A DNA stretch of 47,664 nt from Candidatus Omnitrophota bacterium (GCA_015234065.1 JADFWS010000001.1:1-47664), one strand, 5' to 3'; positions 1-47,664 are shown, counted from the first letter of the stretch. Translations and numbers: made by a program. The notes: generated by a model from the sequence alone, not told the origin.

Positions 1-1035
1 ATTTTGATGGGTTTTAGCAATCTGGAAAAGATCGTGGCTCAGATCACGGCAGATCGTATGATGCTGAAGATGCCAGTGGCACTGATCAGTAATGGTACGC
101 TCCCGACGCAAAAAGTGGTGACAGGGACGTTAGCGAATATTGTGGCCCGTGTCAAGGCGTCGGGCATGAAGGCGCCGGCGATCATTGTGATCGGTAAAGT
201 GGTTGCGTTAAGAGATCAACTGAATTGGTTTACACCACCGCTGTTATTGCAAGGCAAGCGCATTTTGGTCACGCGGCCCGAGCATCAGGCGAGCGAGCTC
301 GTGGGTATTTTGGAAGGACATGGCGCCAGGGTGACGAGCATTCCGCTCATCCGGATCGTTCCGTCGAAGAATACGGCGCAGATCAAGGCCCGGCTTTCAG
401 CGCTTGATCAATTTAACTGGCTTATTTTTACGAGTGTGAACGGGGTGGATCTTTTTCTGAAAGCCGTTGCAAAGCATAAGATTTCCATCGCAAGTTTGAA
501 GAATAAGAAATTCGCCGCGATCGGAAAAAAGACGGCCGAGCATTTGGAGCAGGCCGGGATCAAGGTGGATCTGGTGCCCAAAGATTTTGTGCAGGAAGCG
601 TTGGCCGCCACGATGATAAAGACGATCGCCAAAGAATCCAAGGGCGTTCTTCTGGCGCATTCCGCCGGAAGCCGGCCGGTCTTGGAACAGAAGCTCAGGG
701 CGGCGGGGTTAAAGATCGAGACACTCGATCTTTATTCAGCTGAGCCGATCAAGGAAAATCATGCGCGTGTGCATACGATGTTTGCGAAGCGGCAGGTAGA
801 TGCTGTAATGTTGACGAGCTCGTCGTGTGCGGAAAGTTTTTTAAGTGTTTTTAAAAAGGCACAGCTTAAGGCGCAGACAAAAGGTGTTGTGGTGGCGTCC
901 ATCGGCCCGATCACGTCCGATACGGCGCGGCGCGCAGGGTTGCCCGTGGCGGTTGAAGCCGATGTATACACGATCGAGGGCATTACGGCGGCATTGATCG
1001 AATATTATCAGGGACAGAAAAGAGTTCAGGCATGA
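1..1035 (+). CDS. cobA-hemD: CobA/HemD fusion, 5'-truncated by the window: C-terminal end of uroporphyrinogen-III C-methyltransferase fused to uroporphyrinogen-III synthase
   Basis: The frame is open from base 1. The first ~75 aa (GTLANIVARVKASGMKAPAIIVIGKVVALRDQLNWF) resemble the C-terminus of SUMT. The rest (GKRILVTRPEHQASEL, LIFTSVNGV, MLTSSSCAESF) is HemD-like. It sits in a tetrapyrrole gene cluster. Confidence 0.8.
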   Translation: MLMGFSNLEKIVAQITADRMMLKMPVALISNGTLPTQKVVTGTLANIVARVKASGMKAPAIIVIGKVVALRDQLNWFTPPLLLQGKRILVTRPEHQASELVGILEGHGARVTSIPLIRIVPSKNTAQIKARLSALDQFNWLIFTSVNGVDLFLKAVAKHKISIASLKNKKFAAIGKKTAEHLEQAGIKVDLVPKDFVQEALAATMIKTIAKESKGVLLAHSAGSRPVLEQKLRAAGLKIETLDLYSAEPIKENHARVHTMFAKRQVDAVMLTSSSCAESFLSVFKKAQLKAQTKGVVVASIGPITSDTARRAGLPVAVEADVYTIEGITAALIEYYQGQKRVQA

Positions 1036-2198
1036 TCAGCTTTACAGGGCTTTTAGGGGATATTTCATCCTACGGGGATAAGCTTCGTTACCGCAGGGAT
1101 CCGGATCCGCTGTTGCGGCGGCCGATCGCGGTATGGAATTGTTCGCGTCGCTGTAATCTTTCGTGTGTGCATTGTTATTCGGATTCCCGCGACACGACTT
1201 ATGCGGGTGAGCTTTCAACGGATGAGGCCAAGGCCATGATCCGGGATTTGAAGGAATTCAATGTGCCGGTGCTTTTGTTTTCAGGCGGTGAGCCGCTCAT
1301 GCGCCAGGATCTTTTTGAGCTCAATGCGTATGCGCGCGCACGGGGATTGCGCACGGTCATTTCAACCAATGGCACGCTGATCACGCCTGATATGGCACGG
1401 CGTATCAAGGACGAAGGTTTTGAGTATATCGGTATCAGCCTCGACGGGATCGGCAAGAATAATGACCGGTTTCGCGGCAAGATCGGCGCGTTTGATGATG
1501 CGCTGAATGGTATTCGTAACCTTGTGCATGTCGGGCAAAAGGTGGGTTTGCGTTTTACGATCACGAACCATAATTATCTGGATATTCCACCGCTGTTCAA
1601 ACTGGTTGAGGCGGAAGCTGTGAACCGGATCTGTTTTTATCATTTGGCTTACGCAGGCCGGGGCGCGGCAGAGGAACAGAATGACCTGCCGCATGATAAA
1701 ACACGGGCTGTGATCGATCAGATCTATGACTGGACGGTGTCGCTGTCCGAGCGGAAGATCGCGAAAGAAGTGCTGACCGTGGATAATCACGCGGATGGCG
1801 CGTATTTGTATTTGAAGCTGAAGAAGGCGGATCCTGTGAAAGCGGCCGAAGCGTTTCGTTTGCTCGAAGCGAATGGCGGCAATGCCTCGGGGATCGGGAT
1901 TTCGAATATTGATAATATAGGCAATGTGCATGCGGATCAGTTTTGGCAGAGTGTCACATTTGGCAATGTCCGTGAACGGAAATTCGGGGATATCTGGACA
2001 GATACGTCACATGAGCTGATGGGTAAGCTTAAAAACAGGGCGGCGTTCCTGAAAGGGCGTTGTCCGACGTGCAAATTCTTGAATATGTGTAACGGGAATT
2101 TACGCTTGCGCGCCGCGGTGGCGACCGGAGACGTGTGGGCTGATGATCCGGCGTGTTATCTGACGGATCAGGAAGTATTTGAGACGAAAATACCATGA
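1032..2198 (+). CDS. Radical SAM/SPASM enzyme, NirJ-like (AhbC/AhbD type, alternative heme biosynthesis)
   Basis: CX3CX2C motif (CNLSCVHCY) and a C-terminal Cys cluster CPTCKFLNMC followed 21 residues later by another Cys, resembling the auxiliary-cluster motif recalled for AhbD. ATGA overlap with the upstream gene. I cannot assign AhbC versus AhbD with certainty. Confidence 0.75.
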   Translation: MISFTGLLGDISSYGDKLRYRRDPDPLLRRPIAVWNCSRRCNLSCVHCYSDSRDTTYAGELSTDEAKAMIRDLKEFNVPVLLFSGGEPLMRQDLFELNAYARARGLRTVISTNGTLITPDMARRIKDEGFEYIGISLDGIGKNNDRFRGKIGAFDDALNGIRNLVHVGQKVGLRFTITNHNYLDIPPLFKLVEAEAVNRICFYHLAYAGRGAAEEQNDLPHDKTRAVIDQIYDWTVSLSERKIAKEVLTVDNHADGAYLYLKLKKADPVKAAEAFRLLEANGGNASGIGISNIDNIGNVHADQFWQSVTFGNVRERKFGDIWTDTSHELMGKLKNRAAFLKGRCPTCKFLNMCNGNLRLRAAVATGDVWADDPACYLTDQEVFETKIP

Positions 2199-3160
2199 AG
2201 AAAGCGTTAACACCACTTCTGAAAAAGAGCGGGTCAGGCTATAACCTCATCATGCCGTATTTTGTGGTAGAGGGGAAGAATGTTTCTCGGGCTATTGCCT
2301 CGATGCCCGGCGTGTATCAGTTATCCGTTGACCGGATGGTGACTGAAGTTGCCCGGGCCAAAGAGTTGGGCGTGCCGGGGGTGATCATTTTCGGGATCCC
2401 GAAGGCCAAGGACGCCGAAGCTACCGGGGCGTACGACGACCATGGCATTGTTCAGCGCGCGGTCCGTGCGGTGAAGGATAAGGTCAAAGGCATTTTAGTG
2501 ATCACGGATGTCTGCTTGTGTGAATATACCAGCCACGGCCATTGCGGGGTGGTGCATTGCTGTCAGGAGAATGGGGAAATGCCCAAGAAGTTCATTCGCT
2601 TGAAGGACACCGTTGCGCTGTTGGCTAAGACGGCGGTGTCGCATGTGAAGGCTGGCGCGGATATAGTCGCTCCGTCGGCCATGATGAAAGGCCAGGTCAA
2701 AGCGATCCGTCAAGAGCTCGATAAAGCCGGCTTTGGGCAGACCCCGATCATGGGGTATAGCGCCAAGTTTGCGTCGGCATTTTACGGGCCTTTTCGTGAT
2801 GCGGCTGAGTCGGCGCCCCGGTTTGGGGACCGCAGGTCGTATCAGCTGGATCCAAAGGTGTCGACCAAAGCGCTCTCAGAAGTGGCCGCAGATATTGCCG
2901 AGGGCGCGGATATTGTGATGGTCAAGCCGGCGCTGGCGTATCTGGATATTATCCGTCAGGTCAAGGACCGGTTTGATATGCCGCTGGCCGCGTATAATGT
3001 CAGCGCGGAATATTCCATGGTCAAGGCCGCGGCCGCCAAGGGCTGGATCGACGAGAAAAAGATCGTTCTTGAAAAATTGAACGCGATCAGGCGCGCCGGG
3101 GCTTCGATCATTATCAGCTACCATGCGTGTGACGTGATGCGTTGGAAGAGGGAAGTATAA
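2195..3160 (+). CDS. hemB: Porphobilinogen synthase (delta-aminolevulinate dehydratase), Zn-type
   Basis: Cys-rich metal site DVCLCEYTSHGHCG and Schiff-base lysine context IVMVKPALAY. Length 321 aa. Confidence 0.93.
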   Translation: MKKALTPLLKKSGSGYNLIMPYFVVEGKNVSRAIASMPGVYQLSVDRMVTEVARAKELGVPGVIIFGIPKAKDAEATGAYDDHGIVQRAVRAVKDKVKGILVITDVCLCEYTSHGHCGVVHCCQENGEMPKKFIRLKDTVALLAKTAVSHVKAGADIVAPSAMMKGQVKAIRQELDKAGFGQTPIMGYSAKFASAFYGPFRDAAESAPRFGDRRSYQLDPKVSTKALSEVAADIAEGADIVMVKPALAYLDIIRQVKDRFDMPLAAYNVSAEYSMVKAAAAKGWIDEKKIVLEKLNAIRRAGASIIISYHACDVMRWKREV

Positions 3161-4132
3161 ATGATCATTTCATGGAATATCACCAAAGAATGTCAGCTCA
3201 AGTGCCGCCATTGTTACCGTGATGCCGGAGCGAAACAAAAAGGTGAGTTAACGCCGGCCGAAGGCAAAGAGCTTATTGAGGAGATCGCTAAAGCCGGATT
3301 CAAGATATTAATTATCAGCGGTGGAGAGCCGCTCATGCGTCACGATGTGTATGACCTGATCGCGCATGCCAAGGCTCAAGGGTTGCGCCCGGTTTTGGGG
3401 ACGAACGGGCTTATGATCACGCCCGAGGTTGTCCGCAAATTGAAAGCCGCAGGCCTGGCCCGCGCCGGGATCAGCCTCGACAGTATTGATGCGCGTATCC
3501 ATGATGATTTCCGTCAGGAAGCCGGCGCCTGGAAAGGCACGATCGCGGCCATGAAGGTGTGCCGTGAAGAAGGCCTGGATTTCCAGATCCACACGACCGT
3601 GACGACGTATAATTACAAAGATGTGGAAAAAATAACGGATCTGGCGGTTGAGCTCGGCGCCAAGGCGCATCATATTTTCTTTCTTGTTCCCACAGGGCGG
3701 GGCAAGGATCTTGAGGCACTGATCCCGTCGAAAGAATACCAGGCGTTGCTTAAAAAGATCATGAAGAAGCAAGGCGAAGTTGCGATCGAGTTAAAGCCGG
3801 TGTGTGCGCCGCAATTTGTGCCGCTGGCCAAAGAGATGGGCCTGGAAACGCGTTTTCAGCGCGGCTGTCTGGCGGGCGTCAGTTATTGTTGCATCCTGCC
3901 GAATGGCGACGTTCACCCGTGCCCGTATTTTCCGAAACGTGTGGCCAACGTGCGGGATCAGAAATTCAGCGATATGTGGAAGAACGCGCCGCTGTTCAAG
4001 GAATTGCGCGATGCCAATTATACCGGTCAGTGTGGCGCGTGTGAGCATAAGTCCAGTTGTGCCGGTTGTCGCGCCCGGGCGTACGCCGAGTCGGGTGATT
4101 ACATGGATTTTGATCCGGAGTGTATTTTTTAG
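3161..4132 (+). CDS. Radical SAM/SPASM enzyme, NirJ-like (AhbC/AhbD type)
   Basis: CQLKCRHCY radical SAM motif and C-terminal SPASM-like GQCGACEHKSSCAGCRARAY. It sits next to the siroheme decarboxylase genes. Confidence 0.75.
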   Translation: MIISWNITKECQLKCRHCYRDAGAKQKGELTPAEGKELIEEIAKAGFKILIISGGEPLMRHDVYDLIAHAKAQGLRPVLGTNGLMITPEVVRKLKAAGLARAGISLDSIDARIHDDFRQEAGAWKGTIAAMKVCREEGLDFQIHTTVTTYNYKDVEKITDLAVELGAKAHHIFFLVPTGRGKDLEALIPSKEYQALLKKIMKKQGEVAIELKPVCAPQFVPLAKEMGLETRFQRGCLAGVSYCCILPNGDVHPCPYFPKRVANVRDQKFSDMWKNAPLFKELRDANYTGQCGACEHKSSCAGCRARAYAESGDYMDFDPECIF

Positions 4133-4582
4133 ATGATCACGTCAAAAGATAAAATCTTGCTTAAAAAGCTTCAGCCTGAATTTCCGTTGGCTTCGAGGCC
4201 TTTTGCGGTTTTGGCAGAACAGGCCGGGCTCTCTGAAAAAGACATGATCGCCGCGTTCAAGCGCTTGCAGAAAGAAAAGATCCTGCGGTATATCGCGCCC
4301 ATGTTTGATATGCGCAAGCTGAGTATCGTGTCGAGCCTTATAGCGATGCGCGTTCCGCTGAATAAACAGAAGAAAGCGGTCCAGGTCATTAATGCGTACC
4401 CTAATGTGAGCCATAATTATCTTCGGGCCGGTGAGTATAATGTCTGGTTCACAGTGAGCGCTGCGTCGGAGCGAAAACTGAAGAGGATCCTTTCCGATAT
4501 ACGAAAGAAGACAGGTATTGACGCCATGCTGGACCTTAAAACACGCAAGGTGTTTAAAAGCCGGGCGGTGTTTGACCTATGA
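4133..4582 (+). CDS. Siroheme decarboxylase subunit (AsnC/Lrp-like, NirD/L/G/H family; AhbA/AhbB)
   Basis: 149 aa with an N-terminal HTH-like region (ILLKKLQPEFPLASRPFAVLAEQAGLSEKDMIAAFKRL). Paired with a paralog and flanked by NirJ-like genes. Confidence 0.75.
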   Translation: MITSKDKILLKKLQPEFPLASRPFAVLAEQAGLSEKDMIAAFKRLQKEKILRYIAPMFDMRKLSIVSSLIAMRVPLNKQKKAVQVINAYPNVSHNYLRAGEYNVWFTVSAASERKLKRILSDIRKKTGIDAMLDLKTRKVFKSRAVFDL

Positions 4583-5052
4583 AGAGCGCTTTCCGGAAAA
4601 CCATATTTGCGTTAACTGAACCATTGGCGCTCGTACCTGCTCCGTATGCGGCCGTGGCGAAACGTTTAGGTATGAGTGAGCAAAAGCTTATATCCCGCAT
4701 TGCTGAATATCAGTCTGAGGGGATCATTCGTCGGATGGGGATCGTGTACGGGCATTTCAAGATGGGGTATAGCGCCAACGCCCTCGTGGTATGGCGTGTG
4801 GATGAAGCGCAACTCGAAGATGCGGGCAAGATCTTTTCTGCGTTTACGGCGGTCACACATTGTTATGCGCGTCAGGCGTATCCGGAGTGGCCGTATAATC
4901 TGTATACCATGGTCCATGCCAAAAGCAAAAAGCAGTGTCAAATGATTATTCGGGAGATGTCGCAAAAATCTCGTGTTGGAGAGTATAAAGTTTTATCGAC
5001 ATTGAAGGAATTTAAAAAGATAAAGAGCGATCTTCGGGAGATATTAACATGA
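4579..5052 (+). CDS. Siroheme decarboxylase subunit (AsnC/Lrp-like; AhbA/AhbB partner)
   Basis: 157-aa paralog of the preceding ORF (PYAAVAKRLGMSEQKLISRIAEYQSEGIIRRMG). 4-nt overlaps on both sides. Confidence 0.75.
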   Translation: MKSAFRKTIFALTEPLALVPAPYAAVAKRLGMSEQKLISRIAEYQSEGIIRRMGIVYGHFKMGYSANALVVWRVDEAQLEDAGKIFSAFTAVTHCYARQAYPEWPYNLYTMVHAKSKKQCQMIIREMSQKSRVGEYKVLSTLKEFKKIKSDLREILT

Positions 5053-6308
5053 AACGGTCGGCATCTAAAAAAGCCTATCAAGAGGCGTTAAAGTATTTCC
5101 CCGGTGGTGTGAATAGCCCGGTACGCGCCTTTGGCTCTGTGGGAGGAAGCCCGCTGTTCATTAAGAAGGGCGCAGGATCGAAAATTTACGATGTTGATGG
5201 GAATGTGTATATTGACCTGGTCATGAGCTGGGGTGCTTTGATGCTTGGGCATGCCGCGCCCGAAGTTGTCCGGGCAGTCGAGGATGCCGTTAAGCTGGGG
5301 TCGAGTTTTGGTGCGCCGACGTGTGCCGAGACAGAGCTGGCGAAAATGATCCGGGACGCGGTCCCGTCGATCCAAAAGATGCGTTTTGTCAGTTCGGGCA
5401 CAGAAGCCACGATGAGCGCGATCCGCTTAAGCCGCGGGTTCACGGGGCGGGACAAGATCATTAAATTTGACGGTTGTTATCACGGGCATGGCGACAGCTT
5501 GCTTGTGAAGGCCGGGTCAGGGGCGGCAACACAGGGCATTCCGGGAAGCAAGGGCGTGAGCGCATCGTTGAGTCGGGACACGATCGTGTGTCCCTACAAT
5601 GATATTGCGTATTTTCGTAAGGTTGTAGCCAAACAGGGTAAAGATATTGCCTGCGTTATCGTTGAGCCCGTAGCCGCAAATATGGGTGTTGTCCTGCCGG
5701 GTATCGGTTTTCTGGAAGAGATCCGCGCGTTAACGAAGAAGCATGGGATCGTGCTTGTTTTCGACGAGGTTATCACAGGGTTTCGCATTCACTTTGGCGG
5801 CGTGCAGACGATCTTGAATGTTAAGCCGGATTTGACCTGTTTGGGAAAGATCATTGGTGGCGGCCTGCCGATCGGCGCGTATGGCGGCAGAAAAGATATC
5901 ATGGATCATGTGGCGCCTCTGGGCGGCGTGTATCAGGCGGGTACGCTGTCCGGGAACCCGGTCGCGGTCGCGGCGGGTATCGCGAATTTGAAGGCGTTAA
6001 AAAAGAAAGATTATGCGGCGCTGAATGACAAGACCGCGATTCTCTGTGACGGGCTGGAAGCGGCGTTCATCAAGGCCGGTGTGCCGGTCACGGTCAACCG
6101 TGCCGGGTCTTTGTTTACGGTGTTCTTTACCAAAGGGCCAGTCGATGACTTTAAGGACGCCAAAACGTCGGATACAAAACGATATGCGAAGTATTTCTGG
6201 TCCATGCTGGATCAAAGGATCAATATCGCGCCATCGCAATTTGAAGCGCAATTCCTATCTTTCAGCCATACGGATAAAGATATTCAGGCCATTTTGAACG
6301 CACTATGA
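5049..6308 (+). CDS. hemL: Glutamate-1-semialdehyde 2,1-aminomutase
   Basis: Class III aminotransferase. N-terminal YFPGGVNSPVRAF, PLP-lysine context CLGKIIGGGLPIGAYGG, and GTLSGNP. Confidence 0.95.
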   Translation: MKRSASKKAYQEALKYFPGGVNSPVRAFGSVGGSPLFIKKGAGSKIYDVDGNVYIDLVMSWGALMLGHAAPEVVRAVEDAVKLGSSFGAPTCAETELAKMIRDAVPSIQKMRFVSSGTEATMSAIRLSRGFTGRDKIIKFDGCYHGHGDSLLVKAGSGAATQGIPGSKGVSASLSRDTIVCPYNDIAYFRKVVAKQGKDIACVIVEPVAANMGVVLPGIGFLEEIRALTKKHGIVLVFDEVITGFRIHFGGVQTILNVKPDLTCLGKIIGGGLPIGAYGGRKDIMDHVAPLGGVYQAGTLSGNPVAVAAGIANLKALKKKDYAALNDKTAILCDGLEAAFIKAGVPVTVNRAGSLFTVFFTKGPVDDFKDAKTSDTKRYAKYFWSMLDQRINIAPSQFEAQFLSFSHTDKDIQAILNAL

Positions 6309-6703
6309 AGACCCATGATGAGGATCTGGCGTTTTATGCGCCGTCTGCAACGGATGTTGTTTTGGCCGTTATCATCCTCGGTTGTTCCCTGTTTTTTATC
6401 GTGTCTGCGTTCTCTCACCGTTATGTGCCGGCATCACCCGGTATTCTGATCTATCATGAACAGGCGCTGTTAAGCAAGATCAGCCTGTCCAAAGACGGCG
6501 TTGTGCCGATCCTGAATGGAAAAATGCAGATCGAGGTTAAAGGCGGGCGGGTGCGGGTACTCGAATCGGATTGCCCTCAGCATGTGTGCATGCGTACCGG
6601 CTGGATACAGTACGTCGGTCAGACGATCGTCTGTGTGCCGAATCATATTCTGATTGAGATCAAATCAACAGCGCCGCAGATCCTGGATGCGGTGGCCTAT
6701 TAA
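6305..6703 (+). CDS. NusG domain II-containing membrane-anchored protein (PF07009-like)
   Basis: One N-terminal TM helix, then IEVKGGRVRVLESDCPQHVCMRTGWIQYVGQTIVCVPNHILIEI, the characteristic NusG_II pattern. ATGA overlap with the hemL stop. Confidence 0.8.
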   Translation: MKTHDEDLAFYAPSATDVVLAVIILGCSLFFIVSAFSHRYVPASPGILIYHEQALLSKISLSKDGVVPILNGKMQIEVKGGRVRVLESDCPQHVCMRTGWIQYVGQTIVCVPNHILIEIKSTAPQILDAVAY

Positions 6704-6711
6704 GGTTTAGA

Positions 6712-7929
6712 ATGACAAAAATTCCTGCGACATTGAATATCCATAAGACGGCGCTCCTGGTTGCGATCGCGTGCGTCGTACAGATCGCAGAGTCGCTGAT
6801 CCCGCACCCTGTGCCCGGGCTTCGCCTGGGGCTGGCGAATGTGGTGACGTTGATCGCACTGGTGACCATGGGGTTTGGCGCGGCCATGGAGATCACGCTG
6901 TTGCGTACGATCTTGAGTGCGTTCATGATGGGGACCTTTATGTCGCCTACATTTATTTTGAGCTTTTCCGCCGGAGTGATGAGTACGGCCGTGATGGGAT
7001 GTTTATTTTGGGTGCGATCTTTTCCGCTGCCGTTTCGTTTGGGGATCGTGGGGATCAGCATGGCCGGAGCGCTGACGCATAATGTGGTCCAGATATTCCT
7101 GGCGTATTGGCTTTTGGTGAAACACCCCGGGATCTTTTTATTCCTGCCGTGGCTGGCTATCGGCTCCGTCGTGATGGGGTGGGTGATCGGTATCGTCGCC
7201 GGGCAGGTTTGCCTTGATCTCAAGAACGGGTTGCCCGTAGAGAAAGAAACACTCACGGCGGAACATGCTTCGCCTGAATTCGGCCGGTATGTTGTTGGCC
7301 ATTCTTTTCTGGACAGGCTTTCGGCAGAAATGAAGATCCTGACGCTGATCATTCTTTCCTTGTTTGTGATCATGGTGAGCGGCCTGGCCGTATACGGGGT
7401 ATTATTCGCGCTTCTTGTGTTTCTTGTTCTGGCGGCACGTATTCCGCTTGTTTTCCTCTTGATACAGGCCAGAAGATATAGCCTGATGATTGCGATCGCG
7501 TTCTTGTTTCCGGTATTGTTCAGTTCAGGCACGCAGGTGCTGTTTCAAAATGCGTTGATCCGATTTACGGCGGAAGGGCTGACCACAGGCGCAGTTTTTG
7601 CGTTGCGCATTGTGTTTCTGATCTTTTTAAGCGCGTTGTTAGCCCGGACGACATCGCCTACGGATCTTGGGGCCGGTTTGGGGCGGTTGCTTAAGCCGTT
7701 GGAGGTGTTCGGGATCTCCGGCGAGAGGACGGCCATGATTTTTGCCGAGGCCTGGATGGCGATTCCTTTTTTCTGGGATATTTCAAAGAATATCATACGA
7801 AGCCTTGATTTTAAGAATGTCAGGACTCCGGCGGCATTGATGCCTCTTTTGAGTATGTTCATGACCCGTTTTTATCTGGCGGCGGATAGCCAGAAAACGG
7901 CTGCAGGGGAGGTTTCATGCGCACCATGA
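6712..7929 (+). CDS. Fusion protein: N-terminal Gx transporter / Hpre_diP_synt_I-like domain plus C-terminal EcfT (CbiQ)-like transmembrane domain
   Basis: N-terminal half: QIAESLIPHPVPGLRLGLANVVTLIAL, typical of the Gx family. C-terminal half: GHSFLDRLSAEMKIL ... TAEGLTTGAVFALRIVFLIFLSALLARTTSPTDLGAGLGRLLKPLEVFGISGERTAMIFAEAWMAIPFF, typical of EcfT/CbiQ. One continuous 405-aa ORF. Confidence 0.7.
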   Translation: MTKIPATLNIHKTALLVAIACVVQIAESLIPHPVPGLRLGLANVVTLIALVTMGFGAAMEITLLRTILSAFMMGTFMSPTFILSFSAGVMSTAVMGCLFWVRSFPLPFRLGIVGISMAGALTHNVVQIFLAYWLLVKHPGIFLFLPWLAIGSVVMGWVIGIVAGQVCLDLKNGLPVEKETLTAEHASPEFGRYVVGHSFLDRLSAEMKILTLIILSLFVIMVSGLAVYGVLFALLVFLVLAARIPLVFLLIQARRYSLMIAIAFLFPVLFSSGTQVLFQNALIRFTAEGLTTGAVFALRIVFLIFLSALLARTTSPTDLGAGLGRLLKPLEVFGISGERTAMIFAEAWMAIPFFWDISKNIIRSLDFKNVRTPAALMPLLSMFMTRFYLAADSQKTAAGEVSCAP

Positions 7930-8930
7930 CCATGGCCCAATGGTTGAAAACTGTTTTATTGTGGATCGTTGTTACGATCATCGCGGTTTGTGTGGCGCGG
8001 GCGTTGAGCGGCCGTGAGACGCGTGTGCAGAAAGAAACGCGTTTCATGATGGACACCTATGTCACCGTATCTGCGGCGGGCCCTGAGAAGGTGGCGGCGC
8101 CCGCTGTCAAGGCGGCGTTGGATCGCATGCAGGAGGTTGCGATCAAATTTAACGGGTTGGATGCCAGAAGCCCTATTTATGCGTTTAATCATGACGGCAC
8201 ACCGATCAAGGATAAGGAGATCCTGGGGCTTATTCAGACCGGGCTTGACATGAGTGCAAAGACAGATGGGGCTTTTGACATGACGGTTGAGGCGTTGGCC
8301 CAGATATGGGGCTTTCATACGGATCATCCGCATCTTCCGGCTGATGCGGATATTCAACGCGCGTTGAAAAGTGTGGGGTACGCGCATCTTTCGTTGAAAG
8401 ACGGCCAGTTGGAAAAAGATGCTCACGATGTCATGATCGACCTGGGCGGCATTGCCAAAGGGTATTCGATCGTTGAAGCGGTCAAGGTTTTAAAGGCGCA
8501 TGGGATCGTGTCGGCGTTGATCGATGCCGGCGGGGATGTGTATGTGATCGGGCAGAATGCGTCACGGCCGTGGAATATCGGGATCCAACAGCCGCGCGGA
8601 GACGGGATCGTGGGGTATGTGGCGGTCACAGATACGGCGGTCATGGGCTCCGGGGATTATCAGCGGTTTTTTATCAAGGATGGTAAACGCTATCATCATA
8701 TTTTCAATCCCAGGACCGGATATCCGACGGAAGGTGTCGTGTCTGTGACCGTGATCTATCCTGACCCTGTTGTGGGCCAGGTGCTCGGCAAGATCCCGTT
8801 TATCATGGGGCCGGAAAAAGGGCTGGCGTTTCTCGAGAAAATACCCGGAATGGATGTGATCGTAATACTGTCTTCGGGCGAAAAGATCGTGTCCAAGGGG
8901 ATACGACATCCGCTAAAAACATTAAACTAA
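7917..8930 (+). CDS. apbE: FAD:protein FMN transferase ApbE (membrane-anchored or secreted)
   Basis: DLGGIAKGY, GSGDYQRFF and YHHIFNPRTGYP motifs plus an N-terminal hydrophobic anchor. An alternative start at 7926 gives an ATGA overlap with the upstream stop. Confidence 0.9.
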   Translation: MRTMTMAQWLKTVLLWIVVTIIAVCVARALSGRETRVQKETRFMMDTYVTVSAAGPEKVAAPAVKAALDRMQEVAIKFNGLDARSPIYAFNHDGTPIKDKEILGLIQTGLDMSAKTDGAFDMTVEALAQIWGFHTDHPHLPADADIQRALKSVGYAHLSLKDGQLEKDAHDVMIDLGGIAKGYSIVEAVKVLKAHGIVSALIDAGGDVYVIGQNASRPWNIGIQQPRGDGIVGYVAVTDTAVMGSGDYQRFFIKDGKRYHHIFNPRTGYPTEGVVSVTVIYPDPVVGQVLGKIPFIMGPEKGLAFLEKIPGMDVIVILSSGEKIVSKGIRHPLKTLN

Positions 8931-8937
8931 GTCATGC

Positions 8938-8973
8938 AGGGGATCCTTCGGCCTGCGGGCCTCAGGATGACGT
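8938..8973. repeat. REP-like imperfect hairpin element, copy 1
   Basis: ggATCCTtcGGCCtgcgGGCCtcAGGATgac lies immediately 3' of apbE. It belongs to the same family as the copies at 29847, 45220-45348 and 45373. Confidence 0.8.
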
Positions 8974-9044
8974 GCGTAAAAAATGAATTTTGTATACATT
9001 ATATAATATCTTAAGGTAGAATTAATGCTCAAAAGGGAGACGTA

Positions 9045-10385
9045 ATGCAGGCCATCAGAATTAAAAAAGGTCGCACTATTCCGCTGAAGGGCGGGGCTCG
9101 TTTGGAGCTTAAGGTTTTATCTCGTCCATCCGAAATTTTGTTTCCATTCTTTGAATTTCCGCCGCATCAGTTTCGTCTTGTCATTAAAGAAGGCGATCGT
9201 ATTCAGACAGGCGCTCCTATCGCGGAAGATCGCGACGGGAAGGGCATTGTTTTGGTGTCCCCGGTGACGGGTGTTATTAAAAGTTTGAATCGCGGGCCCA
9301 AGCGCGCGTTGTTATCAGTGACCATTCAGGTTGACGGCGATCAAAGCGCGGTTGCTCATGGCGCCGTATCAGGGGACTCTCTTTCCCGCGAAGCAGTGAT
9401 CGACCGGTTGCTCAAGGGCGGTGTTTGGCCTTTTCTGCGTCAGCGTCCGTTCATGAAGATCGCGGATCCTAAAGCCGCCCCCAAGTCTGTTTTTATCCAT
9501 GCCATGCAGTCAGACCCTTTGGCCCCGGATATCGGGTTCATTCTCGAAGGGAAAGAAAAGGATTTCCAGGCCGGGCTTGATATTTTGAGGCGCCTTACCA
9601 CAGGGAAAACGTATCTTTGTTTTGACGCGGCAACATTATCCAAGGCGCTTTTAGGCGCGAAGAATGTGGAATGCGCGGGGTTTTCCGGGCCGCATCCGGC
9701 GGGTAATGTGGGCACACATATTCATGCATTGGATCCTATTGGAAAAAATGAAGTGGTGTGGTTTATCGAAGCGCAGGATGTCCTGCGGGTGGCGCGCCTT
9801 TTCACCGATGGGGTTTTTGACCCTAAAAAGGTTATTGCGGTGACAGGCGAGGCGGCACAAGGCCGTGCGTATGTTCAAACGGTCTTGGGCGCGCCGGTCG
9901 CGCATCTTCTTGGCGAAGCTCAAAAAAATGACGCCCGTTATATTTCTGGCAGTGTCTTAAGCGGGACAGAGGTGGGTTACGCAGGCACTATCGGCTGGTA
10001 TCATGCGCAGTTGACCGTGATCCCGGCGGGTGGCGCGAGAAAACTTTTTGGCTGGATCGACCCGGGGTTTAATGCGTTTTCGTTTACCCGCACGGTGGCA
10101 AGTTCATTTCTTCCGAAGAAAGAAGTTTCTTTGGATACGGACATGAATGGCGGGCATCGCGCGATCGTTTTGAGCGATATTTACGACGACTTGAATGCGA
10201 TTGATATCATGCCTGTGTTTTTGATTCGGGCGATCTATGCGAATGAAGTGGAAGAGATGATCCGCCTCGGGATCTTTGAATGCGCGGCCGAAGATTTTAC
10301 ACTCTGCAATTTTGCCTGCCCGTCCAAGGTTGACGTGAGCGGGATCATTCAGCGTGGGCTTGACCTCATGGAGAAAGAGGCATGA
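9045..10385 (+). CDS. nqrA: Na+-translocating NADH:quinone oxidoreductase subunit A
   Basis: 446 aa, first gene of a six-gene nqr-ordered operon. The N-terminus (IRIKKGRTIPLKGGA) is NqrA-like. Confidence 0.9.
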   Translation: MQAIRIKKGRTIPLKGGARLELKVLSRPSEILFPFFEFPPHQFRLVIKEGDRIQTGAPIAEDRDGKGIVLVSPVTGVIKSLNRGPKRALLSVTIQVDGDQSAVAHGAVSGDSLSREAVIDRLLKGGVWPFLRQRPFMKIADPKAAPKSVFIHAMQSDPLAPDIGFILEGKEKDFQAGLDILRRLTTGKTYLCFDAATLSKALLGAKNVECAGFSGPHPAGNVGTHIHALDPIGKNEVVWFIEAQDVLRVARLFTDGVFDPKKVIAVTGEAAQGRAYVQTVLGAPVAHLLGEAQKNDARYISGSVLSGTEVGYAGTIGWYHAQLTVIPAGGARKLFGWIDPGFNAFSFTRTVASSFLPKKEVSLDTDMNGGHRAIVLSDIYDDLNAIDIMPVFLIRAIYANEVEEMIRLGIFECAAEDFTLCNFACPSKVDVSGIIQRGLDLMEKEA

Positions 10386-11545
10386 TGAACGCATTACGCA
10401 CATTCTCGGATAATTTAGGCCGGCATTTTCAAAAGGGTAAGCCTCTGGAAAAGCTGTATCCTTTATATGAAGCGACCGACAGCTTTTTGTTCACGCCCGG
10501 AACGCGGGCAACAAAGGCCCCGTTTATTCACGACAAGGCGGATCTGAAGCGTGTCATGGTGCTGGTGGTGCTGGCCGTGATCCCGGCGGCATTCTTCGGG
10601 ATCTTTAATGCCGGGTATCAGGCAGAGCTGGCGCTTGGCGTTGCGCCGCAATGGACCGATGCGCTGCTGCGCGGCCTCATGGCGATCCTGCCGATCATTT
10701 TGGTCAGTTATACGGTCGGCGGTTTTTGGGAAGTTCTTTTTGCCTGTACTCGCAAGCATGAGATCAATGAAGGTTTTTTTGTGACAGGGATCCTTTTTGC
10801 GCTGACCTTGCCGCCGCATATTCCGCTGTGGCAGGTGGCGATCGGCATATCGTTCGGTGTCGTGGTGGGCAAAGAAATATTTGGCGGCACGGGGATGAAT
10901 ATTGTGAATCCGGCGCTTGCCGCACGCGCGTTTCTGTTTTTTGCATATCCGGGCCAGATGTCCGGGGATAAGGCCTGGCTGGCTGTTGATGGCGTTTCCA
11001 AAGCAACACCGCTGGCCGTGCTTGCGGCAGCTCCGGCCGGAACTCCGGCGACGACGGCACTGACGCAGGCAGGGTATACGTGGCATCAGCTTTTCATTGG
11101 ATTTATTCCGGGTTCGATCGGGGAAACCTCGAAGCTGGCATGTTTGTTGGGTTTGGCGCTTTTATTGATCACCGGGGTCGCGAGCTGGAGGATCATTGCG
11201 GGTTGCGTGGTCGGGCTGTTGACAACAAGCTGGCTGGTTGTTCTTTTGCATGGGCCGCACAGTGCTATTCAAGCCACCTTGCCGCCGCACTGGCATCTGG
11301 TGCTTGGCGGTTTTGCGTTCGGCGCGATCTTTATGGCGACGGACCCGGTGTCGGCCTCGGCCACACAGATTGGCCGCTGGATCTACGGGATCCTGATCGG
11401 CGTGTTTGTGGTCCTGATCCGCGTGTTCAATCCGGCATATCCTGAAGCGGTCATGCTTTCGATTTTGGTGATGAACATTTTTGCGCCGCTCATCGATCAT
11501 ATTATTGTGGAGCAGCATATCCGAAGGAGGGCGTCCCGTGGTTAA
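10382..11545 (+). CDS. nqrB: Na+-NQR subunit B
   Basis: Polytopic membrane protein with GGFWEVLFA, GKEIFGGTGMNIVNPALAARAFLFFAYP and a candidate flavinylation site, VSKATPL. Confidence 0.93.
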   Translation: MMNALRTFSDNLGRHFQKGKPLEKLYPLYEATDSFLFTPGTRATKAPFIHDKADLKRVMVLVVLAVIPAAFFGIFNAGYQAELALGVAPQWTDALLRGLMAILPIILVSYTVGGFWEVLFACTRKHEINEGFFVTGILFALTLPPHIPLWQVAIGISFGVVVGKEIFGGTGMNIVNPALAARAFLFFAYPGQMSGDKAWLAVDGVSKATPLAVLAAAPAGTPATTALTQAGYTWHQLFIGFIPGSIGETSKLACLLGLALLLITGVASWRIIAGCVVGLLTTSWLVVLLHGPHSAIQATLPPHWHLVLGGFAFGAIFMATDPVSASATQIGRWIYGILIGVFVVLIRVFNPAYPEAVMLSILVMNIFAPLIDHIIVEQHIRRRASRG

Positions 11546-12251
11546 TAAAGAGAGCCGGCTTTATCCGTTTATTTTTGCGTTTATTATTTGTTCGATCGCA
11601 AGCTTTATGCTGGCGTCTTTGTCGCTCAAGCTTAAGGCCCGTCAGGAAATGAATGTGACTCTGGACGTGAAGCGGCATATTTTCGATGTGTTGAAATTGA
11701 CGCCGCCTTTGCCGAAAGACGTTCTTCCAGAATTGGCGCTTAAGATCTTTAATGAGAAGATCGAACAGGTCGTGCTGGATGCGTCCGGCAATATTGTGCC
11801 GGGTAAAAAGCACGAGGATATCAAAGAGGGCGAGGCGTTGTATCCGCTCTTTATTTATCGTGAAGGCGGTAAGGTGCAGGGGTATTGTTTTCCGATCAAG
11901 GGCAAGGGCTTGTGGTCCATGCTGTATGGATATCTGGCCATCCAGCCCGACGGAAAGACGGTGCGCGGGATTTCATTCTACAAGCAGGGAGAAACACCTG
12001 GGCTTGGCAGTGAAGTGGAATCGCTCGGGTTTCAGCAGAATTTTGAAGGCAAGAAGATATGGGATGATGCGCTATCCCAGGTTGAGCCGGTGGTGGTTGC
12101 TAAAGGCAAAGTATCTGATCGTATCCCTAAAGAAAAGTGGCCGTATTATGTGGACGGGATCAGCGGCGCAACAATGACAGGCAAGGGTGTGACCGCGCTC
12201 CTCGACCATTGGATCAGGGTGTATGAACCTTTTTTTCAGAAACAGCATTAA
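11538..12251 (+). CDS. nqrC: Na+-NQR subunit C
   Basis: FMN attachment motif DGISGATMTGKGV. I place the start at the GTG at 11538, preceded by aaggaggg. The ORF-track start at 11481 would overlap nqrB by 65 nt. Confidence 0.88.
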   Translation: MVNKESRLYPFIFAFIICSIASFMLASLSLKLKARQEMNVTLDVKRHIFDVLKLTPPLPKDVLPELALKIFNEKIEQVVLDASGNIVPGKKHEDIKEGEALYPLFIYREGGKVQGYCFPIKGKGLWSMLYGYLAIQPDGKTVRGISFYKQGETPGLGSEVESLGFQQNFEGKKIWDDALSQVEPVVVAKGKVSDRIPKEKWPYYVDGISGATMTGKGVTALLDHWIRVYEPFFQKQH

Positions 12252-12269
12252 GCATAACGAGGTTTGACC

Positions 12270-12899
12270 ATGTCCCTCTTCGGTAAAAAAGAACGACTGA
12301 TCGTGATCGACGGGTTGTGGAATAAAAACCCGATCTCTTTTCTGGTGATGGGGATCTGTTCGGCGCTGGCCGTGACTGTTAAAATGCAGACGGCGCTGAT
12401 CATGGCGCTGGGTACGACATTCGTACTGTCCTTTGGCTGCATGGCTGTTGCGCTGATTCGCAATTATATTCCGTCCAATATCCGGATCATTGTTCAGATC
12501 CTGGTCGTGTCGGTTCTCGTTATTATGGTGGATCAGGTATTGCGGGCGTTCTTTTTTGATTTGAGCAAGCAGATCAGTGTGTTTATCGGGTTGATCATTA
12601 CGAATACCCTGGTGCTGGGGCGTACCGAAGGGTATGCCATGAACAATCCGCCGTGGCCGTCGTTCCTCGACGGGCTTGGGAACGCGTTAGGCTACAGTTC
12701 GTTTTTGCTCATGATTTCGGCATTGCGCGAGATATTTGGTAGCGGAACATTTTTCGGGTTCCCGGTCGTGCCACACTTTTTCTATCAGGCTGGTTATATT
12801 AACAATAGCATCATGGTTTTGGCGCCCGGAGCGTTTTTTCTTCTGGGGGCGCTTGTCTGTATTCACCGTATGATTACAGGGCATCGCGAAGAGCATTAA
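12270..12899 (+). CDS. nqrD: Na+-NQR subunit D
   Basis: RnfE/NqrD-type six-TM protein (NPISFLVMGICSALAVT). ATG at 12270 follows acgagg. The TTG at 12264 is an alternative start. Confidence 0.9.
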   Translation: MSLFGKKERLIVIDGLWNKNPISFLVMGICSALAVTVKMQTALIMALGTTFVLSFGCMAVALIRNYIPSNIRIIVQILVVSVLVIMVDQVLRAFFFDLSKQISVFIGLIITNTLVLGRTEGYAMNNPPWPSFLDGLGNALGYSSFLLMISALREIFGSGTFFGFPVVPHFFYQAGYINNSIMVLAPGAFFLLGALVCIHRMITGHREEH

Positions 12900-12912
12900 G
12901 ACGGGAGTTTGT

Positions 12913-13521
12913 ATGAATCATTATATAACGCTGGCCATTAAAACGATCTTTACGGATAACATGATCCTGGCGTATTTTCTCGGGATGTGTTCGTTTTTGG
13001 CCTGTTCCAAACAGATCAAGACCGCAACCGGTCTGGCTATGGCGACGACGTTCATTTCAACCATGACGGTTCCGATGAATTGGCTGCTTAAGGCGTATGT
13101 TCTTAAAAAGGGCGCCCTGGCGTGGGCCGGGCTTCCGGGGCTTGACTTAAGTTATTTGAGTTTTATTCTTTTTATCGCGACGATCGCGGCGTTGAATCAA
13201 ATTACGGAAATGATCGTAGATCGTTTTGCGCCCGCTTTATATGCAACGGTCGGTATTTTTCTTCCGCTTATTACAGCGAATTGCGCGGTTTTGGGTGCAA
13301 CGTTCTTTATGGATCAGCGTGATTATACCTTCGGAGAATCGCTCGTGTTCGGTTTTAGTTCCGGAGCCGGATGGGGGCTTGCGATCATTACGCTGGCCGC
13401 GTTACGCAAAAAGCTCTGGTATTCAAATCCGCCGGCGCCGCTTAAGGGGCTTGGGATTACCATGATGACAACCGGATTCATGGCCATGGCGTTCATGGCA
13501 TTCGCAGGGATCGCTTTCTAA
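12913..13521 (+). CDS. nqrE: Na+-NQR subunit E
   Basis: RnfA/NqrE-type protein (NMILAYFLGMCSFLA, PLITANCAVLG). Position in the operon. Confidence 0.9.
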   Translation: MNHYITLAIKTIFTDNMILAYFLGMCSFLACSKQIKTATGLAMATTFISTMTVPMNWLLKAYVLKKGALAWAGLPGLDLSYLSFILFIATIAALNQITEMIVDRFAPALYATVGIFLPLITANCAVLGATFFMDQRDYTFGESLVFGFSSGAGWGLAIITLAALRKKLWYSNPPAPLKGLGITMMTTGFMAMAFMAFAGIAF

Positions 13522-13537
13522 CAAAGGAACTTGTTCA

Positions 13538-14770
13538 ATGGTTTTAGGATCATTCATTCTTTTTAGCGTTGTGTTTTTTACGCTCACTGTACTTCTTTTG
13601 GTCGGGATATTGTCACTGGCGGAATTCTTCCTCGTGAAGAAGGGGAAATGCTCGCTCAAGATCAACGGCCAGTGCATGACGTTTCAGATCAATACGGGCA
13701 AGAATTTGCTGACAGTGCTTTCTGAAAACAAGATTTTCCTGCCTTCGGCATGTGGCGGACGCGGCGAGTGCGGGGTGTGCACGTGCAAGGTCCTGCAGGG
13801 TGGCGGCGAGATCCTTCCGACCGAAACAGCTCAGATCCCGTGGCGCTTGCAGAAAGAGCATGTTCGTTTAGCGTGTCAGGTCAAGGTCCGTGAAGATCTG
13901 GATATTGAGATCCCTGCCGAAGCGTTCAATGTGAAGAAATTCGAGTGTGAGGTTATCTCGAATCAGAATGTGGCGACATTTATTAAAGAATTGGTATTGC
14001 GCCTGCCTGAGGGGCAGCCATTCGATTTTCACGCCGGCGGGTATATTCAGATCGATATTCCGCCGTATAAGAAGAACTTCCGGGATTTCTTGATCCAGGA
14101 CGTGTTTCGTTTTGACTGGGATAAATTCAAGCTGTGGGACCTGAAAGCCGAGAATGATGAGCCGATCTTCAGGGCGTACTCCATGGCCAATTATCCCGGT
14201 GAAAAGGGAGTGGTTAAATTGAATGTGCGTATTGCGACCCCGCCGCCCAAAGACATGTCGCTTCCTCCGGGCAAGGCGTCGTCGTATATCTTTTCGCTCA
14301 AGCCCGGTGACAAGGTCATGGTGAGCGGGCCGTATGGCGAGTTTTTCATCCGGGAAACGAACCGTGAAATGCTGTATATCGGGGGAGGCGCCGGCATGGC
14401 GCCGTTGCGCAGTCATTTGTTTGAATTATTCAAGAACCGCCGCACAACGCGCAAGGTGAGCTTCTGGTATGGCGCCCGTTCACGCCGGGAAATGTTCTAT
14501 GATGAAGATTTCAAGGCGTTGGCCGCGGAGTTCCCGAATTTCAGTTATCATGTGGCGCTCTCGGCGCCGTTGCCCGAAGATAAATGGGAAGGGCCGACAG
14601 GCTTTATCCATCAGATCGTTCTGGAACGTTATCTAAAAAATCATCCTGACCCTGAGGGTTGTGAATATTACCTCTGCGGCCCGGGCCCCATGATCGATGC
14701 GGTCAAGAAAATGCTTGATGCGCTCGGTGTCCCGCCTGAAATGATCGCATACGATAACTTCGGAGAGTAG
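13538..14770 (+). CDS. nqrF: Na+-NQR subunit F (2Fe-2S ferredoxin plus FAD/NADH-binding domains)
   Basis: N-terminal TM helix, 2Fe-2S motif CGGRGECGVCTC, FAD motif RAYSMAN, NAD domain GGGAGMAPLRS. Confidence 0.95.
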   Translation: MVLGSFILFSVVFFTLTVLLLVGILSLAEFFLVKKGKCSLKINGQCMTFQINTGKNLLTVLSENKIFLPSACGGRGECGVCTCKVLQGGGEILPTETAQIPWRLQKEHVRLACQVKVREDLDIEIPAEAFNVKKFECEVISNQNVATFIKELVLRLPEGQPFDFHAGGYIQIDIPPYKKNFRDFLIQDVFRFDWDKFKLWDLKAENDEPIFRAYSMANYPGEKGVVKLNVRIATPPPKDMSLPPGKASSYIFSLKPGDKVMVSGPYGEFFIRETNREMLYIGGGAGMAPLRSHLFELFKNRRTTRKVSFWYGARSRREMFYDEDFKALAAEFPNFSYHVALSAPLPEDKWEGPTGFIHQIVLERYLKNHPDPEGCEYYLCGPGPMIDAVKKMLDALGVPPEMIAYDNFGE

Positions 14771-14787
14771 AAAAGCTGCAAGGCTTT

Positions 14788-14955
14788 TTAATACAGGATC
14801 TTGTTTTCACAAGGAGGAGTTTTGCTGTCGCAGGAGCAGCCTTTTTCAGGCTTCATGCCGCAGCGGTGCTGAAACGGCTTTTTGGTCAGAAAATATCCGA
14901 TCCCAAGGCCGAGGATGCACAGCAGTAAAATGATGAGCGTTGCTACATAGATCAT
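14788..14955 (-). CDS. nqrM: Small single-TM, Cys-rich protein, NqrM-like (Na+-NQR maturation factor, DUF539-like)
   Basis: Hand translation of the minus strand gives MIYVATLIILLLCILGLGIGYFLTKKPFQHRCGMKPEKGCSCDSKTPPCENKILY (55 aa, ATG to TAA). It has one TM helix followed by four Cys. It is below the 60-aa ORF-track cutoff and lies between nqrF and nuoA, convergent with nqrF. Confidence 0.6.
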   Translation of the reverse strand: MIYVATLIILLLCILGLGIGYFLTKKPFQHRCGMKPEKGCSCDSKTPPCENKILY

Positions 14956-15010
14956 AGTTTTATTATAGTACGATTGTGTCAGGCGCCTACAAAAATTGTG
15001 AAAGGTCAGG

Positions 15011-15367
15011 ATGCTTCCGGATTATATTCACATTACATTCTTTTGGCTCTTGGGCGTCATTTTTGTGGGCGCTGCGTTTGCGGTCTCATGGTTCATACGG
15101 CCTAAGGCCCCGTCTGCTGTCAAATGTGCGCCCTATGAATGCGGCGAGATCGTTCAGGGGGATTCCCGCGTACAATTCAATATCCGCTTTTATCTCTTCG
15201 CGTTGATCTTCGTTATCTTTGATGTCGAAATATTATTTACCATTCCCTGGGCTGTTGATTTTCAACAAATGGGGATGACGGCGTATTTGGAAATGGTTGT
15301 GTTCATGCTTATTCTTGCCGTCGGATTGGCCTATGCCTGGAAGAAGGGGGCGCTCGAATGGCAATAA
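15011..15367 (+). CDS. nuoA: NADH-quinone oxidoreductase (complex I-like) subunit A
   Basis: 118 aa, three TM helices, YECGE motif. First gene of the nuo-ordered operon. Confidence 0.9.
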
Positions 15368-15876
15368 ACGAATCGATCCCGGGAGCTGCGTATATTGAAA
15401 AGATGCCCGGGGGCCAGCTTATTTTGGGTAAGAGTGAAGAGCTTTTTGCCTGGGCCAAGAGTTCATCGTTATGGCCGCTGACCTTTGGCCTGGCGTGTTG
15501 TGCGATCGAAATGATGGCGGCTGGTTCGTCGGATTATGATATTGACCGATTTGGATCTGGTGTATTCCGTGCCAGCCCGCGTCAATGCGATGTCATGATC
15601 CTTTCAGGCACAATATGTATCAAAATGGGCGACAGTATTAAAAGGCTATATGCGCAAATGCCGGAACCCAAGTACGTTATTGCCATGGGCAATTGTGCGA
15701 TCAGCGGCGGTATTTTTTATCATGACACATATTCCGTGGTCAAGGGCGCGGATGCGCTCGGGATCCCCGTTGATGTGTATGTTGCCGGATGCCCGCCCCG
15801 GCCGGAGAACCTGCTGCATGGCCTCATGAAGCTCCAGGATAAGATCAATACTAAAAAAGACAAGGCCGCGGTCTAA
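15358..15876 (+). CDS. nuoB: Complex I subunit B (N2 cluster subunit)
   Basis: [15 protein letters not shown] and GCPPRPE motifs. Confidence 0.95.
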
Positions 15877-16329
15877 ATGGATCTTTTAACGGTTGTCCAG
15901 GCGGTTCAAACAATGTTTCCCGACGCGGCGGCAGAGGCTGTGGCCGGGGCATTGGTCATTCGCAAAGAGGCGGCTTTTGCGGTGTTGGATCAGCTGAAGA
16001 ACGGGCCCTCGCGTTTTATCAGTTTGCAGTGTTTGACCGCGGTTGACCGTAAAGAGGCGCTCGACGTGGTTTATCATCTGTATAGTTTTGATGTGCGCTT
16101 TTTGTTGACCGTGAAGGTTGTGCTTTCATCCGAAGAGCCGTCCATTGATTCGGTGGCTTCTTTATGGGACGCGGCGAACTGGTTTGAGCGGGAAGTCTAT
16201 GACCTGTTCGGGATCAAATTCCTGGGGCATCCGGACCTGCGCCGGATCCTGAATCCCGATGATTGGGCCGGACATCCTTTGCGCAAAAGTTTTGCTTCTT
16301 CGGACATTATTCAAAAGCCGTTAAAGTGA
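15877..16329 (+). CDS. nuoC: Complex I subunit C (30 kDa family, short form)
   Basis: [26 protein letters not shown] signature. Confidence 0.9.
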
Positions 16330-16333
16330 CGTT

Positions 16334-17428
16334 ATGATCAAAGACGAACTTGTTATTAACATGGGCCCACAGCATCCGTCGACGCACGGGGTCCTTTTCC
16401 TTGAGCTTCGGCTGAACGGCGAGATCGTCAATGATTGCCGGCCGCATATCGGTTACCTGCACCGTTCGATCGAAAAGGTCGCGGAGAGCCGCACCCTGAC
16501 GCAATTTATTCCTTTTACGGATCGCCTGGATTATCTGGCATCCATGAATAATAACCTCGGTTTTTGCCTCGCGGCTGAAAGATTGTTGCAGATTGAAGCG
16601 GTTAGGCGCGCGCAATATTTACGGGTGATCGTTGCAGAATTGAACCGTATTGCAAGTCATTTGCTGGCGATCTCAACGTTTGCCCAGGACCTGGGGGCGT
16701 ACGCGACCGCGCTTTTCTATGCCATGCGCGACCGCCAGAAGATCGTGCAGATCTTTGATGAACTCTGCGGACAGCGTTTGACCTATAATTACGTGCGCAT
16801 CGGAGGTGTTTCCGGCGATATGACACCAAAGATTGCTCAGATGATCCGTGACTTTATTGCCTCAGAGCGGGAAATCCTCAAGGATTACGACGACCTTTTA
16901 ACGCACAATATTATTTTTAAGGCGCGTTCAAAGAATATTGGGGTCCTCGCGCAGGATATTGCGTTGAGTTATGGCGTGACCGGCCCGAATTTGCGCGCCA
17001 CAGGATTCAACTGGGATGTGCGCAAGGATGAGCCGTATCTGGTGTATGACAAACTTGATTTTAAGGTGTCGCTTGGGACGGTCGGAGACGCCTGGGATCG
17101 TTATTTTGTTCGCGTTCAGGAGATGCGTGAGAGCCTGAAGATCGTCGAGCAGGCCTTGGCTGCGTTGCCTGAGGGCGATCCTGTGGTCAAAGTGAACAAG
17201 CCTTTCCGTCCGAACGGGGAAGTGTATATGAGAACTGAAAGCCCGCGCGGGGACCTTGGTTTTTATATTGTGGGTAATGGGGAGGCTTTTCCGTACCGGC
17301 TAAAGATCCGTGCGCCGTCATTTTCCAACATTTCGGTCCTTCCCGTCATGGCCAAAGGGCTGAATGTGTCGGATGCGGTGTGTGTCCTTGGCAGTTTGGA
17401 TATCGTCATGGGAGAGATCGACCGATGA
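16334..17428 (+). CDS. nuoD: Complex I subunit D (49 kDa family)
   Basis: NMGPQHPSTHGVL, RIGGV and a C-terminal DIVMGEIDR ending. Confidence 0.95.
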   Translation: MIKDELVINMGPQHPSTHGVLFLELRLNGEIVNDCRPHIGYLHRSIEKVAESRTLTQFIPFTDRLDYLASMNNNLGFCLAAERLLQIEAVRRAQYLRVIVAELNRIASHLLAISTFAQDLGAYATALFYAMRDRQKIVQIFDELCGQRLTYNYVRIGGVSGDMTPKIAQMIRDFIASEREILKDYDDLLTHNIIFKARSKNIGVLAQDIALSYGVTGPNLRATGFNWDVRKDEPYLVYDKLDFKVSLGTVGDAWDRYFVRVQEMRESLKIVEQALAALPEGDPVVKVNKPFRPNGEVYMRTESPRGDLGFYIVGNGEAFPYRLKIRAPSFSNISVLPVMAKGLNVSDAVCVLGSLDIVMGEIDR

Positions 17429-18396
17429 ATTTCCCTGTGCAGGAATTGCTCAAATTAGCGGCAAAAGGCGGGTTTGTTCTTGGCTTTGTCGCGGTCTCAG
17501 CCATGTTTCTTATCTGGCTTGAGCGTAAAGTATCAGCCTGGATCCAGAACCGCAAAGGGCCGATGATGACAGGCCCTCAAGGCGCATTTCAGTCCGTGGC
17601 AGATACGGTGAAGCTGTTACTGAAGGAGAACATTGTCCCTTCCGGCGCCGACTTTTTTATCTGGTGGCTGGCGCCGTTCTTTGTGGCCATCCCGGCGGTC
17701 ATGGCATTCGTGTGCATGCCTTTCGGGCCGCATCATATTGTGTATGATCTGAATGTTGGTATTTTGTATATCTGTTCGATCACGTCGGTGAGCGTGCTCG
17801 GAATCTTTATGGCCGGGTGGGGATCGAACAATAAATATTCGTTATTGGGCGGCATGCGATCGGCGGCGCAGATCATCAGTTACGAGGTCCCGCTGCTCTT
17901 ATCTGTTCTTGTGGTGGTCATGGAAGCGGGGACTGTATCCATGCAGGGGATCGTGCATGCCCAGGAACCCGGCTGGTTTATTTTGAAGCCGAATGTCATG
18001 GTGGCGTTTCTGATCTATCTTATTTCTGCGACAGCGGAGGTGAACCGGGTGCCGTTTGATATTCCGGAGGCAGAATCCGAGCTTGTGGCTGGTTATCATA
18101 CGGAATATTCCGGTATGAAGTTTGCCATGTTCTTTGTGGCCGAATATACGAACTTCTTTATTATTTCAGCCACGACCGCGACATTATTTTTCGGTGGATG
18201 GCTTGGGCCATGGGCGCCGTCGCCGGTATGGTTTTTGCTTAAGGCGTACGGGATCGTTTTCTTTCTCATGTGGGTTCGTTGGACATTGCCGCGCTTGCGT
18301 ATGGATCAGATGATGACGTTCGCATGGAAAGTGTTAACGCCTTTGGCGCTGGTGAATGTCCTTGTAACCGGATGGTTTTTGGTGAGAAAAGGATAG
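17425..18396 (+). CDS. nuoH: Complex I subunit H
   Basis: ATG at 17425 overlaps the nuoD stop (ATGA). LERKVSAWIQNRKGP and PFDIPEAESELVAGYHTEYSG motifs. The ORF-track start at 17380 is rejected. Confidence 0.93.
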   Translation: MNFPVQELLKLAAKGGFVLGFVAVSAMFLIWLERKVSAWIQNRKGPMMTGPQGAFQSVADTVKLLLKENIVPSGADFFIWWLAPFFVAIPAVMAFVCMPFGPHHIVYDLNVGILYICSITSVSVLGIFMAGWGSNNKYSLLGGMRSAAQIISYEVPLLLSVLVVVMEAGTVSMQGIVHAQEPGWFILKPNVMVAFLIYLISATAEVNRVPFDIPEAESELVAGYHTEYSGMKFAMFFVAEYTNFFIISATTATLFFGGWLGPWAPSPVWFLLKAYGIVFFLMWVRWTLPRLRMDQMMTFAWKVLTPLALVNVLVTGWFLVRKG

Positions 18397-18397
18397 T

Positions 18398-18856
18398 ATG
18401 CGCAATATGTTCGTCGAAATCATAGATGGAACGGCCAGTATTTTTAAAGGGCTTGCGGTCACGGGCAAAAACATGTTCCGGCGCCCGGTCACGATCGAAT
18501 ATCCTTTTAAAAAAGCGGCTATGACCGAAAGGTTTCGCGGGTTGGTCGACCTTGATCCCAAAAAATGCATTGGCTGTTTCCAATGTGTCAAGATATGCCC
18601 GACTGCAGCGTTAAGTCTTACGACCACCATGGACCCGACGACAAAGAGTCGGACACCGAAAACATTTTGTTTTAATGGCGAGATCTGCTGCTTTTGTGGT
18701 TTTTGTGCTGAAGTATGCCCGGTGGGGGCGATCGGCATGAACAAGCGTTACGAGGTGGCGTATTTCAAGCGCGATGCTTTTTCCGCGATCGACTTGATGC
18801 GCCCTGAAAAGTATGATCATTTTGGGAAGACGGGTGTTGAAAAGGGGCATTCATGA
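18398..18856 (+). CDS. nuoI: Complex I subunit I (2x[4Fe-4S] ferredoxin)
   Basis: CIGCFQCVKICP and CCFCGFCAEVCP. Confidence 0.93.
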   Translation: MRNMFVEIIDGTASIFKGLAVTGKNMFRRPVTIEYPFKKAAMTERFRGLVDLDPKKCIGCFQCVKICPTAALSLTTTMDPTTKSRTPKTFCFNGEICCFCGFCAEVCPVGAIGMNKRYEVAYFKRDAFSAIDLMRPEKYDHFGKTGVEKGHS

Positions 18857-19344
18857 CAGAAACAGTTTTCTATATTATTGCTGTCAGCTTGTGCGTTTTT
18901 GCTGTTTTAAGCGTGACCGTGAAAGATGTGTTTCACAGTGCGGTCTGGCTGGCGCTGGCGCTCTTAAGTGTTGCCGGGATATTCTTGTCACTTGATGCGG
19001 CATTTTTGGGCGTGATCCAGGTTTTGGTGTATGTCGGTGGCATTATGACGCTTTTTATTTTTGCGATCAAGCTGACAGCCCGGATCGGTGACAGGTCTAT
19101 CCGTCAGGTATCGCAGCAAAGTGTGTGCGGCGGGATCGTTTCAGCCGGAATATTTGGCGTGTTCCTGATCATTATCTACGCGAATCAATGGAATGATATG
19201 ATGCTGCCGCCGGGCCAGGGGATCGGCCTTAATGGATTGGGCAAAGCGTTACTCACGACATATGCGTTGCCGTTCGAGTTTATATCGGTCCTTTTACTGG
19301 CGGCGCTGGTGGGCGCGATCGTTATCGGAAAGGTCAAACAATGA
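18853..19344 (+). CDS. nuoJ: Complex I subunit J
   Basis: 163-aa membrane protein (VIQVLVYVGGIMTLFIF). Operon position. Confidence 0.88.
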   Translation: MTETVFYIIAVSLCVFAVLSVTVKDVFHSAVWLALALLSVAGIFLSLDAAFLGVIQVLVYVGGIMTLFIFAIKLTARIGDRSIRQVSQQSVCGGIVSAGIFGVFLIIIYANQWNDMMLPPGQGIGLNGLGKALLTTYALPFEFISVLLLAALVGAIVIGKVKQ

Positions 19345-19649
19345 TCCCTTTAGGGCACTATGTCTTATTAAGCGCATTTCTTTTTTGTGTTGGACTTTTT
19401 GGAGTCTTGACCCAGCGCAATGCGATCCGATTTTTGATCTCGATCGAAATCATGTTAAACGGAGCAAATATTAATCTGGTGGCGTTTAACCGCTATTTTG
19501 GCGCATCGGATGCGACGGGGCAGGTTTTTGCGCTGTTTGTGATCGGGGTGGCCGCGGCGGCAAGTGTTGTTGGTTTGGTTCTTGTGATCGCCGTGTACAG
19601 GCTTAGAAAATCCGTATTTATTGACGATTTCAATCTTTTAAAATGGTAA
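19341..19649 (+). CDS. nuoK: Complex I subunit K
   Basis: 102 aa, three TM helices (SIEIMLNGANINLVAF). Confidence 0.9.
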   Translation: MIPLGHYVLLSAFLFCVGLFGVLTQRNAIRFLISIEIMLNGANINLVAFNRYFGASDATGQVFALFVIGVAAAASVVGLVLVIAVYRLRKSVFIDDFNLLKW

Positions 19650-21466
19650 AACTCGCACACTGGATATCGGTCCTTCCGTTTATGGCTTTCTGGCTGAACA
19701 TCATGTTCGGGCGAAAGTTGGGGAAGCTGTCTGCGTTTATTTCTGTCGGGACGTCGGTGATGGCGGCATTGCTGGCGGTCCTTGTTTGCATGGGTTTTAT
19801 GGCCGGAGGGAGCTCGTATGCGTTGACAGGATGGTTGACGGTGAATGGGCAGCCGATCACGCTGGGGATCATTATTGACAGCCTGACGGTCATGATGTTG
19901 TTAGTCGTAACGATCGTCGGCACCTTGATCCAGATCTATTCCATCGGGTATATGTCCGGAGATCCCAGGTATTCACGCTTTTTTGCCTATATTTCTTTGT
20001 TCATGGCATCCATGCTGGGCCTTCTTCTGGCGGATAATTTATTACTGCTTTATATCTTCTGGGAGGGCGTTGGCCTTTGTTCGTGCCTTCTGGTGGCATT
20101 CTGGTATGAAAAGCCTGCGGCCGCTGCGGCCGGTGTGAAGGCCTTTGTGACGACGAGAGTCGGTGATACGGGATTGCTTTTGGGGATCCTTATATTATTA
20201 TCTCTTGGGAATACGCTGCATTTTGCGGATATGGCGTCTGTTAAAGGGCCGGAATCGTTAGTGGCATTGGCGGCAGTCCTTATTTTTCTCGGCGCCATGG
20301 GAAAATCGGCACAGTTTCCGTTACATACCTGGTTGCCGGATGCCATGGAAGGCCCGACGGCGGTGTCCGCGCTGATCCATGCCGCGACCATGGTGGCGGC
20401 TGGCGTGTATCTGGTAGCGCGTTTGTATGGTTTCTTTCTGGCGCATCCTTTGGCGCTTCAGATGGTGGCGTGTGTCGGCATGATCTCGGCTTTGATGGCC
20501 GCGTCGATCGCGTGTGTCACAAATGACATCAAGCGGATCCTGGCGTACTCGACGATCAGCCAGCTGGGGCTCATGATGCTGGCACTCGGCACCGGAGGGT
20601 ATACGGGCGGGACATTTCATCTGATGACGCACGCGTTCTTTAAGGCCTTGCTGTTTCTAGGCGCCGGTTCAGTGATCCACGCGGCTCATACCCAGGATAT
20701 CCGTGCCATGGGCGGATTGTTCACAAAAATGAAGATGACATCCGTAACATTTATTATTGGCGCGCTGGCGCTTGCCGGGATCATGCCTTTTTCGGGTTTC
20801 TGGTCCAAGGATGAGATATTTTGTGCGGTGTGGCATCATGGGAACATGTGGTTCTTTGCGGCATTGATCGCGACGAGTTTTATGACCGCGTTTTATATGG
20901 CCAGGCTTGTGTTGTTGGCGTTCTTTGGTGCGTCGCGCCTGGAAAAAGATGTTCATGAGTCGCCGCTGGTCATGACAGGCCCGCTTGTTGTGCTGGCTGC
21001 TTTTTCGGCGGGATTGGGCCTGTTGGGGTCGCCCTGGTGCCACGGGGCATTCCAGCATTTCATCCAGGCAAAAGATGAGGCGATCGGGCTGAATGTGCCG
21101 ATGGCCATATGTTCGACCATGGTCAGCCTGTCCGGGATCATGGGCGCGTATATGATCGTTGTGCGTAATGTCAAATTCCCGACGTGGACATGGCTGAAGA
21201 AGATGGCCGTGAACAAATATTATGTAGATGAGCTGTATGAGGTTGTGTTTGTCCGTCCGTTTCAGAGAATTTGCGTTGTTTCTGCTGTTTTTGATGGCGC
21301 GTGTATTGATCGTGCGGTCAATGACGTTGGCCGTGTTGTCGGGGCCTGCGGGCAGGCCGTCCGGAGAATTCAGACGGGGATGATCGATCGCTATCTTCTG
21401 GTCCAGGCCGGCGGAGTATTGATGTTGCTGGTGTTTATTTTGGGGAAAGTATGCCGCATATTTTAA
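19643..21466 (+). CDS. nuoL: Complex I subunit L (antiporter-like)
   Basis: 607 aa, Mrp-antiporter-like (GKSAQFPLHTWLPDAMEGPTAVSALIHAATMVAAGVYL). Confidence 0.95.
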   Translation: MVKLAHWISVLPFMAFWLNIMFGRKLGKLSAFISVGTSVMAALLAVLVCMGFMAGGSSYALTGWLTVNGQPITLGIIIDSLTVMMLLVVTIVGTLIQIYSIGYMSGDPRYSRFFAYISLFMASMLGLLLADNLLLLYIFWEGVGLCSCLLVAFWYEKPAAAAAGVKAFVTTRVGDTGLLLGILILLSLGNTLHFADMASVKGPESLVALAAVLIFLGAMGKSAQFPLHTWLPDAMEGPTAVSALIHAATMVAAGVYLVARLYGFFLAHPLALQMVACVGMISALMAASIACVTNDIKRILAYSTISQLGLMMLALGTGGYTGGTFHLMTHAFFKALLFLGAGSVIHAAHTQDIRAMGGLFTKMKMTSVTFIIGALALAGIMPFSGFWSKDEIFCAVWHHGNMWFFAALIATSFMTAFYMARLVLLAFFGASRLEKDVHESPLVMTGPLVVLAAFSAGLGLLGSPWCHGAFQHFIQAKDEAIGLNVPMAICSTMVSLSGIMGAYMIVVRNVKFPTWTWLKKMAVNKYYVDELYEVVFVRPFQRICVVSAVFDGACIDRAVNDVGRVVGACGQAVRRIQTGMIDRYLLVQAGGVLMLLVFILGKVCRIF

Positions 21467-22908
21467 GTACGATCATTTTTCTGCCGCTGTTGGGCGCACT
21501 GGTACTGGCCGTGATCCCGGCAAGGCGCGAGGCGCTCATTCGTTTCACGGCGGCCGCATTCAACGCGGCCGTGCTCGGCTGTGTTGGTGCATTGTGCGTG
21601 TTGTTCAACCATCAGAACGGCGGCATGCAGTTCGCGGAAGATCATTCCTGGATCGGGCAGGTCGGGATCCGTTATAGCCTGGGTGTGGATGGCGTGAGCC
21701 TTGCGCTTGTTTTCTTAACAGCGCTCTTAGGTTTTCTAGCCTGCCTGGCATCAGACAGGATCCGTACAAAGGTAAAAGGATATTTCATCGTCTTTCAGAT
21801 CCTGATGACCGGAATGCTCGGCACGTTTCTGGCATTGGACCTTGTTCTTTTTTATATGTTCTGGGAGACCGTTTTGATACCGATGTTCTTTCTGATCGGA
21901 ATATGGGGTGGGCCGCGCCGGGAATACGCGGCGTGGAAATTCTTTTTTTATACACTGGCAGGATCGCTGATCATGCTTCTTGGGATCGTGGCGGTCTATT
22001 TCTGGGCAGAACCACATTCATTCAGTATGATCACGCTCGCGCGGTCAACAGCATCATTGAGCCCGGTTGTTCAGGGCGCTCTTTTCGGCGCATTCTTTCT
22101 GGCGTTTGCGATCAAGATACCGGTCTTTCCATTTCATACATGGCTTCCGGATGCGCACGTGGAAGCGCCGACCCCGGTCAGCGTTATTTTGGCCGGTGTG
22201 CTTTTAAAGATGGGGACGTACGGCTTGTTACGCATCTGTGTTCCGCTTTTTCCGGCTGCCATGACGATGTTGGCGTTGCCGCTGGGGATCCTCGGCGTAA
22301 TTAATCTGGTGTATGGCGCTTGCGTGGCATTTGCGCAGACAGATATTAAGAAGATGATCGCGTATTCTTCGGTCAGCCATATGGGCTTTGTTTTGCTTGG
22401 CGTCGCAGCCATGAATAGTACAGGTTTTAACGGCAGCCTTCTTGAAATGTTCAATCATGGGATCATTACGGGAGCGATGTTCCTGCTCGTGGGGGTTGTT
22501 TATGAACGCGCGCATACGCGTGAGATCGGAGCATTCGGCGGGTTGGCGTCAGTTATGCCCCGATACGCCTTCTTTTTGACGTTTATGGCGCTCGCGTCTT
22601 TGGGCTTGCCAGGTTTAAGCGGATTTGTGGGAGAATTCTTATCGTTGGCCGGAGTATTTGTTGCGTTCCCGTCAGTTGCCATCGCAGGAGCTGTTGGGCT
22701 GATCGCGCTCGTCGTGCTTTTTCTGGTCATGATCAAGAAAATGCTGTGGGGAAGCCCGGGTAAAGGCGTTTCCTGGCCGGATATGGGATTGAAGGAAGTG
22801 TGCATTATCCTGCCGCTTGTGGTGATAACGCTGGCGGTTGGTTTTTATCCGGATAGTGTGCTGCAGTATCAAAAACATACGATCGATATTCTGGTAAAAC
22901 TGTTATGA
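21451..22908 (+). CDS. nuoM: Complex I subunit M (antiporter-like)
   Basis: 485 aa (KIPVFPFHTWLPDAHVEAPTPVSVILAGVLLKMGTYG). Confidence 0.95.
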   Translation: MPHILSTIIFLPLLGALVLAVIPARREALIRFTAAAFNAAVLGCVGALCVLFNHQNGGMQFAEDHSWIGQVGIRYSLGVDGVSLALVFLTALLGFLACLASDRIRTKVKGYFIVFQILMTGMLGTFLALDLVLFYMFWETVLIPMFFLIGIWGGPRREYAAWKFFFYTLAGSLIMLLGIVAVYFWAEPHSFSMITLARSTASLSPVVQGALFGAFFLAFAIKIPVFPFHTWLPDAHVEAPTPVSVILAGVLLKMGTYGLLRICVPLFPAAMTMLALPLGILGVINLVYGACVAFAQTDIKKMIAYSSVSHMGFVLLGVAAMNSTGFNGSLLEMFNHGIITGAMFLLVGVVYERAHTREIGAFGGLASVMPRYAFFLTFMALASLGLPGLSGFVGEFLSLAGVFVAFPSVAIAGAVGLIALVVLFLVMIKKMLWGSPGKGVSWPDMGLKEVCIILPLVVITLAVGFYPDSVLQYQKHTIDILVKLL

Positions 22909-24311
22909 CGCATGACATTCTGTTCATATTGCCTGAAGTTGTGCTAGCCGCCGGGGCGCTTTTTATCCTTGTATGCGGAGTTTTTGGCTGTCGCCGCTGG
23001 CTTCTTGGTTTTTTGGCGTTGGCGTCATTAACGCTGGCTTTTTTTGTGTTACCGGGAGGGAGCAATACCGCGTCATCGGCTTTCTCAGGTATGCTGATGG
23101 GTGATGCGTTCGGTTTTGCCATGAGGATATTTTTTCTTGTGGCGACGGTATTGGCTGTTCTTTTATCCATGGGATACCGGTGGCAGGATGACGATGACGC
23201 GGGAGAATATTTCTTTTTTCTTCTGGTGGCAACGGCGTGCATGATGCTGGCGGTGAGTTCCGGGAATCTGATGATGTTGTATCTGTCTGTGGAAATGCTT
23301 TCGATCGTGTCGTATGTACTGGCAGGGTTTTTAAAGCGGGATATTTATTCGACCGAAGCGGGCCTCAAGTATTTTCTTTTTGGGGCGTTATCCACAGGGC
23401 TTATGCTTTACGGGATTACGCTCGTGTACGGATTGTTTGGAACGCTTAATTTGGCGGATATCAATGCCCGGCTTGCCCTGTCCGGGGTGTATGCGCCCAC
23501 ACTTATTCTTGCGGCAGTGCTTGTTTTTGCAGGATTGGCATTTAAGGCGTCGATCGTGCCGTTTCATATGTGGGTCGCGGATGTATATGATGGTGCGCCA
23601 TGGCCTGTGGCGGCGTTCTTTTCAGTGGCGCCGAAAGCTTTGGGCTTTGCCCTTTTGGTGCGCGTGTTCTTTGGGTCTTCGGCATTGATGCATTCGGGGT
23701 GGCCAGGCATCACCGCCGTTCTGGCTATTCTGACCATGACGATCGGAAATTTGTCCGCATTCCATCAGGATAATGTGAAGCGGCTCCTGGCGTTTTCTTC
23801 GGTGGGGCAGGCGGGATATATCCTGGCTGGCCTGGCAACGGGGTTGTTGGGGCTTCAAGCGGCATTTTTTTACATGATCATTTATGTTTTCATGAATATG
23901 GGCGCGTTTGCCTCGGCGGCATTGTTATCACCGAATCGCATGGATCTGGCCGCGTACAAAGGGATGGGGCAGCGCGCGCCATGGGGGGCCATGTTTTTTA
24001 CAATGTTTCTTCTGTCATTGGCAGGCCTTCCGCCGCTGGCCGGGTTCTTGGCAAAATTCCTGGTGATCCGGGCCGCTGTTGAAGGGCATTATTTTTGGCT
24101 TGCGGCAGCGGTTGTTTTAAATAGCGTGATCGCGTTCTTTTATTATTTGAAAGTCATTAAGATCATGTACATGGATAAGCCTGCGTCGGTTAAAGAGGTG
24201 GCAATATCAAGGGACGGGTATTTACTGCTGGCGATCTCTTGTGCGGCGGTCATCGGGTTTGGGCTTTGGCCGAAGCCGTTGCTGGATATTTTGGCTGTTA
24301 TATTTGCGTGA
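22905..24311 (+). CDS. nuoN: Complex I subunit N (antiporter-like)
   Basis: 468 aa (FKASIVPFHMWVADVYDGAPWPVAAFFSVAPK). Confidence 0.93.
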   Translation: MTHDILFILPEVVLAAGALFILVCGVFGCRRWLLGFLALASLTLAFFVLPGGSNTASSAFSGMLMGDAFGFAMRIFFLVATVLAVLLSMGYRWQDDDDAGEYFFFLLVATACMMLAVSSGNLMMLYLSVEMLSIVSYVLAGFLKRDIYSTEAGLKYFLFGALSTGLMLYGITLVYGLFGTLNLADINARLALSGVYAPTLILAAVLVFAGLAFKASIVPFHMWVADVYDGAPWPVAAFFSVAPKALGFALLVRVFFGSSALMHSGWPGITAVLAILTMTIGNLSAFHQDNVKRLLAFSSVGQAGYILAGLATGLLGLQAAFFYMIIYVFMNMGAFASAALLSPNRMDLAAYKGMGQRAPWGAMFFTMFLLSLAGLPPLAGFLAKFLVIRAAVEGHYFWLAAAVVLNSVIAFFYYLKVIKIMYMDKPASVKEVAISRDGYLLLAISCAAVIGFGLWPKPLLDILAVIFA

Positions 24312-24366
24312 TGGGAAGGCAAGGCCGAAGATTCCGGTTCAGCGATTGCGGCGTGCATGGGTGTAA

Positions 24367-24401
24367 CTTTTCTTTTTCCTTTTCTCTTTTTTCTTTTCCT
24401 T
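24367..24401 (+). other. 35-nt uninterrupted homopyrimidine (C/T) tract upstream of gltA
   Basis: cttttctttttccttttctcttttttcttttcctt, followed directly by atataat. It lies in the nuoN-gltA intergenic region. Confidence 0.9.
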
Positions 24402-24447
24402 ATATAATACGTTTTCATTAAATAGTATATCTTCTCGAGGAGGATGC

Positions 24448-25746
24448 ATGGGCCAGGAGCAGACAGCAAAAGTCATTCTTGACGGCAACACCTTTGAGCT
24501 TCCGATCATTATCGGCAGTGAAGGCGAGCGCGGGATCGACATTTCGAAACTAAGGTCGCTCACGAATTATGTGACGCTTGACCACGGGTTCGGCAACACG
24601 TCCAATTGCGAAAGCGCCATCACGTTCCTCGACGGAGAGGCCGGCATCCTTCGTTACCGCGGGTATCCTATCGAACAGCTCGCGGAATATTCCAGTTTTG
24701 TTGAGACGGCGTATCTTTTGATCTATGGGAAGCTTCCGACGTCCGAAGAGCTGCGTGAGTTTTCCGGGCTTTTTAATGAACATTCCATGATCCATGAGGA
24801 CATGAAGCGGCTGTTCAATGGCTTTCCCGTCGCGGCGCATCCGATGGCCGTCCTGGCGTCCATGATCTGTTCGTTATCCGCATATTATCCAGATATCGAC
24901 ATGACGAATCCTTCGAAGAAGGATTTTGACCGGATCGCGGTTCAGCTTATGTCCAAGGTCCGTACCATGGTCGCATTTGCCTACAAAAAATCCATTGGTG
25001 AGCCGTTCGTGTATCCGCGTGAGGACCTGGAATATGTTCCGAATCTTTTGAACATGCTGTTTTCATCGCCCACGAAGCCTTACAAGATCTATGATGAGGT
25101 TGTTCAGGCCATGAAGGTGCTTTTTATTCTTCATGCCGACCATGAGCAGAATTGTTCGACCTCGACGGTTCGTCTGGTGGGCAGTTCGCGCGTGAATCTG
25201 TTTGCGTCGATCTCGTCGGGAATTTGCGCGCTTTGGGGCCCGCTTCATGGCGGCGCCAATGAGGCGGTTATTGATATGCTCGAGGCGATCCAGAAAGATG
25301 GCGGCGATGTGGATAAATATATCAATATGGCCAAAGATAAAAGCACGTCGTATCGTTTGATGGGCGTCGGGCACCGGGTGTACAAGAGTTATGATCCGCG
25401 TGCGAAGATCATCAAGCAGTGCGCGCATGAACTTTTAAATAAGCTTGGCGTTGACGATCCGCTTCTTGAGATCGCGATCAGGCTAGAAGAGAAGGTGCTC
25501 AAGGATCCGTATTTCGTGGAGCGCAATCTGTATCCGAATGTTGATTTTTACAGCGGCCTGATCTACAAGGCGATCGGCATCCCGAAGGACATGTTCACGG
25601 TCATGTTCGCGATCGGGCGCATGCCCGGATGGATCGCGCACTGGAAAGAGATGATCGAGGTCCCGGGTGGCGCCAAAATCGGCCGTCCGCGCCAGATCTA
25701 CGTCGGTGAAAACAAGCGTGATTATGTCACGATCAATAAACGTTAA
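24448..25746 (+). CDS. gltA: Citrate synthase
   Basis: MGVGHRVYKSYDPRA signature. 432 aa. RBS gaggagg upstream. Confidence 0.95.
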   Translation: MGQEQTAKVILDGNTFELPIIIGSEGERGIDISKLRSLTNYVTLDHGFGNTSNCESAITFLDGEAGILRYRGYPIEQLAEYSSFVETAYLLIYGKLPTSEELREFSGLFNEHSMIHEDMKRLFNGFPVAAHPMAVLASMICSLSAYYPDIDMTNPSKKDFDRIAVQLMSKVRTMVAFAYKKSIGEPFVYPREDLEYVPNLLNMLFSSPTKPYKIYDEVVQAMKVLFILHADHEQNCSTSTVRLVGSSRVNLFASISSGICALWGPLHGGANEAVIDMLEAIQKDGGDVDKYINMAKDKSTSYRLMGVGHRVYKSYDPRAKIIKQCAHELLNKLGVDDPLLEIAIRLEEKVLKDPYFVERNLYPNVDFYSGLIYKAIGIPKDMFTVMFAIGRMPGWIAHWKEMIEVPGGAKIGRPRQIYVGENKRDYVTINKR

Positions 25747-25757
25747 GGAGTAATGGC

Positions 25758-27206
25758 GTGATCTCTTTTCGCGATACATTCAAGTTTGACAAAGCGTCTG
25801 TGGCATTTTTATCGTCGGACCAGATCAAGGCTAAAGCGTGCGGCCTTGAAGGGCAGGGCGTGTGTGATGCGGCCCGCGGGGTTATTGAATCCGGGCAGTT
25901 TGAGGGTAAAAAGGGGCAGGTTTTCCCGCTTGTCGTTGATAAGAAAGTATTGGTCCTTTTTGGGCTTGGTGCGGAAAAAGACCTGACAGCGTCAGCGCTG
26001 CGCGCGCTTGTCCGTCGGGCGTTCATGCTGCCGTATTTTAAGACAGAGAAAACGCTTATCGTTGTGCCGCACGCGGATAAGGCATGGGTGGTCCAGTCGA
26101 TCATTGAGGGTGTGACGATCGGAACGTATGCCTGGAAAAAGTATATTTCAAAGAAGGCTGATGATAAAACCATTGACCGTAAAGATGTGGTGATCGTTGC
26201 CAAGAAATCCCCGGGATACGAAGCGATCAGCACGGTTGCGGATAATGTGAATGTAGCGCGTGAATTGGTGAATGAAAACGCGGATGTGACAACCCCTGTG
26301 ATGCTCGAAGGTGTTGTGCGTAAGATCGTGAAAGGGAAAAAGGGCATAACGCTTGAAGTCCTTGATCGCGCTAAACTTAAAGCCAGGAAACTCGGGTTGC
26401 TGTTGGCCGTTAATCAGGGAAGCAACAAAGAGCCGCGTGTCGTGATCGTCAAGTACACCGGCGCGGGTAAGGATAAGCCGTATACAGCGATCGTCGGCAA
26501 AGGGCTTACGTTCGATTCAGGCGGGCTTAATTTGAAGCCATCTGGCCACATGGAGACGATGCGCTGTGATATGAGCGGCGCCGCAACAGTGATCGGAACG
26601 TTGAAAACGGCGCTTGAGCTCAAGCTGAAAAAGAATATTATTTTTGCGTTCGGCGCGGTGGAGAATGCGATTGATGCCAATGCGTATAAACCAGGCGATG
26701 TTTTTACAGGGCATGCCGGCAAGTCGGTAGAGATTGGGAATACGGATGCGGAGGGCCGATTGGTCCTTGCGGATGTCCTCTCGTATGTGATCACGACTTA
26801 TAAGCCTGCCAAAGTGATCGATCTTGCGACATTGACCGGAGCCTGTGTGGTGGCGCTTGGGAATGATTACGCGGCGCTGTTGTCGACGGATAATACGATG
26901 GCCGAAGCGCTTCTTTCGAGTGCCGAGGCCACAGATGACCGGTTGTGGCGCTTGCCGCTCTATCCGGAATTGAAAGATGCCATGAAATCCAAGATCGCGG
27001 ATATCAAGAATACCAGCAATTTGAAAGGTGCCGCCGGGACACTGACGGGCGCTGAATTCCTGAGATTCTTTGTCGGGGATGTGCCGTGGGCGCATCTGGA
27101 TATTGCGGGTGTGGCGTTCGTGGATGGTGACAGCCGTCAGTACTACGCGCATGGAGCGACGGGGTACGGCGTCAGGCTTTTGACACATTATCTTTCCAAT
27201 GATTAA
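25758..27206 (+). CDS. pepA: Leucyl aminopeptidase (M17)
   Basis: NTDAEGRLVLAD signature and GKGLTFDSGG. Confidence 0.93.
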   Translation: MISFRDTFKFDKASVAFLSSDQIKAKACGLEGQGVCDAARGVIESGQFEGKKGQVFPLVVDKKVLVLFGLGAEKDLTASALRALVRRAFMLPYFKTEKTLIVVPHADKAWVVQSIIEGVTIGTYAWKKYISKKADDKTIDRKDVVIVAKKSPGYEAISTVADNVNVARELVNENADVTTPVMLEGVVRKIVKGKKGITLEVLDRAKLKARKLGLLLAVNQGSNKEPRVVIVKYTGAGKDKPYTAIVGKGLTFDSGGLNLKPSGHMETMRCDMSGAATVIGTLKTALELKLKKNIIFAFGAVENAIDANAYKPGDVFTGHAGKSVEIGNTDAEGRLVLADVLSYVITTYKPAKVIDLATLTGACVVALGNDYAALLSTDNTMAEALLSSAEATDDRLWRLPLYPELKDAMKSKIADIKNTSNLKGAAGTLTGAEFLRFFVGDVPWAHLDIAGVAFVDGDSRQYYAHGATGYGVRLLTHYLSND

Positions 27207-28083
27207 TCAAGGGGGCGTTATGGAGTGGATGTATTTTACCGCAGCGTTTATTGTATTCTTTTTCTTCTCGGGCATTCGTATTGTACGCCCGACACACAGG
27301 GGCCTGATCGAGCGGTTTGGAAAATATTTGCGCTCCGGCCAGCCGGGTTTTAACTGGATCATTCCGATGGCCGAGAACATGTACCTTATTAATGTGACCG
27401 AGCAGATGGTGAATGCGGAATCGCAGGAGATCATTACCAATGATAATTTGAACGCGAGTGTCGATGCCCAGATCTATTTCAGGGTCAAGTCCGACGAGGT
27501 GAGTGTCCGCAATTGCGTATATAATGTCCAGAATTATCAGTATCAGATCGTGAACCTGGCACGGACGACCTTGCGTAATATTATCGGCACCATGACGCTT
27601 AAGACCGCCAACAGCGAGCGCGGCAAGATCAATTCCGAGCTTCAGACAATTCTCCGCCGGGAAACGGGCGAGTGGGGTATTGACATTGTCCGCGCGGAGC
27701 TCAAAGAGATCGATCCGCCGAAAGATGTGCAGGAAACGATGAACAAGGTCGTTAAGGCGGAGAATGAAAAGATCGCGGCCGTGGATTATGCGACGGCGTG
27801 TGAAACGGCGGCTGATGGTACAAAGCGCGCGGAGATCAAGAAGGCGGAAGGCATCAAGCAGGCGCGTATTCTCGACGCGCAGGGTGAAGCCGAAGCCATC
27901 CAGCTGGTCAATGAGGCCGCGGAACGATATTTTGTCGGTAATGCGCAGCTTTTAAGGCGCCTGGAAATGGTGGAAAAGTCTTTAATGAATAATACCAAGA
28001 TCGTTGTTCCGGCCGGAAGTGATCTGGTGAACGTGGTGGGTGAGCTGGCTGGTGTCCTCCCGCTCAAGAAAGCTAACGGATAA
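27199..28083 (+). CDS. SPFH/band 7 (stomatin/prohibitin-like) membrane protein
   Basis: N-terminal TM helix, then [15 protein letters not shown] ... VDAQIYFRV ... [13 protein letters not shown]. An alternative start at ATG 27220 follows aaggggg. Confidence 0.88.
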
Positions 28084-29459
28084 TGGATCATCGTATTGAG
28101 ACAGACAGCATAGGGGAAGTGCGGGTGCCGGCGGATATGTATTACGGCGCCCAGACAGAGCGTTCCCGTCAGAATTTTAAGATCGGCGGCGAACGTTTCC
28201 CTCGGGAGTTTATTCGGGCGCTCGGTATTGTCAAGAAAGCATCGGCCGCGGCAAATGCCCGGCTGGGCATCCTGGATAAAAAGAAGGCCGACGTTATTAT
28301 GGCGGCAGCTGAGGAAGTGATCGCCGGTGCATTGGATGCGCATTTTCCACTGGTTGTATGGCAAACCGGAAGCGGCACCCAGACAAATATGAACGCCAAT
28401 GAAGTGATCGCTAATCGTGCGGCAGAACTTTTGGGCGGCACGAAAGGTTCAAGGGCTGTTCATCCGAATGATGATGTGAATAAGGGCCAATCGTCGAATG
28501 ATGTGTTCCCGACAGCGATGCATGTGGCGGCTGCGGAAGAGTTGGTCCTTCGGCTTATTCCGGCGCTGATCGATCTCGAAGGCGCGCTTGCGGCCAAGTC
28601 GTTGGAATTTAAACATATTGTCAAGATCGGCCGTACGCATTTAATGGATGCGACCCCGGTTACGTTAGGTCAGGAATTTTCCGGATATGTTCAGCAGGTG
28701 CATAATGCGGTGGAGCGTCTGGAATCCTGCCGGCCCAGGCTTTTTGAATTGGCACTTGGCGGAACCGCGGTCGGAACAGGATTAAATACGCATCGCGATT
28801 TTGCCAATGTATCGTCTGGGATTATCCGCGATCTGACCGGGATCCCGTTCGAGACGGCGCGTAATAAGTTTGAAGCGCTGGCCGCGCATGATGCGTTGGT
28901 CGAGTTGAGCGGGGCGCTCAATACGGTTGCGGCCAGTCTGAACAAGATCGCTAATGATATCCGCTGGCTTGCGTCAGGCCCGCGCAGTGCGATCGGTGAG
29001 ATCACGATCCCTGGGAATGAGCCTGGCAGCTCGATCATGCCGGGGAAAGTGAACCCCACGCAGTGTGAAGCCCTGACCATGGTTGCGGCCCAGGTGATGG
29101 GCAACCATGTGACCGTGACGATCGCCGGCGCATCAGGGAATTTTGAGCTGAATGTGTATAAGCCGGTCATTATTTACAATGTGCTGCAGTCGATCCGGCT
29201 GTTGACAGATGCGGCGGTGAGTTTCAAGGAACATTGTGTGATGGGCATTGAGCCGCAGGAAGAGCGTATTAACGCGCATTTAAATAATTCTTTGATGCTC
29301 GTGACCGCGCTTGCGCCGCATATCGGCTATGACAAAGCTGCGGTAATCGCAAAATGTGCATATGAGGAAAATATATCGCTTAAGGCGGCTGCAATAAAAA
29401 GCGGCGATGTGGGAGCAGAAGAATTCGATCGTTGGGTTAAACCTGGGGATATGGTATGA
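28083..29459 (+). CDS. fumC: Fumarate hydratase, class II
   Basis: [15 protein letters not shown] signature. 458 aa. Confidence 0.96.
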
Positions 29460-29815
29460 AAGCTAAAGTGCAGGAAAAAAGCGGGGCTGAACGCCGTTTA
29501 GCCATACGGGCAGACCGAGTGATCGCGATCAAGCATCGCCTGATCAAGCGTCAGTCCAAGAAGGCAGATGCGTTCTGGAGTTTGTCGACGACAAAGAACA
29601 TGAGCATTACAGGGATATTGTTTCTTAGCGATACGGAGTATAAAGCGGGTGATATTCTGGAAGTCAGCGTTGTCATGTCCGGGATCATTGATATCGTGAA
29701 CGGCCCGGCACAAGTTGTGCGCGTGGCCGAGAATGGCGACACGTCCTATGATGTGGCGGTCAAGTTCATCGAAATGAAGCCTCCGGCCCGCAGTGCCAAG
29801 TCTCACTTGAAGTAA
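29456..29815 (+). CDS. PilZ domain protein (putative c-di-GMP receptor)
   Basis: ERRLAIR (RxxxR-like) and KNMSITG (D/NxSxxG) motifs. The start overlaps the fumC stop (ATGA). Confidence 0.7.
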
Positions 29816-29846
29816 TAATTTGATCATGGCGTACAAGGAAAACTAG

Positions 29847-29884
29847 GCGGGAGATCCCTCGGCCTTCGGGCCGCGGGATGACGG
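29847..29884. repeat. REP-like imperfect hairpin element, copy 2 (compensated variant)
   Basis: gagATCCCtCGGCCttcgGGCCGcGGGATgac lies between the convergent PilZ and pntB genes. The outer stem is ATCCC/GGGAT, where copy 1 has ATCCT/AGGAT. Confidence 0.75.
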
Positions 29885-29889
29885 TGTTT

Positions 29890-31278
29890 TTATTTATTCT
29901 TGAATTCTGCAACAAGTTTCTGCACGACATCTTTGGCGTCGCCAAAGATCATGAGAGTGTTGTCATAATAAAATAATTCATTTTCAATGCCGGCAAACCC
30001 GGAAGCCATGGAGCGTTTGATCACGAAAACGGTTTTGGCTTTAAAGGTTTCGATGATCGGCATGCCGTAGATCGGAGAAGTTTTATCGGTGAGCGCGGCC
30101 GGATTAACGGTATCGTTGGCGCCGATCACGATCGCGACGTCAACGGTATTCATGGTCGGGTTAATGTGTTCCATTTCAACGAGTTGTTCATAGGGCACGT
30201 TCGCCTCCGCGAGAAGTACGTTCATATGCCCGGGCATGCGGCCGGCAACAGGATGGATCGCGTAGCGGACTTCGGCGCCATTCTTTTCCAGGATCTCACC
30301 GAGTTCACGTACAGCATGCTGGGCTTGAGCGACGGCAAGCCCGTAGCCAGGGGCGATCACTACTGATGTGGCGGCTTCGAGAATAAGTTGCGCATCCGCG
30401 ATCGTGGCAGAATGGACTTCTTTCTTAACGCCGGACACGGATTTTTTCTTGGCAGCGCCAAACCCGCCGAAAAGCACGTTCGTCAGCGAGCGGTTCATGG
30501 CTTTGCACATGATGATCGACAGGATAACGCCGTTCGCGCCGACAATAGCGCCGACGACGATCAGCAGTGTATTATTGATCACAAAGCCCGTGGTGCAGGC
30601 CACAACACCAGAATAACTGTTCAGGACCGAGATCACAACCGGCATATCCGCGCCGCCGATCGGAATGACGAGGAATATTCCGAATACGAAAGACAGGGCA
30701 AGGAAGGTGTAGAAGAGATCGATCCTGACCGGGTTCATCAGAAAAAGCACGCCGGATATAAGAATGCCGCCGAGGATCATCAGGTTGACCCATTGCTGGC
30801 CTGGAAACAGAATAGGCCGTCCGGGCAGGCGTTCGCTCAATTTTCCCCAGGCAATTAAAGACCCGGTAAACGTTAAAGCGCCGATCACAATGGAAAGGAA
30901 CAACGCGAAAGACTCAACACCATTGATCGTGAAGATCAACTGGCTGTGCAGTTTTAAATAATGTACCCAGTCGACAAAGACCGAGCCCAAAGCGCCGCAG
31001 CCGTGCAGGAGCGCGATCATTTCCGGCATTTGCGTCATGCCGGCTTTGAGCGCCACAAAAGCGCCGAGGGCTGAACCGATCACAAGCCCGAGGATGATCC
31101 ACTGAAACCCGATCATGTGGTTCCCAACAAGGGTCGCGATCACAGCCAAAAGCATGCCCAACGCGGAAAGTTGATTGCCTTTGCGTGCAGTCTCGGGCGA
31201 ACCCAGGAATTTGAGGCCAAATGCAAAAAGGATAGACGCCAGGATATACGTGATCTGGACAAAGAAATGGATGTTCAT
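29890..31278 (-). CDS. pntB: NAD(P) transhydrogenase subunit beta
   Basis: 462 aa: N-terminal polytopic domain plus C-terminal NADP(H) domain (PGYGLAVAQAQH, HPVAGRMPGHMNVLLAEA). Confidence 0.95.
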   Translation of the reverse strand: MNIHFFVQITYILASILFAFGLKFLGSPETARKGNQLSALGMLLAVIATLVGNHMIGFQWIILGLVIGSALGAFVALKAGMTQMPEMIALLHGCGALGSVFVDWVHYLKLHSQLIFTINGVESFALFLSIVIGALTFTGSLIAWGKLSERLPGRPILFPGQQWVNLMILGGILISGVLFLMNPVRIDLFYTFLALSFVFGIFLVIPIGGADMPVVISVLNSYSGVVACTTGFVINNTLLIVVGAIVGANGVILSIIMCKAMNRSLTNVLFGGFGAAKKKSVSGVKKEVHSATIADAQLILEAATSVVIAPGYGLAVAQAQHAVRELGEILEKNGAEVRYAIHPVAGRMPGHMNVLLAEANVPYEQLVEMEHINPTMNTVDVAIVIGANDTVNPAALTDKTSPIYGMPIIETFKAKTVFVIKRSMASGFAGIENELFYYDNTLMIFGDAKDVVQKLVAEFKNK

Positions 31279-31580
31279 TGCGCGCTGTCCTTTTTCTTAA
31301 ACATTTTAAGCATGCGTTCGGTGACCATGTAACCGCCGACCACGTTAAAAGCCGCCAGTGCGACCGCGGCAGTGCCGAGGACAATGGCGAAGGGGCTTTC
31401 TGCTTCAGCGCCGGCCGCGATAAGTGCGCCCACGATAATGATCCCGCAGATCGCATTGGCTTCGGACATGAGCGGGGTGTGCAAAAGCGGCGGCACTTTA
31501 CTGATGAGCGCAAATCCCAGAAAAACAGCCAGGACCAGAATGAATAGTTGGTAAGGCAGATTCGTGAGAAAGTTTTCCAT
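31275..31580 (-). CDS. pntAB: NAD(P) transhydrogenase subunit alpha part 2 (membrane)
   Basis: About 101 aa if started at MENFLTNL (ATG at 31580, just after the pntAA stop). Three TM helices, ending VVGGYMVTERMLKMFKKK. Confidence 0.9.
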   Translation of the reverse strand: MENFLTNLPYQLFILVLAVFLGFALISKVPPLLHTPLMSEANAICGIIIVGALIAAGAEAESPFAIVLGTAAVALAAFNVVGGYMVTERMLKMFKKKDSAQ

Positions 31581-31584
31581 ATAA

Positions 31585-32709
31585 TTAGCCTTTGATCTTG
31601 TCGTTAACGATCTTGCCATTATGGGTGATCAGGCACCCTTTGATGATCTCGTCGTCGAGTTTCAGATCAAAAGTGCCGGTATCTTTATTCCAGAAGTGTT
31701 CAACAAAGTTGACAAAGTTGGCGCCGAGCATTTCGCTCGCATCGATCGCGGCCCGGGACGGGAGGTTGCCGAGGCCGATAATGCGCACACCATTGACAAC
31801 AACCTCTTCATTCAGGGCTGAACCTTCTACATTACCGCCGGATTCGATGGCCATATCAATAATAATGCTGCCGGGTTTCATGGCGGCTACCATATCACGC
31901 GTGATCACGACCGGAGCTTTTCTGCCAAAGACCTGAGCTGTTGTAATAACGATACTGGATGCGGCGCAAACTTTACGCATGCCTTCACGCTGTTTAGCGA
32001 GCTGTTCCGGGGTCAGGGCTTTAGCATAGCCGTCTTTTGTCTGGCCGGATTCTCCGCCGAGATCGATCTCAACGAATTTGGCGCCGAGGGACTGGACCTG
32101 TTCCTTGACCACAGGGCGCGTATCAAATGCTTCAACGCGTGCGCCGAGACGCTTGGCGGTGGCGATCGCCTGAAGGCCGGCAACACCGGCGCCGATAATA
32201 AAGACTTTAGCCGGCGGGATCGTGCCCGACGGCGTCATCATCATCGGGAATATTTTAGAAGAGCGTTCCGCGGCTAGTGTGACAGCGGCGTAACCGGCAA
32301 GGTTGGCCTGAGAGCTTAAAGCGTCCATCTTTTGAGCGATCGTGGTGCGTGGGATCATTTCTAAAGATATGGCCGCCACATTGTGTGCTGCAAGGGCGTC
32401 AACGAGTTCTTTTTCGTTAAAAGGGTCAAGAAAGCTTATATGGATGCAGCCGGTTTTAAGCGCGGGAATATCTTCTTTGGATGGTTTGCGTACACGCAGG
32501 AGCATATCCGCGCCGGAAAGGATTTCTTGCCGGGAAGCGATACGGGCGCCGATTTTAATATAATCTTCGTCTGAAGCGTGGATAGACGCGCCAAGTCCGG
32601 ACTCAATTAAAACCGTGGCATTCTTTTTGATCAGACGGGAAGCGCTGGCGGGTGTTAATGCCGCGCGTTTTTCGCCGGGAAATATCTCTTTTAAAGCGCC
32701 AATGATCAT
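31585..32709 (-). CDS. pntAA: NAD(P) transhydrogenase subunit alpha part 1
   Basis: Alanine dehydrogenase/PNT fold with Rossmann motif VFIIGAGVAGLQAIATAKRLGA. Confidence 0.95.
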   Translation of the reverse strand: MIIGALKEIFPGEKRAALTPASASRLIKKNATVLIESGLGASIHASDEDYIKIGARIASRQEILSGADMLLRVRKPSKEDIPALKTGCIHISFLDPFNEKELVDALAAHNVAAISLEMIPRTTIAQKMDALSSQANLAGYAAVTLAAERSSKIFPMMMTPSGTIPPAKVFIIGAGVAGLQAIATAKRLGARVEAFDTRPVVKEQVQSLGAKFVEIDLGGESGQTKDGYAKALTPEQLAKQREGMRKVCAASSIVITTAQVFGRKAPVVITRDMVAAMKPGSIIIDMAIESGGNVEGSALNEEVVVNGVRIIGLGNLPSRAAIDASEMLGANFVNFVEHFWNKDTGTFDLKLDDEIIKGCLITHNGKIVNDKIKG

Positions 32710-32721
32710 GGCCGGCCTCCT

Positions 32722-34701
32722 TTAGATGCGGATGGGAAGGATGACGAACAGAAGCCCTTCCTGGTATAAACGTTTTTGCAGGGCAAAGACCGTGTGGTTG
32801 TGTAAAAGCCGGGTGATGAACGATTCTTCCGGGAACACAAGTTGCCCGCCGAAGAAGACGGCTCCCGGATGTTTCTTGGCAAGGTCAAGGGCGATGCGCT
32901 CTGATTCCTGGACAACATCAACACCCGTGAGCGTGATCCCGCGGGCAGAGTAGCCGTTATTGTGCATGTAGGTAACGTAATGCTCGACGTCGTTTGAGAT
33001 GCGTGTTTTCAATTGCTGCAGCTCGGCTTCGCCTTTGAAATTTCCGGCATCAATAACGCCGATCTGGACAAAGATAAAGTTTTTGTACACACCGGGAAAG
33101 AAACGGATCGTGTTGAATAGTGTGTGCAGTCCGAGCCCGTTAAAGCCGCTGACAAAGATGACCGCTGTTTTTGCCAGATGGTCCAGCGGCGCCGATTGCG
33201 GCGGTTTTTTCATGGCGCGGATCTCTTCCTGGACCGTGATGGTCAGGGAATTGAGCCTTTTAAGTTTCTTCGCAGTTTCCCAGTAATGTTTCTTTGTGGC
33301 AAAGGCGGCAAGGATGAGCAAGCTTGTCACCACCAGAGTAGCCCAGCCGCCGTCCTGGAATTTGATGACGACCATGGAGATCAGGATGCCGCCGCTTAAA
33401 ACAAGGCCGGCCAGGTTGACCAGCATCTTTCTTTTCCAGGAGTGTTTCTTGCCCTGTTCCTGCCACCAGTGCTTGACCATGCCGAGCTGGGAAAGGACAA
33501 AGGTAATGAATACGTTGATACTGTACAGGACCACCAAAAGCGCGACAGACCCCTGGGTGACAATAAGAATGAGAAGGGCCGCGCCGCCCATGATGAGGAT
33601 GCCGTTCTGGGAAACAAGCCGGTCGCTGATCGCGGCGAATCGTGTGGGGAACCAGCGGTCAAGCGCCATGTTCGCGAGGACCCGCGGGCCGCCGATAAAT
33701 CCGGTCTGGCCTGCGACAAAAAGAAGGATCGCCTCGGCGAGAAGAGTCAGGAGAATAAAGATATGCCCGACGCCTTGCGGCCAGCCCACGGTCATGCGTT
33801 CCAGAAGGACGGCATTGAGCGTTTTTCCCTGTTCAGGGACAACTTTAAAGAGAAGGTATCCGAGCATGAGCCCCATGACCACAACAGCCAGGGATGTGGC
33901 CATATAGCGCATCGTGCTTTTGGCGGTCTGGACTTTGGGTTCCCGCAAAATATAGACGCCGTTACTGACCGCTTCAATACCCGTGTAGGTACCGGCGCCC
34001 ATACTGTAAGCTTTCAGGATCAGCGCAATAGTTCCCATAAGCCCGAGTTGGGCAAAGGAAGCAGACGCGTCAGCTTTGAGGCTGGCGGTCACCGTGGCCA
34101 TCTCCGGGACATGAGTTGTGATGCCGTATATAATAAGGAAGGCATGCGTTGCCAAAAAGAGCAGGAAGACCGGGACAAGCGGCATCACGGTTTCACGGAC
34201 CCCGCGAAGGTTCATGATCATGAGGATAACAAGGATCAGGGCTGCAAAACTTAATTTCAGCCCGTTCCATTCGTACGGCAAAAGACTGAAGACCGCATCC
34301 GCGCCGCTGGCGATAGATACGGTAATGGTCAGGATATAGTCGATCAAAAGGGCACAGCCCGAGATCATGCCGACCATGGGCGACAGGAGTTTGCTGGCGA
34401 CCAGATATCCGCCGCCGCCTGCCGGGAAAAGTTCAATGATCTGGGAATAGCTTGCGCTGATGATAAAGACCGTGGCGGCTGTAGCAACGCCGACAATAAG
34501 AATAAGATGCGGGTGGCTTAACAGGGTAGCGAAAGATTCCGGCGGGCCGTAGCAGGATGAAGAAAGCCCGTCCGCGCCAAGGCCTACCCAAGCCAGGAAC
34601 GCGACTAAAGACATGGTATGAAACACGCTGGCATCGGCGTAGCTGCGCGCTTTGCCAATAAAAACATCTTTCATGCGTTTAAAGAAGGAAGTGATCGCCA
34701 T
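32722..34701 (-). CDS. APC-superfamily permease with a C-terminal cytoplasmic extension of about 200 aa
   Basis: 659 aa. About 12 TM segments (ELFPAGGGGYLVASKLL), then a soluble tail. Its stop lies 13 nt upstream of the pntAA start. Confidence 0.7.
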   Translation of the reverse strand: MAITSFFKRMKDVFIGKARSYADASVFHTMSLVAFLAWVGLGADGLSSSCYGPPESFATLLSHPHLILIVGVATAATVFIISASYSQIIELFPAGGGGYLVASKLLSPMVGMISGCALLIDYILTITVSIASGADAVFSLLPYEWNGLKLSFAALILVILMIMNLRGVRETVMPLVPVFLLFLATHAFLIIYGITTHVPEMATVTASLKADASASFAQLGLMGTIALILKAYSMGAGTYTGIEAVSNGVYILREPKVQTAKSTMRYMATSLAVVVMGLMLGYLLFKVVPEQGKTLNAVLLERMTVGWPQGVGHIFILLTLLAEAILLFVAGQTGFIGGPRVLANMALDRWFPTRFAAISDRLVSQNGILIMGGAALLILIVTQGSVALLVVLYSINVFITFVLSQLGMVKHWWQEQGKKHSWKRKMLVNLAGLVLSGGILISMVVIKFQDGGWATLVVTSLLILAAFATKKHYWETAKKLKRLNSLTITVQEEIRAMKKPPQSAPLDHLAKTAVIFVSGFNGLGLHTLFNTIRFFPGVYKNFIFVQIGVIDAGNFKGEAELQQLKTRISNDVEHYVTYMHNNGYSARGITLTGVDVVQESERIALDLAKKHPGAVFFGGQLVFPEESFITRLLHNHTVFALQKRLYQEGLLFVILPIRI

Positions 34702-34807
34702 ATAATGGTGAGCATGTTACCGCTTTTGTGTGAAGATGTCAATTTTATCCATATCTTTGATTTTTTGAGCGCTTGACCTTTCGAAACGATTCTTATAAAG
34801 TGTTTTT

Positions 34808-35008
34808 ATGGATAAAGATACAAAAAAGCCGGTATTGCCAGGGCGCATGGTGACAGGGGCATATCTCATGTCATTTATTTTATTGGCGGCTGTATTCTGG
34901 GCAGTTTTTCATACGACACACGATAAAAAATTATCCGCAATGGTTGCGATAATCACAATGGGGCCGTATTATGGTATCCTTTGGCTATGCCGGGGACTAT
35001 TGAGGTGA
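34808..35008 (+). CDS. Hypothetical small membrane protein (two predicted TM helices)
   Basis: 66-aa ORF directly upstream of the flavodoxin-like gene. I recognise no family. Confidence 0.35.
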   Translation: MDKDTKKPVLPGRMVTGAYLMSFILLAAVFWAVFHTTHDKKLSAMVAIITMGPYYGILWLCRGLLR

Positions 35009-35010
35009 CA

Positions 35011-35586
35011 ATGAAAGTCGCGATCGTTATTCATTCCATGAGTGGGAATACCTATTTGATGGGCCGTGCTTTTGCAGATGAGCTGAAACAGCTTGGTGCC
35101 GAGGTGGCGCTTTTACGCGTTGTTGATCAGGATTGGGTTGAAAAAGAAGGCCTGTCGGATGCGGCGCGTCAGAATGTATCGGCGTTTCGGGCGCTTCCTG
35201 AAGCCACGGCGGCGTCGCTCGAGGCCGCGGATCTGATCGTCATGGGGTGTCCGACGTATTTCGGGAACGTGACCGGAAAAATAAAAGTCTTCATGGATAC
35301 GACCGGCGGCCTCTGGTTCCACGCGAAGCTCGCCGGAAAGAAGTTCGCGGCATTCACGTCCGCGGGGAATACGGAAGGCGGCGGAGACCTGTGTTTACAG
35401 GCGTTCCATACGTATGCCAAATATATGGGAATGCTGGTTGTCCCGTGTCCGGTGAGGATACTTCCGGGCGAGAATGTAAATGTATTGGGAGTTATCCAGT
35501 ATTCTTCCGGCAAGCCTGCGGAAATACTCGACGATAAGACAGCCCGTTTGATCAGGAACATGGCCGCTTTTTTAGTTGCGCGTTAA
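35011..35586 (+). CDS. Flavodoxin-like fold protein (WrbA / NAD(P)H:quinone oxidoreductase-like)
   Basis: MKVAIVIHSMSGNTYLMG, the N-terminal flavodoxin signature, and GCPTYFGNV. ATG at 35011 follows gaggtg. The ORF-track start at 34981 is rejected. Confidence 0.75.
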   Translation: MKVAIVIHSMSGNTYLMGRAFADELKQLGAEVALLRVVDQDWVEKEGLSDAARQNVSAFRALPEATAASLEAADLIVMGCPTYFGNVTGKIKVFMDTTGGLWFHAKLAGKKFAAFTSAGNTEGGGDLCLQAFHTYAKYMGMLVVPCPVRILPGENVNVLGVIQYSSGKPAEILDDKTARLIRNMAAFLVAR

Positions 35587-35595
35587 GGAGGATAT

Positions 35596-36054
35596 ATGGC
35601 AACAGCCGAGCAGAATCGTAAACATCAACGGTATGAGACTGATGTCAAGGTCGCGTTTCATGTGCCGTATGATTTCCGGACAGAGCTTGGTTTCAAGGTC
35701 GGCCCTGAGGCGGGGCCGGGGCTCAAGTATTTGGGGTTTTCCAAGAATATTTCCGTGCAGGGCCTTTGTTTTGAGTCTAATAAAGAGCTAAAGTCCGGCG
35801 ATCTTTTATGGCTTGAGCTGCATCTTCCGAAGCAAAAGGAAGTGATCTATATGCAGGGTGAAGTGCGCTGGTGCCACCTTGTCGAGGCGAACGGGGTGAC
35901 GCCGAAGATCTTTTTGACCGGAGTTGATGTGACCAAAGTTGACGGCGCGGATATTGAACAGACCGTGTATTATGACCAGAAATATAAAGTGGACTGGAGC
36001 GAACTTCTGGAGCGCGTGCTCGGCGGGTTTGCTAAACTGAACAGGAAGAAGTGA
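35596..36054 (+). CDS. PilZ domain protein
   Basis: RKHQRYETDVKV (RxxxR-like) and KNISVQGLCF (NxSxxG). Confidence 0.65.
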   Translation: MATAEQNRKHQRYETDVKVAFHVPYDFRTELGFKVGPEAGPGLKYLGFSKNISVQGLCFESNKELKSGDLLWLELHLPKQKEVIYMQGEVRWCHLVEANGVTPKIFLTGVDVTKVDGADIEQTVYYDQKYKVDWSELLERVLGGFAKLNRKK

Positions 36055-36470
36055 GCGCACGTTTGCCTTTGCCCATGAAACCATTTGTTCTCGTTCTTCG
36101 TGGTATTCTCTTTGATGATAGGGGCAGGGTCCTGTTGATGCGCCGGCATCATCAATGTTTAAGCTGGCCGAAGAAGTGGGAGTTTCCCGGCGGGAAGCCC
36201 GATAGCGGGGAGATCTTGAGCGAGAGCTTGATCCGGGAATTCCGTGAAGAGACCGGTATGGAGGTTGTGCCTGAACGCATGGCGTTTTCGTTTGAGTGGG
36301 AACGTGAACAGGACAAAGTTGTGTATCTTATTTTTAAAGTGACCCGGGTTTCCGGCAGCCTGCAGATCTCCGAAGAGCATGAAGAGGCCGGATGGTTCAC
36401 GCCGCAGGAAGCGCTGCAGTTGGATGTTTCACCGCCGCTTGTTGATAGTGTTAGGGCCTTATGCGATTGA
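36051..36470 (+). CDS. NUDIX hydrolase
   Basis: Nudix box GGKPDSGEILSESLIREFREETG. Alternative start at MKPFVLV. Confidence 0.88.
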   Translation: MSARLPLPMKPFVLVLRGILFDDRGRVLLMRRHHQCLSWPKKWEFPGGKPDSGEILSESLIREFREETGMEVVPERMAFSFEWEREQDKVVYLIFKVTRVSGSLQISEEHEEAGWFTPQEALQLDVSPPLVDSVRALCD

Positions 36471-37225
36471 TCAGCTGGAACGTGAATGGCCTCCGCGCTG
36501 TTCAGAAAAAAGGGTTTATCGAGTGGCTTTTAAAAGAGAGCCCGGATGTGCTGTGCCTGCAGGAGACAAAGGCTGAGGAAGCCCAGCTCGATGAGGGCCT
36601 TCGCCATCCGCCTGGGTATCATTCGTTCTGGTGTTCGGCGGAGAAGAAAGGCTACAGCGGGGTTGGGTTGTATACGAAAAGCACCCCGGTATCCGTGGAG
36701 TACGGGATAGGAAAGAAAGAATTTGACAGTGAAGGCCGCACGATCGTGGCAGATTACGGTGCGTTCGTCCTGTTCAATATTTATTTTCCAAATGGCAGCC
36801 GCGGGAATGCGCGGGTACCCTTCAAGATGGCGTTTTACGATCAGTTCCTGAAGAAGGCCGAAGCGCTGCGCAAGAAAGGCCGGCATGTGATCGTCTGCGG
36901 CGATGTGAATACCGCGCATGCCGAGATCGACTTGGCGCGCCCCAAAGAGAATCAGAAGAATACCGGGTTCCTTCCGGAGGAGCGGGCGTGGGTGTCGCAG
37001 TTCATCGGGAAAGGTTATGCGGATACCTTTCGTCATTTTTGCAAGGACGCGGGGCATTATTCATGGTGGGATTATAAGACGGCGGCGCGTTCCCGGGACA
37101 TCGGCTGGCGGATCGATTATTTCTTTGTGGACCGGGATTTCCTGCCCAGGGTGAAGGCCGCGTTTATTTTAAAGGATGTCATGGGGTCGGACCATTGCCC
37201 GGTGGGTATCGAAATCTGCGATTGA
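36461..37225 (+). CDS. xthA: Exodeoxyribonuclease III (AP endonuclease)
   Basis: MRLISWNVNGLRA, LCLQETK and SDHCPV motifs. 254 aa. Confidence 0.94.
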   Translation: MRLISWNVNGLRAVQKKGFIEWLLKESPDVLCLQETKAEEAQLDEGLRHPPGYHSFWCSAEKKGYSGVGLYTKSTPVSVEYGIGKKEFDSEGRTIVADYGAFVLFNIYFPNGSRGNARVPFKMAFYDQFLKKAEALRKKGRHVIVCGDVNTAHAEIDLARPKENQKNTGFLPEERAWVSQFIGKGYADTFRHFCKDAGHYSWWDYKTAARSRDIGWRIDYFFVDRDFLPRVKAAFILKDVMGSDHCPVGIEICD

Positions 37226-37262
37226 AGGTGTTTTTTCCTTTCCAGCGAATATAATATACTTT

Positions 37263-37802
37263 ATGCGTTCTGTGATGATCCTTCTATGGGCGGTTCTTTG
37301 TTTGTCGCTTCCGGTTTTGGCAGCGGATGCTCCTTTGCCTCAATTTTCATTAACATCGCCGGGCTGGGAGAATAACGGTGTGATCCCGGACCGTTATACG
37401 TGCCGGGGTGCGGATATGAGCCCGGCGCTGGCCATGAAGAATGCGCCGGCAGGTGCGGCGGCGTTTGTCCTGACCGTGCATGATCCCGAAGGGTCTGTCG
37501 GGCCCTGGGTGCACTGGCTTGTGTACAATATCCCCCAGTCGGGGACTGAGATCAAAGAGAATTCCAATCCCGGGACCGAGGCGCTGAATGATTTCGGGAA
37601 TTTCTATTACAGCGGCCCATGCCTCATGGATGAGCGTAAACACCGGTTTATTTTTACAATGTATGCCCTCAATGAACCTTTGGATAATGTGACCGAAGGG
37701 GCGACCATGGATACGCTGCTCAAGGCCATGAACGGCAGGATCATGGCCAAGGCAGAGTTTGTCGGAGTGTATCAGAATCCGGCTGTTAAGAAGGAGCCGT
37801 AG
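37263..37802 (+). CDS. YbhB/YbcL-family PEBP (Raf kinase inhibitor-like) protein, secreted
   Basis: Signal peptide MRSVMILLWAVLCLSLPVLAADA. DMSPAL, WVHWLVYNIP and HRFIFTMYAL are typical of bacterial PEBP. Confidence 0.82.
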   Translation: MRSVMILLWAVLCLSLPVLAADAPLPQFSLTSPGWENNGVIPDRYTCRGADMSPALAMKNAPAGAAAFVLTVHDPEGSVGPWVHWLVYNIPQSGTEIKENSNPGTEALNDFGNFYYSGPCLMDERKHRFIFTMYALNEPLDNVTEGATMDTLLKAMNGRIMAKAEFVGVYQNPAVKKEP

Positions 37803-37805
37803 GCG

Positions 37806-38213
37806 ATGCCGTTTCCCCTGCTTCGTTCCGTATTCCGCCGTGAGCAAAAGAAGAATTTTATTCTTGCGCTGCTCAATGAAATATCCGCCAATCTTGAAAA
37901 ATATCTTGTGATCGAGCAGCGGCAGTTCATTACCATGGATTTTGAAGTGCAGGCCTGGGAAGAGGCGCGGCATTTTACGTCTGTCGATTTTGCGCCAGAG
38001 GTGGAAGAATATGCCCGCGAGGTCGAACGTTTCAATGCCGCTTTTGCGGATTGCCGTGCTTTTGAAGAGCATTATTCGTCGAGCATTGACCAGAAGACCC
38101 GTGCCAACGCGGAAGTGCTGCACGCGAAGAAGGAAGCGCTTCTTGAGCAGTTCAATGTGATCCGTCCAAAGATCGAGGCCGCGCAAAAAGCGGTCAGGGC
38201 TATGCTAAGCTGA
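37806..38213 (+). CDS. Hypothetical protein, predicted helical, no recognised family
   Basis: 135-aa ORF in a tight co-directional array. Its stop overlaps the xseA start (TGATG). Confidence 0.45.
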   Translation: MPFPLLRSVFRREQKKNFILALLNEISANLEKYLVIEQRQFITMDFEVQAWEEARHFTSVDFAPEVEEYAREVERFNAAFADCRAFEEHYSSSIDQKTRANAEVLHAKKEALLEQFNVIRPKIEAAQKAVRAMLS

Positions 38214-39520
38214 TGGCACACGAGTCCTTTTCCGTCTCAGAATTGAATTCCCTTGTGAAAGATGTTGTTTCTGCCGGCTTTCCAGCCGCGTTGTGGGTAT
38301 GCGCAGAAGTCCAGAATTACGACCGCAATAAAGGGAAGGCGCATGTGTTCTTTGACCTGGTCGAAAAGGATAGCGGCGCGCGGGATGTGAAAGCCAAGAT
38401 CGGCGCGGTGATCTGGGCGGGAACGCGGCCCAGGATCGAGGCGCTTCTGCGCAAGGCGGAGAATGCGTTTGAATTAAAGGATGACATTGAAGTGCGTTTT
38501 TACGGCAGGGTGGATTTTTACCCGCCGCACGGGGCGCTGCGGTTTGTGATCGAAGGGATCGACCCGGTGTATACGCTGGGCAAGATCGCGCAGGATCGTC
38601 AGCGTTTGATCGCGGAGCTTTCCGGTGCGGGCGTTCTTGAAAAGAATAAGGCGCTGTCATTATCGCCGGTGCCGTTAAAAATAGGGCTTATTACCGCGCA
38701 TGATTCGGCGGCGTATAATGATTTTATCGACGAGCTTAGAAAGAGCGCGCTGGCGTTCGAAGTCTTTTTTGTCCCGGCGGCCATGCAGGGGAAGAATTGC
38801 GCGGCGTCTGTGATCGCGGGGCTTAAGGCGTTGCAGCGTATGGCCGGCCTCGATGCGATCGTCATCACGCGCGGCGGCGGGTCGATCGCGGAGCTCAGCT
38901 GTTTTGATTCCAAAGAGATCGCGCTGGCGGTGGCGGCATCAACATATCCGGTCCTGACCGGGATCGGGCACGAGATCAACACATCGATCACGGATCTGGC
39001 GGCGCATACGTTTGAAAAAACGCCGACCGCGATCGCACAGTTTCTGGTGGGGCGAGTGTCAACGTTCCTGGATGAGCTTGAGGAAAAAGGGGCGGCTGTT
39101 ATGGATCTGGCGCTTCAACGGCTCGAAGAGGATCGGCGCAGGCTGAAAGAACAGGCGGTCTTACTGCATCGGTTGACGCTGGAGTTGTTGGGCGCTCGGG
39201 CAAAAGTGCGGGTTCGTTTGACAGAAAAGTTGTGTCAGCAGGCATTGCGCCTGCCGTCGGTGGAATTAAGGGCGCTGGGCGTTTTGGGGAGCCGGTTAAA
39301 GCAGGCGGCGCCGCAGCGGCTTAAAAACGGGCATGTCAGGCTGGGCCATATTGAGAAAATGGTTGCCATGGCGAGTCCGAAAAATATTCTTCGCCGGGGC
39401 TTCTCGATCACACGGGCCGCGTCGGGTATGTTGGTGCGAAAGTCCTCGGATGTGTCCGAAGATGAACAGCTTGAAACGGAATTTATTGACGGAAAATTGA
39501 AAAGCAGGGTTGTTTCTTAA
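38213..39520 (+). CDS. xseA: Exodeoxyribonuclease VII large subunit
   Basis: N-terminal OB-fold region (SVSELNSLVKDVV ... VWVCAEVQNY), ITRGGGSIAEL motif, and the adjacent xseB. Confidence 0.92.
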   Translation: MAHESFSVSELNSLVKDVVSAGFPAALWVCAEVQNYDRNKGKAHVFFDLVEKDSGARDVKAKIGAVIWAGTRPRIEALLRKAENAFELKDDIEVRFYGRVDFYPPHGALRFVIEGIDPVYTLGKIAQDRQRLIAELSGAGVLEKNKALSLSPVPLKIGLITAHDSAAYNDFIDELRKSALAFEVFFVPAAMQGKNCAASVIAGLKALQRMAGLDAIVITRGGGSIAELSCFDSKEIALAVAASTYPVLTGIGHEINTSITDLAAHTFEKTPTAIAQFLVGRVSTFLDELEEKGAAVMDLALQRLEEDRRRLKEQAVLLHRLTLELLGARAKVRVRLTEKLCQQALRLPSVELRALGVLGSRLKQAAPQRLKNGHVRLGHIEKMVAMASPKNILRRGFSITRAASGMLVRKSSDVSEDEQLETEFIDGKLKSRVVS

Positions 39521-39531
39521 AAGGAGAAGGT

Positions 39532-39729
39532 ATGGCTGAGATCAAGTATTCAAAAGCGCTTGAAAAGCTGGAAGACATTATCAAGAAGATCGAGAATGAA
39601 GAGATCGACGTCGATGAACTTGCGGATAAAGTGAAAGAGGCGGCGAGCCTGATCACTATATGCCGGGAAAAGATCGAAAAGGCGGATCTTGAAGTGAAGG
39701 AAGTTGTTGATAAATTTAAGGAAGAGTAA
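39532..39729 (+). CDS. xseB: Exodeoxyribonuclease VII small subunit
   Basis: 65-aa helical protein (ALEKLEDIIKKIENEEIDVDEL) directly after xseA. Confidence 0.9.
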   Translation: MAEIKYSKALEKLEDIIKKIENEEIDVDELADKVKEAASLITICREKIEKADLEVKEVVDKFKEE

Positions 39730-39744
39730 CTTCAGGAGGGGAAT

Positions 39745-40095
39745 ATGCCGGAATGTATTTTTTGCAAGAATTTACCAAAGGTCATGGAAAATGAGTTGGC
39801 GTATGTGTTGTTTGACATTAATCCTGTTTCCAGGGGCCATGCGCTGATTATTCCGAAACGGCATTTTGAACAGATATTCGATGCGTCGAGGGAAGAGTCT
39901 GCGGCGATCAAAGAGTTGATGATGCGCATGAAAGCCAGGATCGACGCTGAGAACAAACCGGCCGGATATAATATCTGGATGAATTGTGGCCAGGCGGCCG
40001 GGCAGGTTGTCATGCACGCCCATGTCCATCTGATCCCGCGGTATGCGGGTGAGGCTATTCAGATCAAGGATCATTTGAAAGGAAACATCGAATGA
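39745..40095 (+). CDS. HIT family hydrolase
   Basis: CIFC N-terminus and histidine triad HAHVHLIPR. Confidence 0.9.
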   Translation: MPECIFCKNLPKVMENELAYVLFDINPVSRGHALIIPKRHFEQIFDASREESAAIKELMMRMKARIDAENKPAGYNIWMNCGQAAGQVVMHAHVHLIPRYAGEAIQIKDHLKGNIE

Positions 40096-40802
40096 AAGAT
40101 ATTGTGATCGGCGATATGTTCGCCAAAGCCATGGAGACGTATGCGGCGCATTTCCGGTTTTTTATCGGGCTCGCGCTTTGCGGCGCGGTGCTGTCTGCGA
40201 TAGAGGGGGTTTTAAGCGTATCGCCGGACCCGTTGATGCGCGGGGTTGCGTTGATGCTGATCCCTGCGTCGGCCGGCGTGTATGTTTTATTTTATTTAAT
40301 GACCCTTATAGCTATGTCCAAGATATTGGATGGCGAGGCCGTGGATGTGCCGGAAATGGTGGCTGCGGCGCAGGGCAAGTTGTGGCGCGCGTTTGGAGCG
40401 TATGCGCTCTTTTTTCTTATTTTTTGCGCTGGCTTCTTTTTACTGATCATTCCGGGGATCTATTTTGGCGTGATCTTTTCATTCTTTTTTTATGTGATCT
40501 TATTCGAGGACCGACGGGTGTGGGATTCATTCAAACGCAGTGAAGAGATCGTGAAAGGGAATTTCTGGAAGGTGTTCGGGGCGCATGCGCTCGTGATGCT
40601 GATCTCGGCCGCGGTGTTTGGGCCTGTCTGGGGCGCAATGTTCCTCCTCGGGGCGTCGAAAGCCTGGCAGGCCGTGGCGACGACCGTGGCCAGCGCGGGG
40701 CTAATGCCGTTCTTCTGTTGTTTTTATTACCAATTGTATCGGGCGTTATCAAAAAGGGCCGACGGGACTGTGGCGATCAAGGTATATGAAAAACCTGAAT
40801 AA
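40092..40802 (+). CDS. Hypothetical polytopic membrane protein (DUF975 / GDPD-membrane-domain-like architecture)
   Basis: 236 aa, about 5-6 TM helices. No catalytic motif recognised. Confidence 0.5.
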   Translation: MKDIVIGDMFAKAMETYAAHFRFFIGLALCGAVLSAIEGVLSVSPDPLMRGVALMLIPASAGVYVLFYLMTLIAMSKILDGEAVDVPEMVAAAQGKLWRAFGAYALFFLIFCAGFFLLIIPGIYFGVIFSFFFYVILFEDRRVWDSFKRSEEIVKGNFWKVFGAHALVMLISAAVFGPVWGAMFLLGASKAWQAVATTVASAGLMPFFCCFYYQLYRALSKRADGTVAIKVYEKPE

Positions 40803-41460
40803 ATGGATGGACTGGGTTAAGGGGTTTCGGCCTGGAGCGCTGTGGATGTCGGCGGCGCCGGTGTGTATCGGCACGGTGATGGCGTTTGGCGACGGAGTCG
40901 GGCATTGGCGGCCCGCGTTGGCAGCGCTTTTGGTGGTGGTATCACTGCATATCATGGTGAATCTTTTTCGCGATCGTTTGGCACGGCAGGGTCGATTCCT
41001 CGGTTTTGAAGACATTCTGGCGTTCGTGTTCTTCGGGCCTGTCGCGGTCGTGGGGGCATATTATGTTCAGTCTTTGGAATGGAATATGGCCGTTGTGATC
41101 GCGGGATTCGGCCCGGGTTTTTTGTCTGCCGGGATCGTGGCGGTAAACGACCTCAGGGATATTACAGCGGACCGCAAGGCCGGAAAGTTCACGCTGGCGG
41201 CGCGGTTGGGGCCGCGGTTCGTCCGTCTGGAATATTTGTTGTGCATGATCGCGGCGGCAGCGGTGCCGGTCATGGTCTATCTGGTGACAGAACATAATCA
41301 TCGTATCGTGCTGGCGTCGGGGGTTTTGTTTTTAGCCGCGCCGCTGATCCATGATGTGATGCGCTCGGATCATCCCGAGGTCCTGGGGCCGGTCATGGGA
41401 AGGACAGGGGAGTTGCTTTTTCTCTATACACTTTTATTCTCATTCGGATGGCTCATTTAA
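40786..41460 (+). CDS. menA: MenA-like UbiA-family prenyltransferase, unusually short (224 aa) and possibly degenerate
   Basis: The second Asp-rich motif is kept (NDLRDITADRKAGKFTLAARLG). Where the first motif (NxxxDxxD) should be it reads NLFRDRLA, and about 70-80 residues (about two TM helices) are absent compared with my recollection of E. coli MenA. Confidence 0.6.
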   Translation: MKNLNKWMDWVKGFRPGALWMSAAPVCIGTVMAFGDGVGHWRPALAALLVVVSLHIMVNLFRDRLARQGRFLGFEDILAFVFFGPVAVVGAYYVQSLEWNMAVVIAGFGPGFLSAGIVAVNDLRDITADRKAGKFTLAARLGPRFVRLEYLLCMIAAAAVPVMVYLVTEHNHRIVLASGVLFLAAPLIHDVMRSDHPEVLGPVMGRTGELLFLYTLLFSFGWLI

Positions 41461-42548
41461 CGATTGAACGGGTTTCATGTCATGCGTATGCGCTTCCATT
41501 GGCGCGCCCGCTGTATTTTGGCGATAGCGCGTTGAAGGAACGGCAAGGGATGATTATTTGTATGATCAGCGCTGACGGGTATGTCGGATTTGGAGAGGTT
41601 GCGCCGCTGCCGGGAATGAGCCAGGAAGATTTGAAGACAGCCCGTTATCAGGCGGACAAGCTTGCGGCGGAGTTAAAGGGAATGAGCGTCCCGCTGGCGC
41701 GTGAGGAGCTTTTGGCGTGGCTTAAGATGCGGTTTGATGTGAAGGTGTATGCGCCGTCGGTGCGTTTCGGGTTTGAGTCTGCGGTGTTATTGATGGCCGC
41801 GGCGGCGCAGGATATGTTCTTGTGCGATTATCTTCGAGAAGATTCGGCGGTAGCGGTGCGTGTGGCCGGGCTTTTGCAGGGCAGCGTTGCCGAGATCGCA
41901 GGCCAGGCCGGCCTTCTTTTGGCGCAGGGGTATTCAACGTTTAAGTTGAAAATTGGAGCGCGGAATATTCCGCTGGATGTCCATAAAGTCGAGGATGTAA
42001 AAAAGCTGTTGGGGCCGAAGGCGGTTCTGCGTTTGGATGCGGGGCGGGCGTGGCGTTTTGATGAGGCGATTCTTTTTGCGCAGAATATCGGGAAGAATCA
42101 GATCGAGTATATTGAGGAGCCGTGCAATGAGCCGGCGCGTTTTGAGGAATTTTACCGGCGGACGGATATGCCGGTGGCGGTGGATGAGAGCTTTGACCTG
42201 AGGGTGATGGAGGATTTATCTTTATTGCAGGGAGTTCAGTATTTTATTTTACGCCCGACGACAACGACGGGTGTGACGGGTTTTCTGGATGTGATGAAAG
42301 CGGCGGGGGTTCTGGGGGCAAAGGTTGTGGTCAGTTCTGCGTTTGAATCCGGTATTGGCCTGACGGCGCTGGCGAATCTGGCTGTTTTGACTGGAGAGCC
42401 TGCCGGGCTTGGGACAGCGGCGTGGTTTGAGCATGACCTTCTGACGCGGCCTGTTGTAACGGCGAAAGGGCTTATTCCTGTCGATCGTTTGAATATCGAA
42501 GCGAAATTCTTTGATCCTGCCTTTGTCCAAAACGTACACGTTATGTGA
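41448..42548 (+). CDS. menC: o-Succinylbenzoate synthase (enolase superfamily)
   Basis: FKLKIG, RLDAGRAW, YIEEPC and VAVDESF metal/catalytic motifs. men gene context. Confidence 0.8.
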   Translation: MAHLTIERVSCHAYALPLARPLYFGDSALKERQGMIICMISADGYVGFGEVAPLPGMSQEDLKTARYQADKLAAELKGMSVPLAREELLAWLKMRFDVKVYAPSVRFGFESAVLLMAAAAQDMFLCDYLREDSAVAVRVAGLLQGSVAEIAGQAGLLLAQGYSTFKLKIGARNIPLDVHKVEDVKKLLGPKAVLRLDAGRAWRFDEAILFAQNIGKNQIEYIEEPCNEPARFEEFYRRTDMPVAVDESFDLRVMEDLSLLQGVQYFILRPTTTTGVTGFLDVMKAAGVLGAKVVVSSAFESGIGLTALANLAVLTGEPAGLGTAAWFEHDLLTRPVVTAKGLIPVDRLNIEAKFFDPAFVQNVHVM

Positions 42549-42550
42549 AG

Positions 42551-42598
42551 ACCGCCACAACCCCGGAGGTTATGGCGGCGGTTGTTGATTTATCAAAT
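42551..42598. repeat. 48-bp hairpin-containing repeat, copy A
   Basis: aCCGCCACAACCccggaGGTTATGGCGGcggttgttgatttatcaaat lies just after the menC stop. 11-bp stem with one mismatch. About 80% identical to copy B by hand alignment. Confidence 0.8.
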
Positions 42599-42612
42599 AT
42601 TGGTATTTTCTT

Positions 42613-43164
42613 ATGACAAATTTAATGGCATGTCCTGTTTTTGTCAAGGCGCAGGAGTCGCCGTTTGCGGACGCGGTTCTTTGGGGCCGTCGGCGGATCT
42701 CCTGGCAGCATTTTGACGGATACGTTCATAGCACGTCGAGGTATCTGAAAGAAGTGGGCCTCAAGAAGGGGGACCGGGCGGCGGTTCTTGGTGTATTTTC
42801 GGTCGAGTATGCGATCATTGTTTGGGCGTGTTGGCGCGTCGGCATTGCGGTTGTTTTGGATGGTGCGTTCTTGGATGAGCTTGGCGTGCGCGTGGTGTTC
42901 AAGGATGATCGCGTTGCCCTGCCGCTTAAGAAAAAAGGCGTTCGCATTTTTGACCTGAAATATTCCGTTGCTTTTGAAAGTATCGACGGATTTTTAGGGC
43001 GTGACGAGCTTATTGCGCCGCAGTTGAGTCTCGATCAACCTGCGGTTGTCACGTTTAAAGATGGAAAAGTCGAAGGGCAGTCAATCCTTGATGTTTTATC
43101 AACAACCGACATAACCCCGGAGGTTATGGCGGTCGTTGAGGTTTTGTCAAATTGTAAAAGTTAG
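42613..43164 (+). pseudogene. menE: Remnant of o-succinylbenzoate-CoA ligase (AMP-dependent synthetase N-terminal stump)
   Basis: 183-aa ORF. The N-terminal region resembles adenylate-forming enzymes (ISWQHFDGYVHSTSRYLKEVGLKKGDRAAVLGVFSVEYAIIVWACWRVGIAVV). It has no TSGTTG-type P-loop, and about 300 aa of the C-terminal part are missing. Confidence 0.65.
43105..43152. repeat. 48-bp hairpin-containing repeat, copy B
   Basis: aCCGACATAACCccggaGGTTATGGCGGtcgttgaggttttgtcaaat lies at the 3' end of the menE stump, at its convergent junction with the thioesterase gene. Confidence 0.8.
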
Positions 43165-43562
43165 ATAAGGTGCGCCTGGAATTTTTGACGCCATTCGGCG
43201 GGCAAAGGGCATTTGGTTTGAGTTTTCTTGTCCACGCAGACGCTCACCGTTTTTGCAGTCCCTGCTAAAACGTCGCCCTTCATAATGGTGTAAGCAAAAG
43301 TCACGGATGTTGCACCGAGTTTTTCAATACCCACGGAAATACTGATCTTGTCACCCGCGGCGAGCATGGCTTTATAGTCAGACTCGGCATGGACTAACGG
43401 GAATGTCAACACAGGGTGATTGAGCATGTCTATGATCACAAGCCCCATAGCATCAAAAAACTTCTCTTTCGCCTCGTAAATGAGGTAGAATTGATTGGCA
43501 AAGAAAAGTCGTCCGGCCGCGTCCGTGTGATGTAAAAAGATCTGAGTATTGTATGTGAACAT
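43161..43562 (-). CDS. Hotdog-fold acyl-CoA thioesterase (4HBT/YbgC type); candidate DHNA-CoA thioesterase
   Basis: 133 aa with the N-terminal IFLHHTDAAGRLFFANQFYL pattern (catalytic Asp context). Adjacent to the men genes. Confidence 0.65.
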   Translation of the reverse strand: MFTYNTQIFLHHTDAAGRLFFANQFYLIYEAKEKFFDAMGLVIIDMLNHPVLTFPLVHAESDYKAMLAAGDKISISVGIEKLGATSVTFAYTIMKGDVLAGTAKTVSVCVDKKTQTKCPLPAEWRQKFQAHLI

Positions 43563-43657
43563 GATGTCTCCTTTATTGTTTGCGATTATAGCACAGGTAA
43601 GGTTTTTACAGGGATCTGCGACAAATTTATCAGCCAGTTAAATATTAGGAGGGGATT

Positions 43658-44263
43658 ATGAGCTATCAGCAGGCGGCACTTAAATACGCGTACGACGCGC
43701 TCGAGCCTTTTATCGACGCCAAGACCATGGAGGTTCATTATGGAAAACATCACAAGACATATGTGGAACGGTTCAATACGGCTATTGCCGGGAAGCCGGA
43801 GCTTGAAAAAAAGTCCGGGGAGGAGATCCTTTCCAACCTTGAAGCAGTACCTGAAGATGTCAGGGCTGCTGTAAGGAATAACGGAGGCGGTGCGGTCAAT
43901 CATTCGCTTTATTGGGATATCCTCGGGCCCAAGTCCGGTGGAGAGCCTCAGGGCATGATCGGCCCCGCGATCGCCACGGCATTCGGATCTTTTGCGGAAT
44001 TTAAAACGAAATTCACCGAAGCTGGCATGACACAATTCGGTTCCGGCTGGGCCTGGCTTGTGGTGAATAAAGACGGCAAGCTGGAGATCATGAAGACGGC
44101 CAATCAGGACAGTCCCTTGAGTGTCGGCAAGAAGCCGATCCTCGCGCTCGATGTATGGGAGCATGCGTATTATCTGAAATATCAGAACCGCAGGCCCGAA
44201 TATATCGAGGCGTTCTACAACGTGATCAACTGGCGCCGGGTGGATGAATTATATTGCCCGTAG
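43658..44263 (+). CDS. sod: Fe/Mn superoxide dismutase
   Basis: [10 protein letters not shown]-like N-terminus, HHKTYV, and the DVWEHAYYL signature. RBS taggagggg. Confidence 0.95.
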
Positions 44264-44279
44264 GGTCGCCCGGCATATC
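44263..44279. repeat. 17-bp direct repeat, left copy (gggtcgcccggcatatc)
   Basis: Identical 17-mer at 45098-45114. The two copies bracket the toxin-antitoxin cassette. Confidence 0.85.
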
Positions 44280-44328
44280 AGGCATAAATATAAATATCTA
44301 TGTTTATTTATAAAGTAGATATCTTTTT

Positions 44329-44425
44329 GGATTGATAGAGCACATATTATGTGTTACACTTATTCTGTGTTAAGGATGGATTGATAGAGCACATATTATG
44401 TGTTACACTTATTCTGTGTTAAGGA
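44329..44425 (+). promoter_or_regulatory. Tandem 49-bp duplication carrying a sigma70-like promoter with an operator palindrome in its spacer (two copies)
   Basis: The unit ggattgatagagcacatattatgtgttacacttattctgtgttaagga occurs at 44329 and 44378. Each has TTGATA-N17-TACACT, with CACATAtTATGTG inside the spacer. The second copy ends in the RBS aaggagg of the antitoxin gene. Confidence 0.6.
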
Positions 44426-44431
44426 GGATAT

Positions 44432-44665
44432 ATGACCAATTTAACGTTATCCATTGACGAGGGTCTTTTGCGCAAGGCGCGCAAGGTTGCATTTGATAAG
44501 AATACCAGCGTTAATGCCATGGTGCGTGGCTATCTTGAAAAAACGGCCACAGCCGAGAGTCTGGATATCGAAGATAAGATCAAGGCCATGCGGGCATTTT
44601 GGGATAAACATAAATTTACAGCAAAAGATGTGAAATGGTCGCGCAAGGATCTGTATGACCGCTAA
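44432..44665 (+). CDS. Antitoxin, ribbon-helix-helix-like (VapB-type)
   Basis: 77 aa. N-terminal LTLSIDEGLLRKARKVAFDKNTSVNAMVRGYLEK fits a beta-strand/helix/helix pattern. Overlaps the PIN toxin gene by 11 nt. Confidence 0.7.
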   Translation: MTNLTLSIDEGLLRKARKVAFDKNTSVNAMVRGYLEKTATAESLDIEDKIKAMRAFWDKHKFTAKDVKWSRKDLYDR

Positions 44666-45074
44666 TGTGTTCTTTGATTCCAATATTCTTGTGTATGCCC
44701 ATTGCGTTGAAGAACCGCAAAAAATGTGCATTGCGCGTGAATATATTGAAGACGGCACCCGTTACGGCATAGGTGTTGTGTCTGTTCAGGTGCTCAATGA
44801 ATTTTATGTGGTGGCGACTCAAAAACGCAAGGTGCTCACTCCGGCTGAGGGGCGGGAAGGGGTCATGCTTTTGTCAGGGCTTAGAGTTCAGGATCTTGAT
44901 CTCGCTATTGTTTTTTCTGCGTTTGATATTGAGAGGGAGTATAAAATCCATTATTGGGATGCCCTTATTATTGCGTCTGCTCAAAAAGCCGGATGCCAGA
45001 CGCTCCTTTCAGAAGACCTTAACCACAATCAAAGATTTGGCCGTCTCACGGTTAAAAATCCTTTTAAAAAATAA
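44655..45074 (+). CDS. vapC: PIN-domain toxin (VapC-type ribonuclease)
   Basis: VFFDSNILVYA N-terminus with later acidic residues (NEFY, HYWDALIIASA, LSEDL). 139 aa. Confidence 0.85.
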   Translation: MTANVFFDSNILVYAHCVEEPQKMCIAREYIEDGTRYGIGVVSVQVLNEFYVVATQKRKVLTPAEGREGVMLLSGLRVQDLDLAIVFSAFDIEREYKIHYWDALIIASAQKAGCQTLLSEDLNHNQRFGRLTVKNPFKK

Positions 45075-45080
45075 AAGAAA

Positions 45081-45111
45081 ATGCCGGGCGACCCGCTGGG
45101 TCGCCCGGCAT
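45081..45111 (+). terminator. Perfect 14-bp stem, 3-nt loop hairpin after vapC (intrinsic-terminator-like)
   Basis: ATGCCGGGCGACCC gct GGGTCGCCCGGCAT, followed by atctccaattttatcc. The T-tract is weak. Confidence 0.6.
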
Positions 45112-45219
45112 ATCTCCAATTTTATCCTTTCCTTTTTTTCTGCAATTTATTTCTCATCTAATTAAGATTGTGTTAATTTATATTCATTCGTATATGTAAT
45201 TTCAGGCAAAGCAAGTAAT

Positions 45220-45348
45220 GCGGGGGATCCTTCGGCCTGTGGGCCTCAGGATGACGCGACTTGCGGGGGATCCTTCGGCCTGTGGGCCTCAGGATGACGC
45301 GACTTGCGGGGGATCTTTCGGCCTGCTGGCCTCAGGATGACGCGATTT
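45220..45348. repeat. Three tandem 43-bp copies of the REP-like hairpin element
   Basis: gcgggggatccttcggcctgtgggcctcaggatgacgcgactt starts at 45220, 45263 and 45306. The third copy is slightly diverged: atcttt and ctgctgg in the core, and gcgattt for gcgactt at the unit's 3' end. Confidence 0.9.
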
Positions 45349-45372
45349 GTACAGGATGATGTATATAGGCCT

Positions 45373-45403
45373 GTCATTCTGAGCCCGAAGGGCGAAGAAT
45401 CTC
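45373..45403. repeat. REP-like hairpin element, inverted orientation and compensated variant
   Basis: gtcATTCTgaGCCCgaaGGGCgaAGAATctc. Its reverse complement aligns with gATCCTtcGGCC..GGCCtcAGGATgac. Confidence 0.7.
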
Positions 45404-45445
45404 CGAATTTCTTTTCACCAAACCCGGTTTGAGATACTGCACTTC

Positions 45446-47664
45446 ATGAGTATGTTGTCCTTCCTTTTACGCACTCTTTTTAAGGCCCTGCCGACCCTTG
45501 TTTTTTGCCTTTTGTTCAGTCTTTCTTTTCAAACTTCCTCGGCGTATGCGGCGCATGCTTGTTCGAGCGTCAGCAGTGGCGGATGGAGTACTCCGGCCAC
45601 ATGGGGCAGTTGCGGCGGGGGCGTCCCGGGAGCCGGAGATTCTGCGACCATCAATCTCGGGCACGTCGTGACATTGTCACAAAGTGTGGTCACAGGGGAT
45701 CTGGATGTTGAAGAAGAACTGGATACCCAGGGCTGGAACATGGACGTAACAAGTGTAACTACAGGAGCCGTTTCTGTAGGCATTAATGCGACCGGCGCTG
45801 GTGGGAGGAAATCAACGATCACGGTCCGGGGTTTTTGGAGTGAAAATGGTTTCGTGTTTGGATATGCTGATTCAACGGTTATCTTTTCAACAAATGCTGG
45901 CATTGACCCAACGAGGTATGTACTTGCTGGAGCTACTTTCAACAATGTCATCTTTAATAACGCACGTATAGAGGTTTATAATGGCATGGATTTTTATGGC
46001 ACTGTCTCTGTGACCGGGAATGCAGACGTCCTGTTAGATCTGGGGTCTACTTTTCACAGTACATTCTCAATGGATACGGGGACGCTGAATGCTCAAGGGG
46101 ACGTAAGCATCGATGCTGCCACAGTTACGGGCGGTAATATGTTATTTGCTGGTAATTTGGCCCTGACCAACGATACAAATTTTTCCTGTACAGGAGGGAC
46201 AACGACTTTTAACGGAACGACCGTTCTAACAACAAATGGGGGTGGCCTGCCGCATTTTTATAATGTTAATCTTGCCGCTAATGCCGGCCTTGGTTTGGAT
46301 GCGAGTACCGGCCATATGGATATTGACGGGTTGCTGTATGCGTATAGCGGGACAGGCACCGGGAATTTCTCCCCAGGCAATCAGCTGTATTTAACGAATA
46401 ATGTTGATCTGCGCAATCTGGATGTATTTGACGGAGACAATGCGGACGTCTTCTTTTCAGGTACTGCTGCGCAGAGCGTGTATTTTGCGTCGGTTGCGAA
46501 GTGGATCAACGGGCTGCACGTGAGGGTCAGCAATGGCCCTGCAGGTGTTGTGTCGTTCCTGAATGCCGGCGATCCTATTACTTTGTTGAAGGTGGATGCC
46601 GGAGCTACGGCCAAATTCACGGCAGGACTGACATATGGTGCAAGTATCCTCTCGTTGCCTGGGACATTGTCAAGTCCGGTGACGTTGCAGTCATTGACGC
46701 CGAATTCAAGGTATACTTTACAAACAGGTAATACTGCGTTCACGCGCTCATACGTTCATGTGCAGGATAGTGAGATCACGGGCGTAAGTGAAGTTGCCAC
46801 CAATTCTGTGGATAATGGGAATAATGATAATCACGACGCGCCGCCGCACTGGATCATCAGTTCTGTAGCAACGGTTCAACGTTGGCTGGGGACAGGGACT
46901 ACGGTTTGGGCAACCGGAACGAACTGGAGCGGTGGTTCAGCGCCATCCGGGGCCACGCAGGAAGCGTATTTTGATACGAGCGCGCAGGCGGTGACGACGG
47001 GCGTGAGTACAAATCTGGGCCAGTTGGATATCGAGCCGAGTTTTACAGGCTCGCTCACGCTTGGAGCAGATCTTTCTGTGTACAATACCGGACTTGGCAG
47101 TGGCGATGTGACGATCTACAGCGGTACGTTTGTTATGACGGACCATACACTATATGTTTCCGGTAATCTTAATATTGCGTCCACGGCAACAGCGTTTACG
47201 GCTAATAGTGCCACAACCGTGGCGCATGTGTACGGCACGTCAGCTAAATATACGACCGGCGACATTGCGAAAACGACGTGGAACGCGGCATCGACGTTGG
47301 ATATCCAATCTGATCTGAACCAGACCCTTCCGGTGGGAGAAACTTACGGCAATTTGCAGTTGGGCCGGTTTTCCGGCTCGGGCAGTAATACGCAATTTAC
47401 GCTGAGCGGGACAGTGGCCGGCAATTTGATCGTTGATGCGGATGCGACGGTGTATCTGGCCACGGATATTACGGTTGCCGGCAACGTGACGATCAATGGC
47501 ACGCTCTGGCCGCAGGGGCATACGATCAACGCCGGCGGGAACTGGACGACCGCGGCCGGCGCCAGCATTAACACGCCGATCGTGGTATTTAACGCGGGTG
47601 CCACGGGCAAAACGATCACCACGAACGGGACATCGCTCGCGAGCGCCACGTTCAACAATGCTTC
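45446..47664 (+). CDS. Large secreted repeat protein (parallel beta-helix / adhesin-like), 3'-truncated by the window, at least 739 aa
   Basis: Hand translation: in-frame stop at 45380-45382, first ATG at 45446, and no stop before the window end. The ORF track probably omits it because it has no stop. Signal peptide MSMLSFLLRTLFKALPTLVFCLLFSLSFQTSSAYA. Gly/Thr/Asn/Ser-rich degenerate repeats. Motifs GGWSTPATWGSCGGGVPGAGDSATI and WATGTNWSGGSAPSGATQEAYF. Confidence 0.75.
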   Translation, partial: MSMLSFLLRTLFKALPTLVFCLLFSLSFQTSSAYAAHACSSVSSGGWSTPATWGSCGGGVPGAGDSATINLGHVVTLSQSVVTGDLDVEEELDTQGWNMDVTSVTTGAVSVGINATGAGGRKSTITVRGFWSENGFVFGYADSTVIFSTNAGIDPTRYVLAGATFNNVIFNNARIEVYNGMDFYGTVSVTGNADVLLDLGSTFHSTFSMDTGTLNAQGDVSIDAATVTGGNMLFAGNLALTNDTNFSCTGGTTTFNGTTVLTTNGGGLPHFYNVNLAANAGLGLDASTGHMDIDGLLYAYSGTGTGNFSPGNQLYLTNNVDLRNLDVFDGDNADVFFSGTAAQSVYFASVAKWINGLHVRVSNGPAGVVSFLNAGDPITLLKVDAGATAKFTAGLTYGASILSLPGTLSSPVTLQSLTPNSRYTLQTGNTAFTRSYVHVQDSEITGVSEVATNSVDNGNNDNHDAPPHWIISSVATVQRWLGTGTTVWATGTNWSGGSAPSGATQEAYFDTSAQAVTTGVSTNLGQLDIEPSFTGSLTLGADLSVYNTGLGSGDVTIYSGTFVMTDHTLYVSGNLNIASTATAFTANSATTVAHVYGTSAKYTTGDIAKTTWNAASTLDIQSDLNQTLPVGETYGNLQLGRFSGSGSNTQFTLSGTVAGNLIVDADATVYLATDITVAGNVTINGTLWPQGHTINAGGNWTTAAGASINTPIVVFNAGATGKTITTNGTSLASATFNNA

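Follow-up and report, generated by a model that had tools for sequence, protein, structure and literature searches.

Genes between hemL and nqrA

The 47.6-kb window analysed here, one stretch of 47,664 nucleotides from a Candidatus Omnitrophota bacterium, carries three plus-strand genes between hemL (5049–6308, plus strand; glutamate-1-semialdehyde aminomutase, Pfam Aminotran_3, E = 4e-66) and nqrA-F, which encode a Na+-NQR-type NADH:quinone oxidoreductase (9045–14770, plus strand). The first is an eetA-like gene whose 132-aa product matches NusG_II (6305–6703; PF07009), the second a single ORF of 405 aa in which PF07456 is joined to PF02361, CbiQ (6712–7929), and the third is apbE, encoding an FAD:protein FMN transferase of 337 aa (7917–8930; PF02424). 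All three genes show translational coupling to hemL and are found just 5′ of nqrA-F: an ATGA at 6305–6308 is shared by the hemL TGA and the eetA ATG (6305), the stop codon of the fusion (7927–7929) overlaps the apbE start (7917 or 7926), and a 115-nt gap precedes nqrA. From the overlapping start and stop codons we assign these genes to one operon. A first-pass annotation had reported the ATGA overlap with the hemL stop and had named the three products as a NusG_II protein, a Gx–EcfT fusion and ApbE; the ORF coordinates came out exactly as it gave them, and every domain call was correct, with Pfam scores above the cut-offs.

The EetA-like protein matches PF07009 with E = 1.4e-22 (80.3 bits, cut-off 29.6) and consists of one N-terminal membrane helix, hydrophobic at residues 18–36, followed by the NusG_II (DUF1312) beta domain. 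Its relatives in the PDB are Lin0431 (2KPP, 3LD7) and 4ESN, and C90, C95 and C110 are invariant. Over 36 homologues, the lysines and arginines preceding the helix add up to 105 and those following it to 73. Data Set S1 of PMC9973259 gives PF07009 the name EetA, and deletion of eetA in Listeria gave no phenotype (PMC9973259).

ApbE aligns over nearly its full profile (PF02424, E = 8e-78, 262 bits, positions 1–265 of 266), carries an N-terminal hydrophobic anchor, and has as PDB relatives TM1553 (1VRM, E = 7e-50) and 7ESA, deposited as ‘FAD:protein FMN transferase’ (E = 7e-42); against the NCBIfam equivalog for the E. coli-type ApbE it scored 116, with a cut-off of 498. The nqr genes match NQRA domains, NQR2_RnfD_RnfE, FMN_bind, two Rnf-Nqr domains and Fer2/FAD_binding_6/NAD_binding_1 in Pfam. 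With respect to the flavinylation consensus D-x-x-[S/T]-G-A-[S/T] (PMC12052999), the candidate FMN-attachment motif DGISGAT of NqrC, which has the FMN_bind domain, is an exact fit (12153–12173, plus strand), whereas the candidate motif DGVSKAT of NqrB (10988–11008, plus strand) has lysine at the consensus glycine position, which is occupied by R, T or Y in NqrB relatives. Candidate sites in both subunits had been suggested by the first-pass annotation.

The S–T fusion and its two domains

Within the 405-aa protein, an EetB-like ECF S-component domain (residues 1–172; 6712–7227) is connected by a linker of about residues 173–197 (7228–7302) to a truncated EcfT-like scaffold domain (residues 198–405; 7303–7929), the Pfam matches falling at residues 16–164 for PF07456 and 198–366 for EcfT/CbiQ in the same chain. 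A frameshift or assembly artefact, which the first-pass annotation had asked to be considered, is ruled out: at least 120 protein clusters (46–66% identity) have both domains in a single chain, the fusion is a single ORF in 43 species-level genomes, and the AlphaFold2 model has a pLDDT of 82.5 and a pTM of 0.81. In Omnitrophota and Desulfobacterales these proteins make up a large, conserved family, a finding that appears to be new. The annotation had not recognised the architecture as characterised, which overstated its novelty, as EetB::ECF-T fusion proteins are already listed in PMC9973259. The linker is predicted to be disordered, with pLDDT below 50 at residues 182–190 in the AlphaFold2 model; it varies in sequence and length, and its columns are gapped and unconserved in the family alignment. 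Some 50 of the 57 invariant residues fall in the S-domain, the best-conserved part of the protein.

The S-half matches PF07456 (Hpre_diP_synt_I) with E = 3.3e-37 and 128.2 bits (cut-off 30) over profile positions 1–145 of 147, and the identical protein at NCBI carries the name ‘Gx transporter family protein’. In the AlphaFold2 model it comprises six helices across residues 6–172 and is predicted to fold like RibU, with Foldseek matches to RibU 3P5N_A (probability 1.0, TM 0.72), 5EDL and TmRibU 5KC4. Helix 1 contains the motif A14xxxA18, with A14 invariant and position 18 either A or S in the family alignment; S-components use a helix-1 AxxxA motif for docking on EcfT (PMC11109136).

The T-half, by the same modelling, folds like EcfT. 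It matches PF02361 with E = 5.1e-15 and 56.1 bits (cut-off 25), albeit only at profile positions 3–164 of 216; the family profile retrieves EcfT from the PDB (4HUQ_T, E = 1e-30, and also 4HZU_T and 5D3M_D), and Foldseek returns EcfT chains with probability 1.0 and TM of 0.55–0.63. The EcfT/CbiQ-like character proposed earlier for this half is thereby borne out by profile and predicted structure alike, although its 30 bits against the equivalog NCBIfam TIGR02454 (ECF_T_CbiQ) lie below the cut-off of 111.8.

A shortened ATPase-docking region

The T-half corresponds to no more than the first two-thirds of a canonical EcfT: the model retains TM1–4, CH1, CH2 and a short CH3-like helix, and canonical EcfT proteins run about 40–47 residues beyond the end of the fusion. 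The arginine motifs of EcfT touch EcfA/A′, and the complex dissociates in double mutants (PMC4245157, PMC4820897). We built an HMM from 51 canonical EcfT proteins, 50 of which have arginine at both motifs, and aligned 167 fused T-domains to it. The fused domains occupy only states ~8–178 of 265, and all 167 lack the second Ala-Arg-Gly motif, with which coupling helix 3 ends, together with the last membrane helix, the state of the motif-2 arginine being a gap in every one. At the first motif, which closes coupling helix 2, hmmalign places a gap in the arginine state in 133 of 167 sequences and R in 23; under MAFFT the same position is filled by K (66%) or R (19%), together 85%. The protein in the window has no A-R-G, but R363 sits at the tip of CH2 and R371 in the loop; few stretches of the T-domain are as poorly conserved as the region of the CH2 tip. 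Judged from these alignments, the first Ala-Arg-Gly motif of the fused T-domains appears degenerate, and given the K or R under the motif-1 arginine, with R363 and R371, one degenerate docking site may survive.

In the 47.6-kb window, a Walker A motif and an LSGGQ signature never occur in the same ORF, and Pfam scans of the window's other genes returned no ABC_tran domain, in agreement with the first-pass annotation, which had found no EcfA-type ATPase gene in the window. Nor was an ABC ATPase found in 741 kb from 50 related loci or in five Pfam-annotated contexts of fused members. The fused contexts examined number about 48 in all, with zero ABC ATPases, against the 796 of 4,214 eetB genomes in which ECF-A genes colocalise with eetB (PMC9973259). 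Since the second docking motif is missing and the first appears degenerate, the fused form may do without EcfA/A′, a possibility we rate at slightly under even. With no ABC ATPase found nearby, the truncated T-domain suggests that FAD may be delivered independently of an ATPase, or that the coupling is at any rate altered. If delivery is ATPase-independent, the fusion would be a facilitator, pulled by irreversible consumption of FAD at ApbE.

Proposed flavin delivery to ApbE

In Listeria monocytogenes, EetB (PF07456) is an FAD-binding ECF-S subunit that pulls down FAD, with FmnA as an ECF-T subunit; FAD supply to the ApbE homologue FmnB requires both, EetB is needed for flavinylation of PplA, and EetB, FmnA and EcfA/A′ together export FAD to ApbE (Rivera-Lugo et al., mBio 2023, PMC9973259). 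In the same report, colocalisation of eetB was counted in 3,328 genomes for eetA and in 2,169 for apbE. Our locus shares with the Listeria EetA/EetB/FmnA(+EcfA/EcfA′)–FmnB system, at the family level, the same three families (NusG_II, PF07456 and CbiQ/EcfT), adjacency to an ApbE-type flavin transferase and flavinylated clients, and a presumed role in carrying cytosolic FAD to extracytosolic ApbE. It differs in that S and T are one polypeptide rather than separate EetB and FmnA, and in that the T part ends about two-thirds of the way through EcfT. Further, Listeria is a Firmicute, whereas the fusion here comes from a diderm, a member of the Omnitrophota, and its relatives occur in Desulfobacterales; no ATPase gene is nearby, and the adjacent client is Nqr.

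Gene order supports this relationship. Among 43 fused loci, the gene immediately before the fusion encodes EetA in all 41 where this could be assessed, and ApbE lies downstream in 34 of 38 assessable loci, with an FMN_bind protein after ApbE in 27. ApbE is thus missing from four of the 38, and the locus L052 has no ApbE within 10 kb. Even divergent members (26–28% identity) keep the order NusG_II–fusion–ApbE or NusG_II–fusion–FMN_bind. The survey for ApbE linkage proposed in the first-pass annotation hence showed homologous fusions to be strongly linked. These synteny counts, the lack of a nearby ABC ATPase and the T-domain truncation appear to be new.

The three genes probably constitute a flavin export-and-transfer module homologous to Listeria EetA/EetB/FmnA–FmnB. 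We infer FAD as the substrate from Listeria EetB, and the direction of export from Listeria genetics and the linkage to ApbE. The S-domain of the 405-aa protein would bind cytoplasmic FAD and topple to take it through the inner membrane, with the tethered EcfT-like domain as the hydrophobic coupling-helix platform on which it docks. FAD would then be passed to membrane-anchored, extracytoplasmic ApbE, which would move the FMN moiety onto the threonine of the NqrC and NqrB motifs, and EetA would serve as a conserved accessory protein. The idea raised in the first-pass annotation, that ApbE and Nqr are served by a device dedicated to exporting or presenting flavin, gains support from the Listeria system, the closest one studied by experiment, which has that role for its ApbE.

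The same export could instead be driven by ATP, the fused S–T protein recruiting EcfA/A′ encoded elsewhere as Listeria EetB/FmnA do. In group II ECF systems the module genes typically lie apart from those of the S-components, and it is normal for the ATPases to be encoded elsewhere. A Listeria ecfA/ecfA′ double mutant, moreover, loses PplA flavinylation (PMC9973259), and the fused T-domain retains CH1, CH2 and part of CH3, often with a basic residue near the CH2 tip. We nevertheless consider ATP-driven export somewhat unlikely, given the loss of the second motif and C-terminal helix in all 167 fused sequences, the poorly conserved first motif and CH2 tip, and the lack of ABC ATPases in the roughly 48 fused contexts. 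It is far less probable that the protein is a RibU-like importer or salvage system for riboflavin, FMN or FAD, with ApbE adjacency reflecting general flavin homeostasis. The riboflavin importer RibU is the best structural match of the S-half, nearly all characterised ECF systems import, and some ApbE proteins hydrolyse periplasmic FAD (PMC12052999); yet the S-half belongs to PF07456 (EetB), outside the RibU family, the conserved operon linkage with ApbE and FMN_bind substrates is in keeping with a role in supplying ApbE, and in Listeria genetics the direction is strict, with RibU importing and EetB exporting (PMC9973259).

Least probable of all, and very much so, is a non-transporter that helps ApbE or Nqr to assemble, as a scaffold in the membrane or a chaperone, or that acts in prenyl or quinone metabolism. 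The old family name ‘heptaprenyl diphosphate synthase component I’, the JGI label ‘heptaprenyl diphosphate synthase’ on several homologues, and UbiA and polyprenyl synthase genes neighbouring the fusion in several loci all suggest such a role, and lost ATPase coupling would also be compatible with lost transport. The fold, however, is that of an ECF S-component plus an EcfT domain and of no prenyl synthase, and conservation is concentrated in the S-domain. The prenyl genes DmkA and DmkB also lie within the Listeria EET locus, as Light et al. reportedly described in 2018, yet EetB is not known to be an enzyme.

The proposed exporter can also be set beside other transporters. Like the group II importers RibU/FolT–EcfT–EcfA–EcfA′ (4HUQ, 4HZU, 5D3M, 7NNU), it has an S-fold with the helix-1 AxxxA and an EcfT-like domain whose TM1–4 and coupling helices make up an S-docking platform; unlike them, it presumably exports, joins S and T covalently, appears to lack the ATPase-docking tips of EcfT, and is without TMH5 and linked EcfA/A′ genes. 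A functional analogue is Bfe of Shewanella, a MATE-family FAD exporter that supplies FAD to the Gram-negative periplasm; Bfe has an unrelated fold and energy coupling and is not known to be genetically linked to apbE. It is alluded to in PMC9973259. Some BioY proteins and BtuM, which as solitary S-components need no ECF module for transport, are a precedent for ATPase-free transport by an S-fold (PMC11109136); these are importers without any T-domain, whereas here a T-derived scaffold is retained and fused.

Judged from adjacency, the client of ApbE here is presumably Nqr. The systems named as colocalised with eetB are Rnf, EET, MsrQ-like and NapH-like, with Nqr not named among them (PMC9973259). 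The co-occurrence with Nqr or Rnf envisaged in the first-pass annotation was found in part: such genes lie within 10 kb in some loci, but only in about 8 of 44, which argues that Nqr is not the general client. The order hemL–eetA–fusion–apbE recurs in two of the related loci, L003 and L010.

The flavin module between hemL and nqrA

Between hemL (5049–6308) and nqrA (starting at 9045) we found three ORFs exactly as the first-pass annotation had described them: a 132-aa ORF, eetA (6305–6703), with a NusG_II domain (PF07009, E = 1.4e-22); a 405-aa ORF, the fusion (6712–7929), in which PF07456 matched residues 16–164 (E = 3.3e-37) and PF02361 (CbiQ) matched residues 198–366 (E = 5.1e-15); and a 337-aa ORF, apbE (7917–8930; PF02424, E = 8e-78). 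Pfam bore out each of the annotated domains. The NCBI entry that is 100% identical to the 405-aa protein carries the name 'Gx transporter family protein'. The hemL stop and the eetA ATG overlap as ATGA, again as annotated, the apbE start overlaps the fusion stop codon and 115 nt separate apbE from nqrA; these junctions indicate translational coupling of the genes. Because a promoter and terminator scan of positions 1–15100 gave counts at chance level, operon boundaries were based on gene overlaps alone. No ORF in the window had both a Walker A motif and an ABC signature, in keeping with the annotated lack of an EcfA-type ATPase gene.

Directly 5' of the module, and translationally coupled to it, lies an Ahb-type (siroheme-dependent) haem cluster (4–6308) comprising hemD, two Ahb-like radical-SAM/SPASM genes, hemB, two NirDL/AhbAB-like genes and hemL. 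The fusion in the related locus L052 is flanked by the same haem genes (L052:12386–21254), so cofactor-supply genes are apparently grouped with respiratory complexes. On the 3' side, nqrB–F are followed directly by a nuo operon (15011–24311) encoding NuoA, B, C, D, H, I, J, (K), L, M and N; this leaves no space for an NADH-oxidising NuoE/F/G module, and nuo thus encodes an 11-subunit complex-I-like enzyme. TCA-cycle, transhydrogenase and menaquinone genes lie farther 3', including an AMP-binding, MenE-like ORF (42613–43164) that adjoins MenC-like and UbiA genes. At 183 aa, matching only the first ~94 of 384 profile positions, this ORF may have been truncated or frameshifted.

Rivera-Lugo et al. 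(mBio 2023, PMC9973259) place the Listeria monocytogenes protein EetB in PF07456; it adopts the fold of an S-component, pulls FAD down and is needed for FmnB, the ApbE homologue, to flavinylate PplA. The same study describes FmnA as an ECF-T subunit that replaces EcfT in import, finds that the shared EcfA/EcfA' ATPases are needed as well, and proposes an EetB–FmnA–EcfA–EcfA' FAD exporter. It also labels NusG_II (PF07009) proteins EetA in Data Set S1, reports colocalisation of eetB with eetA (3,328 genomes), apbE (2,169), ECF-A (796) and ECF-T (291), and cites natural EetB::ECF-T fusion proteins as support (PMC9973259). Given this ability to replace EcfT, we took FmnA to be a canonical T-component. 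On the literature for the three families, the window carries eetA, an eetB::fmnA-like fusion and apbE, and we assign it by homology to a known system, EetA/EetB/ECF-T FAD export coupled to ApbE. The earlier guess of a dedicated flavin exporter or presentation device agrees with the published Listeria model, but its view of the architecture as uncharacterised was overstated, as the fused form is already in print (PMC9973259). That paper makes no mention of truncation of the fused T-domain. Neither there nor among the papers that a full-text search for EetB brought up did we find a two-thirds EcfT remnant without the second motif, the consistent lack of ATPase genes at fused loci, the dominance of the fused family in Omnitrophota and Desulfobacterales, or the Nqr adjacency of the fusion in the window's lineage.

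The fused family and its truncated T-domain

A protein search with the fusion gave 223 matches, the best 120 of which (clusters at 46–66% identity, 383–450 aa) all carried both Pfam domains. In a survey of one genome per GTDB species, 50 loci were recovered, and the complete fusion was a single ORF in 43 of them. A frameshift or assembly artefact, one of the refutations that the earlier annotation had named, is therefore rejected. Most fused loci belonged to Omnitrophota and Desulfobacterales, joined by one MAG each under the labels Poribacteria, Elusimicrobia and Planctomycetales, and four gammaproteobacterial loci among the 50 had an unfused 179-aa EetB-like gene. Gammaproteobacterial MAG loci (L044:8409–10522, L046 and L047) hold ApbE, EetA and the unfused gene followed by a TonB-like gene; neither a T-component gene nor an ATPase gene lies close by, and this is possibly another case of EetB acting without an ECF module. 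Exhaustive phmmer with the T-half returned 1,053 matches; the best 150 clusters (50% identity) included 57 fused representatives, with identities to the query as low as 26%. Three apparently unfused truncated T-components found among the representative proteins (P0146, P0150 and P0143) start within the last S-domain helix ('MGW.TG...') and were set aside as fragments of fused genes.

The AlphaFold2 model of the fusion (33-sequence alignment) had a pLDDT of 82.5 and a pTM of 0.81, with low confidence confined to the termini and linker residues 182–190. Foldseek searches of the PDB matched the N-terminal half to S-components (Staphylococcus aureus RibU 3P5N_A, probability 1.0, TM 0.72; also 5EDL, TmRibU) and the C-terminal half to EcfT chains 9KYM_C, 7NNU_D and 4HUQ_T (probability 1.0). 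The fusion-family sequence profile also matched Lactobacillus brevis EcfT (4HUQ_T, E = 1e-30); together with the PF02361 match, these results uphold the suggested resemblance to EcfT/CbiQ. The S-docking side is kept: the T-domain still has CH1, CH2 and part of CH3, and helix 1 of the S-domain still has its AxxxA motif, in which A14 is invariant.

The T-domain ends early. The fusion matched positions 3–164 of the 216 in the Pfam CbiQ profile and no further, canonical unfused EcfT proteins (255–290 aa) run ~40–47 residues past its end point, and other fused proteins stop within ~20 residues of that point. We aligned 167 fused T-parts with 51 canonical EcfT and L. brevis EcfT using MAFFT. Canonical proteins showed A-R-G at the end of CH2 (motif 1) and A-R-G/C at the end of CH3 (motif 2), followed by a C-terminal membrane helix, with Arg at each motif in 50 of 51; none of the 167 fused T-parts had residues under motif 2 or that helix. 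Against an HMM of the canonical set, fused domains occupied only states ~8–178 of 265, with a gap at the motif-2 Arg state in 167/167 and at the motif-1 Arg state in 133/167. MAFFT, by contrast, aligned the motif-1 Arg with K in 66% and R in 19% of the fused sequences, and in the window protein R363 sits at the predicted tip of CH2 and R371 in the next loop, so motif 1 is degenerate or ambiguous rather than cleanly lost. In these alignments the fused T-domain is reduced throughout to two-thirds of an EcfT and lacks the second ATPase-coupling motif. According to PMC4820897 and PMC4245157 (citing Neubauer 2009), the Arg motifs reach into EcfA and EcfA', and their double mutation dissociates the complex; PMC11109136 names them among the traits that typify EcfT. 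By its sequence, the T-domain has lost at least half of the ATPase-docking apparatus.

Partners of the fusion

Synteny was counted over the 43 fused loci. EetA lay directly upstream of the fusion in all 41 loci with upstream sequence, and ApbE followed it within ~6 kb in 34 of the 38 loci with enough downstream sequence. Divergent fused members retain a NusG_II–fusion–ApbE or NusG_II–fusion–FMN_bind order. One fused member adjoins Ndh2-like and polyprenyl synthase genes. L052 has no ApbE within 10 kb of the fusion, its neighbours being menaquinone and haem genes. Neither the 741 kb of sequence from related loci nor the contexts annotated with Pfam contained an ABC ATPase. The minimal form (EetA, fusion, ApbE) occurs in the window, L003, L006 and L010, and L010 shares the window's order of hemL, eetA, fusion, apbE and nqrA–F. 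Nqr or Rnf/Nqr-hybrid operons lay within 10 kb in only ~8 loci. The co-occurrence proposed in the first-pass annotation thus holds for ApbE and for the lack of nearby ATPase genes, but not for Nqr/Rnf in general: the fusion's general partners are ApbE and flavinylated proteins, and Nqr as a putative client is restricted to the window's sub-lineage.

Most loci share a larger cassette of EetA, fusion, a ~437-aa protein with a coiled coil and a beta-barrel(-porin)-like region, ApbE, an FMN_bind protein carrying 'GVSGAT' and a small membrane protein (for example L009:9556–14711; also L001, L004, L005, L007, L008, L011, L013 and others). It looks like a diderm counterpart of the Listeria locus for flavin-based extracellular electron transfer and includes a candidate outer-membrane component. 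In several loci UbiA prenyltransferase and polyprenyl synthase genes lie 5' of the cassette, and in L009 (913–6289; also L005, L007, L012, L023 and L027) a six-gene Rnf/Nqr-mixed complex does so, comprising an RnfC-like subunit with RnfC_N, Complex1_51K and 4Fe-4S domains, NqrB/C/D/E-like subunits and an NqrF-like Fer2/FAD/NAD subunit.

Proposed FAD export, with or without an ATPase

A 2025 review still calls the FAD route to extracytoplasmic ApbE 'obscure' (PMC12052999), and just one route, the ECF-type exporter of Listeria, has been dissected. The window, part of a Candidatus Omnitrophica (Omnitrophota) metagenome-assembled genome, holds a fused version of that module beside Nqr in an uncultured diderm phylum, with relatives widespread in Omnitrophota and Desulfobacterales. 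We propose that the EetB-like domain would bind cytosolic FAD; that the S-domain, on its flexible ~25-residue linker, would topple against the T-derived platform and present FAD periplasmically; and that membrane-anchored ApbE would take the FAD and move FMN onto NqrC and NqrB. As the docking elements of at least one of the ATPases are gone and ApbE uses FAD irreversibly, the fused form may be a facilitator working without ATP, a proposition to which we give a little under an even chance. In a fuller proposal, the fused EetB::EcfT remnant would export flavin by itself, possibly with EetA, and independently of any ATPase. It would stem from an ECF transporter that retained the toppling S-domain and docking platform and discarded the ABC motor, with net FAD flux driven by irreversible use by ApbE; we regard this as plausible but less likely than not.

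A conventional ATP-driven exporter, in which a remotely encoded EcfA/A' pair binds in trans through the degenerate site, would fit the shared ATPases of Listeria and the K or R aligned at motif 1; set beside the missing motif 2 and the ATPase-free neighbourhoods, it seems somewhat less likely. A RibU-like flavin importer would suit the Foldseek match to RibU, but the Listeria model and the ApbE synteny support the first-pass interpretation of flavin supply to ApbE, and we regard import as improbable. Still less credible is a non-transport scaffold or a prenyl-related role, the latter suggested by legacy Pfam/JGI names; the evidence supports replacing 'Gx transporter' and 'heptaprenyl diphosphate synthase' with 'putative FAD exporters'. 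If the ATPase-independent exporter is real, it would be the first ECF-derived facilitator and would give FAD a general way to periplasmic ApbE in diderm phyla, Omnitrophota and Desulfobacterota among them. The single-chain S–T protein is a natural experiment on whether export needs the ABC motor and what sets directionality.

Deletion of eetA in Listeria gave no phenotype (PMC9973259). C90, C95 and C110 of the window's EetA (DCPxxxC...IVCVPN) were invariant across 15 aligned homologues and could form a metal or redox site; the first two are absent in Listeria innocua Lin0431. Taken together, 36 homologues had 105 K+R residues on the N-terminal side of the membrane helix and 73 on its C-terminal side, a weak N-in/C-out bias that is not decisive.

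Among the putative flavin acceptors, NqrC has DGISGAT, an exact match to the consensus D-x-x-[S/T]-G-A-[S/T], whereas NqrB has DGVSKAT (10988–11008), where K replaces the Gly of the consensus. The presumed NqrB FMN-attachment motif carries K, R, T or Y at the Gly position (DGVSKAT, DGVTRAT, DAVTTAT and DALTYAT) in the window and at L010:11564, L007:4157 and L012:1543; NqrC, unlike NqrB, retains the canonical SGAT.
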